A stretch of 64,000 nucleotides of DNA, from positions 640,001 through 704,000 of the forward strand of contig OZ242220.1 of assembly GCA_965206745.1 (NCBI GenBank), written 5' to 3'. Each line of letters opens with the position of its first letter. Position 1 is the stretch's first letter. The stretch is from Nitrosopumilus sp. GTDB lineage: Archaea > Thermoproteota > Nitrososphaeria > Nitrososphaerales > Nitrosopumilaceae. Shown here in pieces: positions 1-64,000 of this stretch. A model generated the notes under the pieces. The model had not been told where the DNA came from, did not search any database, and was given only the letters and a program-made list of their open reading frames with translations. The translations under genes and the position numbers were made by a program.

Positions 1-538
1 CCCTTGGCGGTCTCTTGACTAATTCTTGCAGATAGTAAATTCTGTCGTGCGGACTGTCTGTAATGTCTCTGATCTCAAAAACTGCCTCCATCGCATCTTT
101 GTCTTTGAGGGGCATCACACCCCTTCCCCAGCTGCCGATGACCGGCTTGATGACTAGCGGGAATCCGACCTTCTCCAGATTCTCTGCCGCACTCTGACTT
201 GAAAATGAAAAATATGTTTTGGGTGTTGGAATGTTGTTCTTCTTCAAAAGCAGTGTCATGAACATCTTGTTGCCGCAAATGTTTGCCACTTCAAACCTGT
301 TGAGTACGGGAATCTCCATGAACTCCAGGCCTGCAGTAAAGTGTAGTCCTCTAAAATAACTGACGCATCTTTCCAAAACAACGTCTCCTAAATCCAAATC
401 CTCCTTCTTGCTGTCTGTGTTAATTTGGGTGATCTTTGCATCTAGCATCAGTGCATCATGTCCCAGCTGGGATGCCTCCTTTTGGAGCATCTTTTCTTCG
501 GCCCTTAGGCGGTCAAAGACAATACAGACTTTTGACAT
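1..538 (-). CDS. lysX: LysX/ArgX RimK-family ATP-grasp ligase (5' part; runs off window start)
   Basis: Manually translated: MSKVCIVFDRLRAEEKML...LERCVSYFRGLH; ATG overlaps the lysW stop (TAATG); not in ORF track because truncated. Confidence 0.9.
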   Translation of the reverse strand, partial: MSKVCIVFDRLRAEEKMLQKEASQLGHDALMLDAKITQINTDSKKEDLDLGDVVLERCVSYFRGLHFTAGLEFMEIPVLNRFEVANICGNKMFMTLLLKKNNIPTPKTYFSFSSQSAAENLEKVGFPLVIKPVIGSWGRGVMPLKDKDAMEAVFEIRDITDSPHDRIYYLQELVKRPPR

Positions 539-705
539 TACTCTCCCCAGTCTTCGCCTACTGTTTCTGCTTGCTTGAGCTCGAGATTTGATCCCTCTTT
601 TTTTGAGATTTCAAAGTCAGCGCCACAATCAGGGCAGGAGACAATCTCTCCCACTGAGGCATCGTCTGGGATGTTTAATGTTGCATCACATTCTGGACAG
701 TTCAT
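538..705 (-). CDS. lysW: LysW amino-group carrier protein, 55 aa
   Basis: MNCPECDATL...CPDCGADFE...GEDWGE: two CxxC motifs and diagnostic C-terminal EDWGE; coupled to argG (ATGA) and lysX. Confidence 0.95.
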   Translation of the reverse strand: MNCPECDATLNIPDDASVGEIVSCPDCGADFEISKKEGSNLELKQAETVGEDWGE

Positions 706-1901
706 GTTTTTGTTGACCTTTTCTTTTGTAATTTATTAGCTTCTGTTGACTGCATTCCCCACAATTCCACGAATCCTTTGGCCAATCTCTGATCAAATGT
801 TGATTCTGCCCCATAAGTTGCAATGTTGTGACTGTACAGTGAGTTGCTGGACTTTCTTCCGACAACCCTGAGGCTTCCCTTGTACATCTTTAGTTTTACT
901 GTTCCTGATACTGGCCTCTGAGATGCCTCTATGAACCCGTCCAGATCTGTTCTTAGTGGATCCTGCCACAGCCCAGAGTATACCAGATATGCCCATTCAT
1001 CGTCAATCATCGACTTGAACTTGTTTTCATGTTTGGTGTGAACCATCTTTTCCAGATCTGAGTGGGCCTCGATCAGACAAGTCGCAGCTGGTGTCTCGTA
1101 CACTTCGCGGGATTTGATCCCGACAACCCTGTCTTCAATGTGATCTACTATTCCCACACCGGCATTGCCAGCTTTTTTGTTGATGTATTCAATCAGTTTT
1201 AATGGCTCCATTGATTTGCCGTCAACCCCTATTGGCACCCCTCTGTCAAACTTGATCTCCATGTATGTCGGCTTTTCTGGCAGGTTCTTTGTCTTGACCC
1301 AAATGAATGCGTCATCTGGAGGCTCGTTGTATGGATCCTCTAGTGTCCCTCCCTCTATTGCACGTCCCCACAGGTTCTGATCAATGCTGAACCTCTTTGC
1401 CACCTTATCTATCTGTATTCCGTGCTTCTTTGCAAACTTTAGCTCTGTATCCCTGTCCAAATTCTTGTCCCTTATCGGCGCTATGATTGGAAGATCCGAA
1501 CCGGAACGCAGCGTGATGTCAAACCTGACTTGATCATTTCCCTTGCCTGAACAACCGTGTGCAAGTGATGTCACTTTTTCTTTTCTGGCAACCTCTAAAA
1601 CTTTCTCTGCAATCAGCGGTCTGGCAAGTGCAGTTGCAAGGCAGTATTTTTTCTGATAAAGGGCGTTTGCCTTTATTGACGGAAAGATATAGTCTTTGAC
1701 AAACTCCTTTCTTGCGTCAATGTTATAGTGCTTTTTTACCCCAAGTTTCCTTGCCTTGGCTGCAATCTTTTTCCAATCATCACCCTGTCCGACATCCACT
1801 GTAACTGTGATGACGTCCATATCGTGCTCGTCTTGCAGGTACTTTACAACAACTGATGTGTCCAGTCCGCCTGAGAATGCAAGAATTCCTTTTTTAGTCA
1901 T
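702..1901 (-). CDS. argG: Argininosuccinate synthase
   Basis: LAFSGGLDTS, HGCSGKGNDQVRF, SIDQNLWGR, KSREVYETP motifs; start taken at MTKKGILAF. Confidence 0.97.
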   Translation of the reverse strand: MTKKGILAFSGGLDTSVVVKYLQDEHDMDVITVTVDVGQGDDWKKIAAKARKLGVKKHYNIDARKEFVKDYIFPSIKANALYQKKYCLATALARPLIAEKVLEVARKEKVTSLAHGCSGKGNDQVRFDITLRSGSDLPIIAPIRDKNLDRDTELKFAKKHGIQIDKVAKRFSIDQNLWGRAIEGGTLEDPYNEPPDDAFIWVKTKNLPEKPTYMEIKFDRGVPIGVDGKSMEPLKLIEYINKKAGNAGVGIVDHIEDRVVGIKSREVYETPAATCLIEAHSDLEKMVHTKHENKFKSMIDDEWAYLVYSGLWQDPLRTDLDGFIEASQRPVSGTVKLKMYKGSLRVVGRKSSNSLYSHNIATYGAESTFDQRLAKGFVELWGMQSTEANKLQKKRSTKT

Positions 1902-2033
1902 AAAACACATTTTACGTCGTATTTTGGAATTTATCTTTTGTGATAGGCTCAATCCAGATAATTTTTTGAAAATTTCTGACTAGCTTGAGCTAAAATTCGA
2001 TGATTATTTAACCGCCAAATATAACGCTGTTTT

Positions 2034-3056
2034 ATGAAGATTCGTCTGATAGTCTCTGCAAGCATCGGAGTTGCATTGCTTGCCATACTGGCAACTGTAC
2101 TTGGTCCTGATGATGCCTCCGATGAGCATACGCTCCGAGTCGCCTACTTTCCAAATATCGGACACGCTATCCCGATAGTGGGTGTGGAGCAGGGATTTTT
2201 CCAAGACGGTCTTGGCGATCAGGCAAAAATTCAGACTCGTGTCTTTGATAGTGGCCCCCAGGCAATAGAGTCCCTGTTTGCCAACTCTATTGATCTGGCA
2301 TACGTCGGACCTGGCCCTGCAATCAATGGATTTTTAAATTCTAAAGATAATAACGTAAAGATTCTTGCAGGTGCAGCCAGTGGCGGTGCCAGCTTTATAG
2401 TTCATCCTGAATCTGAAATAAACAACGCGACTGATTTTGCCGGGAAGAAGATTGCCGTCCCCCAGATTGGCAACACCCAGGATGTCTCCCTGCGCCATTA
2501 CCTGTCTGAAAACGGACTAAAGGTTGCCGAAAAAGGAGGCTCTGTAATAGTTTACAACATTCCAAACCCTGACATTTACACACTATTTGTAAAGGGGGAC
2601 ATTGATGGCGCATGGGTTCCGGAACCTTGGGCTACCATCCTGGAGATACAACTAAACGGGAAACGATTGTTCCATGAGGAGGAACTTTGGCCAAACCATG
2701 AATTTGCATCCGTTCTCCTCATTGGCAACGCAGATTTTGTAGACAGAAATCCCCAACTAGTTGCATCTCTGCTAAGCTCCCATCACAATACTGCAGGCTG
2801 GATCAACCAAAACCCTGTTGAGACTAGGATTGTTTTCAATGATTTTCTGGATTCCTACCTGGGCCAATCCCTGCCTGATGATGTTGTAGATACTGCCTTG
2901 TCAAACCTGGCAATCACTGCAGATCCCTTGCCTGATTCCATTGATTCATTTGCACAAAAAGCAGACGAATTGGGATACCTTGGAAGAAATGGATATGATT
3001 TGTCTGGTATTTTTTATTACGCTGATGCAAATTCCCTTCAAGGAGATGAACCCTAG
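2034..3056 (+). CDS. ABC transporter substrate-binding protein (nitrate/sulfonate/taurine family)
   Basis: N-terminal TM/signal, LRVAYFPNIGHA, YVGPGPAIN, WVPEPWA; first gene of ABC operon. Confidence 0.88.
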   Translation: MKIRLIVSASIGVALLAILATVLGPDDASDEHTLRVAYFPNIGHAIPIVGVEQGFFQDGLGDQAKIQTRVFDSGPQAIESLFANSIDLAYVGPGPAINGFLNSKDNNVKILAGAASGGASFIVHPESEINNATDFAGKKIAVPQIGNTQDVSLRHYLSENGLKVAEKGGSVIVYNIPNPDIYTLFVKGDIDGAWVPEPWATILEIQLNGKRLFHEEELWPNHEFASVLLIGNADFVDRNPQLVASLLSSHHNTAGWINQNPVETRIVFNDFLDSYLGQSLPDDVVDTALSNLAITADPLPDSIDSFAQKADELGYLGRNGYDLSGIFYYADANSLQGDEP

Positions 3057-3821
3057 ATGACCAAACTTGAGGCAAAAAATATTGTAAAATATTTCAATCA
3101 TGACTCTCACAAACTCAAGGCACTCGGTGGCGTGAATCTAAAGGTTCAGGCAGGCGATTTTGTCTGTTTGGTCGGCCCTTCAGGCTGTGGAAAGTCCACC
3201 TTTTTACGCATAGTTGCAGGCCTGGAGAAGCCCGATGAGGGACAGATTCTCTTTGATGGTCACAATGTGACTGAGACTGGCCCTGAAAGAATCATGGTGT
3301 TCCAGGAGGGTGCCCTGTTCCCGTGGCTGAAGGTTCAGGATAATGTGGAGTTTGGACTAAAGATGGCCGGCATTCCAAAAGAGGAGAGGGCAAAGATATC
3401 CCACAGATACTTGGATATGATGCAGCTCACCAAGTTTGCAGACTCGTACACTTATCAGCTTTCAACTGGAATGAAGCAACGCGTAGCTATTGCCAGAGCT
3501 CTTGTGATGGATCCTGACGTGTTGCTAATGGACGAACCCTTTGCCGCACTTGATGCACAAACCCGTGATCTGCTGTTAGTTGAGATGCAATTGATATGGG
3601 AGAAGACAAAAAAGACCATCCTGTTTGTGACTCATAATGTCTCAGAAGCCGCAGTTCTTGGTACCAAAGTGGCAATATTTAGCAACCGCCCATCATTCAT
3701 CAAGAGGGAGGTTGACAATGACTTTCCCAGACCTAGGATAACTGACGATGAATCGTTACTCAAATTTCAGCAAGACATCTTGGCAGAACTCAGACCCGAG
3801 GTAAAGAAGAATAAAGAGTGA
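3057..3821 (+). CDS. ABC transporter ATP-binding protein (SsuB/TauB-like)
   Basis: Walker A GPSGCGKS, signature LSTGMKQR, LLMDEPF. Confidence 0.92.
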   Translation: MTKLEAKNIVKYFNHDSHKLKALGGVNLKVQAGDFVCLVGPSGCGKSTFLRIVAGLEKPDEGQILFDGHNVTETGPERIMVFQEGALFPWLKVQDNVEFGLKMAGIPKEERAKISHRYLDMMQLTKFADSYTYQLSTGMKQRVAIARALVMDPDVLLMDEPFAALDAQTRDLLLVEMQLIWEKTKKTILFVTHNVSEAAVLGTKVAIFSNRPSFIKREVDNDFPRPRITDDESLLKFQQDILAELRPEVKKNKE

Positions 3822-3826
3822 TAGTT

Positions 3827-4585
3827 ATGGCAAAGAGTTTCACGCTTCATAGAATTGTATTTTACATTGGGATCATTGCGGCCTGGCAGATAACTGCAAT
3901 GTCTGGCGTATGGCCTGATAACATCTTCCCGTCCCCCTATGAGGTGGCCGAAGATTTGGCATACGGTGCAACAGACGGCAGCCTGTTTTATGGCATTGCA
4001 ACTAGCATGCTGAGGCTGTCAATCGGACTCGGAATTGCAATAGTCGGCGGAGTCATACTTGGAATATTTATGGCAAGGATAGAGGCCATCAATCAGACTG
4101 TCGGCTCACTAGTACTGGGACTGCAGTCCATCCCGTCGATAGCTTGGGTTCCGCTAGCAATACTCTGGTTTGGCCTAAGTGATGTCGGAATAGTCTTTGT
4201 TACGGCAATTGGGGCAATCTTTGCAGTCACCATCAACACATACACCGGAGTCAAGAATATAGATCCCCACTTTATCGAGGCTGCCAGAAACATGGGTGCA
4301 AAGGGAAGCCAGCTGATCACTGCAGTATTGATTCCGGCGGCATTCCCATACATGATTTCAGGCTTTAAACAGGGATGGGCATTTGCATGGAGGGGCCTAA
4401 TCGGTGCTGAGATCCTGTTCTCCTACCTGGGGTTGGGATTCTTGCTCAATGCTGGCCGCTCTCTAAATGACGTGTCACAGATCATTGGGGTAATGGTGAC
4501 AATCATGGCAATCGGCTTGGCAGTTGATGGCATAGTTTTCAAAAGGCTTGAAAATAAGGTAATGTCCCGTTGGGGCTTGGGATGA
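3827..4585 (+). CDS. ABC transporter permease (SsuC/TauC-like)
   Basis: Multiple TMs, EAARNMGA loop; alternative GTG start at 3818. Confidence 0.9.
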   Translation: MAKSFTLHRIVFYIGIIAAWQITAMSGVWPDNIFPSPYEVAEDLAYGATDGSLFYGIATSMLRLSIGLGIAIVGGVILGIFMARIEAINQTVGSLVLGLQSIPSIAWVPLAILWFGLSDVGIVFVTAIGAIFAVTINTYTGVKNIDPHFIEAARNMGAKGSQLITAVLIPAAFPYMISGFKQGWAFAWRGLIGAEILFSYLGLGFLLNAGRSLNDVSQIIGVMVTIMAIGLAVDGIVFKRLENKVMSRWGLG

Positions 4586-4586
4586 A

Positions 4587-5690
4587 TCACTCCCCTTTAA
4601 TTTTCAGTGCCACTGCAAATGCGCAGATGATAATCGCAATTGCAAAATACATCACTGTGGCGTAATCAAACACAAATGCAATGCTGCCGGCTATTACGGG
4701 GCCGATGACTGTTGCAATAGACAATGTAGAGCTAAATATCCCAGTCGATGTAGAGCGCGGATTGTTCTCCATCAGATGAAAATTTCCCCCGATGAACAAG
4801 AATGCCCATGTTGCACCTACAAGTGACATAAATGGCATCGCCATCCACCATTCTGTAACTGTCAAGAGCCCCACAAAGACAAATGTTGTGCATCCGATTC
4901 CTATTTTGAATTTAGTTACGTTGGATAGGTGGATTTTACTTGCCATCACGTTCATCAAAATAAACGCAGTCAGCGTATTTGCCACATATACGATTGAAAT
5001 GTGGTAAAGATCCCCTCCCCACCTTTCGACGATCATGATTGGGAGGACAGTCCACACCGCTGCAGCTCCGACATGCCTTAGTAACAGTGACAGGAACAGA
5101 AACTTGTTTTTTAAAATTATTTTCTTCGTGGTTCCAGGCGCCGTCTCTTTGGTTTGCTTGGGATTGGGCAGCTTTATCGTAAATAACAATCCTATCAAAA
5201 ATGATGCGGCACTTAGCAAAAAGATCAGCTTGAGATCATTTACAATTCCTGCAGCGGCAATGCCTGCAAGCCATCCCAATGCGTGAAACGAGATCACAGT
5301 TGCGGCCCTTTTTTTGTCAATGTTTGCCTCATAGGTGTATGCAATCATTGCAGGAATCATGATTCCGCTTGCAACCCCTGCTGCAATTCTTACCAGGAAA
5401 AATACGCCCAGATCATCTGCAAAATAGTGCAGCCCAAATGCGATGGCGCATCCCACAAAGCCTATTCTGATGAATTTGAGCCTGGTTCCCTTTTTGTCTG
5501 AATGCCTTCCAAAGTAGATCTCAGATAGAATTTGTGCAAAGCTAAATGATGCTACCAGCAACCCTATCTCGAAGATGGACTCTGTCACATCCCTTGCAAT
5601 TATGGGCATGAAGACGAAGATTATCGAGATTCCGGCATGCTGAAAAAAAGTGGCACTACGAACTAGATTGTTGACTGGTAACTTTTGCAT
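4587..5690 (-). CDS. MFS transporter
   Basis: ~12 hydrophobic segments, motif A-like GRHSDKKG. Confidence 0.85.
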   Translation of the reverse strand: MQKLPVNNLVRSATFFQHAGISIIFVFMPIIARDVTESIFEIGLLVASFSFAQILSEIYFGRHSDKKGTRLKFIRIGFVGCAIAFGLHYFADDLGVFFLVRIAAGVASGIMIPAMIAYTYEANIDKKRAATVISFHALGWLAGIAAAGIVNDLKLIFLLSAASFLIGLLFTIKLPNPKQTKETAPGTTKKIILKNKFLFLSLLLRHVGAAAVWTVLPIMIVERWGGDLYHISIVYVANTLTAFILMNVMASKIHLSNVTKFKIGIGCTTFVFVGLLTVTEWWMAMPFMSLVGATWAFLFIGGNFHLMENNPRSTSTGIFSSTLSIATVIGPVIAGSIAFVFDYATVMYFAIAIIICAFAVALKIKGE

Positions 5691-5801
5691 AAATGTACAA
5701 AGCGTTGGCCCTGTCCTAATTTCAACATACGTGTCAATAATACACTTCCCTGTGGTTTTTCTGAAAAGAGTTAAACTGTGTCAAGGTGTCTCTGAATCAA
5801 G

Positions 5802-6764
5802 TTGGCAGAAAAAGAACCGTTCCTTGATGCAATGAAGAGTCGCATATTGCTATTTGATGGTGCGATGGGAACTGAAATCCAGAGACACGACCCAAAGCCT
5901 GAAGACTTTCCAAATGATCAAGATGGGTTCAATGACGGTCTGGTAATCACACATCCTGAATGGATCAAACAAATTCACCGGAACTATTTGGATGCCGGCT
6001 CTGACTGTATAGAAACCAACTCCTTTGGCTCAAACAAAATTAAACTTGACGAGTACGGTTTTGGTGATCAAACCATTGAATTTAATAGAAAAATTGCATC
6101 ACTTGCATCCAAAGTCTGCGCAGAGTACTCTGACAAACCCCGATATGTGGTCGGCTCCATGGGCCCGACTGGATATCTACCAAGCTCAAACGATCCTGAT
6201 CTTGGTCAAAAGCCCCTTGATGAAATCAGAGAGGCATTCGAGTTACAGGCTGAGGGATTAATTATTGGTGGTGCTGATGCACTGCTTGTTGAGACAAGCC
6301 AAGACATTCTGGAGGTCAAACTAGTCATCGAGGCATGTCACAATGCCATGCAAAAAACTGGCAAAAAAGTCCCCGTCATTGCAAACATCACTTTGGATCA
6401 ATACGGAAAGATGCTGCTTGGCACAACTACTCAGGCCGCATACACGACTGTCTCTGATATGGGAATTGATGTCTTTGGGCTGAATTGCTCAACTGGTCCA
6501 ATTGAGATGACCCCCAGTGTCCAGTGGTTAGATGAGCAAGACGAACATGGGATATTGGTAGTGCCAAACGCTGGGATGCCTGAAAACGATGGCGGACAGG
6601 CAGTTTACAAAATGACGCCTGAAAAGATGGGTGATGCCTTGGGTGATTTTCTTAACCAGTACAAAAAAGTCAGAATCATTGGCGGTTGCTGTGGGACCAA
6701 TCCTGAGCACATCAGGGTCTTGAGGAAAGTAATTGACGAAAAAGCCAACTCCATCAAGGGTTAA
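5802..6764 (+). CDS. metH: Methionine synthase, homocysteine-binding (S-methyltransferase) subunit
   Basis: LLFDGAMGT, GLNCSTGP, GGCCGT zinc motif; TTG start. Confidence 0.93.
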   Translation: MAEKEPFLDAMKSRILLFDGAMGTEIQRHDPKPEDFPNDQDGFNDGLVITHPEWIKQIHRNYLDAGSDCIETNSFGSNKIKLDEYGFGDQTIEFNRKIASLASKVCAEYSDKPRYVVGSMGPTGYLPSSNDPDLGQKPLDEIREAFELQAEGLIIGGADALLVETSQDILEVKLVIEACHNAMQKTGKKVPVIANITLDQYGKMLLGTTTQAAYTTVSDMGIDVFGLNCSTGPIEMTPSVQWLDEQDEHGILVVPNAGMPENDGGQAVYKMTPEKMGDALGDFLNQYKKVRIIGGCCGTNPEHIRVLRKVIDEKANSIKG

Positions 6765-6796
6765 GTATTTACAAAAACAGATGTGATCTTACTACG

Positions 6797-9295
6797 TTGA
6801 CGGTTCCAAGAGTAAGTTCTGCCCTGAAGGCAGTCGATCTAAGACAGGTTCCCGCGCCGCTAATCATTGGGGAGAGAATCAACACCCAGGGTTCCCGCAA
6901 GGCAAAGAATCTGGTCCTTGCCGATGACTATGACGGGCTAGTTGATTTGGGAAGAATCCAGGTTGAGGATGGCGCCCACTGTCTTGATGTCTGTGTCGCA
7001 ACTACAGAACGTGCAGACGAGTATGAATTTATGCTAAATTTGATAAAACGACTGAGCTTGGAGGTTGAGGCCCCTCTTGTAATTGACTCCACAGATCCCA
7101 AAGTCATCGAGGCTGCAGTAATGCAAATTCCTGGAAGACCGATAATCAACTCAATAAATCTCGAAGGCGATGGCAGCAGATTTGAAAAGCTGGCCCCTAT
7201 AATGGCAAAGTACGGGTTGCCTGCAGTCGCTTTGTGTATCGGGCCTGAGGGTATGGCCAAAACCCCTCAACAAAAGGTTGACACAGCAGAACTGCTTTAT
7301 GAGACGGGAAAACGCTATGGATTGAAAATTGAGCAGTTCATTTTTGACGTCATCACATTTACTCTGGCAACAGGCCAGGATGAATTCCTTGATGCTGGCA
7401 AAAACACTCTTGAAGGAATCAGACTAGTCAAAGAAAAATTCCCAGAATGTTTTACTACCTTGGGTCTGAGCAACATCAGCTTTGGCCTTGCACCCTATGC
7501 TAGAAAAATTATCAACTCTGCATTTTTGCATCATGCTGTAAAAAATGGCCTTGACAGTGCAATAGTTAACGCAAAAGAGATTGTCCCTTATGGTGAAATT
7601 GATGAGAAAGAGAAAAAACTTGCAGACGATCTAATCTTCAATGCCCATCCAAATGCCTTGTCTGACTTGATAACGTACTTTGAGAATGCGGGATCTCAAA
7701 GTGGCACTGCCTCCAAGAAAACAGATGTGGATCCTTTGTGGCCTGCAGGACGGCGTGCAAACTTTAGGATTGTCAATCGACTCAAGGATGGGATTCAAAA
7801 TGACGTGGTCTGTGCAATCGCAGAAAAACTTGGGAGAAACGACCTTCTCAAGGATGTCAGTGGAACTCTGTCCGTTGATGCGCCAAAAGAGATCACGCAT
7901 GATGCCGCAATCAAGGTTCTCAACGAAGATCTGCTTCCTGCCATGAAGGAGGTCGGGGACAAATTTGGCGCAGGCGAGCTAATTTTGCCCTTTGTTCTAA
8001 AGTCTGCCGAATGCATGAAGGCATCAGTGGGCGAATTGGAGAAGTATCTGGTAAAAGAGGAGGGTACAAGCAAGGGCATCCTTGTTTTGGGGACTGTTTA
8101 TGGTGACGTACATGACATTGGCAAGAATCTTGTAAAGACGATTTTTCAAAATAATGGATACACTGTACATGATTTGGGAAAGCAGGTTCCGTTACAAAAG
8201 TTCCTTGAAAAAATTGATCAAACAAAGCCTGATGCCATAGGACTATCGGCATTGTTGGTATCCACATCAAAGCAGATGAGGTTGTTTGTAGAACATGCCA
8301 GAAAGAACGGCATGGATGTCCCGATTCTTTGTGGTGGTGCGGCAATTAACAGCAACTATATCAACAGGATAGCAAAGGATGATGGGATTTACGGGCCTGG
8401 CGTATTTTACTGCAATACCATGTTTGAGGGCCTCAAAACAATGGATGCTCTGGTTTCAGATCAAAAACCAAAACTCTTAGCTGATTGGAAGGAGAAACTG
8501 GAGAACTGGAAGGAGAAATCAGTCGTATCAGTAGATCCTAGCACACTTCCAAAAAGTGAGATTAAGCCGGTTCAACCTCCTGTTCCAAAAGTAATTGGAG
8601 AGCCAATCCGGCTAAAGCTAGATCAAATCAACATGGGTCAAGTTTGGGACCTGATTGATAAGAAATCCCTATTCAAATTATCGTGGGGACTGAGGGGAAA
8701 GGCAGGTTCTGAATCTGAGGCCGAACATGAACAGCTGCTAACAGAATGGAAGATGAGGATAATCAGAGAAGGACTCTTTGAGCCTGAAATTGTTTACGGA
8801 TATTTCAAATGCCACAACAAGGATCGAAAATTACTAGTTGAGAATCCTGCCGGTGATGACGTTGAATTGGAATTTCCACGTTCTACCCGGCCTGAGCATC
8901 TGTGTCTGACTGATTATTTTGGAGATGATGATGTGGTTGCATTTCAGTCTGTAACTGTGGGAAATAAGGTGGCAGATATCATTGAGCAATGGAATAAGGA
9001 GGACAAGTATACTGATGCGTACTATCTGCATGGACTGGCAGTAGAAGTTGCAGAAGCATTGGCTGAATGGGTAAATCAGAGAATCAAGACTGAGCTGAAT
9101 TTGGAAAGAGGCGGTTTAAGGTATAGCTGGGGATTCCCTAGCTGCCCTGATGTGTCCCAGCACCATCTGGTATGGAAACTGCTACAGCCTGAAAAGTCTG
9201 GAATGGTTTTGACTGAATCTGGACAAATTATCCCTGAACAGTCCACTGCGGCCATTGTGATTCATCATCCAGACGCAAAATACTTTGTCACCTAA
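6797..9295 (+). CDS. metH: Methionine synthase, pterin-binding + B12-binding + reactivation subunit
   Basis: IIGERIN, GDVHDIGKNLV cobalamin motif, RYSWGFPSCPD reactivation domain. Confidence 0.94.
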   Translation: MTVPRVSSALKAVDLRQVPAPLIIGERINTQGSRKAKNLVLADDYDGLVDLGRIQVEDGAHCLDVCVATTERADEYEFMLNLIKRLSLEVEAPLVIDSTDPKVIEAAVMQIPGRPIINSINLEGDGSRFEKLAPIMAKYGLPAVALCIGPEGMAKTPQQKVDTAELLYETGKRYGLKIEQFIFDVITFTLATGQDEFLDAGKNTLEGIRLVKEKFPECFTTLGLSNISFGLAPYARKIINSAFLHHAVKNGLDSAIVNAKEIVPYGEIDEKEKKLADDLIFNAHPNALSDLITYFENAGSQSGTASKKTDVDPLWPAGRRANFRIVNRLKDGIQNDVVCAIAEKLGRNDLLKDVSGTLSVDAPKEITHDAAIKVLNEDLLPAMKEVGDKFGAGELILPFVLKSAECMKASVGELEKYLVKEEGTSKGILVLGTVYGDVHDIGKNLVKTIFQNNGYTVHDLGKQVPLQKFLEKIDQTKPDAIGLSALLVSTSKQMRLFVEHARKNGMDVPILCGGAAINSNYINRIAKDDGIYGPGVFYCNTMFEGLKTMDALVSDQKPKLLADWKEKLENWKEKSVVSVDPSTLPKSEIKPVQPPVPKVIGEPIRLKLDQINMGQVWDLIDKKSLFKLSWGLRGKAGSESEAEHEQLLTEWKMRIIREGLFEPEIVYGYFKCHNKDRKLLVENPAGDDVELEFPRSTRPEHLCLTDYFGDDDVVAFQSVTVGNKVADIIEQWNKEDKYTDAYYLHGLAVEVAEALAEWVNQRIKTELNLERGGLRYSWGFPSCPDVSQHHLVWKLLQPEKSGMVLTESGQIIPEQSTAAIVIHHPDAKYFVT

Positions 9296-10029
9296 TTAGA
9301 TAATTTTTCTAAAAACCCATCCAATCCGCCAAAGTCGCTAGGTGATGTGATTAATACATCCCCTGTTATTTGATGTGTTTTGTGTAGCATCTCTTCAAAC
9401 TCTTGACTGTATGACTCTAAATCCAAATTCAAAAACTTTGCAGATTTCTCATTCTTAGGCGACGGGTACAGCAGAATTGGAATTATGGCAAACCCTTCAA
9501 GATTCTTTGCTAGATTTTGAACCTGCTCTATGTTTTGAATAACCTGCGTCATGAATCCCTTGGGCCTTGCATCTATCTTCTTTCTGATTTTGGAAAAATT
9601 GGGCTTGTTTGATATTGAAAGATACAAATCGATTTTTGAATCCATTCCCTGATCTCTTAACCTCTTTACTGTCAAACTTGGAATCTGACCTGAATCTGCC
9701 TTTCCTGTTTGCGAAGGATCTCCCATCAGTACCAGAATCCCTGAAAATCCTATGGAGATGCAGTTTTCTACGAATTCTGAAATCTCGTCCTCATCTTTGT
9801 CCCTAACTCTTAGGCTGATGGTAATTGGCAAACCTGGAATTTCCTCTTTGATGATTTTTCCAACTTTGATAGGTGAGACTCTTTGTAATCCCAACACATT
9901 TTCTGTCAGGTGTATTGCATCACATTTTTTTGAAATGATTTTTATCTTATCTACAAATCTTCGAATTGATTCATCTGTGTCCGTACCCGGCAGAATTTTG
10001 GGCGGGTTGGCTTCGTATCTTATCGTCAT
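9292..10029 (-). CDS. metF: Methylenetetrahydrofolate reductase-like protein
   Basis: YEANPPK N-terminus, LVLMGDP, FMTQ motifs of MTHFR fold; adjacent to metH; start at MTIRYE. Confidence 0.72.
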   Translation of the reverse strand: MTIRYEANPPKILPGTDTDESIRRFVDKIKIISKKCDAIHLTENVLGLQRVSPIKVGKIIKEEIPGLPITISLRVRDKDEDEISEFVENCISIGFSGILVLMGDPSQTGKADSGQIPSLTVKRLRDQGMDSKIDLYLSISNKPNFSKIRKKIDARPKGFMTQVIQNIEQVQNLAKNLEGFAIIPILLYPSPKNEKSAKFLNLDLESYSQEFEEMLHKTHQITGDVLITSPSDFGGLDGFLEKLSN

Positions 10030-10103
10030 ATTTTCAGTTCTTCTATCCTTGGTTAAAACCTTTGAATACCAAAACCCATATGGAATAGTGGGATAGAACA
10101 CCG

Positions 10104-10652
10104 ATGCTCTTAGATGATTTAAAATCCAGTCTCTCTACTTTGATTAATCCTAAAATTGAATCAGATGGGAAATATCGCTTGGCATCAATACTTGTAGTAA
10201 TTTATGGCCAAGAACCGATTGTTATAATGACTGAAAAACCAAGACATATGAAATTTCATGCAGGTGAAATCTCATTCCCCGGCGGAAAGCTGGATTCTGG
10301 CGATTCGGATCTTTTGGAAACTGCATTACGTGAAACACGTGAGGAGATTGGACTGACAATTTCTAAAGAGCAAGTAGTTGGTCAACTAGACCCTGTCGTG
10401 ACTCTAAATTCTGGATTTTTAATTTTACCATTTATCTCAGTTGTAAATAAAATTCCCAAACTGCATGCAAACTCTGAAGTCGAAAAGATTTTTCACATTC
10501 CTTTGGAGTCGTTTTTAAAAACCCAGGCAAGGGATCCAGATCCATCTCACAATCTAATTCAGGAAATGTATACTTTTGAATATCAAAATCAAATTGTATG
10601 GGGTGCTTCTGCAAGAATCTTAAAACAGATTCAAGATTGCCTGAAATCCTGA
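10104..10652 (+). CDS. Nudix hydrolase, CoA pyrophosphatase type
   Basis: HAGEISFPGGK...ALRETREEIG Nudix box, IVWGASA. Confidence 0.9.
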   Translation: MLLDDLKSSLSTLINPKIESDGKYRLASILVVIYGQEPIVIMTEKPRHMKFHAGEISFPGGKLDSGDSDLLETALRETREEIGLTISKEQVVGQLDPVVTLNSGFLILPFISVVNKIPKLHANSEVEKIFHIPLESFLKTQARDPDPSHNLIQEMYTFEYQNQIVWGASARILKQIQDCLKS

Positions 10653-10689
10653 GATTCATTTAAAAAGAGCTCTTCGTGCCTGAAAATCT

Positions 10690-10848
10690 ATGGCTGCGCG
10701 CAAGTCCTCTCCAAGGAAAATCCGTCTACTCAAAAAGACTAGACAGACATCAGCAGTACCTGCATGGATTATTCTCAAAACCAAGAGAGGTGTAAGGACG
10801 AATCCAAAACGCAGAGCTTGGAGATCAACTGATGTGGAGGTCGGATAG
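10690..10848 (+). CDS. rpl39e: 50S ribosomal protein L39e, 52 aa
   Basis: Manually translated MAARKSSPRKIRLLKKTRQTSAVPAWIILKTKRGVRTNPKRRAWRSTDVEVG; abuts rpl31e. Confidence 0.93.
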   Translation: MAARKSSPRKIRLLKKTRQTSAVPAWIILKTKRGVRTNPKRRAWRSTDVEVG

Positions 10849-11586
10849 ATGTCTCAGGAATTAGAGCGAGTTTATACAATTAATCTTGGTAAAGTGAAAA
10901 TTTCACAATCTCAACATAGAGCTGTTAGAGCAATTAACATGATTAGAGAATTTGCTAGGCATCACATGAAAGTTGAGACAATCAAAATAGAGGAAGAATT
11001 ATCTCATGAAATTTGGGCAAGAGGTGTCAGAAATCCTCCGAGAAAAGTCAGGGTAAGAATGAGCAAAACTGAGGAAGGTCATATTCTTGTTTCTAGATAT
11101 GATGAAGATGCAGAGTCTAAAGCTATTCCTGAAACTAAAAAAGTTTCAGATAAAGTAGAAGAACCAAAAACACCAGAGCCAGCTAAGGAAACACCAAAAC
11201 CAACCAAGACTGAAGAACCAAAAACACCAGAGCCAGCTAAGGAAACACCAAAACCAACCAAGACTGAAGAACCAAAAACACCAGAGCCAGCTAAGGAAAC
11301 ACCAAAACCAACCAAGACTGAAGAACCAAAAACACCAGAGCCAGCTAAGGAAACACCAAAACCAACCAAGACTGAAGAACCAAAAACACCAGAGCCAGCT
11401 AAGGAAACACCAAAACCAACCAAGACTGAAGAACCAAAAACACCAGAGCCAGCTAAGGAAACACCAAAACCAACCAAGACTGAAGAACCAAAAACACCAG
11501 AGCCAGCTAAGGAAACACCAAAACCAACCAAGACTGAAGAACCAAAAACACCAGAGCCAGCTAAGGAAACACCAAAGAAAGATTAA
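10849..11586 (+). CDS. rpl31e: 50S ribosomal protein L31e with long repetitive C-terminal extension
   Basis: ERVYTINL...RAVRAINMIREF...IWARGVRNPPRKVRV L31e core followed by P/K/E/T repeats. Confidence 0.93.
   Translation: MSQELERVYTINLGKVKISQSQHRAVRAINMIREFARHHMKVETIKIEEELSHEIWARGVRNPPRKVRVRMSKTEEGHILVSRYDEDAESKAIPETKKVSDKVEEPKTPEPAKETPKPTKTEEPKTPEPAKETPKPTKTEEPKTPEPAKETPKPTKTEEPKTPEPAKETPKPTKTEEPKTPEPAKETPKPTKTEEPKTPEPAKETPKPTKTEEPKTPEPAKETPKPTKTEEPKTPEPAKETPKKD
11158..11577 (+). repeat. Perfect 54-bp tandem repeat, 7 full copies + partial (EEPKTPEPAKETPKPTKT)
   Basis: Unit gaagaaccaaaaacaccagagccagctaaggaaacaccaaaaccaaccaagact repeated without visible substitutions. Confidence 0.97.
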
Positions 11587-11620
11587 TCCTTTTCAAAAAT
11601 TATAATTTTTAAAAACCAGT

Positions 11621-12571
11621 TTATTCCAACTGATACAAGTCTAATTCACAGTCAATACTGCAATCTGGAGTTGTCCAATCTAGGGTATCTTCTTGAGGAA
11701 TCATTCCTAAAGGATCATAGTTGTCAAACTTTGTCATTCCTTGAATTGATGATAGCATTACGACTTTGGAATCATCCGAATTTGAGGCCATGTCTATCTG
11801 TGAATTACTTTCATTAACTATTCCTGCAGTGAGACTTGTAATTGAGTTGATCACTCCCACGGGAATGTTGCTTCCTCCAACCACATACAGCATTGAGCGC
11901 TTAATCGAGTTTGGCGTGACATTGTCATAAAGCATTTTTAATGAATCTCTCAGTGAATCCTCCATACTTTGTCCGTCCTTGCTTGTTGTGAGGATATTTG
12001 TCTCATTGGATATCTCAGATGAGGCAAGTGAATTTACTACATGCATCATTGCAGAATTTGCAATTTCATAGCATGCTTTTGGACTCAAGTCTGGATTGCT
12101 ATCAAGCAGTGAATCATTGTCAAGCACAATAGTGCACGCAGAGTTTTCCCTGACCCTCTTTAGTGACACCCCTGAGTTGAAAATCCTGTCTTTTTCATAT
12201 TTGAAAGGCATAATTGCAAATGAAACCAGTCCTGCATCCACCTCTTTGCACATCTCTGATATCACCGGTGCCATGGCTGAACCTGCCTTGCCTGCCAAGT
12301 TACTCATTAGGATGACTGTTGAATAGCCTGAAATTTTTGATTTTATCTCCTTTGCAACTTTGTACGTTGAGCCTCTGATTAACTGGACTGATGGGTTGAT
12401 AATTGAATCCGTTGAAACGTGAACAGATGGGCTCTCTGATGAGAAATCCTTCTTGTCATTACTAATTACCAGACAATCAGAATTTAGCGAGTTTTTTGCC
12501 TTTATAGCTAGTTTTGAGCCTATGCCTCCCAAGCCTACTACCAAAATCGGTTCTTTAACTTGAAAATTCAT
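11621..12571 (-). CDS. ftsZ: Divergent thaumarchaeal FtsZ/tubulin-like protein
   Basis: VVGLGGIGS, LAGKAGS (variant tubulin signature), AIMPFKYE, IVLDNDSL. Confidence 0.8.
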   Translation of the reverse strand: MNFQVKEPILVVGLGGIGSKLAIKAKNSLNSDCLVISNDKKDFSSESPSVHVSTDSIINPSVQLIRGSTYKVAKEIKSKISGYSTVILMSNLAGKAGSAMAPVISEMCKEVDAGLVSFAIMPFKYEKDRIFNSGVSLKRVRENSACTIVLDNDSLLDSNPDLSPKACYEIANSAMMHVVNSLASSEISNETNILTTSKDGQSMEDSLRDSLKMLYDNVTPNSIKRSMLYVVGGSNIPVGVINSITSLTAGIVNESNSQIDMASNSDDSKVVMLSSIQGMTKFDNYDPLGMIPQEDTLDWTTPDCSIDCELDLYQLE

Positions 12572-12644
12572 TTCTGTTCTTCTTTTTTGATTCAGATAAA
12601 AAACCTTCTTACGTTTTTTTAATCAAATTTTAGATCGAAAAAAA

Positions 12645-13913
12645 TTAGCTTGCGATCTTGCCAACCAGTCTCTTTACGGTGGCATCTGTGATCTCTACTG
12701 TGTGGGATTGACCAATATCCACGTCATCCTTCACTGCTATAGGCTTGTAGGCAAAGTTTCTGCCCTTGATCCCCTCCTCTGTCATTTCATCAAATAGGAC
12801 TTTGCCTTTCCAACCGATCCACTTTTGGTTGCTTTTCATTGACAATTTGTTGATCTGTTCAAAAATTATCTTGCTTCTCCGCTTGATCTCTGCAGCATCA
12901 ATCTGTTTCATTTCTGCAGCGTCTGTTCCGGGTCTGGCACTGTACTTTGACAGATTAACAACATCTGGCTTTGTTTGGTCTAGCAGTGAAATCGTCTTTT
13001 GAAATTCTTCCTCAGTTTCAGAGGGAAACCCCACAATGATATCAGTAGAGATGGTAAAGTCTCCAAATCTTGATTTTACCTTCTCGACAATCTCCCTAAA
13101 CGTTGCAGACGTATGACCGCGCTTCATGTCATTGAGTACTTTGTCACTTCCGCTCTGTACGGGAATGTGTAAAAATTTGAAGACCTTCTCGCTATCAAAT
13201 GACTCAATCAGACCCTTCTTGATTCTTGGCATGTACATTGGATTCATCATTCCGACCCTCACCATGAAATCCTCTGGAATCTCTGTGACTGCATTTACCA
13301 ATGCAGGCAGATCTGTACCTATGTCCAGTCCGTAACATCCGTTGTCCGTGGATGTTAGCCATACTTCTTTGCATCCCTCTTTAATTTCCGTTTTAACTTG
13401 TCTTACAATGTCTCCCAATCTGTAACTTGAAAGATCTCCCTTGGCTATCTTGGTCTGGCAAAATGTACACTCGCTCATACATCCGCTTGCAATCTCTACA
13501 ATCCCCACTGCTGGATTCAGTCTGACCTTGGGAAGTCCCACTTTGGATAAATCCGTGTCCTCCAATGCAATTTGCCTTCTTCCGTCTAACGTTGAACTGA
13601 TCACCTGCAGTGTCTTTCCCAATGAGTTGGGTCCTAACAAACTGGCATTCTCTGAATACTTTTCAACTGTCTCTTTTTCTGCTTTTGGAAGGCATCCTGC
13701 CACTATGAGCGGTTTTGATTTTAATGAGTTAATCCTGTACATCATCTTGTTTGCAGTTGAATCTTTAACGGAGCACGTAACTACAATGTTCAGATCAGAG
13801 TCTGAAGGGTTATCAGCCAAGGTATGGCCTCCATTTTTAATCAGCCCTGAAATCATCTCCGAATCTGCAAAACTAGCAGAACATCCGTAGGCTTCGACGA
13901 AAATCTTTGCCAT
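12645..13913 (-). CDS. Radical SAM tRNA methylthiotransferase (MiaB/MtaB family)
   Basis: UPF0004 N-terminus (YGCSAS, VTCSVK, AGCLP), CxxxCxxC (CMSECTFC), C-terminal TRAM-like domain. Confidence 0.92.
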   Translation of the reverse strand: MAKIFVEAYGCSASFADSEMISGLIKNGGHTLADNPSDSDLNIVVTCSVKDSTANKMMYRINSLKSKPLIVAGCLPKAEKETVEKYSENASLLGPNSLGKTLQVISSTLDGRRQIALEDTDLSKVGLPKVRLNPAVGIVEIASGCMSECTFCQTKIAKGDLSSYRLGDIVRQVKTEIKEGCKEVWLTSTDNGCYGLDIGTDLPALVNAVTEIPEDFMVRVGMMNPMYMPRIKKGLIESFDSEKVFKFLHIPVQSGSDKVLNDMKRGHTSATFREIVEKVKSRFGDFTISTDIIVGFPSETEEEFQKTISLLDQTKPDVVNLSKYSARPGTDAAEMKQIDAAEIKRRSKIIFEQINKLSMKSNQKWIGWKGKVLFDEMTEEGIKGRNFAYKPIAVKDDVDIGQSHTVEITDATVKRLVGKIAS

Positions 13914-13915
13914 GA

Positions 13916-15277
13916 TTATCGAAATAGGGAATCGATCTCTTTGTTGCTCATTAGCCTCTTTGAAACAACAAGCTCCCTGATAGTTTTTCCGGTCTTTAGT
14001 GACTCTTTGAATAGTTCTGCCGACTTTAGATATCCTATTTTCGGGGTCAGTAATGTGACAATTACAGGGCTGTTTTCAATATCCTGGCGTAATTTGTCCT
14101 TGTTGGCAGTCAGCCCGTCAATGAGATTCGCAGAAAATATGGGAAGAAAATTTTTCAGCATATCAGTCGATTCTAGCATGCATTTTAGCATCCCTGGAAG
14201 CATGACGTTTAGCTCAAACTGTCCGCCCTGCGCTGCACAAGAAACTGTCGTATCGTTCCCAATTATATTAAAGCAAATCATGTTCATGCATTCGGCCAAG
14301 GATGGATTTACCTTGCCAGGCATGATAGACGAGCCGGCATGAACTGCCGGAATTCCCAATTCTGCCAGTCCTGCAATCGGTCCTGATGCCATTAGTCTGA
14401 TATCGTTTGCGACTTTGCCAACCTCTATTGCCAAGTTCCGTAACGACCCTGACAAATTTGCTACTGCAAACTTGCTCTGCAGACCATGCTGCATGTCTTT
14501 TTCCGGTTTTAGTGATAGTTTTGAAATCTTACCCAGCTCCGCTATTGCAATCTTCCTGTATCCCTTTGGCGTATTGGCCCCGGAACCCACTGCGGTTCCT
14601 CCTAGTGGAACATTTTGCAATTCTTTTTGCGCATCAATAATCTCCCTCTTTGCTTTAGAAATTGACGTGGCATAGGCTGCAAACTCACTGCCCAGTGTTA
14701 CCGGCAGTGCATCCATCAGATGGGTCCTTCCAATCTTCTTAAATGATGAAAACTGCTTTGCCTTTCTTGATAATGACTTTATCAAAACATCGATGGCAGG
14801 AATGGTCTCTTTCAGATTCATCAAAATTGCGACATGCATTGCAGTAGGATACGTGTCGTTACTTGACTGTGACATGTTGACATGATCATTTGGGTGAAGA
14901 AATTCATACTGGCCTTTCTTTTTGCGCAATACCTCTAGTGCGACATTTGAAATTACTTCGTTAGAATTCATGTTAAATGCAGTACCTGCGCCGGAATTTA
15001 TCATATCCACTACAAACTGATCAAAATATTTTCCAGCCAGGATCTTATCACATGCTGTGAGAATCGCTTTTCCGCGTTTTGCATCAATTGCCTTTGTTTT
15101 CATATTTGCAACTGCCGCAGAGCGTTTTATCATTACAAACGACCTGATCAAATTCTCATGGCTTTTGCTACCAGTCACGTGGTACTGTTTGATTGCCCTT
15201 CCTGTGAATGCCCCATAGTATGCATTTGCTGGGATTTTGACCTTACCAAGCGAGTCCTGATCTAATCTGAACTTCAT
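13916..15277 (-). CDS. Class II fumarate hydratase / aspartate ammonia-lyase
   Basis: HPNDHVNMSQSSND, GRTHLMDA, GSSIMPGKVNP; the two activities cannot be separated by eye. Confidence 0.9.
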   Translation of the reverse strand: MKFRLDQDSLGKVKIPANAYYGAFTGRAIKQYHVTGSKSHENLIRSFVMIKRSAAVANMKTKAIDAKRGKAILTACDKILAGKYFDQFVVDMINSGAGTAFNMNSNEVISNVALEVLRKKKGQYEFLHPNDHVNMSQSSNDTYPTAMHVAILMNLKETIPAIDVLIKSLSRKAKQFSSFKKIGRTHLMDALPVTLGSEFAAYATSISKAKREIIDAQKELQNVPLGGTAVGSGANTPKGYRKIAIAELGKISKLSLKPEKDMQHGLQSKFAVANLSGSLRNLAIEVGKVANDIRLMASGPIAGLAELGIPAVHAGSSIMPGKVNPSLAECMNMICFNIIGNDTTVSCAAQGGQFELNVMLPGMLKCMLESTDMLKNFLPIFSANLIDGLTANKDKLRQDIENSPVIVTLLTPKIGYLKSAELFKESLKTGKTIRELVVSKRLMSNKEIDSLFR

Positions 15278-15385
15278 GATGACCTTACTGGTTTATACCC
15301 ATTATTCATTCTTTTTCAGACATTTTCAAAATTTCATGTGCCTGTAATGCGAATTATTATATAGGAATTGCAGATGCGTTGCATT

Positions 15386-16807
15386 ATGAATAAGCGTATT
15401 AGCATGCTCTTTACTGTTATGGCAGTAGCTGTAATGGGGGCAACCTTATTCGGAAGCACATACACACAAACCCAGATTGCTGGACAATCACTTGACCTCT
15501 CCAAAATGGATGTCAACGTACTTGATCAAATCCATCAAATGGGCGGTTTACAACTTGTAATGCCTCAAGCATTCGCAGAAACTGATTGTGGTGCATTATC
15601 ACAAACTGGACGAGACGTAGTCGAGTTCAATTTGACTGGTGAAAGTGTCGAACTTCCAATCATGGGAGGAAAAACTTACAACGCCATGACCTTTAGTGGA
15701 CAAGTCCCAGGACCAACACTAAGAGTTACACAAGGAGATGTTGTAAAAATGACCCTAACAATTCCAGATGATGAAGTTACTGGACACGGTAACGACATGC
15801 ACGCATCTCAAATGTCAGCAACACACTTTGATTCCGTTAACCCGGGTGAAACAAGCATGTACTGCTACATTGCTGAATCTGCTGGCGTTTTCAAATACCA
15901 CTGTTCTGGTGTACACCTAATTGGCATGGACCAACACGTTCTTTCCGGCATGTACGGAATTGCAATCGTTGATCCTGTCGACGGATACAAAACCCTAATG
16001 GTAGAGAAAACAAAAGTTAGTGGGGGCGAAGTTTCATTAGATAGAATGTTCTATGATGCAGACGCATTAGAATTCCAACTCCAATACAACCAATTGTACC
16101 TAACACCTGAGGGCAACTATGATGCAGGAGCAATGTTCCAACATCATAATACTGCAACAGTTGTTAATGGAATGCAATTCGGTTATGTACCAAACATGGC
16201 TCATAACTTACTGGTCAATGGCGATGTAAACAAGAACATCTTTGTCGCACAACCATGGAATGGAATTGAACACAAGCAATACCAATCACAACTCTTGTTC
16301 GTTGAAAATGATCAACACGTGAGACTCTTTATCGAAAATCAGGGCAATGAACCAGTGTTTTTCCACATTGTTGGAGAAATCTTGGACAGAATTACCCAAG
16401 GTAACAGAGTACAATCCGCAGCAACTGAAACATGGTTACTCGGAGGCTCACAAAACATGATTGTTGACTTGGTCTTTGATGAACCTGGTGTATATGCAGC
16501 AGTAAACCACGATTATGCAGCAATTTACACTGGTGCAGCTACAGTATTTGTAGCCGGTGATCCGTTTGGCTTGAACTCTGTTCTAGTTGACAAAAATATC
16601 ATCCCAGCACCAGTAGCATCTTATGCATATGTCTTAGGCAATCCAAGTGATGCGGTTCCTCCAGTAGGAATGAACAGTATTGAGCATCCTGCCAAAAACA
16701 TTCACGGTTTAATGACTGATGAGATAGCTTCTGAAATGCAAGCAAGTGGCGACTATGTCGTATTATGGGAAGTAATTCCTATAGTGGCAGAAATCCTTAC
16801 TTCTTGA
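15386..16807 (+). CDS. nirK: Copper-containing nitrite reductase (thaumarchaeal NirK)
   Basis: Signal/TM N-terminus, GPTLRVTQGD, HGNDMH, YHC...H...GM type-1 Cu ligands, FHIVGE, AVNHD. Confidence 0.88.
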   Translation: MNKRISMLFTVMAVAVMGATLFGSTYTQTQIAGQSLDLSKMDVNVLDQIHQMGGLQLVMPQAFAETDCGALSQTGRDVVEFNLTGESVELPIMGGKTYNAMTFSGQVPGPTLRVTQGDVVKMTLTIPDDEVTGHGNDMHASQMSATHFDSVNPGETSMYCYIAESAGVFKYHCSGVHLIGMDQHVLSGMYGIAIVDPVDGYKTLMVEKTKVSGGEVSLDRMFYDADALEFQLQYNQLYLTPEGNYDAGAMFQHHNTATVVNGMQFGYVPNMAHNLLVNGDVNKNIFVAQPWNGIEHKQYQSQLLFVENDQHVRLFIENQGNEPVFFHIVGEILDRITQGNRVQSAATETWLLGGSQNMIVDLVFDEPGVYAAVNHDYAAIYTGAATVFVAGDPFGLNSVLVDKNIIPAPVASYAYVLGNPSDAVPPVGMNSIEHPAKNIHGLMTDEIASEMQASGDYVVLWEVIPIVAEILTS

Positions 16808-16808
16808 T

Positions 16809-16836
16809 CTTTTAACCTTTTTTCTTTTTATTTTCT
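16809..16836 (+). terminator. Oligo-T archaeal terminator after nirK
   Basis: tcttttaaccttttttctttttattttc immediately after stop. Confidence 0.6.
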
Positions 16837-16872
16837 TAATGAGTTATATTTCGTTGTTCCTTTTCATTTCTT

Positions 16873-17805
16873 ATGGGTTTTGATGATTCTGTACTGATTT
16901 GTGACGAAGTCGATCCCATACTGAATAAAATCCTGATAGATAATGGGCTAAAAGTATCATATGAACCTGAAATTACTCCGGAACAAATTTTGGAAAAGAT
17001 TCCATCTTTTAACATTGTAATTGTAAGAAGCCGAACCACAATCACAAAGGAGATGATAGAGCGAGCTGATAAGTGTAAGATAATTGCTAGAGTCGGAGTT
17101 GGATTGGATAACGTTGATCAGGATGCAGCTAAATCAAAAGATATTCGTGTCATCAATGCAGTAGAGGGAGCAATGAATGCAGTTGCAGAATTAGTTTTGG
17201 GTTTGATGTTGTCCCTTGCAAGACAAACCACTCGAGCCGATAGGGCAATAAGAAACGAACAGTGGCTCAAAAAAGAACTCAAGGGAACAGAGCTACGGGG
17301 AAAATATTTGGGAATTATTGGTTTGGGAAATATTGGTAAACGGTTGGGAAGACTTGCACGAGCGTTAAACATGAACATCATCGGTTATGATGTGGTTCCA
17401 ATTGATGAGGAATTTGCAAAGGAAGTTGGTTTGATGAAAGCTGACTTGAATACGCTTTTACAAAGTTCCGACTATGTTTCAATACATGTTCCCCTTTTAG
17501 ATTCCACATACCATCTTTTAGATGCAGAAAAAATGTCTACGATGAAAAAGACTGCAAAAATCATCAACACTTCCAGAGGTGGCGTTGTTGATGAATCTGC
17601 TCTTTATGATGCACTCAAAAATGGCACATTAGGTGGTGCGGCACTAGACGTGTTTGAAAAAGAACCTGCTATTGGGACAAGGCTTGCAGAACTTGACAAT
17701 GTAATTTTGACACCTCATATTGGTGCTCAAACAAAGGAGGCCCAATCCTTGGCTGCCAATGTCATTGCCGAAAAGATTATTCAGATTCTTCGTGGCGTAA
17801 TTTAG
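16873..17805 (+). CDS. serA: D-3-phosphoglycerate dehydrogenase / D-2-hydroxyacid dehydrogenase
   Basis: RVGVGLDNVD, GLGNIG, INTSRGG, LTPHIGAQT. Confidence 0.85.
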   Translation: MGFDDSVLICDEVDPILNKILIDNGLKVSYEPEITPEQILEKIPSFNIVIVRSRTTITKEMIERADKCKIIARVGVGLDNVDQDAAKSKDIRVINAVEGAMNAVAELVLGLMLSLARQTTRADRAIRNEQWLKKELKGTELRGKYLGIIGLGNIGKRLGRLARALNMNIIGYDVVPIDEEFAKEVGLMKADLNTLLQSSDYVSIHVPLLDSTYHLLDAEKMSTMKKTAKIINTSRGGVVDESALYDALKNGTLGGAALDVFEKEPAIGTRLAELDNVILTPHIGAQTKEAQSLAANVIAEKIIQILRGVI

Positions 17806-17887
17806 TATAATTTCTGCTGAAACTATGCCAAAACGTGCATTGTTAAGTGGTTATTATTAACTAGTTAATGACCAAATAGATTTGTTC

Positions 17888-18724
17888 TTATTTCTTTTTT
17901 GCAAACAGCGATCCAATATGGTATTCATTTGAGAATCCTGTCTTTTCTGCCATCACATCAAAGTCTTTCATCTTTTCCTTTATTTCTTCAAGTTGGGACA
18001 TTTCCTTTAGGTGAAACTCCATTACTATCTGTGAAAATTTATCAAGATCTTTTGAATTCTTAATTATTTCGTATTCATATCCTTCACAATCCATCTTCAG
18101 TACTGGACTCTCTGATGGAAACTTTTCAAGCAAGGAATCAAGGGTTATGATCTCAATTTCATCTCCCTGTTTATCATATTCCAAAATACCATTACTGAAA
18201 AAATTCTTCTTGATCTTAATGGTTTCTGCATGTCCTCCTATCCCACACATCATAGGTGCAATGTTCTGTAACTTGTTTAGGTTGATATTGCGTAAAAGCA
18301 CTTCATAATTTGCTGGTACAGGCTCCACTGCTATTACTTTGGATGCTCCTTTGACTGCAAAGTACATTGAAGAGTCACCAATGTTTGCCCCTATATCAAA
18401 AACAGTTTTGTTTTTAACATCAAGTTTTTCGTATACTGATTTTGAGAATATGGATATAATATCCCCGTTGTAACGCCAGCCCTCAAAGACTAGTGATTTT
18501 CCCTCAAGCGGTACGTGTAGATGTTCTTTGGAATCAATTGTCATCCCTGTAGTATTTTTATCTGAAAGAAATACTAGATCATGACGATTGAATATTTTTG
18601 TAGTAGTACCATCCCTCAATCTTGCAGATATTGGAAATTCTGATTTTTTTGTCTTTGCTAGAACCGTTACCCAATTATCGAATGTATTACGAAGCGATAC
18701 TGCAGTTCTTATTTTTCCGAACAA
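17888..18724 (-). CDS. FkbM-family methyltransferase
   Basis: FDIGANIGD, AVEP, LKMDCEGYEYEI, MEFH. Confidence 0.88.
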   Translation of the reverse strand: MFGKIRTAVSLRNTFDNWVTVLAKTKKSEFPISARLRDGTTTKIFNRHDLVFLSDKNTTGMTIDSKEHLHVPLEGKSLVFEGWRYNGDIISIFSKSVYEKLDVKNKTVFDIGANIGDSSMYFAVKGASKVIAVEPVPANYEVLLRNINLNKLQNIAPMMCGIGGHAETIKIKKNFFSNGILEYDKQGDEIEIITLDSLLEKFPSESPVLKMDCEGYEYEIIKNSKDLDKFSQIVMEFHLKEMSQLEEIKEKMKDFDVMAEKTGFSNEYHIGSLFAKKK

Positions 18725-18924
18725 TAAAAATACTCAAAAAGTATGGCATTAATCTGTTATGGCTTGAACAGTTAAAACGATGAATGCAGAATCTTCTTTC
18801 ATAGGTTTGAGTTCTTTTCATCAACTGTCAACATTTGATATGATGGAATTTTGAATCAATCTTTCCATTTGTTTCCTTTTATCTTAATAATTGGTTGACC
18901 TAGTTAACCTCGTTAATTTTTGTA

Positions 18925-18942
18925 AACTTGGTTAACCAAGTT
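18925..18942. promoter_or_regulatory. Perfect 18-bp palindrome, candidate operator
   Basis: AACTTGGTTAACCAAGTT is self-complementary; lies 30 nt before a small ORF. Confidence 0.45.
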
Positions 18943-18972
18943 GTTTTAATCACGATTTTCTTTAGTTAATGT

Positions 18973-19122
18973 ATGAATGTAGTTGGAGCAAAACTTGATG
19001 ATTCTGATTATGAAGGATTTGAAACATTTTGTATGGATAAAAGCATCTCAAAAAATGAAATCAAGTTCAGATTCAGAAACAAAGATGTTACTGAGAAGAG
19101 GTTGGACGGATTCACGACATAA
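18973..19122 (+). pseudogene. Small ORF (49 aa) with ribbon-helix-helix-like N-terminus, possibly frameshifted
   Basis: MNVVGAKLDDSDYEGFETFCMDKSISKNE fits a beta-strand/helix RHH pattern, then loses it; an overlapping frame continues to 19267. Confidence 0.35.
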
Positions 19123-19534
19123 ACAGGTATTGAAAAGTCAAGATGGTGCATATGTCATATATGGCAAACCTTCAGGAACTTTTCAGTTTGATCATACCGA
19201 TGATAATCATAACAATGATGGTTTAGATAATTGTCAAGGGACTCTGAAGGATTATCATGGATATTGAACCCCCTAAATAGTGATAATATCTGAGATCACC
19301 TTCTTTACAGGTGTTAAATCCAAGAATTTTGGGATTATACGTGGAAAATCAGGATTGCCAAATCGTATCAGATCACCATTGAAAAGTAACTAGGAGAGAT
19401 CACCAATCTTGACCAGAATCTGATTTGATTTAGTTAACATTTACCTTAACTTTAAAAATAAGTAAAAAAGCTTGACTTTAACGTGACTAATTACCGCCTC
19501 TTCATTTTTAAGGCCTGTTTGGAGGTTTAATACT

Positions 19535-20533
19535 ATGATGAATGATTCTGCGATAAAGGAATTGCATCCTACAAAATATGTCAAATTGCCTAGTATCAAC
19601 TCTCTGTTGCAAATTTCACTTGGATTAATCCTGCTTGCCATGGTTTCATTTGCCCTAGTTTATGCTGAAACAATTACAGTAGATGTTGAAGGAACTTCAT
19701 ATGATGTTAATTATAATGCGACTGGAGTGGTTATTTCTGACATCGAGGTCGATACTCAATTTGTTGCTCTGATATTATCCGTTGACGTGTCTGAGTCAGG
19801 CGGCATGTTGGATATCGCGTTTGATCGTTCTTTCTTTGATACCACTGTTGACGGACTAGATGAAGAATTTCTTATTCTAGCAGATGGTGATGAACCAAAT
19901 TTTTCAGAAATTATAACTGATCAAAGTAGAACTTTGAGTGTTAAATTACCTGCAGGTACTGAGGAGGTTGAAATAATCGGTTCTACATTTGGTAGTCCTG
20001 CTTCTGTTGATACTCCTGATGTAGATGATGTCGCAGATCAAGCCGCAGCTGATCAGGCAGCCGCAGATCAAGCAGCGGCTGACAAGGCAGCAGCAGACCA
20101 AGCTGCCGCAGCTGATCAGGCAGCGGCAAATCAAGCAGCAGCAGACCAAGCTGTTGCAGACCAAGCTGCCGCCGACAAAGCCGCAGCTGATCAGGCAACA
20201 GCGGACAGAGCTGCTGCCGACAGAGCCGCAGCAGACCAAGCTGCCGCAGATCAAGCAGCAGCAGACCAAGCAATAGCAGACAATGCACGTTTAACAGAAT
20301 GTGGTCCTGGAACAATTCTTGAAGGTGGAGAATGTATTTTAGATCAAAGATGCGGCCCTGGAACCATTTTCAAAGATGGAGCATGTGTACTTGATTCAAC
20401 TTCACAACCCTCTGATTCTTCTCTAAACGGAATGGGCAAAGAATTGGTAATAGGATTTGTTATCGCATTTATAGTAGCAGGAATTGTCGGAGTTGTTTTC
20501 GGTATAATGGCCAAAGCCAGTAAGAGTAGCTAA
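19535..20533 (+). CDS. Membrane-anchored surface protein with Ala-rich pentapeptide repeat stalk
   Basis: Signal-like segment, beta-rich acidic domain, AADQA repeats, two CGPGT...C modules, C-terminal TM; exact start uncertain. Confidence 0.8.
   Translation: MMNDSAIKELHPTKYVKLPSINSLLQISLGLILLAMVSFALVYAETITVDVEGTSYDVNYNATGVVISDIEVDTQFVALILSVDVSESGGMLDIAFDRSFFDTTVDGLDEEFLILADGDEPNFSEIITDQSRTLSVKLPAGTEEVEIIGSTFGSPASVDTPDVDDVADQAAADQAAADQAAADKAAADQAAAADQAAANQAAADQAVADQAAADKAAADQATADRAAADRAAADQAAADQAAADQAIADNARLTECGPGTILEGGECILDQRCGPGTIFKDGACVLDSTSQPSDSSLNGMGKELVIGFVIAFIVAGIVGVVFGIMAKASKSS
20030..20287 (+). repeat. 17 copies of 15-bp degenerate repeat encoding (A/V/T/I)AD(Q/K/R/N)A
   Basis: Protein-level repeat with varied synonymous codons. 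Confidence 0.92.
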
Positions 20534-21045
20534 TCACAAGACAAGTCTTCTGAATTCATATCTTTATCAAAATCAAATCCGGATATCTGAGTTATGGTTG
20601 AATACGGGATGATTCCTAAAATTGGCATATCTGCACGTACAGCCACGATGAGCTGGTTGGGATCAAGCCTGATCGCTCCTCCGTCAAACTCAAAATCCAG
20701 CGTCATGAACAGATGCTGAGCTGCAGATAATGCTTCTGATGAAAATATTCCCTTTTGTATTGCCGATGATAGCGGGTTTATTGTGGATGGTTCTACTGAA
20801 AATGTACCTAAATCATTTCCTTCAAAATATGGAGTAATTTGTAATTTCTCAAAACTGATCCAAAACGGCATTGGATTGCAGAATTCCATCGTTCCATGGT
20901 TTGACATTGTAAAAAAACTGAATTGTCCTGGATTGTCCCATCTGTATTCTAACTGCTGCACTCCAAAGATACTCAGTCCTGAATGCGCAAATGGCAGTAT
21001 GATGAGGATGATTGCAATGATTGTGATGATTGAATGCCTGTTCAT
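20530..21045 (-). CDS. Hypothetical membrane-anchored protein
   Basis: N-terminal hydrophobic helix; coupled (ATGA) to the upstream ORF. Confidence 0.7.
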   Translation of the reverse strand: MNRHSIITIIAIILIILPFAHSGLSIFGVQQLEYRWDNPGQFSFFTMSNHGTMEFCNPMPFWISFEKLQITPYFEGNDLGTFSVEPSTINPLSSAIQKGIFSSEALSAAQHLFMTLDFEFDGGAIRLDPNQLIVAVRADMPILGIIPYSTITQISGFDFDKDMNSEDLSCD

Positions 21046-21701
21046 ATCTCCCTTTTCATTTCTTCTGGGAATCCGATGATGTTCCTTTCAAGCAAATTAT
21101 TTATGACTTTGGAAAATGTATCGTCTGATATTGCACCCTCCAGCCACCAAATTGCCACTATGGATACCCAATCTGGGATGTCAATTTCGTTCTTGTTGCT
21201 TTCATTAATTTCAAAGGGTATGTCTATTAGTCGTTTATCCACATCCCTTTGAATTGCATCTAAAAGGAATCCGTCTGAAATATATCCTGAAAGCCAACTA
21301 ATCATTATTTGCTTAATTGATCCTGAAAAGCAGATTGAATCTGATTCTACGAGTTCAAACTCTGCCGAATTTCTTGTTCCTGAATATTCCACACCTATGG
21401 TATATTTCCCTAGTGGAAATATTCCTGCCTCAAATGGTATTATTGATGGAATCGGATTTTGTAATTCTGTTATTGCTATTGGAATTGCACTGCTGCTTTT
21501 GCCTGATTCATCTATGATGTGAACTATTGCATGATCCCCTGTAACTTTAGAGACTTGAATTGTATAGAATAATTTTTCACAATAGCTGTACGTTGTTTTT
21601 TCCATTATTATCGACACTGTTGGCTCTGCATGAACTTGAGGCAAAAATGCCATAATTCCGATTACAAAAATTAACGACAATGTGAGCGTTTTGACTTTCA
21701 T
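21042..21701 (-). CDS. Secreted protein with thaumarchaeal IPxWV..WW.EG.ISD..F C-terminal module
   Basis: Signal peptide; IPDWVSIVAIWWLEGAISDDTF. Confidence 0.75.
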   Translation of the reverse strand: MKVKTLTLSLIFVIGIMAFLPQVHAEPTVSIIMEKTTYSYCEKLFYTIQVSKVTGDHAIVHIIDESGKSSSAIPIAITELQNPIPSIIPFEAGIFPLGKYTIGVEYSGTRNSAEFELVESDSICFSGSIKQIMISWLSGYISDGFLLDAIQRDVDKRLIDIPFEINESNKNEIDIPDWVSIVAIWWLEGAISDDTFSKVINNLLERNIIGFPEEMKREI

Positions 21702-21785
21702 CTTTTTTAGATCTCTTATCGTTCAATAAAAATCTCAAAAAGCAGGCATTGAGAAATCCTTTTTAATGACTTGAACCTAATTATC

Positions 21786-22174
21786 TTATCGAGTTTTCTG
21801 CGAAAGCAAATTCTTTGGGTGTGAGACTTGTAATCTCCGCTCAAGGACATCTTCATTGATCAGTGTTCTTTGGGTATGATTTATGGCCAGAAAGTCTCTG
21901 ATTATAATTGATGAAAATCTAATTACTTGCAGACTCTATTAATTACAGTATGTCATATTTATGACAACATTATTCTTGAGAAATTCTGTATGGCACAGCA
22001 GTTTATGATGAACTCGGATAATCAACAAGCCAAGCCTCTATCTGAGAGACAGGTGAAACCTATTTTTGTCGACTGTATCACAATTATGGGATTAAGAAAG
22101 GCGCATCTTCAAAATTCCCATAATGTCAATCGTGACACAATCACCAAACGCAGTAATGGCAATTTGATTGAGGC
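21786..22174 (+). ncRNA. Candidate large structured non-coding RNA (~390 nt, unidentified)
   Basis: Two long-range closing helices plus at least 6 local hairpins, GAAA tetraloops and G-U pairs on + strand; TATA-like TTTTTAAT about 20-25 nt upstream. Confidence 0.6.
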
Positions 22175-22240
22175 CATCTTTGTAGCATCAAAAACTGTTT
22201 GAACATTTCAGTTATTAAAGGGGATTTTTCTATTCCTGAT

Positions 22241-22696
22241 ATGCCTAGTTATCAGGATCAAACGTGGATAAGGCTGTGGAAAGAAAATTCCCCTGAAATA
22301 CGTCAACGTGTTGTCGGATGGCGTAAGGAAAATGCAGTTACCCGTATTGACAAGCCAAGTAGATTACAAAGGGCCAGGAGGTTGGGCTACAAGGCAAAAC
22401 AAGGCATCATTGTAGTTAGAATGCGTGTTGGTACCGGTGGTATGAGAAAACAAAGACCCACTGGTGGTAGAAGACCAAAACATCTTGGCGTTACAAGAAT
22501 TAAAGCCGATGATAGTATGAAAACTGTTGCAAATAGAAGGGTTGTTCAAAGGTATCCAAATATGAAACTTTTAGGTTCTTACTTTGTCTATAAGGATGGT
22601 AAACATTATTGGTTTGAAGTTATTTTGGCAGATCCAGATCACCCCCGAATTGCTCAGGATAAAGAATTAACTAAAAGAATTCCTAGAACGGCATAA
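22241..22696 (+). CDS. rpl15e: 50S ribosomal protein L15e
   Basis: RARRLGYKAKQG, YPNMKLLGSY, KHYWFEVILADPDHP; TATA-like TTATTAAA at 22212-22219. Confidence 0.96.
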   Translation: MPSYQDQTWIRLWKENSPEIRQRVVGWRKENAVTRIDKPSRLQRARRLGYKAKQGIIVVRMRVGTGGMRKQRPTGGRRPKHLGVTRIKADDSMKTVANRRVVQRYPNMKLLGSYFVYKDGKHYWFEVILADPDHPRIAQDKELTKRIPRTA

Positions 22697-22697
22697 A

Positions 22698-23267
22698 TTG
22701 AAAGCCTTACCTTTGGTATTTGTTGTACTGTTTTTTGTATTAACTCCTGCACATGGGCTATTATCTGATGCCACTGGGTTGATAAATCGACTGGATATTC
22801 AAACTGGAGGCCATTCATTTGAAGTTAAGGTTGTCTCTAATTTTGACATATCTGATTTTGAGTTTGATAACGATGAGAAAAGATTAACTCTTCACATCAC
22901 AAGTGGGTTGGAGGACAACCTAGGGGAGATACTTATCCCACAGAGTCTTTTGGGTGGGAATTTCACATTTTATCTCAATGATCAAGAATATTTTCCTTTG
23001 GTAAATACAAGTGATGAAATTTCATTCATAACATTAAATTTTGTTGGATCTGGAGATCACTTGTTAGATATTATTGGAACCATTTACCTGTCGGGCTTGG
23101 CTGATGAGGATAAAATAGATGAAAACATCCCAGAACCCCGACAAAACACGTACGCTACTGCTGACTATTCTATCTGGGTTGTCTTGGCAGTATTGCTGAT
23201 AATAGTTGCAGCATATGTTGTAATGGTAATTAGGAAAAGAAATCAAGCAAAGATTGCTGACAAATAA
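22698..23267 (+). CDS. Hypothetical secreted, C-terminally anchored protein
   Basis: Signal peptide, beta-rich acidic domain, C-terminal TM + basic tail; TTG start. Confidence 0.75.
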   Translation: MKALPLVFVVLFFVLTPAHGLLSDATGLINRLDIQTGGHSFEVKVVSNFDISDFEFDNDEKRLTLHITSGLEDNLGEILIPQSLLGGNFTFYLNDQEYFPLVNTSDEISFITLNFVGSGDHLLDIIGTIYLSGLADEDKIDENIPEPRQNTYATADYSIWVVLAVLLIIVAAYVVMVIRKRNQAKIADK

Positions 23268-23268
23268 C

Positions 23269-23349
23269 ATGGATAATGCAAAAATTGCCTTGATTGGAGG
23301 ATTTGTTTCAGTGGTAGTGCTGTCTGCAGTGTTGTTTTTTGTCAGATGA
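23269..23349 (+). CDS. 26-aa single-TM micro-protein
   Basis: MDNAKIALIGGFVSVVVLSAVLFFVR; starts 1 nt after the previous stop and fills the gap to the next gene. Confidence 0.5.
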   Translation: MDNAKIALIGGFVSVVVLSAVLFFVR

Positions 23350-23350
23350 T

Positions 23351-24016
23351 CTAGTCCTCACCAATTAATTTCTGAATCAATCTCTCTACATGACCTGATT
23401 GTCCAAATGATACGTCTCTGAGAACTCCTTTCCTGTCCACCACTATCATGGAGGGTGTGCCCTGTAAGGCAAATTTCTCAAATGTTTCGGCCGAGTATTC
23501 TTTGGATCTCATATAATTTTTCACTTTTTCAATGATTTGATTTTTGTATTCGTCTGGTTGAGAATCAAATTCTGGAATTTGTGGATAGATAAATTCCATT
23601 ATTTTTTCCTGACTAATCTCCCCTGAAGTTTTTGCAAGATTGTCCATTGCTAATGGAAATGGAATTTTAAATGATAGCTTGTTTCCATCTTGTAGCTGGC
23701 CATGTGACGAGAGTGCGTCTTTTGTTTCTCCAATGACCTCTCCCGTTTCAGCAAGCATTCTCAGATTCTCTAGTGTATTTTTATCAAAATCTTCAAAAGC
23801 AGTAGCCAGACCCAGGACTCTAACTCCTTGGTCCTTGTATTTGTTGTAGATGCTGATTGCCTCAGGAATTGCATGCATGAAACATCCTGGGCAATTCACC
23901 TGGAATACTTCTAAGAGCACAATGTGATCTTTTTCTTGATCAAAGTTTGTTGGGGCTCCCTGAACCCATTCTGAGACCCCGAAATTTGGTGCTTTTTGAC
24001 CTATTTTTACACTCAT
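23351..24016 (-). CDS. Thioredoxin-fold redoxin (TlpA/AhpC-TSA-like)
   Basis: IGQKAP, FQVNCPGC, GTPSMIVVDRKG. Confidence 0.85.
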   Translation of the reverse strand: MSVKIGQKAPNFGVSEWVQGAPTNFDQEKDHIVLLEVFQVNCPGCFMHAIPEAISIYNKYKDQGVRVLGLATAFEDFDKNTLENLRMLAETGEVIGETKDALSSHGQLQDGNKLSFKIPFPLAMDNLAKTSGEISQEKIMEFIYPQIPEFDSQPDEYKNQIIEKVKNYMRSKEYSAETFEKFALQGTPSMIVVDRKGVLRDVSFGQSGHVERLIQKLIGED

Positions 24017-24114
24017 GACTAATTATTGGGTTTTTCCATTAAATAGATACCTCAACTGATTACCGATTTTTTCTCAAGTAACCTAATATAGGACATAAAA
24101 AATTTCAAAACAAA

Positions 24115-24603
24115 ATGCAGGCAATTACTGAAGATCGACTGGCACTTTTTGCAGAGATGGAATCAAAATATGAGCAAAAAGATACCGCGTATTTTGTTTC
24201 ACTTTTAGACCATCCCGATTATGTGGTAAGAACTAGGGTTGCATGTATTTTGGTTGATTTTGGAGGGGAAGATAAGATTCCTCACATTGCCAAAGTCTTG
24301 AAAAATGATGAAAATGAGCTAGTACGCCATGAGGCCGCTTTTGCATTGGGACAGATGTCCTATTCAAGTGCAATTCCGCCTTTGACTGATGCGACCCTCA
24401 ATGACTCAAGTATGTTTGTACGTCATGAGGCCGCAATAGCTTTGGGTGTTGTAGGCTCTAGAGAAGCAAAAGAAACCCTTCAAAAGGCACTAAATGATCC
24501 TGAAAAACCAGTCGTAGAGTCTGCAGTTGTTGCATTATCTAATATTGAATTTATGGAAAAATTAAGTAAGAATGAGAAATTTGCAAAGTTGACAGGTGGA
24601 TGA
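24115..24603 (+). CDS. HEAT/PBS-lyase repeat protein
   Basis: Repeated VRHEAAxALG. Confidence 0.85.
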   Translation: MQAITEDRLALFAEMESKYEQKDTAYFVSLLDHPDYVVRTRVACILVDFGGEDKIPHIAKVLKNDENELVRHEAAFALGQMSYSSAIPPLTDATLNDSSMFVRHEAAIALGVVGSREAKETLQKALNDPEKPVVESAVVALSNIEFMEKLSKNEKFAKLTGG

Positions 24604-25054
24604 GATGAATTTTTCTTATGGCATTATAGGTATAGTTGGAGTATTAGCTGCAATATCAATTGGATTCATAGCAATAGACCCTACTGATGTTATTGAACCA
24701 AGAGATGTATCGCCCTCTCCACTTGTACCGGCACCTGACCCAATACCTGAACCGACACCTCCTATAGTTTTAATTCCTGCAGGTTCCGGAGTTCCAGGTT
24801 GTGATGAGACTGACGAGTGCTACCTGCCGTATGAAATCACTGTACCTGCAAGTACGACCGTATTTTGGACTAATGATGATTCCACTGTTCACACCGTAAC
24901 TAGCAAATCTGCTTCAGATACGGGTGTTCCCATCTTTGATTCTGGAATAATTAGTTCTGGCTCTGATTACGAGTTTACATTTAACGATGCAGGATCTTTT
25001 GATTATTATTGCATAGTTCATCCTTGGATGATTGGCATCGTTGATGTGCAATAA
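24596..25054 (+). CDS. Membrane-anchored blue copper (plastocyanin-like) protein
   Basis: N-terminal TM, WTNDDSTVHTVT, YYCIVHPWM type-1 Cu ligands. Confidence 0.9.
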   Translation: MDEMNFSYGIIGIVGVLAAISIGFIAIDPTDVIEPRDVSPSPLVPAPDPIPEPTPPIVLIPAGSGVPGCDETDECYLPYEITVPASTTVFWTNDDSTVHTVTSKSASDTGVPIFDSGIISSGSDYEFTFNDAGSFDYYCIVHPWMIGIVDVQ

Positions 25055-25112
25055 TTTGTCCTGAAATAAAGAAATACTGTTAATCGTGTTTGTCACCTGC
25101 TTGTCTTGAAAT

Positions 25113-25307
25113 CTACTCTTCCCTTTGTCCCCATTCATGATGGCAGTTGTTGCACATCCATTTTGGATCATGATCCGTTACTAGACATCCTCCTAAAATG
25201 ATCTCTCTTCTTTCTATCTGCTCTTCTATCTCTTTATCAAACCCTCTGTAGCCCCAAATAATTTCTGCAATCCATTCTTTGTTGCAGTTTGGACAATTCA
25301 TTGTCAT
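25113..25307 (-). CDS. Small zinc-ribbon protein
   Basis: CPNC...IIWGY...LGGC...PKWMCNNC; purine-rich GGGAGAG before the ATG at 25307. Confidence 0.7.
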   Translation of the reverse strand: MTMNCPNCNKEWIAEIIWGYRGFDKEIEEQIERREIILGGCLVTDHDPKWMCNNCHHEWGQREE

Positions 25308-25468
25308 CTCTCCCTTAACCTGTTCATCTCGTTTCCGTCTTCTGTTGCCTTCCATTTGAAAGTCTCAAACGTTTTTCTGTGATATTCTAGACGAGTTTGT
25401 GCCCTTTGCACCTCTTCTCCTTGATCTTCTTTTGCAAGAGACAAGGGAAGGGGATGTGCTGATTTCAT
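25304..25468 (-). CDS. Hypothetical 54-aa protein
   Basis: Starts directly after the upstream TAG; its TGA overlaps the next ATG; no recognisable motif. Confidence 0.35.
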   Translation of the reverse strand: MKSAHPLPLSLAKEDQGEEVQRAQTRLEYHRKTFETFKWKATEDGNEMNRLRER

Positions 25469-25588
25469 CTAGTTTTCTCCGTAGAACATTGGCTGCTCGT
25501 CTCGCTCATCTTCGAACTCTCGAATTATTCTAGGATAAAAAGAAGGCCTAGAATCTGATTCGTTTTTTTGAATGGTGTTTTGTTTCAT
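25469..25588 (-). CDS. Acidic micro-protein copy 1 (39 aa)
   Basis: MKQNTIQKNESDSRPSFYPRIIREFEDERDEQPMFYGEN; paralogue at 35560-35646 with synonymous changes. Confidence 0.75.
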   Translation of the reverse strand: MKQNTIQKNESDSRPSFYPRIIREFEDERDEQPMFYGEN

Positions 25589-25608
25589 ATATTGACTCAG
25601 TTTCTTAG

Positions 25609-25650
25609 ATTATTATGATCCATGTCAATAGTATGCATACTTTACATACT
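25609..25650. promoter_or_regulatory. 42-bp promoter/operator element, copy A
   Basis: ATTATTATGATCCATGTCAATAGTATGCATACTTTACATACT; palindrome AGTATGCATACT at 25630-25641. Confidence 0.8.
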
Positions 25651-25698
25651 AATAATTATGATGATACAATAAAATATGAACGCATTCTAAATTATCAC

Positions 25699-26247
25699 GT
25701 GGCAAATTATTATCTGGATATTGAGACTGACGGCCTTGATGAGGTCCAAAACAGGATAATTTCTATCCAATACGCAGAACTTGAGCGTGGAACCGGCAGG
25801 CAGTTAGGCGAATTAACCATCCTCAAAGAATGGGAACTGGGGGAAAAAGAGATGCTTCGACGATTCATTGAAGAATCCTCGATCACTAACAGTTACTCAT
25901 TTGATTTCGTTCCGGTTGGATACAATTTAGAATTTGAGCACAAATTCCTACTTGAAAAATCTTCAAAGTATGATCTGGCTCCAATCTCCATTACGTCTAG
26001 ACCTTGCATTGATTTGAAAAGTATTGGAATCTTGATGAACAAGGGAGAATTTAAGGGTTCAGGACTTGACAAGCTAACTGGCAAGTCTCACAGCGGAATG
26101 CCAATCATTCATTGGTATGATGTAAAAAAATACGATGAGATTGAAAATTATATCCGACAGGAAACTGAGGAATTTATAAAATGGTATGTTTGGTTACATC
26201 AGGAACTACCTGAGTTGAGAACAAAATGGCAAACTGAGTCAAATTAG
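25699..26247 (+). CDS. Stand-alone RNase H-like/DEDD 3'-5' exonuclease domain protein
   Basis: YYLDIETDG (Exo I), VGYNLEFE (Exo II-like), IENYI (Exo III-like); GTG start preferred over 25615. Confidence 0.75.
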   Translation: MANYYLDIETDGLDEVQNRIISIQYAELERGTGRQLGELTILKEWELGEKEMLRRFIEESSITNSYSFDFVPVGYNLEFEHKFLLEKSSKYDLAPISITSRPCIDLKSIGILMNKGEFKGSGLDKLTGKSHSGMPIIHWYDVKKYDEIENYIRQETEEFIKWYVWLHQELPELRTKWQTESN

Positions 26248-26985
26248 AAATTCTGCAGCGTTCTGCCCCTCCTCTGTGATTTTTATCCAGCGGTTTCTTC
26301 CAATCTTTTCAATCTCGATGAATTTCCAATCTTTTTCTAACGGCGCTATGATGTTTTTGTCAAGACTTGCAAATCTTGCCTGTGAGTGATTCCTCTCCTC
26401 TGAGTTTATTGTGATGATTCCCTGCTCCTCTGCAATTTTTGCCATTTCTTTTTTTGTTATCTTTTGATCCTTCTGCTCTGAGATGATTTTCAGTGCTGCA
26501 AGCAGTTTCGGCTTTGGAGTTTGAATCTCGTATGTTGGAAGTGCAATGGTGTCTCTGACCCCAAATGACTGCTGTTTTCCTTCAAACGCCGCATATTTTT
26601 CAGGCTGTGCATAAAATGGTTTTAGATTGTCACAGTTTTTTAAAACCATGCATGCCATCATGCATGCAATTGCTTGAATTTTAGAGCCTGATGCAACATT
26701 GACATAGATGTAGTTGTTTTTCTCATCCTCAATGATGTCCTTGATTGATTTTATCACTTTGAATATGCTCAGTCTGTCCGAATATGCGATCTTTATCTCC
26801 ACCCCTATCTTTTTGCATTCTTTTTTTATTTTCTCCATATACGGTGTGGATAGATCACTTGAGCGATTATCATGAACCAGTAACCACAATTTGTCAGCCT
26901 TTGTCTGCTTGAGAGGGATGGTGATCCTGTCTACTTCAAAGCCCAAGGGGGCAATGTGTACTCGAAATGTGGCCAAATTAGTCAT
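26239..26985 (-). CDS. DUF6293/HFX_2341-type transcriptional regulator (CARF-like Rossmann + winged helix)
   Basis: RVHIAPLGFEVDRI, YVNVASGSKI, FYAQPEKY, C-terminal wHTH ending IEKIGRNRWIKITEEG. Confidence 0.78.
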   Translation of the reverse strand: MTNLATFRVHIAPLGFEVDRITIPLKQTKADKLWLLVHDNRSSDLSTPYMEKIKKECKKIGVEIKIAYSDRLSIFKVIKSIKDIIEDEKNNYIYVNVASGSKIQAIACMMACMVLKNCDNLKPFYAQPEKYAAFEGKQQSFGVRDTIALPTYEIQTPKPKLLAALKIISEQKDQKITKKEMAKIAEEQGIITINSEERNHSQARFASLDKNIIAPLEKDWKFIEIEKIGRNRWIKITEEGQNAAEFLI

Positions 26986-26986
26986 T

Positions 26987-27028
26987 AGTATCTATAGTAT
27001 GCATACTATTGTCATGTTATATAATAAT
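26987..27028. promoter_or_regulatory. 42-bp promoter/operator element, copy B (inverted relative to A and C)
   Basis: Reverse complement ATTATTATATAACATGACAATAGTATGCATACTATAGATACT; lies between divergent regulator and PIN genes. Confidence 0.82.
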
Positions 27029-27048
27029 TTTCAAGTCTAGGATATACT

Positions 27049-27468
27049 ATGACTCAAATCCAAAACATAGCCCTTGACTCCTGCGTCGTAATTGACATCA
27101 TGGAGAAACAAAAAGTTGCCTTGAGACTCAAAGCCTGTCTCCGAGGCAAATCCGTCAAAATCATTCTCTGTGATGTGGTATTAGATGAAGTAAGGAAGGT
27201 TCGCGGTTACTTGCCTGAAAAGGTGATCGCTAGAATCTCCATTCTTTTAGGACGAAAAATAGAACTCTTTGAAGCTAGCGACTCTGATGCTGCATCTGCT
27301 AAAGCAATAACTGCGCAATTTCAAATTTGTCACAACGGTGACAACAAAATCCTGAGTCTGTGTCAGGCAAAAGACTTTGTCCTAGTGACATTTGATAGGA
27401 TGCTTCTCAAGTCAAGTCAGTTCGTTGGCATTGCAGCATTTCATCCTTCAATGGCGGGAGGAATCTAA
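27049..27468 (+). CDS. PIN-domain ribonuclease
   Basis: IALDSCVVID, VLDEV, GDNKIL, LVTFDRML acidic PIN residues. Confidence 0.85.
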   Translation: MTQIQNIALDSCVVIDIMEKQKVALRLKACLRGKSVKIILCDVVLDEVRKVRGYLPEKVIARISILLGRKIELFEASDSDAASAKAITAQFQICHNGDNKILSLCQAKDFVLVTFDRMLLKSSQFVGIAAFHPSMAGGI

Positions 27469-27570
27469 ATGAACAACTGCACAAAATGTAAAAATCTGTC
27501 TGTAATTGCAGCAAATTGGTCATGCTGTAAAAATATCCTGGATTTGGGGTTTAGGGGGTTTTTATCATAA
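27469..27570 (+). CDS. 33-aa Cys-rich micro-protein
   Basis: MNNCTKCKNLSVIAANWSCCKNILDLGFRGFLS; begins directly after the PIN stop, and its TAA overlaps the next ATG. Confidence 0.5.
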   Translation: MNNCTKCKNLSVIAANWSCCKNILDLGFRGFLS

Positions 27571-27878
27571 TGAAAAATACAGAAAAATCATCTGATTCTC
27601 ACAAAAAGAGCATGTCAGAGGCTTTTGTCAATTCCTTTGGCAGCTATCCTATTGGATACGGCTTGGGAGTGGTGATTCTGCCCCTGTCTGTGGGATGGAT
27701 TCAGGAAGACCCATTCACTGCAAACATTGCAATCACTGCCGTCTATGCTACAGTCTCCTTTGGCAGGAGTTATTTTTATCGAAGAGTGTTTGAGAGGTTT
27801 GGAATTGATGATAATTTCATTCGATTAGGCATCAAAGGACTCTTGAAATTAAAACGCGCGTTGATTTGGAGACGGTAA
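27570..27878 (+). CDS. Small two-TM membrane protein
   Basis: KKSMSEAFVN...two hydrophobic helices...SFGRSYFYRRVFE. Confidence 0.7.
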   Translation: MKNTEKSSDSHKKSMSEAFVNSFGSYPIGYGLGVVILPLSVGWIQEDPFTANIAITAVYATVSFGRSYFYRRVFERFGIDDNFIRLGIKGLLKLKRALIWRR

Positions 27879-27941
27879 AGTTGGATAAAGCTCATAATTT
27901 TATAAATGTCCATTCTTTGAATTTGTTTAGTAGGTGCTTAA

Positions 27942-30900
27942 ATGTCTGATAATTTAACTGATGGACTTTACGCAAAATTAAATGATTACAAGGACAAGCT
28001 GCTCCGATTAGGCAAATCAAATCGCTGTATCTGCCTTAGCAGAATATACAACAAGCATAACTTTGATTTGTCACGATTATTGGAAAACCATTCAAAAAAT
28101 ATTGATGACTTGATTGAGCAATCATTTAAACGAAAAAAATCTGTTTGTATTTTACCTGATTCTGATTCTTCAGAGGAAGCCGATGTTATGAGAAGGCATC
28201 TGAAAGATTTAGCAAGGAATACCAAGCAGCTCGAAGATGAAACTGGTTCCCAATACTGTTATTTTGGATTCCCTTTTTTAGAAGGACATATTGATCAAGA
28301 ACATTACCTACGTGGTCCCCTGGTCTTGTTTCCGATTTCAATCTATTCTGGAAGAGAAAGAAACACCGGTGGCTGGTTTGTAAAATTTACTGATGCCTCC
28401 CCCATTTTTAATCACACACTCTTTGCAGCCCTTAAAAAAATAGGCGGGTATCAAATAGATGATGATCTTGAATCTGATTTTGAGGACATGCTGTCTTCAT
28501 TTGTGTCTGTAAACAATCAAGACACCCAAAATGATTTTATCCAAAATCTATCCAAATTTCTAGTTGCCAATGGACTCCCATTGAATTCCCAAAATGCAGG
28601 AACTCTAAATGACAAATCAAATTCCACATTGCCGTTGAAAAATATCACCAAGGATGAGATTGACGCACTAGAGGCGAGGCCTCTGGGAATTTCTAACTAT
28701 AAAATAATCGGCAGTTTTCCACAAGGAGAGAGTGCAATTTATCATGACTATGAAAATCTAATTTCAAAGATTCAAGATGGCGACAAAAATGATTTCATTG
28801 CAGATCTCTTGGGTGAGGCTGGTTCCCCTGTGGACTTTGCAGAGGATGTCGATGATGAAAATATTGAGAATCTTGACAAAGTTCGTGACATGGATTTGAA
28901 TTTGATTTTACCTAGTGATTCCTCACAGGATCGAGTGGTTTTATCTTCCCAAAACCAAAAAATCACCCTTGTAAGAGGACCTCCAGGCACAGGAAAATCC
29001 CAAGTTATAGTTAATGTAATCTCAAATGCACTCTCCAAGGGACAGACAGTTCTCGTTGTATGTCAAAAAAGAGCGGCATTGGAGGTTGTTCACCAGAGAC
29101 TTGGTGAGAAGGGCCTTGATAGATATGCCGTTTTGTTAAACAAAGAGAAAGAAGACCGTGCACACATGTACAGTCAATTAAAACAGATTCTGGAATCCCC
29201 AAATCCTATCGATGATGATAAAAAAGAGATTCTTGAAACCATATCAAACGAGATTGATGACTTGATAAAAAAACACTCTGAAATTTCTTTTGCCTTGTCT
29301 AAAAAGTATTTTGGCGGAATCACGATTCGTGATCTTTACACGAAGGCTCTTTCAGACTATTCTAAAAAACTGGATCTGGGTGGAATTGGAATTCAGTATC
29401 CTGAATTAGATAATTTCCTTTTTATTCTATCACAAGTTGAAGAAAATTACAAAGAATTTGAAAGAGATGATTATTCATGGAAAAATCGCAAAAATTTCCC
29501 TGAATTAAACTCATCTGATAAAAACAAGATCAAAGACATTCTCGAAGACATTTTATCAAAATCTAAAAACTGCATTATTCTTTCTGACAAACAGGACCAG
29601 AATACCTTGATCGATCTTGCCACTGCATTCTCTGAATCAAATTCAACAATTACTGAGTTGAATCAAAAAATTAATCTGCATACCGAATCTATACAAAAAC
29701 TCTCTGCTGCTCATAATGTCTCTGTTCCTCTTACAAATCTAGATGACTTGATCAAATGTGTTGATGCAGGATTGCTTCTTTGGAATAAATTCCAAAATTA
29801 TGATCAAATTATACAGGTTAAAGAAAATCATCTTGTTGAGGATTCTAAAGATCAACATGTGGATTTACTTGGAACCTTTTCAAATTCTCAAGTAAAGCAA
29901 TCTTTTTGGAAAAAACTTACCGATTCAGAAACAAAACGCAAGGCAAAACTGCAAAAAGATTTTCTGCAAAGACCTGAAAACATGGGTAAAAATCCTGATG
30001 ATCTCAAAAATATGCTGCAAAATGGGCTTGATCTGTGGAATTTGGTCACAAATCACGCTCAAAAACCACATATCTTTGAAAAATCATTTGTCCTCCCAAA
30101 CGACTCTGATCAGAGTCGTTTGCTGCACGCTCTCCAAAATCTAAATGCTGATTCCCTATCATTAAAAGAAAACTCTGATAAATTACAATCTACCCTTGAA
30201 TCATTAAGGGCAATATTTGAGAAAAATGATCTATCTTTTGACAAATCATCTCCGCTTCTTACTCCGGTTCAAAATGGGGGCGACATTATTGATCAAATTG
30301 ACTCATTTTCAAATTTTGTAAATAACGATGAAATTAAAATCATTCGTGAAAAATTATCAAATACTGACGAGTTATCATCTCATATTCAGAACTTGCTTGA
30401 TCATCTAAATGATTTTGACAGATTACAGTCACATGACATTAGAAAATCTGATTTGAATTCAATGCAACAAAATGTCTTGAATCAGTGTGTCGCAAAAATT
30501 GGACTGGAAGAAAATTGGAAGGAACTCGTCAAACAGGAAATATATCATTACTGGATTGAAGAAATAGAAAAAGATCGACCAATTCTAAAAGCTGGACATT
30601 TTGATGATTACAAGCAAAATCAAATCAGACTGTCTGAGTTGCTAGAAAAAAAATTCGATCTGCTTGTGAGAAAAATAATCAACTCTATTGAAGCAAGTGC
30701 TGACTTTCGTCCTGGAATGGGCAACAAAAGAACTCAAAGAGAGGCAGACTACAATGCCTTAAACCATGAATTAAGTAAAAAAAGAAAAGTCAAATCAGTC
30801 AGAAAACTCTTGGAAGAATATGAGCATATTTTATTTGATATTGCGCCATGTTGGCTTGCATCCCCTGAAATGATCTCAAATATCTTTCCATTAGAGCAAA

Positions 30901-32219
30901 ATCTGTTTGATCTAGTAATTGTTGATGAAGCAAGCCAACTTGCAGCAGAAAGGGCATTGCCATTTCTCTACAGAGGTGAGAGGATTGTTATTGCAGGTGA
31001 TGAAAAACAGCTAAAACCTCACGATTTATTCCAAATCAAGGAAGAAGACAGTGAAGATGAGGAAGACGACACAGTCAATATTGAAAGTCTGCTCCTTTTG
31101 GCAAAGAGACGCCACCATTCAACAACGCTGAGGTGGCACTATCGGTCACAATGGCAACAACTAATTGATTTTTCAAATCATGCGTTTTATAATGGCGTTC
31201 TGCAGGTTTCCCCTAACGTTGATCTAAAGACATCCGAGCCCCCGATTCAATGGATAGACTGTCCTGAGGGATTGTGGGAAAACAGATCAAATGTCGCAGA
31301 AGCTGCCAAAGTCGTTGATACTCTGTATGGTATTTTGCAAGATTTCCAAGGCCGTAAAATTCCAACCATCGGTATCATCACATTCAATGATCAGCAAAGA
31401 AATGTCATTATGGATGAAATCGAAAATAGACAGAAAAAGGATCCTGCTTTTGATGAATTATACAAGAAAATTGAAACCCCTGCTAGTGGAAAAAAAGACC
31501 ATGAGATTTTTGTAAGAAATATTGAAAATGTCCAAGGTGATGAACGAGACATCATAATTTTCTCAGTGGGTTATGCAAAAGATCCTGAAGGGAAATTCCG
31601 TCTACAGTTTGGTACTTTGAATCAGGATGGGGGTGAAAACAGACTAAATGTCGCAATAACCCGTGCCAGCCAAAAAATAATTGTTGTATGCTCAATTGAT
31701 CCTCGTGATATGAAGGTGGAGGGAACAAAGAATCTCGGACCAAAACGCCTGAAGGACTTTTTAGATTATGCAAATGCTGTCAGTAACAATGATGTTGAAA
31801 AAATAAAGCAAATCTTGGAATCTCTAAGCTCTGCAATGAACAAAACACAGCAACAAACAAAACAATTTGATAGTGAATTTGAAGAATTGGTCCATGATGA
31901 GCTTGAGAAGATAGGCTATGCTGTGGACACTCAGGTGGGACAATCTGGATATAGGATTGATTTGGCAGTGGTTCACCCAAAAGATCCATCAAAATACATT
32001 CTAGGTGTGGAGTGTGATGGTGCAATGTTCCACTCTGGGAAAAGTGTTAGAGAGCGTGATGTTACGAGACAAAAATTCCTCGAGAGGAGGGGTTGGAATA
32101 TTGATAGAATTTGGAGTAGGCACTGGTGGAGAAATCCAGATAGGGAGGTACAAAGAATAAAGGAAAGGATAGACTTGTTGGTGGCCAATCCATCTTTAAA
32201 AGGAGATTGTGACAATTGA
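27942..32219 (+). CDS. DUF4011 + SF1 (Upf1/DNA2-like) helicase + Vsr/REase-like nuclease, 1425 aa
   Basis: KLLRLGKSNR and GPLVLFPI (DUF4011-like), GPPGTGKS, VDEASQ, GDEKQL, HYRS, ENVQGDERD, RLNVAITRA, C-terminal YRIDLAV...VECDG...RGW. Confidence 0.88.
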   Translation: MSDNLTDGLYAKLNDYKDKLLRLGKSNRCICLSRIYNKHNFDLSRLLENHSKNIDDLIEQSFKRKKSVCILPDSDSSEEADVMRRHLKDLARNTKQLEDETGSQYCYFGFPFLEGHIDQEHYLRGPLVLFPISIYSGRERNTGGWFVKFTDASPIFNHTLFAALKKIGGYQIDDDLESDFEDMLSSFVSVNNQDTQNDFIQNLSKFLVANGLPLNSQNAGTLNDKSNSTLPLKNITKDEIDALEARPLGISNYKIIGSFPQGESAIYHDYENLISKIQDGDKNDFIADLLGEAGSPVDFAEDVDDENIENLDKVRDMDLNLILPSDSSQDRVVLSSQNQKITLVRGPPGTGKSQVIVNVISNALSKGQTVLVVCQKRAALEVVHQRLGEKGLDRYAVLLNKEKEDRAHMYSQLKQILESPNPIDDDKKEILETISNEIDDLIKKHSEISFALSKKYFGGITIRDLYTKALSDYSKKLDLGGIGIQYPELDNFLFILSQVEENYKEFERDDYSWKNRKNFPELNSSDKNKIKDILEDILSKSKNCIILSDKQDQNTLIDLATAFSESNSTITELNQKINLHTESIQKLSAAHNVSVPLTNLDDLIKCVDAGLLLWNKFQNYDQIIQVKENHLVEDSKDQHVDLLGTFSNSQVKQSFWKKLTDSETKRKAKLQKDFLQRPENMGKNPDDLKNMLQNGLDLWNLVTNHAQKPHIFEKSFVLPNDSDQSRLLHALQNLNADSLSLKENSDKLQSTLESLRAIFEKNDLSFDKSSPLLTPVQNGGDIIDQIDSFSNFVNNDEIKIIREKLSNTDELSSHIQNLLDHLNDFDRLQSHDIRKSDLNSMQQNVLNQCVAKIGLEENWKELVKQEIYHYWIEEIEKDRPILKAGHFDDYKQNQIRLSELLEKKFDLLVRKIINSIEASADFRPGMGNKRTQREADYNALNHELSKKRKVKSVRKLLEEYEHILFDIAPCWLASPEMISNIFPLEQNLFDLVIVDEASQLAAERALPFLYRGERIVIAGDEKQLKPHDLFQIKEEDSEDEEDDTVNIESLLLLAKRRHHSTTLRWHYRSQWQQLIDFSNHAFYNGVLQVSPNVDLKTSEPPIQWIDCPEGLWENRSNVAEAAKVVDTLYGILQDFQGRKIPTIGIITFNDQQRNVIMDEIENRQKKDPAFDELYKKIETPASGKKDHEIFVRNIENVQGDERDIIIFSVGYAKDPEGKFRLQFGTLNQDGGENRLNVAITRASQKIIVVCSIDPRDMKVEGTKNLGPKRLKDFLDYANAVSNNDVEKIKQILESLSSAMNKTQQQTKQFDSEFEELVHDELEKIGYAVDTQVGQSGYRIDLAVVHPKDPSKYILGVECDGAMFHSGKSVRERDVTRQKFLERRGWNIDRIWSRHWWRNPDREVQRIKERIDLLVANPSLKGDCDN

Positions 32220-32845
32220 GTGCAAAATCAACTGCAGGCTATGCCCTTCTGTTCATCTTTCTTTTCTTTCTGATTCTGGTACATCCTGGTTTCGTACTGT
32301 TATTTTTACTTGCAATAATTATAGTCGTTACATACAAGATAAAACAAAGAATAAAATCAAAACCTGATTCAAGCCGTTCTTATTCTTCAAAAAATCCTCA
32401 AAAAAATTCATTTGCAGATTCAGTCTCTGACACAGATCCTGAAAATCTTTCAGAAGACAATGAGAATATTATCAAGAAAGACAAACCAGACACGTCTCCT
32501 TTTGAGTCTCTGTCACAAGAGTCGCCCTCAACTGGTGAAGATTCGCCAATTTCAAAAAAACCCAAAACAGGTATTGATGCAACGGGATCCCCAAAAACTC
32601 AAAAAAAATCATTTGATGCAAATTATTGGAATTTTAATCCCCATGATACTCTTCAGTCTAAAAAACTGAAATTTCTAAAAGCCATTGATGTTTGCGAAGA
32701 AAATAATCTTGAAAGTAAATCCAGAATGCGTCGACTGAGGATGAAAATAGATAGATGGGATGTTGAAAATGAGCGTGATATTGAGGCCATGATTCCTGAC
32801 TATGAATCTCTTTTAGATTTGATTGAAGAATTTGAGAATCGATGA
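32216..32845 (+). CDS. Hypothetical membrane-anchored protein
   Basis: N-terminal hydrophobic hairpin, S/K/D-rich linker, helical C-terminus; overlaps helicase stop. Confidence 0.65.
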   Translation: MSAKSTAGYALLFIFLFFLILVHPGFVLLFLLAIIIVVTYKIKQRIKSKPDSSRSYSSKNPQKNSFADSVSDTDPENLSEDNENIIKKDKPDTSPFESLSQESPSTGEDSPISKKPKTGIDATGSPKTQKKSFDANYWNFNPHDTLQSKKLKFLKAIDVCEENNLESKSRMRRLRMKIDRWDVENERDIEAMIPDYESLLDLIEEFENR

Positions 32846-32869
32846 TTTCTTTTAAATTTTTGGCACCGC

Positions 32870-35536
32870 TCATGTAGTTGATTTTGTTAATTTATCCTTG
32901 ATGGCCAGATACAATGGTTTTTCATTTTTCTCAGCCAGCAATTCCTGAATGAATTTCTGTGGATCTTTTTTCCATTCTAGAACTTTTCGCAGGTGTTTCT
33001 CAAAGGTAGGATAGACATTTTTTGTCCCTTCGCTGATCTCTTGACCAAATTTGCCTGTATTGATATTGCCTCGCAGTGCTACATATACAACCTCTGTGGC
33101 GATTTGCTCCTCTGGGATTCCTTTCAAGCCTGAAAGCATTTTTTTATACGCTGCAAGCTGTCTTTTGTGCTTTGAATCAGTTTTTTTGTCCGTCTTGTAA
33201 TCCACAATAAGATATCCTGTATCATGTTTGAATACTGCATCAACAAATCCTGTAAACTGGATATTGTCCTCACTATAATCAGTCAGGGAACTGAGTAAAA
33301 CCTTGAGATGTTTCTCAGTTGAATCAATCTTCAGACCTGGATATTTTTCTTTGAGTTCCTTTATTGCATCTAGTCCATTCTGAGCAGCCTTTGCCACATT
33401 GTCTTTATAATTTCCAATCTCTGTCTTGTCTTTTAGTATGTTTGCTAGTGCATCATGGACTTGTGAGCCAAAATTCATTGCAGTAGAATAATGTGGAATA
33501 TTGATAATATTTTTTTCCAAAAATTCGTATGGCTTTGTCGTGATACTAGAATATGAAAAATGATCAACCTTTGCAAAATAATCTTCAATATATTTTTCTA
33601 GCCATCTGTCCTCACCTTTGAGTAACTTCTCTGAATCTGAAAATCTGCCTCCAATAAATAATGAATATGCTTCAGTCAGTCTGTTGTCTAGTTTAGTTGT
33701 AATCAATTCATTTTTTATGTCATCAACTTCCATCTCTGAAAGATCCTCGATGTGATAGTTTTTTGATTCCTTATCTTCTGCAATTACTATCAGTTGTTCT
33801 TTTGCTCTTGTAAATGCAACAAAATCTATTCGTAGTGAATCCTCAGCCATCTCTGATTCAACTTGTATGTCGCTTGAACTAAGAATTGATCTGGTAATGC
33901 TGTCAATAAAACTGGTTTTTCTAGAGTTCTTTGGAATGTAAACCACTATGTCAAAAGATCTTCCTTTTGCTTTGTGAACTGTAGTTAGTGTGATCTTTGA
34001 TTCATTTCTCTGTTCAATGTAGGACTCTTCTCCAATTGAGATAAAATCAAGCAATCCGTCTAATGATGGGGTCTTAAATGTCAGGTATTCGTCGATTTCC
34101 TGTTTTGCTGTCATTGCCGATGAGAACCATTCTGATCCCTTTGCGATGCACATTGGCAAAATAGTGTCTTCAAACCTCTTATCCAGATCCTCTCTTTGCA
34201 GTTTTAATCCCCATGATTTTATTCTGGATAGTTTCTCAGATTCTTTTGCTTTGAATGCATTGGAAAATGCAAATGCCTCTTTGAGTGAGTATGGGGCAAA
34301 TATGGTAAATGCGGCTGAAATTTTATCCTCTATCCCATCAGAGAGTAGTCCTTTGATGTATCCCTGGATCTCATTTTTGGCTTGCTGGGTTGATGCCTGT
34401 GATGATGTGGATGAATATTCTATGCTGTTTGAATCAAGGAATTTTGAAATTTTGATTATCTGACTGTTTGTTCTGGTAATGATTCCAACTGATTTCTCTG
34501 GATTCTCCTCAATTATCTCTAAAATTTTTGAGAGATGGGCACTAGAGATTACTTTTGGAATCTCTCCTGTTTTTTCAGATCGAAATTCTGAGAGTTCATC
34601 CTCAAACATCTCTTTATGCTTAGTTTTATTAAGAAAATATTGTTTTGAATAGTCGAGGATTTGCTGTGAACTGCGTCTGTTAATCGAAAGCATCTTTACT
34701 TTACACGTCTCTGTAAATTTTTGGAAATTTTTAACTGATCCGCCCTGAAAACCAAAGATTGCCTGCTTTGCATCACCTACCAAAAATAGATGCTCTGCAA
34801 CCATTGTTGCAATTTCAACCTCTATCTCATTCATGTCTTGCATTTCATCAACTAGTACATGTTCAAACTTTTTTCCGTGAAACTTTTCTTTGAATATCAA
34901 AAGCATGTCTGAATAATCTACTGCTTCAAGCTTTGATTTCTCATACTCCTTATAGGCCTCAATAAAATATCCTAAAAATGACTTCATCTCCTCAATCGTA
35001 TACGTTGAAGATTCATCAAAGTTCTCTTCCAGTATTGCAGTAGCTTTGCTGATGTTGATTTTCTCGGGAGTTATTCCAAAATTTTTGATATACCTAATGG
35101 CATTCTCTGTTTTTGGGACTATTGTGGAAACAATGTAATCTTTTCCATAGTTTAGTGCCCTGTTTTGCTCAAAGCTGCTGAGAATTGAAAATCGCATTAA
35201 ATTATTTCCAACTATGTCACCTGAAATTATGTTTTCATCAAGAAGATAGTTGTATGCAAAGCTGTGAAATGTGTGTATGTTTATCTTCATGATCTCCAAG
35301 TCGGAGAATTTACCCCTCCCTCTGTCATAGATTGCATCAAACATTTCTTTTTTAGCTTTTTCGGTGAATGTGACACATAGGATGTTTTCAGGGCTTACCC
35401 CCTCTTCAAGTAGTTTGATTACTTTGAATGACAGTGTTGTGGTTTTTCCAGTACCTGGATTGGATACTACAACTGTGTCTTCCTTTGAATCGATGATTTC
35501 CTGCTGCTCTTTTGAAAGTTCCATGGTATGTTTCAT
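32870..35536 (-). CDS. UvrD/PcrA-like SF1 helicase fused to PD-(D/E)xK nuclease
   Basis: NPGTGKTT, VTFTEKA, VDEMQD, VGDAKQAIFGFQG, TVHKAKG, VAFTRAK; C-terminal GFVDAVF...IVDYKT; AGGAG before ATG. Confidence 0.9.
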   Translation of the reverse strand: MKHTMELSKEQQEIIDSKEDTVVVSNPGTGKTTTLSFKVIKLLEEGVSPENILCVTFTEKAKKEMFDAIYDRGRGKFSDLEIMKINIHTFHSFAYNYLLDENIISGDIVGNNLMRFSILSSFEQNRALNYGKDYIVSTIVPKTENAIRYIKNFGITPEKINISKATAILEENFDESSTYTIEEMKSFLGYFIEAYKEYEKSKLEAVDYSDMLLIFKEKFHGKKFEHVLVDEMQDMNEIEVEIATMVAEHLFLVGDAKQAIFGFQGGSVKNFQKFTETCKVKMLSINRRSSQQILDYSKQYFLNKTKHKEMFEDELSEFRSEKTGEIPKVISSAHLSKILEIIEENPEKSVGIITRTNSQIIKISKFLDSNSIEYSSTSSQASTQQAKNEIQGYIKGLLSDGIEDKISAAFTIFAPYSLKEAFAFSNAFKAKESEKLSRIKSWGLKLQREDLDKRFEDTILPMCIAKGSEWFSSAMTAKQEIDEYLTFKTPSLDGLLDFISIGEESYIEQRNESKITLTTVHKAKGRSFDIVVYIPKNSRKTSFIDSITRSILSSSDIQVESEMAEDSLRIDFVAFTRAKEQLIVIAEDKESKNYHIEDLSEMEVDDIKNELITTKLDNRLTEAYSLFIGGRFSDSEKLLKGEDRWLEKYIEDYFAKVDHFSYSSITTKPYEFLEKNIINIPHYSTAMNFGSQVHDALANILKDKTEIGNYKDNVAKAAQNGLDAIKELKEKYPGLKIDSTEKHLKVLLSSLTDYSEDNIQFTGFVDAVFKHDTGYLIVDYKTDKKTDSKHKRQLAAYKKMLSGLKGIPEEQIATEVVYVALRGNINTGKFGQEISEGTKNVYPTFEKHLRKVLEWKKDPQKFIQELLAEKNEKPLYLAIKDKLTKSTT

Positions 35537-35559
35537 TGTCTCCTAAAGTATGGAATGTC

Positions 35560-35646
35560 TTAGTTTCGAGCATAAAAGAGTGGCTCTTCATCGCCTTCAT
35601 CCTCAAACTCTCTGATGATTCTCGGATATATTGTTGGTTTTTGCAT
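35560..35646 (-). CDS. Acidic micro-protein copy 2 (28 aa)
   Basis: MQKPTIYPRIIREFEDEGDEEPLFYARN; first ORF upstream of the helicase-nuclease. Confidence 0.75.
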   Translation of the reverse strand: MQKPTIYPRIIREFEDEGDEEPLFYARN

Positions 35647-35666
35647 GAATCTGATTGAATTCTAAT

Positions 35667-35708
35667 ATTATTATGAAACATGATAATAGTATGCATACTT
35701 TGAATACT
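35667..35708. promoter_or_regulatory. 42-bp promoter/operator element, copy C
   Basis: ATTATTATGAAACATGATAATAGTATGCATACTTTGAATACT; 36/42 identical to copy A. Confidence 0.8.
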
Positions 35709-35886
35709 GTTTGAAATACTCTTTAATCTCAAGATTCATGCAGGAATTTTCTATGAATTTGTTAACTTTGTTGCCTTGTGTGGCCCCTGGTTTTAGGCAT
35801 GATGATTCATTGATCTCTAGTTTAGGCATATGCAGCAAACCGGAAAAAACAATTCGCTAGAGAGTCGGATCTGCATTTTTGATTGT

Positions 35887-38319
35887 TTATCTTTGATTCA
35901 TTTTGGAGATCTTTGAGACTCCGGTCTCCTTTGAAATCTGAAAGATGTTATCCACATACGTCTCTAGTTCTCTCTCGTGTGAAACAAGCACAATCTGTTC
36001 GGATTTTAGTTCATCTAGCAATTCCCGAATCTTTCCTAACTGGTTTTTAGAAAATCCATCGGTGGGTTCATCCAAAATCAGCAAATTGGACTTTATGGAT
36101 TCAGTCTCCTTTCTCATCAGAGAATTCAGAGTCAGTCTGTAGGCTAGTGCGATGCTTGTCTTCTCGCCGCCTGACAGGTATCCTACATCTTGATCGTATT
36201 CGTCTTGTCTTACAATTGGGGTGAAATCCTCATCGATTTGGGATTCCTTGGTGGAGTCTTCGATTAAAATTGAGTACCACCTTGTATATGTCTCGTTGAA
36301 ATCCTGCAAGATTGATAGCAATACCTGCTTTTCAATCTGGGATACTGTTGGAATAAAAAATGTTTCTAGCCATCGCTGGAACTCTGTAAACTTTCTGTGC
36401 CTTGCCTCGTACCTTCTGGACTCTGTGATCTTTGATTCACCTTGTCTTATTTTTTCAGTCTGATTTTTTAGATTCTCCAAAGATGCCGCAATCATGCCGG
36501 AAACCTTTGCCATCTCTTTTCTGAGTGAATCTAGTTCCCTCTCCTTGCTTGATGTGTCCTCATCAGAATCTGCAAAAGAACCAAGCTTTGCCTGTATCTG
36601 CTCTAGTTCCAGATCCATCTCTGAAATCTGGGATGCTAGCAAATCTGCCTCCTCTCTATGCTCGGTAACTGTTTTCTCTATCTTTTGCTTGGTTTTGACT
36701 ATCTGCTTTATCTGGTCTGTCAAACTCTCAAATTGCATGACCCTGTCTTTTAATTCATTCAGATATGTCACTGGATTCTTGTCTTCAAATTCTGGATCTT
36801 GCAGCTTTCTTTCCAGTTCCTTGATTTCTCGGTCTAGTTGGTTCTCCCTTGCAGATTTTGCCTCAAACTCTTCTATTCTTGGAATGATTATTTGAATCTG
36901 TGAGATCTTCTCCGTGTATGACTCTATCTTACTCTGGATTTCTTTGAATTCTTTGTTTGACGCAAAAAATGAATTGGCAGTTGATATCAGTTCATCAGTC
37001 AATGATCTTACTTTTCTTTCTTTATCATCAACTAGACTGTGGTGGTGTTCATCGGTAATCGTCTGCTTGCATGTGGGGCATGCGTTTCCTAGCTTGGAAA
37101 ATTCTGCAATCTCCTCTTCCAGTGATTTTTTGAGTGCCTCGCTCTGAATTTTTTGACTGTTTACCTTCTCTAATCCTTCTTTGATCTCGCTTGCAATCTT
37201 TTCTAGTTCTTCCTTCTCTTGACATAGGCCATTTAATGTACTCTCAAGTGTTTCCTTCTCCGAATCTATTTTTTTACCGAATCTCTCTTTTAATCGTACA
37301 ATATCCTGATGTATGCTGTCCTTCTCAGACTCTGACCTTATTATCTCGTCATTAATCTTTTGGAATCTTTTAATCTCCGCTACGATATCTGGAATGCTTT
37401 TTTTGGTTTCAGGTTTTTTTATTTTTGCTAGTTTCTCTAATTTATGATTGTCTTCTTTTAACTCATTTTTGTAATCTGCAAATTTCTGCTTGATTCTCTC
37501 TATTCGTGCCTTATTTGTGGCAATCTTTTCACTGGTATTCTCTTTCTTTGATTCAAGCTTTATTTTTTCGCTATTCTTTGCTTGTAACTCTTTTAGTTCT
37601 TGCATTTTCTTATTCTCGTCTGCTTGAAGAGTTTTTTGCAGCTCTTGTTTTTGTGAAATCTCAGATTTTAGTTTGGATTTGATTTTTTGGGATTCGCTGA
37701 TCCCAGATTCCAATTCAGAAATGTTGCTGAACTTTCCTTCGAGTATTCCTGCTTTTACTTTGATTTCGTATAATACTTCACGAGCATTTGACTCGACAAT
37801 GCTGTAATCTTCAATTCCAAAGGCCTTGCGAATGGTCTCAAGACGCCTTTTGGGGTTGAAAAGCACATCCTTCATGGCCTCCTGAGGCGTAAATATGGCA
37901 TATCGAAATATCCTGCTTTCAGCCTTTGGGTCTGCTGGCTCGTTGAACTTTAGTATCTGCAAAACTCGCTGTTTTAATTCAGATGGCGATAGCAGTTCTT
38001 TTTGACCGCCGATCTTTATCCATGAGTTTTTTGAATCCTGACTGACTGTAGAGCCTTTTCTTAGCAATATTCGCTTGATCTCGTATCTCTCCCCATCTGT
38101 TGAAAAATCCAAAATCACATGACCCATATCTGATTTTTTTGCCAATAGTGCATCTGCCTTTTGAGATCCTAGGCCAAACAATGCAAACTCTATTGCCATG
38201 AGTACAGTTGATTTGCCGCTTCCGATGTCGCCCTCAAACAGAGTGATCCCTCTGGGAAATTCCACTTCTTCGTGTTGATAGCTTCTGATGTTCTCAATAA
38301 TTATTGAATTAAGAATCAT
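35887..38319 (-). CDS. rad50: Rad50 ATPase
   Basis: IENIRSY, GDIGSGKST, coiled coil with CPTC zinc hook, LSGGEK, LILDEPT, VSH; start at MILNSII. Confidence 0.92.
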   Translation of the reverse strand: MILNSIIIENIRSYQHEEVEFPRGITLFEGDIGSGKSTVLMAIEFALFGLGSQKADALLAKKSDMGHVILDFSTDGERYEIKRILLRKGSTVSQDSKNSWIKIGGQKELLSPSELKQRVLQILKFNEPADPKAESRIFRYAIFTPQEAMKDVLFNPKRRLETIRKAFGIEDYSIVESNAREVLYEIKVKAGILEGKFSNISELESGISESQKIKSKLKSEISQKQELQKTLQADENKKMQELKELQAKNSEKIKLESKKENTSEKIATNKARIERIKQKFADYKNELKEDNHKLEKLAKIKKPETKKSIPDIVAEIKRFQKINDEIIRSESEKDSIHQDIVRLKERFGKKIDSEKETLESTLNGLCQEKEELEKIASEIKEGLEKVNSQKIQSEALKKSLEEEIAEFSKLGNACPTCKQTITDEHHHSLVDDKERKVRSLTDELISTANSFFASNKEFKEIQSKIESYTEKISQIQIIIPRIEEFEAKSARENQLDREIKELERKLQDPEFEDKNPVTYLNELKDRVMQFESLTDQIKQIVKTKQKIEKTVTEHREEADLLASQISEMDLELEQIQAKLGSFADSDEDTSSKERELDSLRKEMAKVSGMIAASLENLKNQTEKIRQGESKITESRRYEARHRKFTEFQRWLETFFIPTVSQIEKQVLLSILQDFNETYTRWYSILIEDSTKESQIDEDFTPIVRQDEYDQDVGYLSGGEKTSIALAYRLTLNSLMRKETESIKSNLLILDEPTDGFSKNQLGKIRELLDELKSEQIVLVSHERELETYVDNIFQISKETGVSKISKMNQR

Positions 38320-39565
38320 CTCTGTCAAGTCCCAAAACTGCCAAAGCGCTATCCTTGATTCTTGGAATGTATTCGTTCTTCTTTTCATTGATCAATGGCG
38401 GTTGGCCCAACCCTGATAGCAGCTTTTTTGCAAGTTTGATCCCCTCATCATCCAACAACTCTGAATAGTCAAATCGTAACTGCCCGATGTTTTCCGAGAA
38501 CACATTTGTTTCAATCTCTTCCCTGTTTGCACCCTTTGCCTTTGTAATCGAGTACTCTTTTGATGTCAATTGACTCTTGCTTATGTTGACCATTATTGCG
38601 TCTCGTTGGTTGAGTTCGTCCCTGATTGCAGAAATATCCACATCGGCAGTTTTGCCTCTGGTCAGCTCACCTTTGACCTTGATAATTACAACCTTGTCTG
38701 CTGGATCGATACCTTTGGTTTTTTCCTGCAACTCTTGATTGATTGATTCGGCCTTTCTGTTATTTGCATCGACTTCGATAACCTCATATGCCGTGTTTTC
38801 AATCTCTACAAACTCTACTGATTTTATGACGTCCTCAAATTCAACTAAAACAAAGCCGCGCTTTTGTCCCCTTGCATTATCCTCCAAATCTGCGTAATAT
38901 CCTGCAAATGGGGTTCCGGGATACACGACATTGGGATATTCCTCAAATGACTGGTGATTGAACTTGTGCATGTGTCCTCCTGCATAGTATGAGAATCCTT
39001 TGGGCAGCAGAGATAGGGGCATTTGCGCCCCGTCCATGCCTGTATCTGCCTTCATATCTGCAATTCCGCCATGAAACAAGAATATCTTGAGCCCTGGTTC
39101 TGCCTCCAAAGGGTCTCGGTCAAGCTTTTCATACCACTCTCTGTCTCTTCCTACCTTCAGACCAGACAAACCGGTAATCTTGACACCTGTCTTTTGATCA
39201 ACTAAAAATTTCAAAGATATGGTGCCATCCTCATGACTTGTGGCACTAGTGACTTTGGTGATGTAGCCGATCTCTGCTAGCAGATCAATTACCGAGTTTG
39301 ACACTGGGGAAAAGTCATGACTTCCATATATTACATAGATTGGAATTTGTGCATCGTGGACCTGGCGAAACTTTGCAAATGCAAATTTCTGAACCCTCAT
39401 CTCCGGAATGTTTACATGAAATAAATCCCCCGGAATCAGGATAAAATTCACCCTTTTGGAGATGCATTCATCAATTGCTTTCTCAAACACCTGCTGTTCT
39501 ATCTTTTGCAGGGCTTCGTGTTTTTGAAATCCCAGGTGAATGTCTGACAAATGCGCAAACAGCAA
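38309..39565 (-). CDS. mre11: Mre11 nuclease
   Basis: SDIHLG, GDLFH, GSHD, GGHMH, YPGTP metallophosphoesterase motifs. Confidence 0.92.
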   Translation of the reverse strand: MLFAHLSDIHLGFQKHEALQKIEQQVFEKAIDECISKRVNFILIPGDLFHVNIPEMRVQKFAFAKFRQVHDAQIPIYVIYGSHDFSPVSNSVIDLLAEIGYITKVTSATSHEDGTISLKFLVDQKTGVKITGLSGLKVGRDREWYEKLDRDPLEAEPGLKIFLFHGGIADMKADTGMDGAQMPLSLLPKGFSYYAGGHMHKFNHQSFEEYPNVVYPGTPFAGYYADLEDNARGQKRGFVLVEFEDVIKSVEFVEIENTAYEVIEVDANNRKAESINQELQEKTKGIDPADKVVIIKVKGELTRGKTADVDISAIRDELNQRDAIMVNISKSQLTSKEYSITKAKGANREEIETNVFSENIGQLRFDYSELLDDEGIKLAKKLLSGLGQPPLINEKKNEYIPRIKDSALAVLGLDRDDS

Positions 39566-39566
39566 T

Positions 39567-41150
39567 CTAGAACACCTTTGTCTTGCCCATCTCTGGTCTG
39601 ATCCCTTTCTCTCTTACAATATCCTCAAACAAGGGAACTTTGATTGGCATTGCAAATGGCACAAAGATACTGGTAATGATTGCCTCACCTTTATCCAAAC
39701 TTGCAATGTTTTTGTCATCCTCAGACAAGTCCTGGGAAGCAGAAGCTATGATTGCTTCCCTTTCTTGCTTCATCTCGTTTCCCAGAATTATTTTGGTATT
39801 CATGTTAGCTAGAATGGTTTTTGGAATGACACTTGATAGTTGCGTGATTGCAGTTAATCCTACCTTGAATTTGCGTCCCTCTTTGGCAATCGTTGAATAG
39901 ATGTTGTCATTTTTTGATGTTAGCACATCTACACCGATGACACGCGGTGCCTCCTCAATGACTATTGTTGCCACCGGCTTTCTATCTAGCTCTCCGCCTG
40001 CCTTGGCATCCTTGTACTTTTGCAACAACTTTGATGCGATAATGTTCCCAACTAGCAGCTCTGCCTCGTTGCCCAATCGTGAGGTGTCAAGAACCACGAC
40101 TTTGCCTGACTCGATATCTTTTACGATCTCATCTACTGTGGCAAGCCCCTTTGTCGTACTATCAAAGACCTCGTGCCTTGAGAATATCACTCCTTCCTCA
40201 TCCTTTTCTAGGCTCAAAAGTAGGCGCAACTTTCTTTGTACCACCATCATTGTAGCTGCTGCAAATTCCCCCCTGCCTTGGCTACTACTTTCCATTCCTG
40301 CATCAACTGCATCAGTTACCATCAAGTCCCGGATCCAATTGCTCCGAGAATTTCTAAATGCCATTCTGATTGCCTGGAATTGGGGATCTGAAAAGTCAAC
40401 AATTCCCTCAAAGTGCTCAGGCCTGATTGATTGTAAATTAACTGTTAGTCTGTTTGCCCCGACCGGGGGATTTGATGGCGTATAATACATCATGTTCTCT
40501 TTAGCCCTTGGATGGTCCTTGAGTCCAATCCCATTTCGTCCAAAGTATTCATCATGTGCATCTAATACCAAGGCGCCAACTTTGTTCGTATCTAGTACGT
40601 GCCAAAGGATTGTTTTCACCAAATTGGATTTTCCGCGACCAGTGGTTGCAGGGATTAGCACGTGATGTGAAAACACGTCCTCAGCTGGCAGCCATACCTC
40701 TGCCTCCTTGATCACTTTACTTCCGCTTCGAATGTGCCCTACAAAGATAGAGTCCTTCTCTTTTTGCAAGAATTTCAAATCGCCTTTTGAAATCAATCGT
40801 AATCTGTTAAAAAATGAAGGCAGTGATTTTGGAATCTTTACATCGCCATTTTCCTTAAACACGCGGGCCAACGGTTTTATCCGGGCCAAAACATAATTTA
40901 CAAAATCCGGCTCGTAAAAATTGGCATCAACTACTCCCTGCTCTAAATTAACACCTGACATCATCTCTTGCATTTTATCTTGAATTTGAGAACCATATTC
41001 TAGTGCAAATACTTGCAAGATCAAAAATGAGCCGTTCTCTTCTGATACCATCAAGTCACCAATCTCCAAATCAGTCCCTGCCTTTTGTCGAATAACAATG
41101 TCTCCGAATCTTCCCCCGACCACTTGTCCTACAACTGATATCTCATCCAT
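39567..41150 (-). CDS. herA: HerA helicase/translocase
   Basis: HAS-barrel-like N-terminus, [29 protein letters not shown]. Confidence 0.88.
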
Positions 41151-42247
41151 CAGCTAGTCACTCCGTTTAGAACATCATGTGCGCGCAAGCTTGCACTATA
41201 CTTTTGCAATCTCTTCCACTCTGGATGGCGCATCTTCTCAGATAGGAGGAATCCCTGATACATGTTTAACTCATCACGTCTAATTTGGGCAAATCTGTCT
41301 GCATCAATTGCCCCGTATGGATAGCCAAGCATGGCTACGTCTTGGGAATTCTCAGCCAGACTGGCAAGAACCGAGTTTAACTCATCAGGACTCATCCCCT
41401 CAAACTGTTCTCGTAATATCTCAAATCTGAAGACAAATCTGGATTTTGCATGAAACTTTACTGCAAGCATGAACCCTCTATCGTCATCTGATATCACTTC
41501 GGCCACTTTAACATACCATCTTTGGTGTGAGACTGCCTCTGCAATCTCGGCAATTCTTGCAAGCAGTGGATCCCCTGACTCTGTGATTAACTTGCTGGTC
41601 TTTGCCAGTCCACAGACAATGACTCCCTTTTTCATTGCCAAATCGTATAATTTTTTTGCGTATTTTATTTCATTTTTAAAACCAGTCTGCAACGAGCCGT
41701 CCATCACAATCATGTCGCCCTTTTCAAGCTCTGATCCGACTACGTGTATTGCCAACTGCCATTCTGCAAATCGCCTGCCCATCGAATTCAAGCTTGCACC
41801 CTGCAGTACGGTCGTATTCTCGCTACACGATGTCAAATCCTCTTCGGCTGGCAGATATTTTTTATCCTCTGCGGTGTGCGGGAACAGCTTTGTATTGTAA
41901 CTGACATTTTTCTTACCCTCAACTGTCTCAATATTTGAGGTTACGCTGGAGAAAAACTGTACGCGAGAATTGGATTTGGGCTTTATTCTTTTTTTGCCCT
42001 GGAATAGTGAAAAGTATACGCGGTTAATTGTGATCAGGAAATTTGGTGATTCCTCAAGCGATCCGTCTCCACCATCCACAAACGCAATCTTGCGAGGATT
42101 GTACGTTGACTTGATTTCAACAAACTCTGAAGGTGCAATGAGAAACTGCTTTCCCTTCCCATTGCTAAGAACTATGTCTGAATGCTCTTTCTGTGACAGA
42201 TGAGCACCCAACTCTTCGATTAAACTTTTTACTGGATCTTCAACCAT
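41150..42247 (-). CDS. nurA: NurA nuclease
   Basis: [33 protein letters not shown]. Confidence 0.88.
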
Positions 42248-42571
42248 GCATATCTTTCCCTTTCTGTGTTGTATGATATTTTCCTATAGTAAGAGTTTGA
42301 CTGTTAGCTATCAGAATTTCCACCTGTTTGACGGATCAACTCAGATCCGATTTGCACTGTAACAAAATTATGCGTAAAATGGATTATCTGATCCATTTTT
42401 CTGACTTGCTCTGGATATTCTGACTGGAATTTGGTAAATCTGCCCTTTTTTGAGCAGTCATGCAGTCCTGGGATATCCCTTTGAAATACTTCAAATCCTG
42501 TGGTTTTTTTGTAACACAATACATTACTATCCCAAAAATCAACAATCTGACTAAACGGTGCAGACAAAACT

Positions 42572-43798
42572 TTATCCGATTTTACCTTTGAGAATGATCT
42601 TCTCATTTGTGTTTGATGGGGTTGTTCTGTCAACGTATCTGATCTCATATTCGTCTCCGATGTGGACTGTCTTGCCGTCTAGCTGTCTTGGAATCTTTAT
42701 CTTAACTTCAAAAGTATTTGAATTGGGCCCTGTTTCCACAAGATATGCCGAATTTGCATCAAATTCTGGATTGGACAAGATGGTTCTAATTCCTCTCTCC
42801 CCTCTGAATTCCAACTCGCTTAGTGGAATCTTGTCCTCATCCTTTGAATCTCTGTTTGCATCTGGCTCATAAACTCTGACTGTAAACTCGTGGCCTATTC
42901 TGGACCCTCCTCCGGATGTTTGCACTTGAGCGAATGTTTTTACAAGCGGCACTGATTTTACAATGGTCCTTTGCTGACCGGAATGATCTGACTCGTCCAA
43001 ATATTTTATTCGTACAATGTCGTCTTGACTTAATGGTTTCCCGTTTACTGTTTGAGGCAATTCTAATTTGATGAAAAATTGGCCTGTGTTTGGCCCCGTC
43101 TCAATCATGTTTTTGGGCCCTTTGATTGGAATTCCGTTTACTGTAAATTCAAACAATCCCTCAGTTGGAACAACTTCAACCCCGCCATGTGCAATATTCA
43201 AATCATGATCCGTGATGTAAAAATTCACAACTGACATGGATGAGGCCGGAACTGCCTGAATCTCATTCTCTGCAGCCTGCAATGTGTTATTCACTTTGTT
43301 CAAATCTGTAACTTTTATCGGGGCAAACCCTATGCCTGCTTTCTGTGTCTTCTCTGCAGCCTGCAATGTGTTATTCACCTTGTTCAAATCTGTAACTTTT
43401 ATCGGGGCAAACCCTATGCCTGCTTCCTGCATCTTCTCTGCAGCCTGCAATGTGTTATTCACTTTGTTCAAATCTGTAACTTTTATCGGGGCAAACCCTA
43501 TGCCTGCTTTCTGCATCCTTTCTGCAGTCTGTGATTTTACACATGCTGGAGATCCATTGGTTCGAACTATTAATTCCAGCCCTTTGTTGCAAAGTATGTC
43601 CTCAGCTAGCACCCCTTGTTTTACCTGCTCCCTTGGGGATTGGAGTTCTCCATGTATGGGCAGGATGACTATCAACGCTAAAAAAAATATCACCACTGTG
43701 AGAACTTTACCATCAAAGATCAACAATGTTCTAAATTCCGTTTTTTGACTTAAATAGATTGTCCAAACCATCTGCAAATATCTGGCTGTCTTGATCAA
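42572..43798 (-). CDS. Secreted hypothetical protein with internal 28-aa triplication; start uncertain
   Basis: Hydrophobic signal, SPREQ...C...SPACVK thaumarchaeal module, two ETGPN-containing beta domains. Confidence 0.75.
   Translation of the reverse strand: MIKTARYLQMVWTIYLSQKTEFRTLLIFDGKVLTVVIFFLALIVILPIHGELQSPREQVKQGVLAEDILCNKGLELIVRTNGSPACVKSQTAERMQKAGIGFAPIKVTDLNKVNNTLQAAEKMQEAGIGFAPIKVTDLNKVNNTLQAAEKTQKAGIGFAPIKVTDLNKVNNTLQAAENEIQAVPASSMSVVNFYITDHDLNIAHGGVEVVPTEGLFEFTVNGIPIKGPKNMIETGPNTGQFFIKLELPQTVNGKPLSQDDIVRIKYLDESDHSGQQRTIVKSVPLVKTFAQVQTSGGGSRIGHEFTVRVYEPDANRDSKDEDKIPLSELEFRGERGIRTILSNPEFDANSAYLVETGPNSNTFEVKIKIPRQLDGKTVHIGDEYEIRYVDRTTPSNTNEKIILKGKIG
43266..43517. repeat. Three near-identical 84-bp tandem repeats
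   Basis: ttctctgcagcctgcaatgtgttattcac recurs at 43266, 43350 and 43434. Confidence 0.93.
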
Positions 43799-43835
43799 CT
43801 AGAATTAATTAAGAGATGATTCTTACCCCTAGTAA

Positions 43836-44654
43836 TTGAAAAAAATTGGTTTGTTGGGCTGCGGGGCAATTGGAACTCGGATAGCTCTTGCAATTGACTC
43901 TGGGAGGATCCCTGCAACTCTGACCCACGTGTTTGACAGTTCTAAAGAAAATGCAATCAAACTAGTCTCACAATTAGACAACAAGCCTGAAATTGTTGAG
44001 AACTCGCATCTCTTGTCTTCTCACCCTGTCAATATTGTAGTAGAAGCAGCTTCTCAGGATGCCGTAAGAGATGTGGGGCTGGGTGTTTTACAAAATAAAC
44101 GTGATTTGATGATAATGAGCGTTGGAGCATTGCTGGATGAATCAATCTTTGACATTCTGTCTGATGCGTGCAGGGATTTTAAAAAAACCATATTCCTTCC
44201 ATCTGGCGCAATTGCCGGACTAGACGGTCTTAAATCAGTAAGGGACGAACTTGAATCCCTGGCAATAACTACAACCAAGCATCCTGACTCTCTAAAGGGG
44301 GCAAAGTTTTTTGAAAACTCCAAAATCAATCTGGCCTCTATTGAATCACCAACAGTAATCTTTGAAGGTAATGCAAAAGAGGCCGTTGCCTTGTTCCCTG
44401 CAAACATCAATGTTGCGGCACTCTTGTCTTTATCTGGGATTGGTAGTGAAAGGACTCGAGTAAAAATAATTGCAGATCCGGACACAGAGAAGAACACCCA
44501 TCATATAGAGGCTGAGGGTAAATTTGGGAAAATGACCTTTACCATAGAGAATCATCCTGACGCAAGTAATCCAAAGACTAGCCGATTGGCAATACTGTCT
44601 GCAATTGAAACTTTGAGAAGATACTGTTCAGATGATATCCAGATTGGTACGTAA
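43836..44654 (+). CDS. nadX: L-aspartate dehydrogenase
   Basis: GCGAIG, VEAASQ, SGAIAGLD, FPANINVAA, NPKTS; in nad cluster. Confidence 0.93.
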   Translation: MKKIGLLGCGAIGTRIALAIDSGRIPATLTHVFDSSKENAIKLVSQLDNKPEIVENSHLLSSHPVNIVVEAASQDAVRDVGLGVLQNKRDLMIMSVGALLDESIFDILSDACRDFKKTIFLPSGAIAGLDGLKSVRDELESLAITTTKHPDSLKGAKFFENSKINLASIESPTVIFEGNAKEAVALFPANINVAALLSLSGIGSERTRVKIIADPDTEKNTHHIEAEGKFGKMTFTIENHPDASNPKTSRLAILSAIETLRRYCSDDIQIGT

Positions 44655-44747
44655 TATGGCAATAATTGCCACATTTGCTAGTTTTTCAGAGAATTCTGGA
44701 CTCTTTCCCATTCTTTAAATCCCCTCCAATTCAATTTTGTTTGGATT

Positions 44748-45704
44748 ATGCTAGTACAACAATCATCCGAACTCAAAGAAGAGATTATGAGACTCAAAAA
44801 GGAGAAAGACGTGGTAATTTTGGCACACAACTATCAAATTCCCGACGTTCAGGACGTTGCCGATTTTACTGGCGACTCTTTGGGACTATCCAGGCAAGCA
44901 GCAACTGTTCCACAAGGAACAATCCTCTTTTGCGGTGTGAACTTTATGGCCGAGACTGCCGCTATAATCAGCCCCCAAAAGAAGGTCCTACTACCTGACT
45001 TGGAGGCCGGATGCTCATTATCTGACTCTATCACTGTAGATGAATTAAGGAATTGGAAAAAGCAACATCCTGATGCAATAACAGTTGGATACGTCAACAC
45101 CACTGCTGAGATCAAGGCGAATCTAGATTATTGCTGCACCTCATCAAATGCTGTAAATGTTGTAAAGGCGATTCCTGATGAGAAGGAGATCTTATTCCTA
45201 CCTGACATGTTTTTAGGATCTTATGTTGCAAAGATGACTGGAAGAACAAACATGTACATCTGGGCAGGTGAGTGCCACGTGCATGCGGGAATCACTCCTG
45301 AAGACGTGACAAAAAAGTTGGAATCCATGCCTGATGCCGAATTTGTAATTCATCCTGAATGCAGCTGCACCACTCCAATGATGTATGATGTTGCAGATGG
45401 AAGATATGATGACAAAAAGGTATCAATTCTATCTACTGAGGGCATGCTAAACCATGTCAATGAATCAAAATCAAAGAACTTTGTCGTTGCTACGGAGACT
45501 GGGATACTGTATAAAATGAGACAGCAAAACCCTGGCAAAACGTTCACCCCCGCATCTGAAAAGGCCGAATGCCAATACATGAAAATGATAACGCTTGAAA
45601 AAGTGTATGACGCACTGATAAATGAAAAGAACGTCATCACCGTTCCTAAAGAAATTGCAGACAAGGCCCGTTTGGCAATTGATAGAATGCTTGCAATCAG
45701 CTAA
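44748..45704 (+). CDS. nadA: Quinolinate synthase
   Basis: ILAHNYQ, GDSLGLS, AGCSL, CTSSNA, CHVH, HPEC. Confidence 0.96.
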   Translation: MLVQQSSELKEEIMRLKKEKDVVILAHNYQIPDVQDVADFTGDSLGLSRQAATVPQGTILFCGVNFMAETAAIISPQKKVLLPDLEAGCSLSDSITVDELRNWKKQHPDAITVGYVNTTAEIKANLDYCCTSSNAVNVVKAIPDEKEILFLPDMFLGSYVAKMTGRTNMYIWAGECHVHAGITPEDVTKKLESMPDAEFVIHPECSCTTPMMYDVADGRYDDKKVSILSTEGMLNHVNESKSKNFVVATETGILYKMRQQNPGKTFTPASEKAECQYMKMITLEKVYDALINEKNVITVPKEIADKARLAIDRMLAIS

Positions 45705-45715
45705 TCTGCTTTGTC

Positions 45716-46108
45716 ATGACCGGTTTATTTTCCAGAGAGCCAAAGGATCCTCAAAAGAAAAAGAACGTCCAAAAATTAAAGGAGATAAAAAAACTTGTTA
45801 AAGAGAAAAAATATTCCGAGGCCTTAAAATCAGGCACGGAATACTTGCAAAAAGTTCCCAACCATCACGATATTTTGTTTACTGTGGGGGGAATCTACTA
45901 TTTGAAAAACAAGCACAAGACTGCAATCTCTTATTTTGACAAGGCCCTTGAAATTGGAACTTATGATATTGATGTTTTGCTGTTAAAGGCATACTCCCAC
46001 CAAAAACTGGGTGAAAATAAGCGGGCCACTCAGTGCTGTGAGAAGATTAAAGAGATAGATCCGAAAAACAAAGCAGTGGCAGACTTGTTAGGCCAGCTAG
46101 ATCTCTAG
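45716..46108 (+). CDS. TPR-repeat protein
   Basis: Helical TPR pattern (AISYFDKALEI, EIDPKNK). Confidence 0.8.
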   Translation: MTGLFSREPKDPQKKKNVQKLKEIKKLVKEKKYSEALKSGTEYLQKVPNHHDILFTVGGIYYLKNKHKTAISYFDKALEIGTYDIDVLLLKAYSHQKLGENKRATQCCEKIKEIDPKNKAVADLLGQLDL

Positions 46109-46912
46109 GCTCATGTCTATTCCCTTGACTGAGTTTGTGATGCTTCCCACTGAGATGATATCCACTCCTGTCTGGCCGTATCTTGAGATGTTTTTGGAAT
46201 TGATTCCGCCTGATGCTTCAAGCATCACCGTGTCTCTTAATTTTTGATGTTTGAGCACTTTGACTGTTCTTTTGATTTGAGCTGGCGTAAAGTTATCTAG
46301 CATGATAATGGTTGCACCTTCTTTTGCAGCCAATACTGCATCAGGTGTATTTTCAACCTCGACTTCGAATTTTTTATATCTCTCCTTTACTTTTTTAATC
46401 AAGGATGGCAGTGAACCGCCCACTGCAATGTGGTTGTCTTTGATCATGACCATCTCATCTAGCCTGAGTCTGTGTCTTTTACCTCCGCCTATCTCAACTG
46501 CCTCTTTGTCAAAGTATCTCAGTCCTGGGGCTGTTTTTCTAGTGGCATACAACTTTGTTTTCTTTGGAATTTTTTTTACCAATTCATCTGTTTGGGTTGC
46601 AATACCGCTCATCCTTGTTAGGAGGTTCAAAGCCGTTCTCTCACACGCTAGAATGTTCCCTGCGTTTCCGGTGATGATCATTATGGATTGGTTTGGTCTT
46701 ATTCTGGAGCCATCCTTCTTTAAAATTCTGGAGCTGCATCCTTTCATCTTGAAGATCTCTTTGGCATGTGTCGTACCTGCAACAATGGCGCCTTCTCTGG
46801 AAATAATTTTGACAGAGATTTTTTTCCTTGGCAGTAGGTTGCTTGTGATATCCCCCCTGCCGATATCTTCAGCAAGAAACTGCGATAACTGTTTTTTCGG
46901 ATTAAATGCCAA
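46097..46912 (-). CDS. nadC: Quinolinate phosphoribosyltransferase
   Basis: EDIGRGDITS, TRKTAPGLR, MIKDNH, IMLDN, EASGGI. Confidence 0.96.
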   Translation of the reverse strand: MAFNPKKQLSQFLAEDIGRGDITSNLLPRKKISVKIISREGAIVAGTTHAKEIFKMKGCSSRILKKDGSRIRPNQSIMIITGNAGNILACERTALNLLTRMSGIATQTDELVKKIPKKTKLYATRKTAPGLRYFDKEAVEIGGGKRHRLRLDEMVMIKDNHIAVGGSLPSLIKKVKERYKKFEVEVENTPDAVLAAKEGATIIMLDNFTPAQIKRTVKVLKHQKLRDTVMLEASGGINSKNISRYGQTGVDIISVGSITNSVKGIDMSLEI

Positions 46913-46947
46913 TATGATGATTAGACGCTGATGTGATTTTAAAGATT

Positions 46948-47136
46948 CTATGTTACCTTGATTGCATATTTGCCTTTTGTAGTGATGCCCAAAGTTTTTG
47001 AGATTTCAGAATTTGTCGGATCAACTACCAGTACAACCCCGTTCCAATCTGGTGTAAGATCTGATGATTTGCAATTCGGACATACCTTTAGAGTCGTTAC
47101 ATGTTTGCATTTGCGGCATGCCATCTCTCGTGCCAT
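46948..47136 (-). CDS. spt4: Transcription elongation factor Spt4 (RpoE2)
   Basis: ACRKC...CPNC...DWNG...GKYAIKV. Confidence 0.93.
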   Translation of the reverse strand: MAREMACRKCKHVTTLKVCPNCKSSDLTPDWNGVVLVVDPTNSEISKTLGITTKGKYAIKVT

Positions 47137-47137
47137 T

Positions 47138-47734
47138 CTAACTTGCCTCTACTTTTTCTTCCTTTGCTGGCTCTTCTTTGCCACCGCTGGCTTTCTTAAT
47201 CTCTTCTGCAATCCAGTCGTCTGCACCTAGGAATGGTTGTCTGCATGTGATTCCAATTTTGCCCATTGCTGCAGCCTTGCCTAATGATACGGCGGTGATT
47301 CTTGCACGAAGTGCAGAGCCGACTTTGAGCGTCCTGCCACTTTGGTTAGCTAAAATCATTCCGGATTTAACATCGCTTTTTAGATAATCATCCATCACTT
47401 GTGACAAGTGAAGCAGTGCGTCTGTAGGGCCAATCCTTACAAATGCGCCAAAGTCTGTAATGTCCACAATCTCTCCTTGAACGATTTCTTGTAGTTTTGG
47501 ATAAAATGTTAAAGCTTCAAATTCGACTTTGTGAAATGTTCCCCCGTCTCCTGCAATCATCTTTCCCATCTCATCAACTTTGGCATCCAAAATCATAATG
47601 ATGTATCCCAAGTCCGCATTAATCATGCTCTCGTACTTTTCTTTGAGGATGTTTACTGCCGCCTTTTTGAGCGTGGTTCCAAACAAGCTAGGTGGAATCC
47701 TGACGACATCGACTAGGGTAGATATAGAAAACAA
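47138..47734 (-). CDS. rpo7: RNA polymerase subunit Rpo7 (RpoE1)
   Basis: VRIPPSLFG, GDGG, S1 domain FGAFVRIGPTDALLHLSQ. Confidence 0.95.
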   Translation of the reverse strand: MFSISTLVDVVRIPPSLFGTTLKKAAVNILKEKYESMINADLGYIIMILDAKVDEMGKMIAGDGGTFHKVEFEALTFYPKLQEIVQGEIVDITDFGAFVRIGPTDALLHLSQVMDDYLKSDVKSGMILANQSGRTLKVGSALRARITAVSLGKAAAMGKIGITCRQPFLGADDWIAEEIKKASGGKEEPAKEEKVEAS

Positions 47735-47882
47735 ATGTACAATTTTTCTCGAATTTCAATTTATGAATGTTTAGGTGATTTTAGGCATAAATTTCAAAAG
47801 ATTTTCCCTATTTTTCAGATAAATACCAATTTCTTTTAGTGTCTAACTTATGTTTAAATAAAGTAGACTGATTTTTTGAGCA

Positions 47883-48995
47883 ATGGTTGGAATAGATCAA
47901 GTTCTTGAAAAGCTAAGTACTGTAATTGATCCTGATTTGAAAAAGGACATCGTGTCTATGGGCATGATAAAAGATTTGGAACTTGATGAGGGAAATTTGA
48001 AATTCACTTTGGAATTGACTACCCCTGCATGCCCGTTTAATGTCGAAATTGAAGACGATGTTAGAAAGGCAATTGCCGAGCTCTCTGACTTGAAGAATTT
48101 TGATATGAAGGTAACTGCCAAAGTAATGGAAGGACGTTCACTTGATGACGACACTGGAATGGCAACTGTCAAGAATATTATCGGTGTAGCAAGTGGCAAA
48201 GGCGGAGTTGGAAAGTCTACTGTTTCTTTGAATTTAGCTTTGGCATTATCCCAGTCTGGTGCAAAAGTTGGCCTGCTAGATGCTGATATCTATGGGCCTA
48301 GCATCCCGTTGATGCTTGGAATGAAGGGTGGATCCATGGAGGTAGATGATAACAAGTTGCAACCTGCTGACTCAAATGGACTAAAGGTCGTATCATTTGG
48401 CTTTTTTGCTGACCAATCAAACCAGGCTGCAATTTATCGTGGCCCCATCATCTCTGGAATCCTAAAACAGTTCCTAGTCGACACTAATTGGTCCGAGTTA
48501 GATTACTTGATAGTTGATCTTCCTCCTGGCACCGGTGATATCCCATTAACGCTGGCACAAACTATTCCGATTACGGGAATTCTTGTAGTCACAACTCCCC
48601 AGGATGTCGCAAGTGATGTTGCAGTTAAGGCAGTTTCAATGTTTGAAAAACTAAACGTCCCAATTATCGGGGTTGTTGAAAATATGGCTCATTTTATCTG
48701 TCCGAACTGCGATGACAAACATTACATCTTCGGTGAGGGCGGTGCAAAGAAGATCAGTGAAAGATTCAGCATACCCTTCTTGGGGGAAATTCCACTCAAC
48801 TCTGGAATCATGTCCGGCTCTGATCTGGGAAAACCTATCATGATTACGAATCCTGACTCTCCAAGTGCGGAGGCTTTTAGAAAGAGCGCAAAAAATATTG
48901 CAGCCCAATGCAGTATTTTAGCGGCAAAGTTACAAGAAGAGATGGCATCTGAAAGCACTGGTGAGGAACCTGCACCGGAACCAAGCGCTAGTTAG
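47883..48995 (+). CDS. Mrp/NBP35 Fe-S cluster carrier ATPase
   Basis: DUF59-like N-terminus (LTTPACP), GKGGVGKST, DLPPGTGD, ENM..CPNC. Confidence 0.93.
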   Translation: MVGIDQVLEKLSTVIDPDLKKDIVSMGMIKDLELDEGNLKFTLELTTPACPFNVEIEDDVRKAIAELSDLKNFDMKVTAKVMEGRSLDDDTGMATVKNIIGVASGKGGVGKSTVSLNLALALSQSGAKVGLLDADIYGPSIPLMLGMKGGSMEVDDNKLQPADSNGLKVVSFGFFADQSNQAAIYRGPIISGILKQFLVDTNWSELDYLIVDLPPGTGDIPLTLAQTIPITGILVVTTPQDVASDVAVKAVSMFEKLNVPIIGVVENMAHFICPNCDDKHYIFGEGGAKKISERFSIPFLGEIPLNSGIMSGSDLGKPIMITNPDSPSAEAFRKSAKNIAAQCSILAAKLQEEMASESTGEEPAPEPSAS

Positions 48996-49001
48996 ATTCC
49001 C

Positions 49002-49496
49002 GTGAAACTACCTGATTCTCTGAGGGGGCAATTGAAGATTCCTTTGGGGGTACTCTTACTTGAAAATCAGGCAGACAAACCTGGCATCAAGAAATTTCTC
49101 TCTGAGAATTCGTATGTGATCACAGTAGGCGACAGAACTACCGAAAAGATGATTGATTTTGACCTGATTCCTTCATTGCAGATTATCGACGGTCAGGAAA
49201 AAAGGGAAAAAAGAGAGCCTCCAAAACTAGACAGTGCAACAGAACTTACTGTTGATAATCCTGCAGCAGAAATCACTCCTCAAAGCATCTCCATGATCAA
49301 AAAGGCCTTCACGCTCCCATCCCCAGTTAGGCTTTTTGTCAATGGTGAGGAGGACCTTCTTGTATTGCCTGCATGCCTTCATGCCCCTGAAAACGCCATA
49401 GTTTTGTATGGTCAGCCAAACGAAGGACTAGTAATAGTGAAGATAACTCCAGAAATTAGAAATAAAGTACAAAGACTACTTGATCTAATGGAATGA
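49002..49496 (+). CDS. GTP-dependent dephospho-CoA kinase (DUF359)
   Basis: TVGDRTT, NPAAEIT, GEEDLLVLP, YGQPNEG. Confidence 0.88.
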   Translation: MKLPDSLRGQLKIPLGVLLLENQADKPGIKKFLSENSYVITVGDRTTEKMIDFDLIPSLQIIDGQEKREKREPPKLDSATELTVDNPAAEITPQSISMIKKAFTLPSPVRLFVNGEEDLLVLPACLHAPENAIVLYGQPNEGLVIVKITPEIRNKVQRLLDLME

Positions 49497-49649
49497 TCGG
49501 GGTGTGATGAGACGGTGGCTGTATGATTTGGTGATTACCCCACTAAAACCTCTGACCCTGTTTATTCATAATTTACGAAACCAAAATACACCAAATCTAA
49601 TACAACAATTGACATTCCAAGATAAACATAGATTTCACGATGTATCACT

Positions 49650-50027
49650 GTGAAACTTGATCCCGACCTCTCATTGCAAATTTTGGAAAAAGTCGGCATT
49701 TACTCAAATCGGTTCTCAATCACCGAGCCTCAAATCCTCTTGACTACAAAAGAGGTTCTGGATGCACCTAAAGATATGACTGAAGGCAGACGCACATCAG
49801 CTTACAAGTATTATGGGGTGTCGTATCTTCAGCACAATCTTGTATTTATCAACGTGAGAAAAATTCCTGATGAGAAGACTTTGGAGAATACCATAGTTCA
49901 TGAGTTGATCCATATGCGATTTCCCTATCTTGCACATGGTAAGAGATTCAACAAATTAGTAAGACAAGGGCTTAGGGGAAAGACATTCCCCCCATACCGA
50001 AAAAGAATCAAGATCCCTGCTATTTGA
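49650..50027 (+). CDS. Small HExxH zincin-like protein
   Basis: TIVHELIHMRFPYLAHG. Confidence 0.7.
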   Translation: MKLDPDLSLQILEKVGIYSNRFSITEPQILLTTKEVLDAPKDMTEGRRTSAYKYYGVSYLQHNLVFINVRKIPDEKTLENTIVHELIHMRFPYLAHGKRFNKLVRQGLRGKTFPPYRKRIKIPAI

Positions 50028-50063
50028 TTTATATTTCCCAGACTTTGGCAAGCTGAGTATACT

Positions 50064-52103
50064 ATGGAAATAGCTGAAATCCTTCCATTTATTGCAGGAA
50101 TTGCGTCATTTTTAGTTGCAGGCTGTCTGGTTGCATGGATTACCAAGCAACCTGCAGGAACAAAAGAGATGATGGATATCTCAAATGCCGTCAAAGAAGG
50201 TGCCTCAGCATTTTTGAAAAGGGAGATGAAAATCATTGTTCCAGTTGCCATCGCACTGTCATTGATTATAGGTTTTTTCTTGACTCCGTCAAACGGGATA
50301 GCCTTTGCAGTTGGCGCAGCACTTTCAGCAGTAGCGGGAATTATTTCATTAAAAATTACAGTCAAAGCCGCAGTCCGAGCGGCAAATCTTAGTGGTAGCG
50401 GTCTTGGCAAAACATTTGCCATGGCCTTTAGAGGAGGGGCAACAGTCGGTCTGGCAGTTCCGGCAATGGCACTATTGGCAATCACTGGGCTTTACTTGAT
50501 TTATGACGACCCAATCACAATCGCAGGCGTTGGTATCGGAGCCAGCCTTATCGCACTATTCATTCGAATTGGTGGCGGTATCTTTACCAAGGCAGCAGAT
50601 ATGGGTGCTGACTTGGTGGGAAAAGTTGAAGCAAATATCCCAGAAGACGATCCTCGAAACCCTGCAACCATTGCAGATAATGTAGGTGACAATGTGGGTG
50701 ATGCAGCCGGAATGGGCTCTGATGTTTATGAATCCTACATAGTCACGATTCTTGCAGCCCTGTTAATTGCGGCATTAATTGGCGCACCAAACTTTTTCCT
50801 CTATCCGATCCTGATTGGATCCTCTGGCATGATTGCATCAATAATCGGCGTTGTGATTGTCGGCTCAAAGAACGTCACTGATGTGATGAAGCCCCTTAAC
50901 CGTTCATTCTATGTTTCAGCATCCATTGCAATCGGGCTAAACTATGTGTTCATCACCCAATTCATCGGAGATAGTGCTTCATCTTATGCCCTCTTTGGTT
51001 CAACCATTATAGGCGTGATTCTAGTCCCCGTCATTCAAAAAATCACCGATTACTATACAAGCTACAAACGAAAACCAGTTATTGAGATTGCAGAATCTGC
51101 AAAATGGGGCTATGCATCACTAACCTTGATGGGAATTATCAAGGGGATGCAATCCACAGGACCGTTTATGATTGCACTAGTTGTGGCAATCATAATATCA
51201 TACAGCATCGCATCTGGAGCAGCTCCACAAGGAGAAGACCCTGTACTTTATGGAATATTTGGAACTGCCTTGACTGCAATGGCAATGTTGAGTCTTGCAG
51301 GAATCGTTCTAAGTATTGATGCATTTGGCCCAATTGCAGACAATGCAGGTGGAATTGTTGAGATGACTGGAATGGGTGAGGAAAACCGCAAGGTCACTGA
51401 TGAAATTGATGCAGTCGGAAATACCACCAAGGCTGTTACCAAAGGCTTTGCAATTGCCAGTGCCGCATTAGCTGCCTTGGCTATGATTCAGGCATTCCAA
51501 TTTGAAGCAGCACATGTCTTTGCCGGTGTTTTGGAATTGGATTACAGTTTAACCAATCCTACAATCATTGTAGGACTACTCATCGGCGGCTTGATTCCGT
51601 TTATCATCACTGGCCAACTCATCAATGGCGTGTCGCGTGCTGCGGGAAAGATGGTTGATGAAGTAAGACGCCAGTTCAAAGCAGATGCTGGAATTCTTGC
51701 AGGAACTTCAAAACCTGACTATGCAAAGTGTGTGGATATTGCCACTGTTGCATCGATCAGAGAACTGTGGAAACCGGCTATCGTTGCAATTATTGCCCCG
51801 ATCATTTTAGGAATTCTACTAGGTCCTACTGCAGTAGCTGGACTGCTGATGGGTTCCGTTGTAACTGGAATCTTACTGGCATACCACTTGGCAAATACCG
51901 GTGGCGCATGGGACAATGCAAAGAAGCTAGTTGAGATGAGGGGTGAGAAGGGCTCTGAAGTTCACAAAGTTGCAGTAGTGGGTGACATCATCGGTGATCC
52001 TTACAAAGACACTGCAGGCCCGGCACTTAACACTGTGATCAAGCTGTTAAACACAATTGCAATCGTCTTCGTATCTGCATTTGTTGCAATAATTTCCATC
52101 TAG
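50064..52103 (+). CDS. hppA: Membrane-bound pyrophosphatase, K+-independent type
   Basis: DMGADLVGKVE, EDDPRN, DNVGDNVGD; GNTTKA (Lys marks K+-independent enzymes). Confidence 0.95.
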   Translation: MEIAEILPFIAGIASFLVAGCLVAWITKQPAGTKEMMDISNAVKEGASAFLKREMKIIVPVAIALSLIIGFFLTPSNGIAFAVGAALSAVAGIISLKITVKAAVRAANLSGSGLGKTFAMAFRGGATVGLAVPAMALLAITGLYLIYDDPITIAGVGIGASLIALFIRIGGGIFTKAADMGADLVGKVEANIPEDDPRNPATIADNVGDNVGDAAGMGSDVYESYIVTILAALLIAALIGAPNFFLYPILIGSSGMIASIIGVVIVGSKNVTDVMKPLNRSFYVSASIAIGLNYVFITQFIGDSASSYALFGSTIIGVILVPVIQKITDYYTSYKRKPVIEIAESAKWGYASLTLMGIIKGMQSTGPFMIALVVAIIISYSIASGAAPQGEDPVLYGIFGTALTAMAMLSLAGIVLSIDAFGPIADNAGGIVEMTGMGEENRKVTDEIDAVGNTTKAVTKGFAIASAALAALAMIQAFQFEAAHVFAGVLELDYSLTNPTIIVGLLIGGLIPFIITGQLINGVSRAAGKMVDEVRRQFKADAGILAGTSKPDYAKCVDIATVASIRELWKPAIVAIIAPIILGILLGPTAVAGLLMGSVVTGILLAYHLANTGGAWDNAKKLVEMRGEKGSEVHKVAVVGDIIGDPYKDTAGPALNTVIKLLNTIAIVFVSAFVAIISI

Positions 52104-52282
52104 TCCTCAACGATTAGCGTCATGTCCAATTCATCGATTTGATCTTGAATTGCCTTTTTTAAAGTTGTATTGTGCATATCGCAGAATTTGAAATAGTTAT
52201 CAGCTGTCTGAAAACACCCGCAAATCCATTTTGTTTTCTTGTCTCCCTCGACTGTCCACTTTGAGTACTTGTTCTCAGACAT
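52100..52282 (-). CDS. Hypothetical 60-aa protein with CxC...CxxH
   Basis: WICGCF...FCDMH possible metal site. Confidence 0.55.
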   Translation of the reverse strand: MSENKYSKWTVEGDKKTKWICGCFQTADNYFKFCDMHNTTLKKAIQDQIDELDMTLIVED

Positions 52283-52338
52283 ACAAACTCTGAACTGCTT
52301 TGTCTAAAAAATACTTTTTGAATAAAAAGGAAAGGTGG

Positions 52339-52596
52339 TTAAGGACAGCCTTCCATCTTTTGGATAAAATAGCCTTTTTCCTTAATTGCCTGTTCAACAG
52401 GCTCTGGTGCTCCTTGCGAGTGGCAGAACTGGCATTCATTTGTGGTCATCTCTGCTTCTCCCTCGTTTATGGACTGCAACCATTCCTTACCATACTTGAT
52501 GGCCTTATCGTGGTCTTTCTCACCTGTAATCACATCAAAGTGCATGGTGTGTCCATCTGCTGCTTTGACATAGGTGTCGTATACGTGAATTTCCAT
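52339..52596 (-). CDS. DUF2024-family protein
   Basis: MEIHVYDTYV...MHFDV...CQFCH...QKMEGCP. Confidence 0.8.
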   Translation of the reverse strand: MEIHVYDTYVKAADGHTMHFDVITGEKDHDKAIKYGKEWLQSINEGEAEMTTNECQFCHSQGAPEPVEQAIKEKGYFIQKMEGCP

Positions 52597-53106
52597 AAAT
52601 CTAATTAAAAAAAGGGATATTTAATCTGATAACCATTTCAAAATGAGGCGTGTTTTTTGGTCTGGAATCAACTGTTCTGGCACATCCTGCAGACAAAGAT
52701 TATCGTACAGGCAAAGCTCAAAAACGACAAGATTGTTCAGATATTTGGTAGATATGCTAAGATCAGGAGTAATATCGTGCTAATGCACTATCAAAAACAT
52801 GACAAAGATACGAATCGGTGAAAAATAAGATCAAATGCATGGAAATGCCAAATGATGAACTTGTTATGATTTGAGCAACCTTGTATAATCTTTGAGATAT
52901 ATGTGCAATTACAGAATTCCTGATTAATTGGACCGTAATTCCAAATGAGTAATTTTTGAATCAGAATCTGTATTTCATCCTATATTCATAAAACAACAGA
53001 ATCTTTTTTTGTATAATTTGGAGAAGATTTTGGCATAAAAAGACCTCAATTGGAATGAAAAATATCCTCAGTCGCTTATGGGCGTAAAGCCTACCATGCT
53101 CTGATT

Positions 53107-53490
53107 TTATTCCTTTAGCAAAATTGCGTTGACTATTCCTATCTGCCCTGGTTTTGAAACGACTCTGCATTTTCCTTCTGCTGTTTCAAGAATTGCGCCT
53201 TTTGTAATTATGCCGCGCCTTTTGTAATCGTTGTTTGTGGCATTTTCTAACACTTTGATGATTTTTGATTTCTTTACTTTGGATTCCCCTGTTGCCAAAT
53301 TGACAAAATCAATTGATTTTAAAGCTGTTTTTTGATTACTGCCACGAACTCTTCTTGTTATTGTAACTTGAGCTCCGTTGATTGGCTCATTTGGATATCT
53401 ATCGGTTTCATACTTTCTTCTAATTCTAAGTGGAATTCTTCTCCCACCTGTAATCTTACTAGTTGCTAAATTCTCTACGGATTTTCTCAC
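53107..53490 (-). CDS. rps8e: 30S ribosomal protein S8e
   Basis: KITGGR, RKYE, RVRG, IITKGAI, SKPGQIG; GTG start. Confidence 0.95.
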   Translation of the reverse strand: MRKSVENLATSKITGGRRIPLRIRRKYETDRYPNEPINGAQVTITRRVRGSNQKTALKSIDFVNLATGESKVKKSKIIKVLENATNNDYKRRGIITKGAILETAEGKCRVVSKPGQIGIVNAILLKE

Positions 53491-53555
53491 AAATGATGTC
53501 CGAATCACTCTAATTTATACAAAACGCAAAAAATTAGCCATGAGTTAAAAATTAC

Positions 53556-54128
53556 CTAGTTTACTCCTGATGCGACAGGTGATGGAATTGTCTGCCTGTT
53601 TGCAGTTTTTCTCACTTTGGAGAACAGCCTTTGTTTTAGATCCTCTACATCCCCTTGTATTCCAAAGTATTTTTGGAATTTTTCAGTAGTCGTGAAAATT
53701 TTTAACCGTCCCACGTTTTGATGGCTGATGTAATCTAACTGTCGTAATTCTTTGAGATGCGCATACACTCCAGAACCCCTTGTTTCGACAAGTTGTTTTG
53801 ATGAGATTGGCTGCATGTATGCAATGTAAGATAATGTTTTGAGCGTTGCATTTGGCAGAACCGGCTTTGATGCGTATCTTTTGACAGTAGAGCTGTATTC
53901 TGGTTTTAATTGCATAACATAGGACCCGTCTGGGAGGATTACTATCTCCAATGCCTTGAATGATGATTTTGTCTTTTTCATAATGACTGCAAGCAGTTCC
54001 ATCGTTTTTGTTCTGGATTCTGTGCCTGATGCCCGTATAATGTCCTCAATTCTCAGTGGCCTTCCTGCTGAATAAAGTGCAGCCTCAATTCTGGCAGTTG
54101 CCTCATTTACATTCTCAATCTTTGCCAT
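53556..54128 (-). CDS. scpB: Segregation and condensation protein B
   Basis: IEAALYS, TLSYIAYMQPI, ETRG, TTEKFQKYFG. Confidence 0.92.
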   Translation of the reverse strand: MAKIENVNEATARIEAALYSAGRPLRIEDIIRASGTESRTKTMELLAVIMKKTKSSFKALEIVILPDGSYVMQLKPEYSSTVKRYASKPVLPNATLKTLSYIAYMQPISSKQLVETRGSGVYAHLKELRQLDYISHQNVGRLKIFTTTEKFQKYFGIQGDVEDLKQRLFSKVRKTANRQTIPSPVASGVN

Positions 54129-54143
54129 CCAATCCGCCTCTGC

Positions 54144-54821
54144 TTAATTTGTCACTCCATCTCTCACGATGATGATTTTTATGTCGTCTCCTACCTGTTC
54201 AAGATCCACCTTTTGTTCTCTTGTCAAAAATAGTGCCGCAAAGAAACATCTGATTGAATCAATCTGATCAAGGTCTGCAATGATATCTTGTAATAATCCA
54301 AATCCAGCTGCGCTAATTTTCTTCATGATGAGATCCTCGTATTTTCCTATGATGCTTTCAAGGGAGATGAAGAAATCTTTGAAATCCGGGGCCTCGATTG
54401 GTTCTATCTCTAATTGCCTATTTCGTCTTGATTGTGGATTTGCAATTGTTCCAATAAGGTTCTGTAACAATCCCAATAAATCGTCTAATGAAACTGGATA
54501 TGTGGACTCGTGCCTATATGGAATGTCTATCATCTCAATATCCACATCTGTTCTTTGATGCATTGGTTTTTTCTCCATTGCTGCTTTTTGTAATGCAAAG
54601 ATACTTTCCACCTTCATTCTGTAAATCAACGACGATGATAATGCTGCCATCCCTGCCACTTTGAGATCTTTCTTGCCTGTTTTTTCAAGAATTTTTATTA
54701 ATAGATTCAAAATCTGAATCAGATCAATCTCCCAAACGTCCTTTTTGACAACTGATGACGGACTAAATAGAATGTTTATGGGTTCCTGAGAAATGCTATT
54801 TGGAATCTGTGATTCGCTCAC
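54144..54821 (-). CDS. scpA: Segregation and condensation protein A (kleisin)
   Basis: DVWEIDL, C-terminal FFAALFL...VDLEQ; upstream of scpB. Confidence 0.8.
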   Translation of the reverse strand: MSESQIPNSISQEPINILFSPSSVVKKDVWEIDLIQILNLLIKILEKTGKKDLKVAGMAALSSSLIYRMKVESIFALQKAAMEKKPMHQRTDVDIEMIDIPYRHESTYPVSLDDLLGLLQNLIGTIANPQSRRNRQLEIEPIEAPDFKDFFISLESIIGKYEDLIMKKISAAGFGLLQDIIADLDQIDSIRCFFAALFLTREQKVDLEQVGDDIKIIIVRDGVTN

Positions 54822-54915
54822 ATAACCTCTCTTTGATTATTCAATATTATCTAAGGACTCTATTTTTTTCTTACATCCAGTCAACTCTTATATTGTTAAT
54901 GCAGAAAATCCAACT

Positions 54916-55968
54916 ATGAAATCCGCTAGGATCTTAGGTCCCAATGAGCCACTTGCCGTATCTGAAAGCGAGACTCCGAGGCCTCAAGGTGCCCAAGTTC
55001 TAGTCAAAGTAAACTCTGTTGGCGTATGTCATAGTGATTTGCACCTGTGGGAAGGCGGATATGATCTGGGCGATGGCCAATTCATGAAAGTCACCGACAG
55101 AGGAGTAAAATATCCTGTGACTCCTGGTCATGAAATCGTGGGAACTGTGGATGATATCGGGGATGGCGTTTCTGGAATTTCAAAGGGGGATCAGGTTTTA
55201 GTTTTTCCGTGGATTGGCTGTGGAGTATGTCCTGCCTGTAAAGTGGGAAATGAAAATCTATGCGACGCTCCAAGATCTATGGGTGTCTTTCAAGATGGTG
55301 GATATTCTGATTATGCCTTGATCCCAAATTCAAAGTATTTGGCAAAACTTGACGGTGTCGATCCGGATGCTGCTACCTCCCTTGCCTGTTCTGGACTCAC
55401 GGCATACACTGCAATTAAAAAATCAAACCAAAATTCCCCAGAGTTCATTGTGATTGTTGGAGCTGGTGGTTTGGGATTGATGGGCGTACAAATTGCAAAA
55501 GCTATAACCAATGCGAAAATCATCTGTGTCGATTTAGATGACGAAAAATTAAACATGGCCAAATCAATGGGTGCCGACTATACCGTAAACTCCAAAGATC
55601 CTCAAACGGCTCAAAAAATAATGTCTATTTGCAATGATAAAGGCGCAGACAGTGTTGTAGACTTTGTAAATGCTCCTCCAACTGCAAAATTGGACTTTGC
55701 AATCCTTAGAAAGCGGGGCAATTTGGTTCTTGTTGGTTTGTTTGGCGGGTCCATAGAATTATCTCTTGTCACAATTCCTTTAAAATCAATCACTATTCAA
55801 GGTGCATATACTGGAAATTATGATGACATGGTCGAACTACTTGACCTTGCACGAAAAGGAACCATCAACCCTGTAATCTCAAAAAGATATTCTCTAGATG
55901 ATGCAAACGCTGCTCTCGGTGATCTCAAAGCCCGTAAGATCATTGGGCGCGCTGTGATAAACCCCTAG
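54916..55968 (+). CDS. Zinc-dependent alcohol dehydrogenase
   Basis: GVCHSDLH, GHEIVG, CGVCPAC...C, GAGGLG. Confidence 0.93.
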   Translation: MKSARILGPNEPLAVSESETPRPQGAQVLVKVNSVGVCHSDLHLWEGGYDLGDGQFMKVTDRGVKYPVTPGHEIVGTVDDIGDGVSGISKGDQVLVFPWIGCGVCPACKVGNENLCDAPRSMGVFQDGGYSDYALIPNSKYLAKLDGVDPDAATSLACSGLTAYTAIKKSNQNSPEFIVIVGAGGLGLMGVQIAKAITNAKIICVDLDDEKLNMAKSMGADYTVNSKDPQTAQKIMSICNDKGADSVVDFVNAPPTAKLDFAILRKRGNLVLVGLFGGSIELSLVTIPLKSITIQGAYTGNYDDMVELLDLARKGTINPVISKRYSLDDANAALGDLKARKIIGRAVINP

Positions 55969-56091
55969 TTATACGCCACTGTAAAATTTTATGAAAGTAA
56001 TTCAATCCTGCCATTGGATGCTAGAACAGACTGTCAAGATGCAATGCATGCTGAATTTTTAGTTTTGCAGTAATTGGCACTCTTGCATTGC

Positions 56092-56655
56092 CTAGTCTTC
56101 CAATATCCATCCTGATTCCAGTATCTCTTGATCCTCTGGCTCTCCCACATTTGTCGCGTATCTCCAAATCGTGTCCTCATCTGGAATCATCTTGCTTTTG
56201 ATTTTTACAAGTGCCTCAGTTTCAGAATTTAGATTGGCATCTGCACTTGTATGCTCTTTACAAAATTTGCATTTTTGATCAAGAGTGATTGGATCTGATT
56301 CTATCAGCGGGTATGCCGTACATGCAAGAGGCCTCTGATCATATATCCTGCACGGAAATCCTCCGTGTGGTGACTTGTCTCCACTATCTGTATCCAGAAA
56401 TGGACATGTGTTTCCATTTTTTTCTATACCCATTAACTGATATGCCAAAATTTTTGTCGGCAATGTATCTGTGTTTTCAGAGATCCCTATTCTTGGCAAA
56501 ATTTTGATTTCCAATTTATTTCTGATTGCAAGTTCCTCAATCCTTTCCTTCTCTTCTGGAAGAATCAACACTCCTATTTTGCCGAATTTTTTACTTGGAT
56601 AGTACTCCCTTTCTATACAGCACTGAGAGCATTGATCTATACACCTGAACTCCAT
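56092..56655 (-). CDS. YkgJ-family Cys-cluster protein
   Basis: CxxxCxxCC, CPFL, CRIYDQRPLACTAYP. Confidence 0.85.
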   Translation of the reverse strand: MEFRCIDQCSQCCIEREYYPSKKFGKIGVLILPEEKERIEELAIRNKLEIKILPRIGISENTDTLPTKILAYQLMGIEKNGNTCPFLDTDSGDKSPHGGFPCRIYDQRPLACTAYPLIESDPITLDQKCKFCKEHTSADANLNSETEALVKIKSKMIPDEDTIWRYATNVGEPEDQEILESGWILED

Positions 56656-56762
56656 GCCTTTTTTTTAATCCTGCTTGATAAAAATCTCTTACGTTTGATT
56701 CGTGCTAGTTTCTCTCTTCTGACAATACTATCAGTTATATGCTGATAATAGAAATATTCGGC

Positions 56763-57074
56763 ATGGGTAAGCGCCAAGTAAAAAATGAGAGTGCATTAAA
56801 AGAAATTCGATTGCCTGAGGAGGGTGAACTTTTTGGACGTGTCTTGAAAATGCTCGGAGGGGAAAATGTGATGATAAAATGCGATGACAACATTACTCGA
56901 CGAGGAAGAATCAGAGGCAAACTAAAGAGAAGGGTCTGGATTAGAGATAATGACATTGTAATTATTGCGCCTTGGGATTTCAAAGAGAAGGAGCGTGGGG
57001 ATATCGTTTGGAGATTCACGCTTCCGCAAGTTGAATGGCTCAAAGCACAAAACCACATCCCAAAAGATTTCTAA
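56763..57074 (+). CDS. eif1a: Translation initiation factor aIF-1A
   Basis: RLPEEGE...MLGG...RIRGKLKRRVWI. Confidence 0.95.
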   Translation: MGKRQVKNESALKEIRLPEEGELFGRVLKMLGGENVMIKCDDNITRRGRIRGKLKRRVWIRDNDIVIIAPWDFKEKERGDIVWRFTLPQVEWLKAQNHIPKDF

Positions 57075-57137
57075 CCTTTTACCTAGCTCCCTTCTGATAC
57101 CTTAGTTAATATAGTGAATACATTATCTGGAAATCAA

Positions 57138-57329
57138 ATGGAACAAGGCACCGTAAAATGGTTTAACCGTACAAAGGGCTTTGGTTTTATCGAAAGAGAG
57201 GGTGGAGACGATCTGTTTGTTCACAAATCAGACGTTGACGGATTCATCAACGAAGGCGATAAAGTCGAGTTTGTAGTAGGCGAAGGTCAAAAAGGCCCAG
57301 CAGCACAACAAGTCAAAAAATCAGCATAG
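57138..57329 (+). CDS. Cold-shock protein
   Basis: GTVKWFN, KGFGFI (RNP1), LFVH (RNP2), GQKGP. Confidence 0.95.
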
Positions 57330-57899
57330 GCAACAAATTTTTTAATTTAAGATTTCATCTTTGTTTTCTTAAACTAGTCTATCTTTTTCTTATTTTTAAA
57401 ACCGTTCTTCAAAAGACATGCTACCTTGCGTGATAAAACTATCAGTACGATTCAACTTCTTGACGTTCTAGCAAAAGACTATGCAACCTATTTGGGTGGT
57501 AAACTGGATTCAGATTGGTAAACTGCCTAACTCCGTCTTGCAAGACTCATTATTGCAGATTCTCTGTCAGTTCATGAACGCATTCTCTGCTGCCATTTTG
57601 TGGCTTTTTGGAGACATTCCAATTTTGCCAGTTTTTTAGGAGTTGGTTACTCTTTTGCTGCCATGTGATTGTTGCCGTCTCTCTCATACTTGATGGCGAT
57701 CTGCCAATCTTGGAATTATCTCTGGTATTGCTATGGTAAATGGAATCTCACCAGAGTGCCAAACAGGTTAGATTAGCAGAGTATGCACTTGGGGACAAAG
57801 TAAAAAAAATCAAGTTCAAAACTAATGATGGAGAAAAGCCGAGATCTCTCTTTTGCAGTGCTCTGGATTCATCTATGCCGGTTCTAATGCGAGTCCAGA

Positions 57900-58110
57900 C
57901 TGTGCCTTCTCTGCCTAGCCCTTGTATGGAATGCCTTTTTGATATTTTTGTAACTTGTCTCCATTTTTCATCTTACCGTGTATCTGTCTGACCGATTTTC
58001 AAGATCTGTCCTGCCATTGCAATTACGATTTGTTGCAAATACAACGTATCTGTCAGCAATGTTATCTGTCATAGTTACGTTGATCTGCTCCCATGTGATT
58101 AGTGTAATCT
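57900..58110 (-). mobile_element. Decayed IS4-superfamily/ISH3-like transposase fragment
   Basis: Minus frame reads DRYVVFATN...DRYTVR*KMETSYKNIKKAF, matching Y..RW.IE.SY...K with Trp replaced by TGA at 57968-57970; boundaries approximate. Confidence 0.6.
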
Positions 58111-58379
58111 CAAATTTGTTGCAGATCTGATAACATCATATCTTTTGATGCCTGACATTTCCTTGCACATGTTGCAGATCTGTTTTTTGGTTCAAGACTA
58201 TGTGATGGGCCGACGAGCAAAAGTTCATTGGAGTAGATGTCGTTGTTTACCTTAAGAAAAGGCAATAAAGACAGGGATGAATTTTTGATCGTGAGTTTAT
58301 CCCATCGGTGCATTATTGTCTTGTGACTGTTTTCATAGGTATGGGATATCAAAGTTTGATGTCTGAATTTGATTGGCAG

Positions 58380-58503
58380 TCCCGTGGGGCGGAATTGAAC
58401 CACCGACAACCCGGTTTCTGTATGCCTGATATGCTGTTTTTCGGTCAGCCATCTAAAGCCAACAACTACAGCCGGAAGCTCTACCAGGCTGAGCTACCAC
58501 GGG
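58380..58503 (-). tRNA. tRNA-Tyr(GTA) with 50-nt intron at 37/38 (intron 58416-58465)
   Basis: Acceptor CCCGTGG/CCACGGG, discriminator A, D arm GCTC/GAGC, CT-GTA-G, T loop TTCAATT; CTGT/ACAG central helix of a BHB-type motif; upstream TTTTTTAAT. Confidence 0.95.
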
Positions 58504-58611
58504 ACAAAAAAACGAAGGTATCTACTATTAAAAAACTATCGTAGATGTTTTAGATGTTGATCGTCATGATCTCTATAGGCATAAATAGCCTGAAAATATT
58601 TTCAAGATATC

Positions 58612-59223
58612 TTGTCTGAACTGAAACTGTCTTACTCTGGATATGTGTGTGCACCGTATCTACACGATCATGAATCTGTCGAATTGAAGGAAACTTGGAT
58701 TAATTCTAAAAACATTGAAAAACTGTACTTTGTTACAGGAACTTTTTCTAGTGAAAGCAAACCGTATTTTTCTGATTCGACCAACCATTACATTTTAGCA
58801 AAATTCAAAGACAGCCAACACATCACAAAAGATCTTTCCGTTCATAACCAGAAGAAGACCTCTTTTGTCTTTAACATCAAAGATGGCCTCTTCCAAAGGG
58901 AAGTTCAGGGCGATACAAACTTTGTCTCCATTTATTATCTGGAATACGGGGATAATGGAGATGATTTTCAAGAAATTGCAAATCTTTTACTAAAAAGAGA
59001 CAAAATTGAGATTGCAGGACTGGGAAACATGAACACATATTGTTTAAACCCTTCAAAATTCACGTTTCCTTACTCTGAAAATATTGTAGTAATTGAAGTT
59101 GCAAGTGAAAAAAGTCATCAGAGCGTAAAAAAGTATTGTGATCAAACTCGACGTGATATTAATCGAAAAGGAATGACAATGACTAATTTGATGAGTCTTT
59201 CAATTCTTGATGTGTTAAAGTAG
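58612..59223 (+). CDS. Hypothetical protein
   Basis: 203-aa ORF, TTG start, no motif recognised. Confidence 0.7.
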   Translation: MSELKLSYSGYVCAPYLHDHESVELKETWINSKNIEKLYFVTGTFSSESKPYFSDSTNHYILAKFKDSQHITKDLSVHNQKKTSFVFNIKDGLFQREVQGDTNFVSIYYLEYGDNGDDFQEIANLLLKRDKIEIAGLGNMNTYCLNPSKFTFPYSENIVVIEVASEKSHQSVKKYCDQTRRDINRKGMTMTNLMSLSILDVLK

Positions 59224-59256
59224 AAAAGTTAAATATTCGACCAAAAACTGTTTGTC

Positions 59257-59667
59257 ATGAGTAAGCCATCTGATCTTGGTTCTTTGAAAATTGGATCTTA
59301 CATTCTGTTGCCCCATTCAGATCAACCTAGTGGGGAACCTTGCAGAATTGTAGAATATGATACTTCAAAGCCTGGCAAACACGGTGCAGCTAAAGCTAGA
59401 ATTGTCGGTGAAGGAATTTTTGATGGTCAAAAAAGACCACATGTAGGCCCTGTCAGCATGCAAATCCACATACCGATGATTAACAAAAAAGTTGGTCAAA
59501 TCATTTCGATTAACGGTGATACAGTTCAAGTCATGGATTCTGAATCCTTTGAGACCCTTGACGTTTCTTTGATTGATGATGAAGTCAAAGGCAAGTTAGA
59601 AAATGGTCAAAACGTGGAATATTGGGTTGTAATGGATAGAACTAAAATAATGCGCATTAAGAGCTAA
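59257..59667 (+). CDS. eif5a: Translation factor aIF-5A
   Basis: SKPGKHGAAKAR hypusination motif. Confidence 0.96.
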   Translation: MSKPSDLGSLKIGSYILLPHSDQPSGEPCRIVEYDTSKPGKHGAAKARIVGEGIFDGQKRPHVGPVSMQIHIPMINKKVGQIISINGDTVQVMDSESFETLDVSLIDDEVKGKLENGQNVEYWVVMDRTKIMRIKS

Positions 59668-59784
59668 TGTGGATGCTGATGATTATCGGAAAAGCCGTCT
59701 GATTTTATGATGACGATTATGAGTATTGAAGCATCCCTTTTCAACAAACTTAAAAAATTTGTTGGATTGAATATTTTTTAGATC

Positions 59785-60474
59785 ATGAAATTAGCTTCCC
59801 TCTTTTCTGGTGGAAAAGATAGCACATATGCGATTTATGCTGTTCAAAAACAAGGCCATACAGTAAAATGTCTGTTGAGTATCTTCCCCAAATCTGATGA
59901 AAGCCACTTGTTGCATTATCCAAACATGAAATGGACAAAGCTACAATCAGAATCCATGAGCATCCCACAACTATCTGTCACTTCAAATTCTGATGAAACC
60001 GATGATGAGTTGTCTCTTATTGAAAATTTACTGCAGGATGCAAAAGATCAGTTCCAAATAGAGGGGCTGGTTCATGGTGGAATAAAAAGTAAATTTCAAA
60101 AAGATAAATTTGAAAATGTCTGCTCAAAATTAAATTTGACTGTTATTGCGCCTTTATGGGATGCCGATCCGGAACTTTACATGGATGAACTAATTGATTC
60201 AAAGTTTGATTTCATTATGACTGCTGTCTCCTCTGACGGGTTGGATGATTCTTGGCTGGGCAAATCTATTTCAAAATCCGACATGCTCTCATTGAAGCAA
60301 CTGTCTGAAAAATTTGGTTTTAATTTAAATTTTGAAGGTGGTGAGGCTGAAACATTTGTAACTAATTGCCCCATCTTTGCTAATCGGATCAAAATTAATC
60401 AATCTGAAAAAAAATGGGACGGATATAGAGGAAGGTTTGAAATAGTAGATGCGAGATTGAATTTCAATGCTTGA
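59785..60474 (+). CDS. Diphthine--ammonia ligase (PP-loop ATPase)
   Basis: LFSGGKDS, APLW, FEGGEAETFV. Confidence 0.88.
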   Translation: MKLASLFSGGKDSTYAIYAVQKQGHTVKCLLSIFPKSDESHLLHYPNMKWTKLQSESMSIPQLSVTSNSDETDDELSLIENLLQDAKDQFQIEGLVHGGIKSKFQKDKFENVCSKLNLTVIAPLWDADPELYMDELIDSKFDFIMTAVSSDGLDDSWLGKSISKSDMLSLKQLSEKFGFNLNFEGGEAETFVTNCPIFANRIKINQSEKKWDGYRGRFEIVDARLNFNA

Positions 60475-61795
60475 AGGTCTTAAGAGTAGTCTCGGGGATG
60501 CAATCAAAAAAATTGTAAAGTCTTCAAGCATAGACGAGGAATTAATCAAAGAATTATCCAGAGATGTTGGAAGAGCCTTGCTGAGATCTGACGTGGATGC
60601 CCACCTTGTTGTTGAAATTACAGGACATCTAGAACAGCGTGCCCTAAATGAGATTCCTCCCCCTGGGCTATCTAGAAAAGATCACATTGTAAAGATACTG
60701 TATGATGAACTTTCAAAATTACTTGGGAGTGAATCTGAATTTGACTTTAAACCTGGGCAACAAAATAAGGTTGTCTTACTTGGAATTCAAGGCAGTGGTA
60801 AAACCACTATTACATCAAAACTGGCAAAATTTCTAACCGACCAGGGACACAAAGTTGGAGTTATAGGTGCTGATACCTACAGGCCCGGCGCATTGGTCCA
60901 ATTAAAAACAATGTGTGAAAAGTCAAATGTTGAAGTATATGGTGAGGAAAACAACAAGGATTCCCCCAACATTGTGAAGAACGGCCTTAAACATTTTGCA
61001 GGTCAACCGTTGGATGTTGTCCTAATTGATACTGCCGGACGTCATAAAGAAGAGCAAGACCTTCTTGAGGAAATGGAGAGAATTAATCAGGCAGCAGATC
61101 CTGACTTGGCTTTGCTTGTAATTGATGGCACTATTGGACAACAATGTTCCAATCAAGCTAAGGCGTTTCACAAAACCATCCCCGTAGGCGGTGTCATTAT
61201 CACTAAACTGGATAGTTCTGCAAAGGGCGGCGGTGCACTTGCGGCTTCGGCGGCTACCGGTGCACAAATAATGTACATCGGAACTGGCGAGAGAATAGAC
61301 GATTTGGAAAAATTCTCCCCCACTAGATTTGTTGGGCGATTACTTGGCATGGGTGACATTCAGGCCATATTGGATTTAGCTAAACGATTAGAAGACGAAG
61401 GCGATGACGTTAGAATGAAGAGAATCTATGGTGGGAAAATGAACATGGATGATTTCTTTTACCAGCTTGAAGAGGTTAACAAGGTTGGTTCTATGCAGGG
61501 ATTTCTTGACAGCATGCCTGGTCTGTCTGGAATGGTAAAAGGTGATCAGGTAGATCAAATGGAGAACAAAGTCTCAAAATGGCGATATGTCATTCAAAGC
61601 ATGACCGACGCAGAAAAAGCAGATCCAGATTTATTGAAGAGTTCGAGAATCAAAAGAATCGCTCGTGGCTCTGGTTGGCCAGAAAGTGACGTCAAGGAGT
61701 TGATCAAAACCTATAACAGTTCTAAGACCATGATGAAGAACTCCAAAGGCCGTCAAATGCAAGGAACTCTTAGAAAAATGGGCTTGGGCAGTTAA
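60467..61795 (+). CDS. srp54: Signal recognition particle protein SRP54
   Basis: GIQGSGKTT, DTAGRH, TKLD, LLGMGD, Met-rich M domain, RIARGSG. Confidence 0.96.
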   Translation: MLEGLKSSLGDAIKKIVKSSSIDEELIKELSRDVGRALLRSDVDAHLVVEITGHLEQRALNEIPPPGLSRKDHIVKILYDELSKLLGSESEFDFKPGQQNKVVLLGIQGSGKTTITSKLAKFLTDQGHKVGVIGADTYRPGALVQLKTMCEKSNVEVYGEENNKDSPNIVKNGLKHFAGQPLDVVLIDTAGRHKEEQDLLEEMERINQAADPDLALLVIDGTIGQQCSNQAKAFHKTIPVGGVIITKLDSSAKGGGALAASAATGAQIMYIGTGERIDDLEKFSPTRFVGRLLGMGDIQAILDLAKRLEDEGDDVRMKRIYGGKMNMDDFFYQLEEVNKVGSMQGFLDSMPGLSGMVKGDQVDQMENKVSKWRYVIQSMTDAEKADPDLLKSSRIKRIARGSGWPESDVKELIKTYNSSKTMMKNSKGRQMQGTLRKMGLGS

Positions 61796-61813
61796 TTAAA
61801 ATTCCAGACAGGC

Positions 61814-62950
61814 ATGTCTAACTATCAACAAATCGTTCCCATAGCGAACAAAATTCTTAAAAAATACGATTTATGTGATCATTGCTTAGGCAGACTGTTC
61901 TCCAAACAATTGCGTCTATCTTCCAATAAGCTGCTTGGGAAGAAACTAAACCAAAATTCCATGGAAAAATGCTATGTGTGTAGGGATCTCTTTGACGGCC
62001 TTGATCATTTCTTAAAGTTGATGCTTGAGGCATCATCTGGTTACTCTTTTAAAACATTCAGTGTCGGTGCTATGATAAAGCCCTCCATTATAGACAGGGA
62101 CGATTCCATCAGATCACAATACAAACTAAAAGGCATTGATAGCATTAAAACTGACATTACAAGAGAACTGGGAAAATTCTACTCTAAACGGACCAAAAAA
62201 ACAATTGATCATCTGGATCCTGAAATTACATTTACAGTCAATTTGAAAGACGAGTCATGCGAACTGCGTTCAAAATCCATCACTCTTTTTGGAAGGTATG
62301 TCAAGTCTGAAAGGGGAATCCTGCAAAAACAAAAAGCGTGCGATAACTGTTCCGGTAAAGGGTGCAGGGCTTGTGATTTTCATGGTATTGCAGAATTTGA
62401 CAGTGTTGAGGGTAAAATCTCCAAATTAATTTTTAAAAAGTTTGGTGGAACAACTGCAAAATTTACTTGGATCGGAGGTGAGGATAAATCCAGCCTAGTT
62501 TTGGGAACCGGGCGTCCATTTTTTGTCAAAATCCAAAACCCATCAAAAAGGAATGCAAAGTTGCCTGATGTAACAGTTGACTCAGTTAAAATCAGCCACT
62601 TAAAATTTGTCTACGAATCTCCAAAAAATCCCCTGAAATTCAATTCCACCATCAGTGTAAAAATATCTACTGAATCTCAGGTTGATTTAAAAAAATTAAA
62701 AAAACTAAACGATCTCCTTATCAACCCTGTGGTAGTTTATGACAGGTCTGGAAAACGATCTGAGAAGAAAATTCTTGATGTAAAATTTAAAAAAAATTCA
62801 AAGAACATGTTCACCCTCACTATCAAGGCTGAGGGGGGCTTGCCAATCAAACGATTTGTCGTTGGTGATCAAGTTACTTCCGGAATCTCACAAATTCTCG
62901 ATACTCCATGTGTATGCCAAGAATTTGATTTTTTGGATATTGAAGTGTGA
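61814..62950 (+). CDS. pus10: Pus10-like tRNA pseudouridine synthase (divergent active site)
   Basis: LCDHCLGR, THUMP-like region, GRYVK, GGED...LGTGRPF. Confidence 0.82.
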   Translation: MSNYQQIVPIANKILKKYDLCDHCLGRLFSKQLRLSSNKLLGKKLNQNSMEKCYVCRDLFDGLDHFLKLMLEASSGYSFKTFSVGAMIKPSIIDRDDSIRSQYKLKGIDSIKTDITRELGKFYSKRTKKTIDHLDPEITFTVNLKDESCELRSKSITLFGRYVKSERGILQKQKACDNCSGKGCRACDFHGIAEFDSVEGKISKLIFKKFGGTTAKFTWIGGEDKSSLVLGTGRPFFVKIQNPSKRNAKLPDVTVDSVKISHLKFVYESPKNPLKFNSTISVKISTESQVDLKKLKKLNDLLINPVVVYDRSGKRSEKKILDVKFKKNSKNMFTLTIKAEGGLPIKRFVVGDQVTSGISQILDTPCVCQEFDFLDIEV

Positions 62951-63307
62951 CGTGACTGTCTCTTTTTTGATACTCTCTCATCATGATACCCTACTAATCC
63001 CTACATGATGGGCAATCTCATCTCGTGGCGTAACAATTCTCTTGATATTGTGATGCATCTGTTATAATCTGCATGTGCAAAGAAGAAACAAATGGCATCA
63101 GGATACTGTATCTTTGGCCTGGGTGATCCTGGTGTTTCCAGTACTGCTGATTCTGATGCTTTTTGGGTGTTTTTGGCCTTTTCCTGATTGCAAATTCATT
63201 CCTATTTGATGTGTGATTTTGTGTTTTGATGTGGCAGAAAAAGTCAATTTGTGGACAATATCTGAATCATGATAACAATTAACTAGCACTAAATATCCCA
63301 ATTTGTC

Positions 63308-63400
63308 ATGCCAATAAGAAAAAAAAATAAGCATCTAAGACATGCTGATCAAAGAGCTGAGACACGCAAGAAAAAGAAAGCCGGCAAACCGCGTTCCTGA
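63308..63400 (+). CDS. 30-aa highly basic micro-protein
   Basis: MPIRKKNKHLRHADQRAETRKKKKAGKPRS; AT-rich promoter-like sequence upstream, T-run downstream. Confidence 0.5.
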   Translation: MPIRKKNKHLRHADQRAETRKKKKAGKPRS

Positions 63401-63442
63401 TCTAATCAACCTTTTTACATTGAAAATTATCGAGGGGTAATA

Positions 63443-64000
63443 TTGGATCCACTAGTACGTTTCAAAGATGCACATGCCAAAGAGCTCATTCCTGACGGTG
63501 TATTTGATCTAACTGTGAGTCGATTCCCAATTGTCATTGCTGGAATTAATCGAATCGAGAAAGCATCTGGCATTAGATTCCCTATAGCATATGTTGAGCC
63601 CTCTTTGGTTATTTCATCCCCTAATCCCAATTCATACGAGTTTGGAATATTGTTTGCAAGAACAATCCCTGTGGTGTTTGAGGAGAAATTTCAGGTTGTC
63701 ATTCAAATTTCTGCACCTTTGATTGCTTATGGTCTTAAAGGCACCATTCATGCTATTCTTGCTCATGAGTTTCTGCATTTTTTGGATCTGATGAGAAAGA
63801 TCTCAAAAATGGAGCTGCTATCTGATGAGATTTCTGGAAATTTGTTTGAAAATGTTTACAGTGATGAAACCAGATTGTTTGAACCTCGTGTCGTGTTCAA
63901 AGATCGTACTTTGTTAAACCACATCACAAAAAAATTCCCCGCTGGATTTCGTGATTTTAAGCTTGAAGATAAGGTAATGAAATTTTGGGCTGAGAAAAAT
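63443..64000 (+). CDS. HExxH-containing hypothetical protein (runs off window end)
   Basis: TTG start MDPLVRFKDAH..., open to the end, ILAHEFLH. Confidence 0.75.
   Translation, partial: MDPLVRFKDAHAKELIPDGVFDLTVSRFPIVIAGINRIEKASGIRFPIAYVEPSLVISSPNPNSYEFGILFARTIPVVFEEKFQVVIQISAPLIAYGLKGTIHAILAHEFLHFLDLMRKISKMELLSDEISGNLFENVYSDETRLFEPRVVFKDRTLLNHITKKFPAGFRDFKLEDKVMKFWAEKN

Follow-up and report, generated by a model that had tools for sequence, protein, structure and literature searches.

A small RNA candidate and a small protein gene between sec219 and rpl15e in Nitrosopumilus

Does the region upstream of rpl15e in Nitrosopumilus sp. encode one large structured RNA, or do several shorter units adjoin each other at this locus? 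We addressed this question for positions 21786-22174 of a window of 64,000 nt, i.e. the whole stretch of DNA analysed (GenBank assembly GCA_965206745.1, contig OZ242220.1). A preliminary description had drawn this span as a single two-domain non-coding RNA of about 390 nt. When compared with 49 related loci, the span falls into three parts, ~21791-21858, 21883-21989 and 21990-22202, suggesting that the 389 nt probably represent three adjoining units, namely a small RNA gene, a spacer with promoter remains and a small protein gene, with the long-range helices being chance pairings in AT-rich sequence. The features of the region are as follows (window positions; the names sec219 and ZnF are given here).

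21045-21701, minus strand: sec219, divergent neighbour gene, 219 aa, hydrophobic N-terminus
21725-21733, minus strand: TATA-like box AATAAAAAT (plus-strand reading), putative promoter of sec219, ~25-30 nt from its ATG
21758-21769, plus strand: BRE/TATA-like box CCTTTTTAATGA, putative promoter of the small RNA, predicted start near 21791
~21791-21858, perhaps to ~21880, plus strand: core of the small RNA candidate, predicted ends
21788-21803, plus strand: near-invariant 5' stretch
21793-21798/21802-21807, plus strand: hairpin H1
21812-21821/21838-21847 and 21823-21826/21834-21837, plus strand: long hairpin H2
21848-21858, plus strand: U-rich tract, interrupted in the window genome
21860-21873, plus strand: weak hairpin H3 (UCAG/UUGG in the window), possible 3' extension of the RNA
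21878-21898, plus strand: start of a lineage-variable insert, degenerate copy of a ~40-nt block
21951-21966, no strand assigned: perfect palindrome TGTCAT-N4-ATGACA, shortly before the ZnF TATA region
21990-22202, plus strand: small ORF, ZnF, 70 aa plus stop, spanning all of the former domain 2
22055-22093, plus strand: out-of-frame segment within ZnF, from a +2 insertion (~22055-56) to a -5 deletion (~22093), after which the frame is restored
22206-22240, plus strand: rpl15e promoter block with TATA-like TTATTAAA at 22213-22220, putative promoter
22241-22696, plus strand: rpl15e (ribosomal protein eL15), 151 aa, Pfam PF00827, E 3.5e-45

One RNA or several units

The motifs on which the two-domain model had been built are all present in the window sequence, and their coordinates are correct except for those of the long stem, corrected here.

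21786-21795/22011-22021: domain-1 closing helix, 10 pairs and one bulge
21799-21808: TGC-GAAA-GCA, present
21812-21821/21838-21847: 10-bp stem with three G-U pairs, GAGA/TCTC cap at 21823-26/21834-37
21905-21925: hairpin TAATTGAT...ATCTAATTA
21951-21966: TGTCAT/ATGACA
domain-2 closing helix: 8 of 9 pairs
GACTGTATCAC/GTGACACAATC: 9 of 11 pairs
ATTATGGGA/TCCCATAAT: 9 of 9 pairs

Every proposed helix can thus be drawn in the window genome, which speaks for one molecule, but the folding energy does not. Compared with dinucleotide shuffles, the plus strand of the whole span (MFE -91.9 vs -85.5 +/- 5.2; z -1.24; 14/100 shuffles as good) folds no better than shuffled sequence; its minus strand gives z -2.14, domain 2 alone z -1.68 (12/200 as good) and the spacer 21883-21989 z -0.22. 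The first ~70 nt are the only part standing out, with z -2.45 for 21788-21858 on the plus strand (3/200 as good), the minus strand of 21788-21881 giving z +0.52.

The comparison with relatives further argues against a single RNA. The segment 21883-22205, i.e. ~320 nt, is absent in most relatives that retain the 5' part, with the blastn homology breaking off at window positions 21882-21885, and in six loci without it (L007, L009, L011, L013, L020, L022) the 5' element lies 2-20 nt from the rpl15e promoter block. This block is 77-91% identical in relatives and begins exactly at window position 22206, and it contains the TATA-like box with which rpl15e had been credited. In the six ZnF-bearing relatives, the domain-closing helices are not maintained; the domain-2 closing helix has 2-6 of its 9 pairs left, and the TAATTGAT hairpin 1-6 of 8. 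The domain-1 closing helix favours the one-RNA model insofar as it is drawable in L037 (10/10 pairs, three of them G-U) and with 8/10 pairs in three other ZnF-bearing loci, i.e. with 8-10 of 10 pairs in four of the six relatives; it bridges two unrelated units. In 8/8 loci, the small RNA 5' end pairs with the 5' region of ZnF no better than with shuffled targets, whether the two are viewed as one molecule or the ZnF mRNA as a target; the best case is equalled by 14/200 shuffles. None of the sequencing runs on record as RNA contains the stretch; one contig does span 21823-21998, at a depth of 2.6, but its run is only guessed to be RNA and not on record as such, and the contig is of no use as expression evidence. 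Domain 2 finally lies inside a protein-coding gene, as set out below. Taken together, we regard a single two-domain RNA as very improbable, the large molecule being in all likelihood an artefact of taking the small RNA gene, the promoter and the small ORF for one molecule.

The small protein gene and the spacer

Domain 2 is coding sequence because positions 21990-22202 form a small protein gene with substitutions biased to the third codon position. Substitutions by codon position amount to 60/38/172, a pattern indicating that the ZnF gene is under amino-acid selection, and its ORF illustrates how coding sequence of AT-rich genomes can imitate long perfect helices. The ZnF family comprises proteins of 67-73 aa with the pattern C-X2-C-X10-H-X4-H, and a search for it returned 157 protein clusters at E <= 0.001, originating from Nitrosopumilus and Nitrosarchaeum; among the 120 source names listed, all read 'hypothetical' or 'uncharacterized' except for one YjgA (DUF615) label. 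Identity of the window ORF with 15 members amounts to 44-57%, and tblastn with P0001 gives E 1.7e-15. This ORF is the only copy in its genome, its exact protein sequence is absent from a collection of 15 billion sequences, and only 6/49 related loci have a ZnF gene between the RNA gene and rpl15e.

The C, C, H, H columns are invariant in 25/25 intact ZnF members, whereas the window copy has lost the first Cys. It carries V-D-C instead of C-R-L-C because of the compensated +2/-5 frameshift, which replaces the conserved TYFCRLCRxYGIK knuckle by KPIFVDCITIMGL and breaks one column that is conserved to at least 90%. The window copy is probably decaying or changing, with its TATA region gone and its Cys knuckle destroyed; as the ORF is open over its full length, 'decaying' may also be read as 'altered but functional'. 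The intact relatives resemble classical C2H2 zinc fingers, which follow C-X2-4-C-X12-H-X3-5-H, in their invariant Y-F-C-x2-C...H-x4-H, but differ in the C-to-H spacing of 10, and neither the window ORF nor one intact relative has a Pfam hit at E <= 1 or an NCBIfam hit. A profile search of the PDB with ZnF returned only the zinc-ribbon knuckle of eL43 (L37ae), in which YFCEFCGKYGVK resembles YFCRLCRxYGIK of the ZnF family, at a non-significant E of 0.19; unlike C2H2 and eL43 knuckles, the window copy has no first Cys. The AF2 model of ZnF (pLDDT 49) is too poor for a fold comparison.

The coding reading also accounts for ATGATGA (22005) and CTGA (22042), for which a C/D box had been considered. 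Both fall in codons of the ZnF ORF, ATGATGA representing two Met codons that among six relatives only L004 and L037 share.

Positions 21883-21989 probably represent spacer DNA with remains of the next gene's promoter and a candidate operator. In several relatives, the ~40-nt block whose degenerate copy opens the insert comes after the RNA irrespective of the next gene; in L010, L015, L019, L037 and L005 it is located behind H3. Relatives have 9 nt after position 21972 that resemble a TATA box (AAATATTAT-like) and are deleted in the window. The palindrome upstream of this position has all of its six pairs invariant in 7/7 ZnF loci with zero covariation and occurs once in the 1.86-Mb genome, and we take it to be a candidate DNA operator rather than an RNA helix.

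Structure and context of the small RNA candidate

The part of the preliminary description that holds concerns the first ~70-95 nt, which are conserved, structured in a strand-specific manner and without Rfam match, and which likely belong to an undescribed non-coding RNA of only about one fifth of the size claimed. This short RNA is possibly the only novelty in the span. The TATA-like box ahead of the span had been taken as a sign of independent transcription, and its conservation agrees with this: the distance from the TTTTTAA core to the invariant TATCGAG is the same in 50/50 loci of six genera in the upstream alignment. The small RNA candidate thus carries a box at fixed distance which may serve as its own promoter.

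The secondary structure is conserved on one strand of the element, as judged from an alignment that was fitted to the model. In this alignment, 89.8% of the pairing cells are paired, compared with 39.5-58% with slid partners, and 31 cells show double changes vs 12.4 in shuffles, with 0/500 shuffles reaching as many. Pairing on the plus strand amounts to 93.3% for H1 and 88.2% for H2, on the minus strand to 58.7% and 78.9%, and G-U pairs make up 104/300 cells in H1 and 74/635 in H2. H2 is a nearly continuous stem with one bulge, followed by a T-run of at least four in 47/50 loci; the window copy has no such run. A fold of H1 and H2 is common to homologues from other genera (z -3.96, -3.39 and -1.95), and the close homologue L007 has no such advantage over shuffles (z +1.0). 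Covariation is modest: the variation in H1 is confined to one side, and RNAalifold on plain MAFFT alignments recovered only 13 and 6 pairs in the two alignments. H3 is better formed in relatives, where it reads UUAGC-GNU-GCUUAG, and within the genus shows compensatory replacement of C-G by U-A (pair 84-88: CG 11, UA 3); it is degenerated in several ZnF-bearing loci and variable in other genera.

The window element scores 93.8 bits with the model CM R1, which finds one copy per genome in 34/151 genomes of the family, from six genera (g1 8/9, g20 7/7, g33 7/9, g37 2/2, g38 8/9, g30 1/5), the element being single-copy in G000. CM R1 matches 16/16 loci labelled as Nitrosopumilaceae and 0/64 others that share the same 16-mer by chance. 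In 49/49 related loci, the element has a sec219 homologue directly upstream on the other strand, its distance to the sec219 start being ~75-82 nt throughout. The TATA-like box of sec219 stands out as a block of conserved columns when the upstream regions of 50 loci are aligned, and also in a further alignment. Homologues of sec219 occur in 139/151 family genomes, and in other genera the element is absent upstream of sec219 in 17/18 loci tested, G054 being the only one with it. Pfam and NCBIfam assign no family to sec219, up171 or the 189-aa downstream protein. The downstream genes vary between loci. The rpl15e start lies 125-139 nt past the element in 21/49 loci and 175-213 nt past it in 6/49. 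From its context and conservation, the element is likely a stand-alone small RNA gene, specific to one clade of the Nitrosopumilaceae.

This arrangement brings up the question of whether the element acts in cis on the gene that follows it, ancestrally rpl15e, as a 5' leader or attenuator whose hairpin and U-tract stop transcription early in an autoregulatory manner. It would fit with rpl15e following on the same strand 125-213 nt past the element in 27/49 loci, with a hairpin preceding a T-run in 47/50 loci, and with H3 and the next block being best conserved where rpl15e is adjacent. The element is, however, equally conserved with the ZnF gene (6 loci) or about 1 kb of other DNA (6 loci, rpl15e being 0.9-1.5 kb off) in between, and at 10 loci where rpl15e was not found downstream, 3 of these having <500 nt available; the next gene lies on the opposite strand in L006, L010, L015 and L019. 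In addition, rpl15e retains a conserved TATA-like block ~25 nt from its ATG, and the linkage found in 49/49 loci is to sec219 and not to rpl15e, making a leader function unlikely.

The constancy of the sec219 neighbourhood could equally point to DNA, the block being a regulatory sequence of the divergent sec219 promoter and the hairpin a protein-bound inverted repeat, with no functional RNA made. The distance of ~75-82 nt to the sec219 start at all loci and a 5' stretch that is invariant rather than covarying are in agreement with this. Yet G-U pairs, which would be mismatches in a DNA inverted repeat, are frequent and lie on one strand only, with pair 31-64 being U-G in 28/50 loci and pair 35-60 being G-U in 15/50. 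The sequence of the apical stem shifts while its pairing stays (pair 40-56: GC 32, AU 6, GU 6), pair 42-54 shows five double changes, a second TATA box stands upstream in the correct orientation at a fixed distance, and the sec219 orthologues of 17 other genomes have no such element upstream. We therefore consider a purely DNA-level role to be quite unlikely.

A micro-protein encoded by the element, e.g. in the frame RVFC.SK.F.C of some relatives, is extremely improbable. L012, L014 and L017 do have a Cys-containing open frame through the element, but the open frame differs from relative to relative, loop lengths differ by non-multiples of three, and in the window the frame has TGA and TAA just upstream with no ATG, GTG or TTG ahead of the conserved part. 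The alignment of related loci contains no conserved frame or start codon in the element.

Known RNA classes and proposed role

Rfam 15 at gathering thresholds finds only a tRNA (58380-58503) in the whole window, and nothing in the span reaches these thresholds. At E <= 10, the region 21600-22350 gives eight hits, all far under the gathering scores, among them SNORD79 (19.7 bits, gathering 47) and SNORD52 (17.9 bits, gathering 45); six homologous loci from other genera give one noise hit to a miRNA family at E <= 1. The preliminary description could not match RNase P RNA or SRP RNA, which like the RNA claimed for the span are structured, non-coding and a few hundred nucleotides long, and the span has no hit to either family. 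The genome's archaeal RNase P RNA (RF00373) lies outside the window at G000:C1:795045-795323 (184.2 bits), and elsewhere in the genome this model gives only a 7-bit hit at window positions ~3173-3313. C/D box and H/ACA guide RNAs are similar in size to the element. C/D box RNAs are characterised by a C box (RUGAUGA) and a D box (CUGA), located close to their 5' and 3' ends, respectively; the conserved core has neither. In H/ACA RNAs, a guide pocket lies inside the hairpin and an ACA box follows the stem on its 3' side; the element has no internal pseudouridylation pocket, and the bases after H2 are mostly AAU, CAU or GCA and not a conserved ACA. With ribosomal-protein leaders the element shares its hairpin and U-tract and, in the 27 loci mentioned, its position directly upstream of and co-oriented with rpl15e, but it is intact in the 22/49 loci in which rpl15e is displaced or not found nearby, and rpl15e has a promoter block of its own. 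An eL15 leader did not appear in the Rfam scans run.

Small RNAs that regulate in trans in bacteria and archaea, with a conserved single-stranded seed, a 3' stem-loop and a U-tail and often bound by Hfq or Sm-like proteins, are another close comparison. Like these, the element is ~70-95 nt long with a putative promoter of its own, has an invariant stretch beside variable stems and a terminal hairpin followed by a U-tract, and stands alone between protein genes as a single, clade-restricted copy. Unlike these, it belongs to no Rfam family, part of its invariant stretch is paired within H1 in the predicted structure, and no target beyond chance was found for it. Genome-wide duplex and complementarity scans with the invariant stretch gave two or three 12-nt matches, about the number expected by chance according to our own estimate and none of them at a start codon, and the best duplex with the rRNA operon has -18.1 kcal/mol vs a background mean of -17.9. 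The Nitrosopumilus literature searched describes no regulatory RNA, and a description of this small RNA is absent from it, including the passages covered of PMC13475601 and PMC5069720.

These comparisons are consistent with a model according to which a small RNA of ~70-95 nt would be driven by a BRE/TATA promoter of its own, which diverges from that of a conserved secreted-protein gene. A near-invariant 5' stretch of ~16-22 nt, partly held in a short hairpin, would come first, then a long G-U-rich hairpin and, last, a U-tract. The 5' stretch might form the recognition surface, as a seed for base pairing or as a site for a protein, while hairpin and U-tract might provide the 3' end, stability and possibly binding of an Sm-like protein (SmAP), so that the RNA may act as a trans-acting regulatory or a protein-bound small RNA. 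Tentatively, we propose a new archaeal small RNA family of marine and estuarine ammonia oxidisers, i.e. of Nitrosopumilus, Nitrosarchaeum, Ca. Nitrosomaritimum and relatives, in which the 16-22-nt 5' stretch may recognise a conserved target or protein and the linkage to sec219-up171 may be functional. If this is true, the linkage to the sec219-up171 secreted-protein operon in 49/49 loci would reflect a functional pairing, e.g. the RNA tuning this operon or the cell envelope. The perfect sec219 linkage could also reflect a cis role at that promoter instead of a trans-acting RNA.

Few microbes of the ocean are as abundant as ammonia-oxidising archaea, and to our knowledge almost no regulatory RNAs are known from them. 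A single-copy, structured small RNA candidate equipped with a putative promoter and present in at least six genera provides a concrete and cheap target for experiments in cultured strains. If the proposed family is real, the element would join the few conserved riboregulators known to us from this ecologically dominant group.

Conserved blocks upstream of rpl15e

All motifs named in the preliminary description are found in the window sequence; the single two-domain RNA of ~390 nt which it placed at 21786-22174, upstream of rpl15e (eL15), is no real feature, the span being a composite that is split into separate blocks in relatives. Taken as one molecule it is unremarkable, the 389-nt plus strand folding at -91.9 kcal/mol compared to -85.5 ± 5.2 kcal/mol for dinucleotide shuffles (z -1.24; 14 of 100 shuffles as good). 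No Rfam family lies near the span at gathering thresholds, with noise only at E ≤ 10, and the span is not RNase P; the archaeal RNase P RNA of the genome is located outside the window (G000:C1:795045-795323; 184 bits). Elsewhere in the window Rfam matches only one tRNA gene (58380-58503, minus strand), whose anticodon-loop region is followed by 53 inserted nt, presumably an archaeal tRNA intron.

When 41 related genomes were searched at the DNA level, 21 gave matches, all belonging to the window's genus (20/24 there; 0/16 single genomes of other families), and these matches fall into separate blocks. The region is arranged as follows:

21045-21701, minus strand: divergent neighbour gene sec219 (219 aa)
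~21601-21885: conserved block
~21791-21858, perhaps to ~21880, plus strand: small RNA candidate
21951-21966: palindrome, candidate operator
21990 (ATG) to 22202 (stop), plus strand: ZnF homologue ORF, 44-57% identity to the family
22206 onward: conserved block with the rpl15e promoter and gene

In L007, L009, L011, L013, L020 and L022 the two conserved blocks are only 2-20 nt apart, window 21883-22205 being missing. The middle block is present in a minority of loci, and in the related genome G005 its gene is found on a separate contig (L028). The rpl15e start lies 125-139 nt past the conserved 5' element in 21/49 loci and 175-213 nt past it in 6/49, the two are separated by ~1 kb of other DNA in 6/49, and rpl15e was not found in the downstream sequence of 10/49, three of which have <500 nt there. 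A small ORF directly follows the element in 6/49 loci (L004, L008, L012, L014, L017, L037), counted as an ORF ahead of rpl15e wherever rpl15e is in view. As the downstream context varies between rpl15e, the ZnF gene, a 253-aa ORF and opposite-strand genes (L006, L010, L015, L019), the element is independent of rpl15e in cis.

A conserved, strand-specific element, candidate small RNA

Judged from its conservation, the 5' part of the span is a real element. It is conserved and single-copy, shows strand-specific pairing, a fixed TATA-like box and a hairpin with a T-run, and is independent of the downstream gene. In a genus alignment of 21 sequences the order is a TATA-like box, ~22 variable bases, a near-invariant stretch, a long hairpin corresponding to the 10-bp G-U stem recognised before, a T-run and a small third hairpin. 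The near-invariant stretch reads TATCGAGTTTTCTGCGG in most loci, the window version ending in GCGA. The TATA-like box noted ahead of the span is confirmed as a TTTTTAA-type box at a fixed distance upstream of the invariant stretch in 50/50 loci; applying the usual archaeal TATA-to-start spacing of ~26-27 nt, the predicted transcript start lies near 21791. A second box (AATAAAAAT) is oriented oppositely, toward sec219. A T-run of at least four is present within 14 nt past the long hairpin in 47/50 loci, the window being among the three exceptions.

The covariance model built from the 21-sequence alignment detects exactly one copy in each of 34 of the 151 genomes sampled across the family (genera g1 8/9, g20 7/7, g33 7/9, g37 2/2, g38 8/9, g30 1/5) and none in 21 other genera, counts which mean 'not found' rather than 'absent' as stricter filters were used and incomplete genomes included. 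Two genomes of the window's genus, G002 and G018 (each 99% complete, one contig), yielded no DNA match to the region; in G018 the model likewise finds nothing, and the stretch upstream of the sec219 orthologue does not carry the element. Loss or replacement of the RNA seems to have occurred in this genus. As a specificity control the 16-mer alone was scanned over 185,579 species genomes, yielding at least 118 stretches; the 80 among the matches listed are mostly from bacteria. Of these 80 the full model matched 16, exactly all those labelled Nitrosopumilus, Nitrosarchaeum, Ca. Nitrosomaritimum, Nitrosopumilaceae or Nitrososphaerota, and none of the other 64, supporting its specificity.

For the two 5' helices in the 50-sequence model alignment, 89.8% of cells pair compared to 39.5-58.0% with partners slid by 1-3 columns, and two-sided changes occur in 31 cells compared to 12.4 ± 2.4 in column shuffles (reached by 0/500), counts leaning toward structure because the alignment is fitted to the model. 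On plain MAFFT alignments, RNAalifold recovers 13 pairs in one and 6 in the other. Double changes occur in 7 pairs, all of them in the long hairpin (H2) and none in the short first helix H1 (21793-21798/21802-21807). As H1 varies on its 3' side only, always by purine changes still pairing with U, and one position is mismatched in 20/50 sequences, it is consistent with the data, not proven by them; the 3-bp TGC/GCA stem proposed earlier fits about as well as H1.

Because of G-U pairs the pairing signal is strand-specific, reaching 93.3% (H1) and 88.2% (H2) on the plus strand versus 58.7% and 78.9% on the minus strand. Single-sequence folds of distant homologues contain the same H1 and H2 (L044, z -3.96; L062, z -3.39; L052, z -1.95); the window core folds at z -2.45 and its minus strand at z +0.52, and the close relative L007 at z +1.0. 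This G-U asymmetry makes the two main alternative explanations less likely: that the element is a cis leader of rpl15e, against which its varied downstream context also argues, and that it is purely a DNA-level part of the divergent promoter, which the context data weaken as well. The RNA candidate is in no curated family, and the element does not show the defining features of C/D, H/ACA, RNase P or ribosomal-protein-leader classes. Full-text literature searches and main-text passages of a Red Sea metatranscriptome paper (PMC5069720) yielded no description of it.

The ZnF gene and its palindrome

The proposed second RNA domain (22034-22174) sits wholly within the ZnF ORF. Its perfect 9-bp helix exists in the window, but is made of Asn-Tyr-Gly and x-His-Asn codons and retains 6-8/9 pairs in relatives, pairs being lost without compensation; the closing helix retains just 2-6/9, and the ATGATGA at 22005, suggested as part of a C/D box or K-turn, is formed by two Met codons.

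In relatives the ORF encodes a conserved protein of 67-73 aa. With one family ORF as query, a database search found 157 clusters at E ≤ 0.001, those with an organism name coming from Nitrosopumilus or Nitrosarchaeum; source names among 120 listed clusters are all 'hypothetical' or 'uncharacterized', bar one YjgA (DUF615) label. The columns Y-F-C-R-L-C-R...H-L-Q-N-x-H-N are invariant in 25 members, giving C-X2-C-X10-H-X4-H. Five gene copies differ at 60, 38 and 172 first, second and third codon positions (33 aligned codons), with 128 synonymous versus 74 non-synonymous codon differences, therefore bearing a signature of coding selection. The family profile resembles the first zinc knuckle of eL43 (L37ae) weakly and not significantly (E 0.19), a curious likeness as the ZnF gene often adjoins rpl15e.

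The window's ORF, the sole copy in its genome, has gained 2 nt near 22055 and lost 5 nt near 22093; these indels, 38 nt apart, shift 13 codons out of frame before the frame is regained, and the ORF stays open; by this rewriting the Cys knuckle is replaced. Read in the ancestral frame, the segment still shows family residues, and the C-terminal half is still conserved. After 21972, nine bases belonging to the TATA region of the family have been lost, and the exact protein was not found in a 15-billion-sequence collection. Relative to its homologues the window shows 42 synonymous and 39 non-synonymous codon differences, a non-synonymous share above that among relatives, which hints at relaxed or altered selection. 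On this sequence evidence, the window's ORF is damaged.

TGTCAT-N4-ATGACA (21951-21966), previously read as an RNA hairpin, would behave as a DNA operator rather than an RNA helix: all ZnF loci examined (7/7) carry it unchanged, ahead of the gene and of the TATA box typical of the family, and there is no second copy in the 1.86-Mb genome. The ZnF protein itself might be what recognises this candidate operator.

Genomic neighbours and a possible role of the RNA

The sec219 protein is hydrophobic at its N-terminus and matches no protein family. Its gene is divergent at ~75-82 nt from the element in 49/49 loci and is far more widespread than the RNA (139/151 genomes, 25/27 genera; tally including G117, G132 and G133, flagged unpublished); of 18 further genomes searched upstream of the sec219 orthologue, only G054 showed the element. 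Elsewhere in the window, a 332-aa ORF (19535-20533, plus strand) is hydrophobic at both termini and contains an extended tract of AADQ-like tetrapeptide repeats, which gives it the look of a surface protein of low complexity.

In L010, L015, L019, L037 and L005 the RNA is followed by a ~40-nt block, GATTTACAGTTAGAAAGTGGCT...TTGAC.TTTTTAATAG, irrespective of the next gene; it is degenerate in the window (21878-21898). The rpl15e promoter block opens with the same 12 nt as this block, which in L010 is directly followed by a transposase-like ORF fragment. The block could extend the RNA at its 3' end, act as another promoter on one strand or the other, or be a scar left when a rearrangement separated the RNA from rpl15e.

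Genome-wide complementarity revealed no target above chance level, the rRNA operon scored at background, and pairing with the neighbouring ZnF mRNA was no better than with shuffled sequence. We propose that the element may be transcribed as a stand-alone RNA of ~70-95 nt, in which the invariant 5' stretch would form the recognition surface and the hairpin with its U-tract would serve 3'-end formation, stability and perhaps binding of an Sm-like protein, likening it to a classical small regulatory RNA.

Follow-up and report, generated by a model that had tools for sequence, protein, structure and literature searches.

A predicted micro-protein gene family paired with a Csa3-like regulator gene in Nitrosopumilaceae

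Introduction

Do two very short open reading frames (ORFs) that share a peptide core in the genome of a Nitrosopumilus species encode a genuine protein and, if so, with which component of the locus might that protein act? The ORFs, of 39 and 28 aa, are found in a stretch of 64,000 nucleotides that was analysed as a whole and is called the window hereafter. An initial annotation of the window had proposed that selection acts on the peptide, and it had suggested that the peptide might be a ligand for a neighbouring regulator, an antitoxin for PIN or other nucleases, a leader peptide or a nucleic-acid mimic. We have analysed the homologues of the two ORFs, their promoters and their genetic neighbourhoods, including the regulator gene, which we call REG. 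The source genome is that of an ammonia-oxidising archaeon, with an archaeal AmoA (E 1.7e-116), ribosomal protein L15e and a Rad50-Mre11-HerA-NurA operon.

Results

Two related micro-ORFs in one genome

Both ORFs are present as initially reported and had been aligned correctly; their strand, which was missing from that report, is the minus strand (Table 1). Seven synonymous codon differences had been listed over the 11 identical core residues, and the list is exact, all seven being synonymous. Of the 26 codons that can be aligned between the two genes, 6 are the same in both, 12 have synonymous and 8 non-synonymous differences, and the bases agree at 51 of 78 positions. The TAG stop of the 39-aa gene abuts the ATG of a 54-aa ORF. 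A search of the 1.86-Mb genome returned these two copies of the peptide only. The third copy of the upstream element, the extent of the family, including a short form, and the viral copy are further additions to the initial annotation.

Table 1. Positions of the features discussed in the text; a dot marks features given without strand.
Feature	Position	Strand	Remark
Zinc-ribbon protein, 80 aa as listed	25113..25355	-	conserved part begins near MNCPNC
54-aa ORF after the 39-aa gene	25304..25468	-	conserved small family (cluster c6)
Micro-protein gene, long form, 39 aa (MKQNTIQKNESDSRPSFYPRIIREFEDERDEQPMFYGEN)	25469..25588	-	homologues and codon test
A/T box ATAATAAT	25609..25616	-	20 nt before ATG of the 39-aa gene; putative leaderless-mRNA promoter
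RNase H-like 3'-5' exonuclease	25615..26247	+	oriented away from the 39-aa gene; probably begins in fact at GTG 25699, which gives 182 aa as in relatives
Operator copy 1, AGTATG-N9-CATACT	25630..25650	.	with 12-bp palindrome AGTATGCATACT
REG, 248 aa	26239..26985	-	HFX_2341_N (CARF-like) and DUF6293_C winged helix, Csa3-like fold; sole genome copy
Operator copy 2	26987..27007	.	2 nt from the REG start codon; PIN operon on the other side
A/T box ATAATAAT	27021..27028	+	20 nt before ATG of the PIN gene
PIN-domain protein	27049..27468	+	first cistron after operator copy 2
33-aa Cys-rich ORF	27469..27570	+	in the post-PIN slot held by the micro-protein in other genomes; unrelated to the peptide
DUF7220 small membrane protein	27570..27878	+	commonest cargo gene of the module
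DUF4011 / SF1 helicase / MTES_1575 endonuclease, 1425 aa	27942..32219	+
UvrD helicase and PD-(D/E)XK nuclease, 888 aa	32870..35536	-	downstream of the 28-aa gene
Second micro-protein gene, 28 aa (MQKPTIYPRIIREFEDEGDEEPLFYARN)	35560..35646	-	ORF in first-cistron position ahead of the UvrD/PD-(D/E)XK helicase-nuclease
A/T box ATAATAAT	35667..35674	-	20 nt before ATG of the 28-aa gene
Operator copy 3	35688..35708	.	1 mismatch to AGTATG-N9-CATACT

The two peptides matched no family of Pfam (E up to 10) or NCBIfam (E up to 1). Sequence comparison of the peptide with the PDB gave chance-level hits only, the best ones at E 0.65 and 1 over 7-11 residues, and in the protein atlas the peptide reached a feature score of 0.75, below lead level, with only chance-level rows. 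The predicted fold of the peptide alone has a pLDDT of 68.3 and no secondary structure, which we read as a peptide that would lack a stable fold of its own.

Several known types of short motif were compared with the peptide and rejected. A ubiquitin- or Pup-like GG tail was dismissed on the grounds that the second Gly varies across the aligned peptides, and a C-terminal HbYX motif because the penultimate Tyr is present in 2 sequences only. The PIP box that mediates interaction with PCNA, whose consensus we take to be Q-x-x-[LIM]-x-x-[FY]-[FY], does not fit either: the core P-R-I-I-R-E-F-E has no Gln and, at positions 7-8, a single Phe followed by Glu. Finally, an exported pro-peptide of the RRNPP or arbitrium type was rejected, as the N-terminal parts are hydrophilic (MKQNTIQKNESDS..., MQQKLASEQNE...), judging from alignments and listings. 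With neither a signal sequence nor a hydrophobic segment, the peptide gives no sign of export.

Variation in the family follows the codon

In 21 homologous cores of 30 nt, the minor-allele fractions at the first, second and third codon positions are 0.071, 0.029 and 0.357, respectively, and the first-position changes are switches between CGN and AGR arginine codons. Pairwise comparison of the same cores yields 1024 synonymous versus 231 non-synonymous codon differences. The core residues P, R, E, F and D are invariant in 38 aligned peptides, and the N-terminal part is free in both length and sequence. The reading frame is kept in 20 of the first 21 loci, the exception (L015) having no in-frame start. 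The stop codon of the peptide gene abuts or overlaps the next start (TAGATG, ATGA), and a GGAGG precedes the ATG where the peptide gene comes second, after a PIN gene. Both the third-position variation and the synonymous excess lend strong support to the proposal that selection acts on a peptide. The comparison places the two ORFs in a conserved family of micro-genes of 22-45 aa that are predicted to code for proteins, the translation of the peptide being predicted from this conservation.

A conserved DNA or RNA element, or an antisense ORF, might also be held responsible. One of the antisense frames has no stop within the core in any of the 38 loci, and its majority-residue conservation is 0.884 versus 0.929 in the sense frame. 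However, the periodicity of the variation and the CGN/AGR switches are synonymous in the sense frame only, and antisense frames have a start codon in at most 19 of the 38 loci. In addition, a search of window positions 24900-36000 against Rfam at E up to 1 gave no match, and predicted folding of the two mRNAs was no better than that of shuffled sequences, with z-scores of -0.60 and -0.83. An RNA or DNA element, which the initial annotation had raised as a competing source of the conservation, thus explains it less well than a protein does, given the codon periodicity, the empty Rfam result and the weak z-scores. The non-protein reading is close to refuted, and we regard it as extremely improbable. 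Among sequencing runs, none recorded as RNA covers the two micro-genes. Two runs bearing a guessed RNA label cover 25098-25457 and 25350-25526 at 90-99% likeness (related strain); they were not counted as evidence.

Distribution and forms of the peptide

All forms of the peptide have in common the core [YF]-P-x-[IV]-[IRK]-[RS]-x-F-[ED]. The long form consists of YPRIIREF[ED]D and an acidic tail ending in EPMxYG. A short form of 23-27 aa, exemplified by MQQKLASEQNEVSVYPRVRSVFEN, is found in three genera, labelled g35, g29 and g37; it stops just behind the core, without an acidic tail. Within the genus, 15 of 36 other genomes contained relatives of the 39-aa peptide in a six-frame search; the 24 genomes from other families of the order contained none. 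A profile of the long form matched genomes from 13 genera of the window's family (68 of 231), and it matched 0 of 169 genomes from 20 other families of the class; one unpublished genome is part of these counts. When 1.84 billion representative proteins were scanned, 101 matched at E up to 0.001, mostly of 24-70 aa; in public records, the relatives are 'hypothetical proteins' without a Pfam domain. A member of 42 aa is on record for Nitrosopumilus ureiphilus. Archaeal homologues, which the initial annotation had proposed to look for, were thus found with their frame kept, and their neighbourhoods could be compared.

The family of the REG N-domain is more broadly represented, with matches in 161 of 268 genomes of the window's family; all 34 genomes of genus g35 and 53 of the 105 from the genus of the window are among them (these tallies include five unpublished genomes).

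REG and the peptide gene form a constant pair

The peptide gene is the first cistron behind a promoter that is back to back with the REG gene, and one operator, AGTATG-N9-CATACT, is common to both; in some genomes, the peptide gene comes second, behind a PIN gene. REG was present inside the fetched flank in 15 of 19 peptide loci and in 26 of 28 further ones, 7 of the latter repeating earlier places. All 35 peptide-positive genomes of the window's genus that were scored in both searches have REG. Conversely, 42 REG-centred loci were chosen blind to the peptide; its gene is present in 26 of them, reduced to a truncated remnant in 4 and missing from 12. The 12 peptide-less loci represent two diverged REG types with other operators. 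In the sister family, REG matches were found in 28 of 61 genomes; 16 loci were fetched, and the 14 REG loci inspected contain no peptide of this type and have different operators. The 12 of 42 REG loci and the 14 of 14 inspected sister-family loci without the peptide suggest that REG can work without it.

The genes downstream of the peptide gene vary considerably. They code for PIN proteins, for the 54-aa ORF and a zinc ribbon, for a DUF7220 membrane protein, for a metallo-beta-lactamase / beta-CASP-type nuclease, for a UvrD/PD-(D/E)XK protein of approximately 1,000 aa, for SNase or HNH proteins, or there is no cargo at all. A PIN gene immediately precedes the peptide gene in 7 of 19 loci. In several genomes, the module adjoins Rad50-Mre11-HerA-NurA. 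The extreme case is that of genus g35, in which a short form of 23-25 aa was found in 8 of 8 sampled loci. One g35 locus was examined in detail: its short form is monocistronic and meets, at the stop codon, the end of a convergent hemerythrin gene, and the remaining neighbours of REG and the short form are housekeeping genes. Exact operators in two g35 genomes are located between REG and the peptide gene only, with one-mismatch sites at control level. As judged from these sequences, the short form and REG stand alone in g35 as a two-gene module.

These comparisons show that, at the level of gene order, REG and the peptide gene are a constant pair and that the genes that follow vary or are absent. 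We consider it very probable that the micro-ORFs correspond to a real coding gene linked to REG.

A shared operator with a fixed geometry

The upstream element common to both micro-genes, as initially described, is real, but it is a 49-nt repeat rather than one of 42 bp, and there is a third copy. The repeats at 25602-25650 and 35660-35708 are 84% identical, and the third copy, at 26979-27031, is inverted. The repeat core, TAGTATGCATACT, has 7 matches in the window at two mismatches or fewer versus 1.08 expected, a number reached in 0 of 100 shuffles, and its exact copies in the 1.86-Mb genome are restricted to the three repeat places. Three units of the window have the operator geometry: the 39-aa gene with the 54-aa ORF and the zinc-ribbon ORF, the PIN operon, and the 28-aa gene with the UvrD-nuclease gene.

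To describe this geometry, 28 upstream regions were anchored on the ATG. From the end of the half-site CATACT to the ATG, the distance is 41 nt in 22 of the 28 loci and 40-44 nt in the remaining 6. Behind the half-site come a TGACATG-like block and then a ATATAATAAT box whose last base is located about 20 nt before the ATG, in a column that is kept; the 20 nt between the box and the ATG are not conserved. Two types of operator were distinguished, one having an inner AGTATG that gives a perfect 12-bp palindrome and the other the spacer TTCATTAAA. On the other side, the start codon of the divergent REG gene is 2-4 nt from the operator, so that a protein bound there would cover REG's own transcription start. 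Archaeal TATA boxes are centred near -26 relative to the transcript start. A box in that position would set the start of the transcript at the ATG, from which we infer that the peptide mRNA is leaderless.

REG is a CARF and winged-helix protein

REG matches the Pfam families HFX_2341_N (1e-35) and DUF6293_C (2e-25), as well as Csa3_N and CARF_Card1. Its AlphaFold model has a pLDDT of 88.8, and a Foldseek search with this model returned Csa3 with cA4 as the best PDB match (E 3.8e-8). Other matches include the ring nucleases Sso1393 and Sis0811 as well as Can2, Card1 and Csm6, the top matches having E values of 1e-7 to 1e-8. By both Pfam and fold, REG thus belongs with the Csa3-like CARF and winged-helix proteins. 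Against the NCBIfam HFX_2341 equivalog, REG scores 18.2 bits, for a cut-off of 500. A search of the genome for a source of cyclic oligoadenylate gave no Cas10 or SMODS protein over the curated cut-offs. REG keeps the loop NVASGSK, which we take to resemble the CARF signature; such a loop points to a nucleotide, not a peptide, as the ligand of the sensor pocket. When the 39-aa peptide was co-folded with a pair of REG chains on the basis of custom alignments, the score was 0.00 against a mark of 0.32 with controls absent, a result that counts neither way.

A copy of the motif in viral proteins

Four long proteins, P0070, P0098, P0088 and P0079 (402, 405, 296 and 155 aa as a set), carry the motif KKKPT-FPRI[IR]REF-[EP]DEKDEDPM[VI]Y, which sits between repeated W-E-x-W-L-E-K motifs. 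This viral type represents 4 of 13 fetched representative proteins, 101 having matched in all. In a 64.6-kb tailed-virus record of IMG/VR rated 100% complete, the motif-bearing protein of 402 aa is encoded directly after the large terminase subunit (P0070 adjoins the terminase). A 91%-identical homologue on another viral contig has no motif at that position, which indicates that the viral protein carries the motif as an accessory insert.

The viral copy was reached via the long representative P0098, the motif being present in 1 of the 80 loci kept. A search of the viral collection with the peptide alignment gave 68 pattern matches, none of which was confirmed. Relatives of the terminase, at 38-51% identity, were identified in 3 of 271 assemblies of the archaeal family; the four terminase-relative loci fetched are without the motif, and the operator pattern was not found on the viral record. 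The terminase relatives fit the idea that the virus infects this archaeal lineage.

Discussion

The initial annotation considered that the function of the peptide cannot be read from its sequence, and our analyses bear this out. The genomic context is more informative. We assign the peptide to the regulatory cassette rather than to the cargo, because it stays with REG whatever follows, even when nothing does. The reading that we tentatively favour is that of a trans-acting docking peptide that forms a regulatory cassette with REG. REG would bind the operator, as its position suggests. It would thereby repress its own gene, given the 2-4 nt between its start codon and the operator, and gate the peptide promoter. 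The peptide, disordered when alone, might act in trans as a short docking helix, with a hydrophobic face of I, I and F after a Tyr-Pro cap. It is tempting to speculate that it feeds back on REG or on the REG-operator complex and that this feedback sets the duration or the threshold of a response executed by the variable nucleases. The virus would have copied the motif, which presumably acts on the same partner.

That REG itself is the partner of the peptide is plausible, though far from assured. Among the functions initially suggested, a ligand for the regulator is the leading candidate, as REG is the one constant neighbour, and this part of the suggestion stands; the binding itself stays at the level of a prediction. 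A bolder variant, in which the peptide would be an encoded CARF ligand, a 10-residue helix that switches REG in a two-gene circuit without cyclic oligoadenylate and that viruses of ammonia-oxidising archaea copied to disarm the nuclease regulon, appears doubtful. The core is identical in modules whose REG copies are 41-49% identical to that of the window and whose operators differ, which favours either a common cellular target or a conserved surface of REG. A paralogue-specific partner would be expected to co-vary with REG, and the core does not.

A common cellular target is central to another possible, if less probable, reading, in which the peptide is a regulated output of REG that docks on a conserved host hub of replication, repair or cell division, pausing the cell while nucleases and helicases act. 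The invariance of the core across modules with diverged REG proteins and different operators is consistent with such an effector, as is the fact that the peptide is the only local output of the two-gene modules. The proximity of the module to Rad50-Mre11-HerA-NurA in several genomes, with UvrD-type and other nucleases under its control, points in the same direction. The same can be said of the viral motif, which is found among other repeated short motifs as a hub-binding peptide would be. Small SOS-induced division inhibitors act comparably in bacteria. However, the host partner is hypothetical and the motif does not suit the PIP box of PCNA-interacting proteins; moreover, the patchy occurrence of REG in the window's genus would be unusual for a core checkpoint.

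The other readings are weakened by the diversity of the loci. An antitoxin or inhibitor of the co-encoded nucleases, PIN or others, would account for the acidic nature of the peptide, for the potentially toxic cargo and for the peptide gene that directly follows PIN with a ribosome-binding site in 7 of 19 loci. Nevertheless, most peptide loci have no PIN, the PIN gene of the window is followed by a different ORF of 33 aa, the cargo nucleases are of unrelated folds and the two-gene modules have no nuclease whatsoever. Thus, the antitoxin role advanced in the initial annotation fits poorly. Features of type II antitoxins are also missing, as pairing with PIN is not obligate and as the peptides, of 22-45 aa, have no domain or secondary structure that might provide a DNA-binding N-domain with a toxin-binding tail. 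We deem this role unlikely. A cis-acting leader, whether it lets ribosomes enter a leaderless operon or tunes downstream cistrons as an arrest peptide, would explain the fixed first-cistron position behind a leaderless promoter and, in long-form loci, the overlap between the stop and the next start. Conserved peptides are typical of arrest peptides. The leader role, likewise put forward initially, is poorly compatible with monocistronic short forms whose stop is met by the end of a convergent gene, with PIN-linked forms that are second cistrons, and with a viral copy embedded in a 402-aa protein; it is quite unlikely in our view. The fourth of the functions initially suggested, a nucleic-acid mimic, is likewise unlikely, as the conserved core spans 10 residues and no fold is predicted for the peptide alone. 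Lastly, the host peptide might act against the virus as a decoy that imitates part of a viral protein, since the viral proteins share with it the motif and the preceding KKKPT, one of them next to the terminase. As the viral type is a minority of the fetched representatives, the motif is accessory in the virus and the module is universal in g35, where it is surrounded by housekeeping genes, a decoy is very unlikely.

Our favoured reading, a docking peptide in a cassette with REG, can be set against known systems. According to parts of the main text of PMC11434293, HFX_2341 of Haloferax mediterranei acts as a repressor. The likeness of REG to HFX_2341 and Csa3 regulators lies in its Pfam domains and its fold, which is related to Csa3 with cA4 and to CARF proteins. 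It differs from HFX_2341 in being far below the equivalog cut-off and in having a partnered micro-protein, none being mentioned in those parts of PMC11434293.

The bacterial SOS response offers a functional parallel. SulA and the 29-aa SidA are small stress-induced inhibitors under the control of LexA, a palindrome-binding autorepressor. Similarly, REG has a palindromic operator in its own promoter, a helicase and nuclease regulon that includes the UvrD type, and a tiny protein as an output, its autorepression being inferred here. In contrast, REG is a CARF and winged-helix protein, not a LexA homologue, and the peptide is soluble and acidic rather than membrane-bound. The SOS system is also defined by damage induction and an effect on division, whereas the present one is known from its genes alone. 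Among archaeal peptides, sP26 of Methanosarcina mazei, of 23 aa, modulates glutamine synthetase. The resemblance is that of an archaeal peptide of about 25 aa that acts by binding a larger protein, as predicted here; the sequences are unrelated, and the present family is tied to a regulator gene, not to an enzyme.

As for VapBC systems, the likeness is limited to the loci in which a PIN gene is beside a small acidic ORF (7/19). The order is reversed, with the peptide after PIN, and the peptide has no DNA-binding domain and is mostly found without PIN, as is the PIN of the window without the peptide. In the phage arbitrium system AimR-AimP and other RRNPP systems, a receptor-regulator with TPR repeats is encoded next to a peptide gene. 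The combination of a regulator gene and a tiny peptide gene as a constant pair with variable genes downstream is similar, but the present peptide has no export signal, REG is of the CARF and not of the TPR type, and the two genes are divergent.

The locus represents a compact, testable system, with one regulator, one operator of fixed geometry, one peptide of 25-40 aa and changing nucleases. Should the peptide turn out to be the partner of REG, this would add to CARF-type regulators an undescribed peptide signal, either as input or as output. A target in the machinery of replication or division would instead make it a checkpoint-like factor of this lineage. The viral copy suggests that the partner of the peptide matters in infection as well.

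The literature retrieved on HFX_2341, Csa3 and CARF regulators and on Nitrosopumilus small proteins and viruses contained nothing on this peptide, and the part of PMC6563490 covered here holds nothing relevant to it. Going by this search, the family seems to be undescribed. The kind of regulator to which REG belongs is already known; the new element is the pairing of a CARF and winged-helix regulator with the gene of a putatively leaderless micro-protein. A conserved gene family can thus hide below the usual ORF-length cut-offs, its relatives being recorded only as 'hypothetical proteins' with no family model.

REG loci with a decayed or missing peptide gene

At four loci (L181, L184, L185 and L171), the gene for the Csa3-like CARF and winged-helix regulator, REG, is accompanied by remnants of the long form of the peptide gene, which read MKT(I/T)T..L(Q/H)... 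and run into a stop after approximately 16 codons. The gene for DUF7220, the small membrane protein most common among the cargo, immediately follows each truncated remnant. These loci show that decay of the peptide gene is compatible with retention of both REG and its cargo. Five further REG loci (L196-L200), from four genomes that all belong to the same genus as the window, lack the peptide gene. Their REG belongs to a subtype whose palindrome differs, reading ACTGTGCAGG...CACAG, and their GC-rich divergent region is near-identical across the four genomes. This subtype may represent a mobile or recently spread variant.

Genes next to the peptide genes and REG

The features surrounding the module are collected in the table, together with two viral proteins. 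The 54-aa and zinc-ribbon ORFs both represent conserved small families, and their order is kept in other genomes. The slot after the PIN-domain gene, held in the window by a 33-aa Cys-rich ORF with no match in Pfam, is occupied by the micro-protein in other genomes. The adjacency of the REG module to Rad50-Mre11-HerA-NurA also recurs elsewhere (L033, L034, L038 and L046). As for the RNase H-like exonuclease, its relatives are 182 aa long and start with MG(S/N)YYLDIET. Its real start is probably the GTG at 25699, which is located some 23 nt downstream of a AATAAAAT box.

Features of the module's surroundings and of two IMG/VR viral contigs (L137, L079)
Feature	Position	Strand	Remark
33-aa Cys-rich ORF (MNNCTKCKN...CC...)	window 27469-27570	+	first base directly 3' of the PIN stop codon
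RNase H-like exonuclease ORF, as listed	window 25615-26247	+	listed start falls within the operator
54-aa ORF	window 25304-25468	-	downstream of the 39-aa gene
Zinc-ribbon ORF, CxxC...CxxC	window 25113-25355	-	downstream of the 39-aa gene
Complete Rad50-Mre11-HerA-NurA operon	window 35887-42247	-	directly adjoins the promoter of the 28-aa gene
Large charged low-complexity viral proteins	L137 8001-9209; L079 5438-6991		encoded immediately after the large terminase

Terminase-adjacent viral proteins

In the two terminase-adjacent proteins, the motif W-E-x-[WF]-L-[ED]-K occurs four to five times, with one further occurrence in the next ORF, and searches of PHROG and Pfam returned no family match for these proteins.

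Tandem repeats elsewhere in the window

Three other ORFs contain tandem repeats. A 54-nt unit is present in nine copies at 11050-11684, within ORF 10849-11586, and five of these copies are identical. Fourteen copies of a 15-nt repeat at 19999-20307, within ORF 19535-20533, encode an Ala/Asp/Gln-rich pentapeptide array, and an 84-nt unit occurs three times at 43266-43531, with 95-96% identity, within ORF 42572-43798 on the minus strand.
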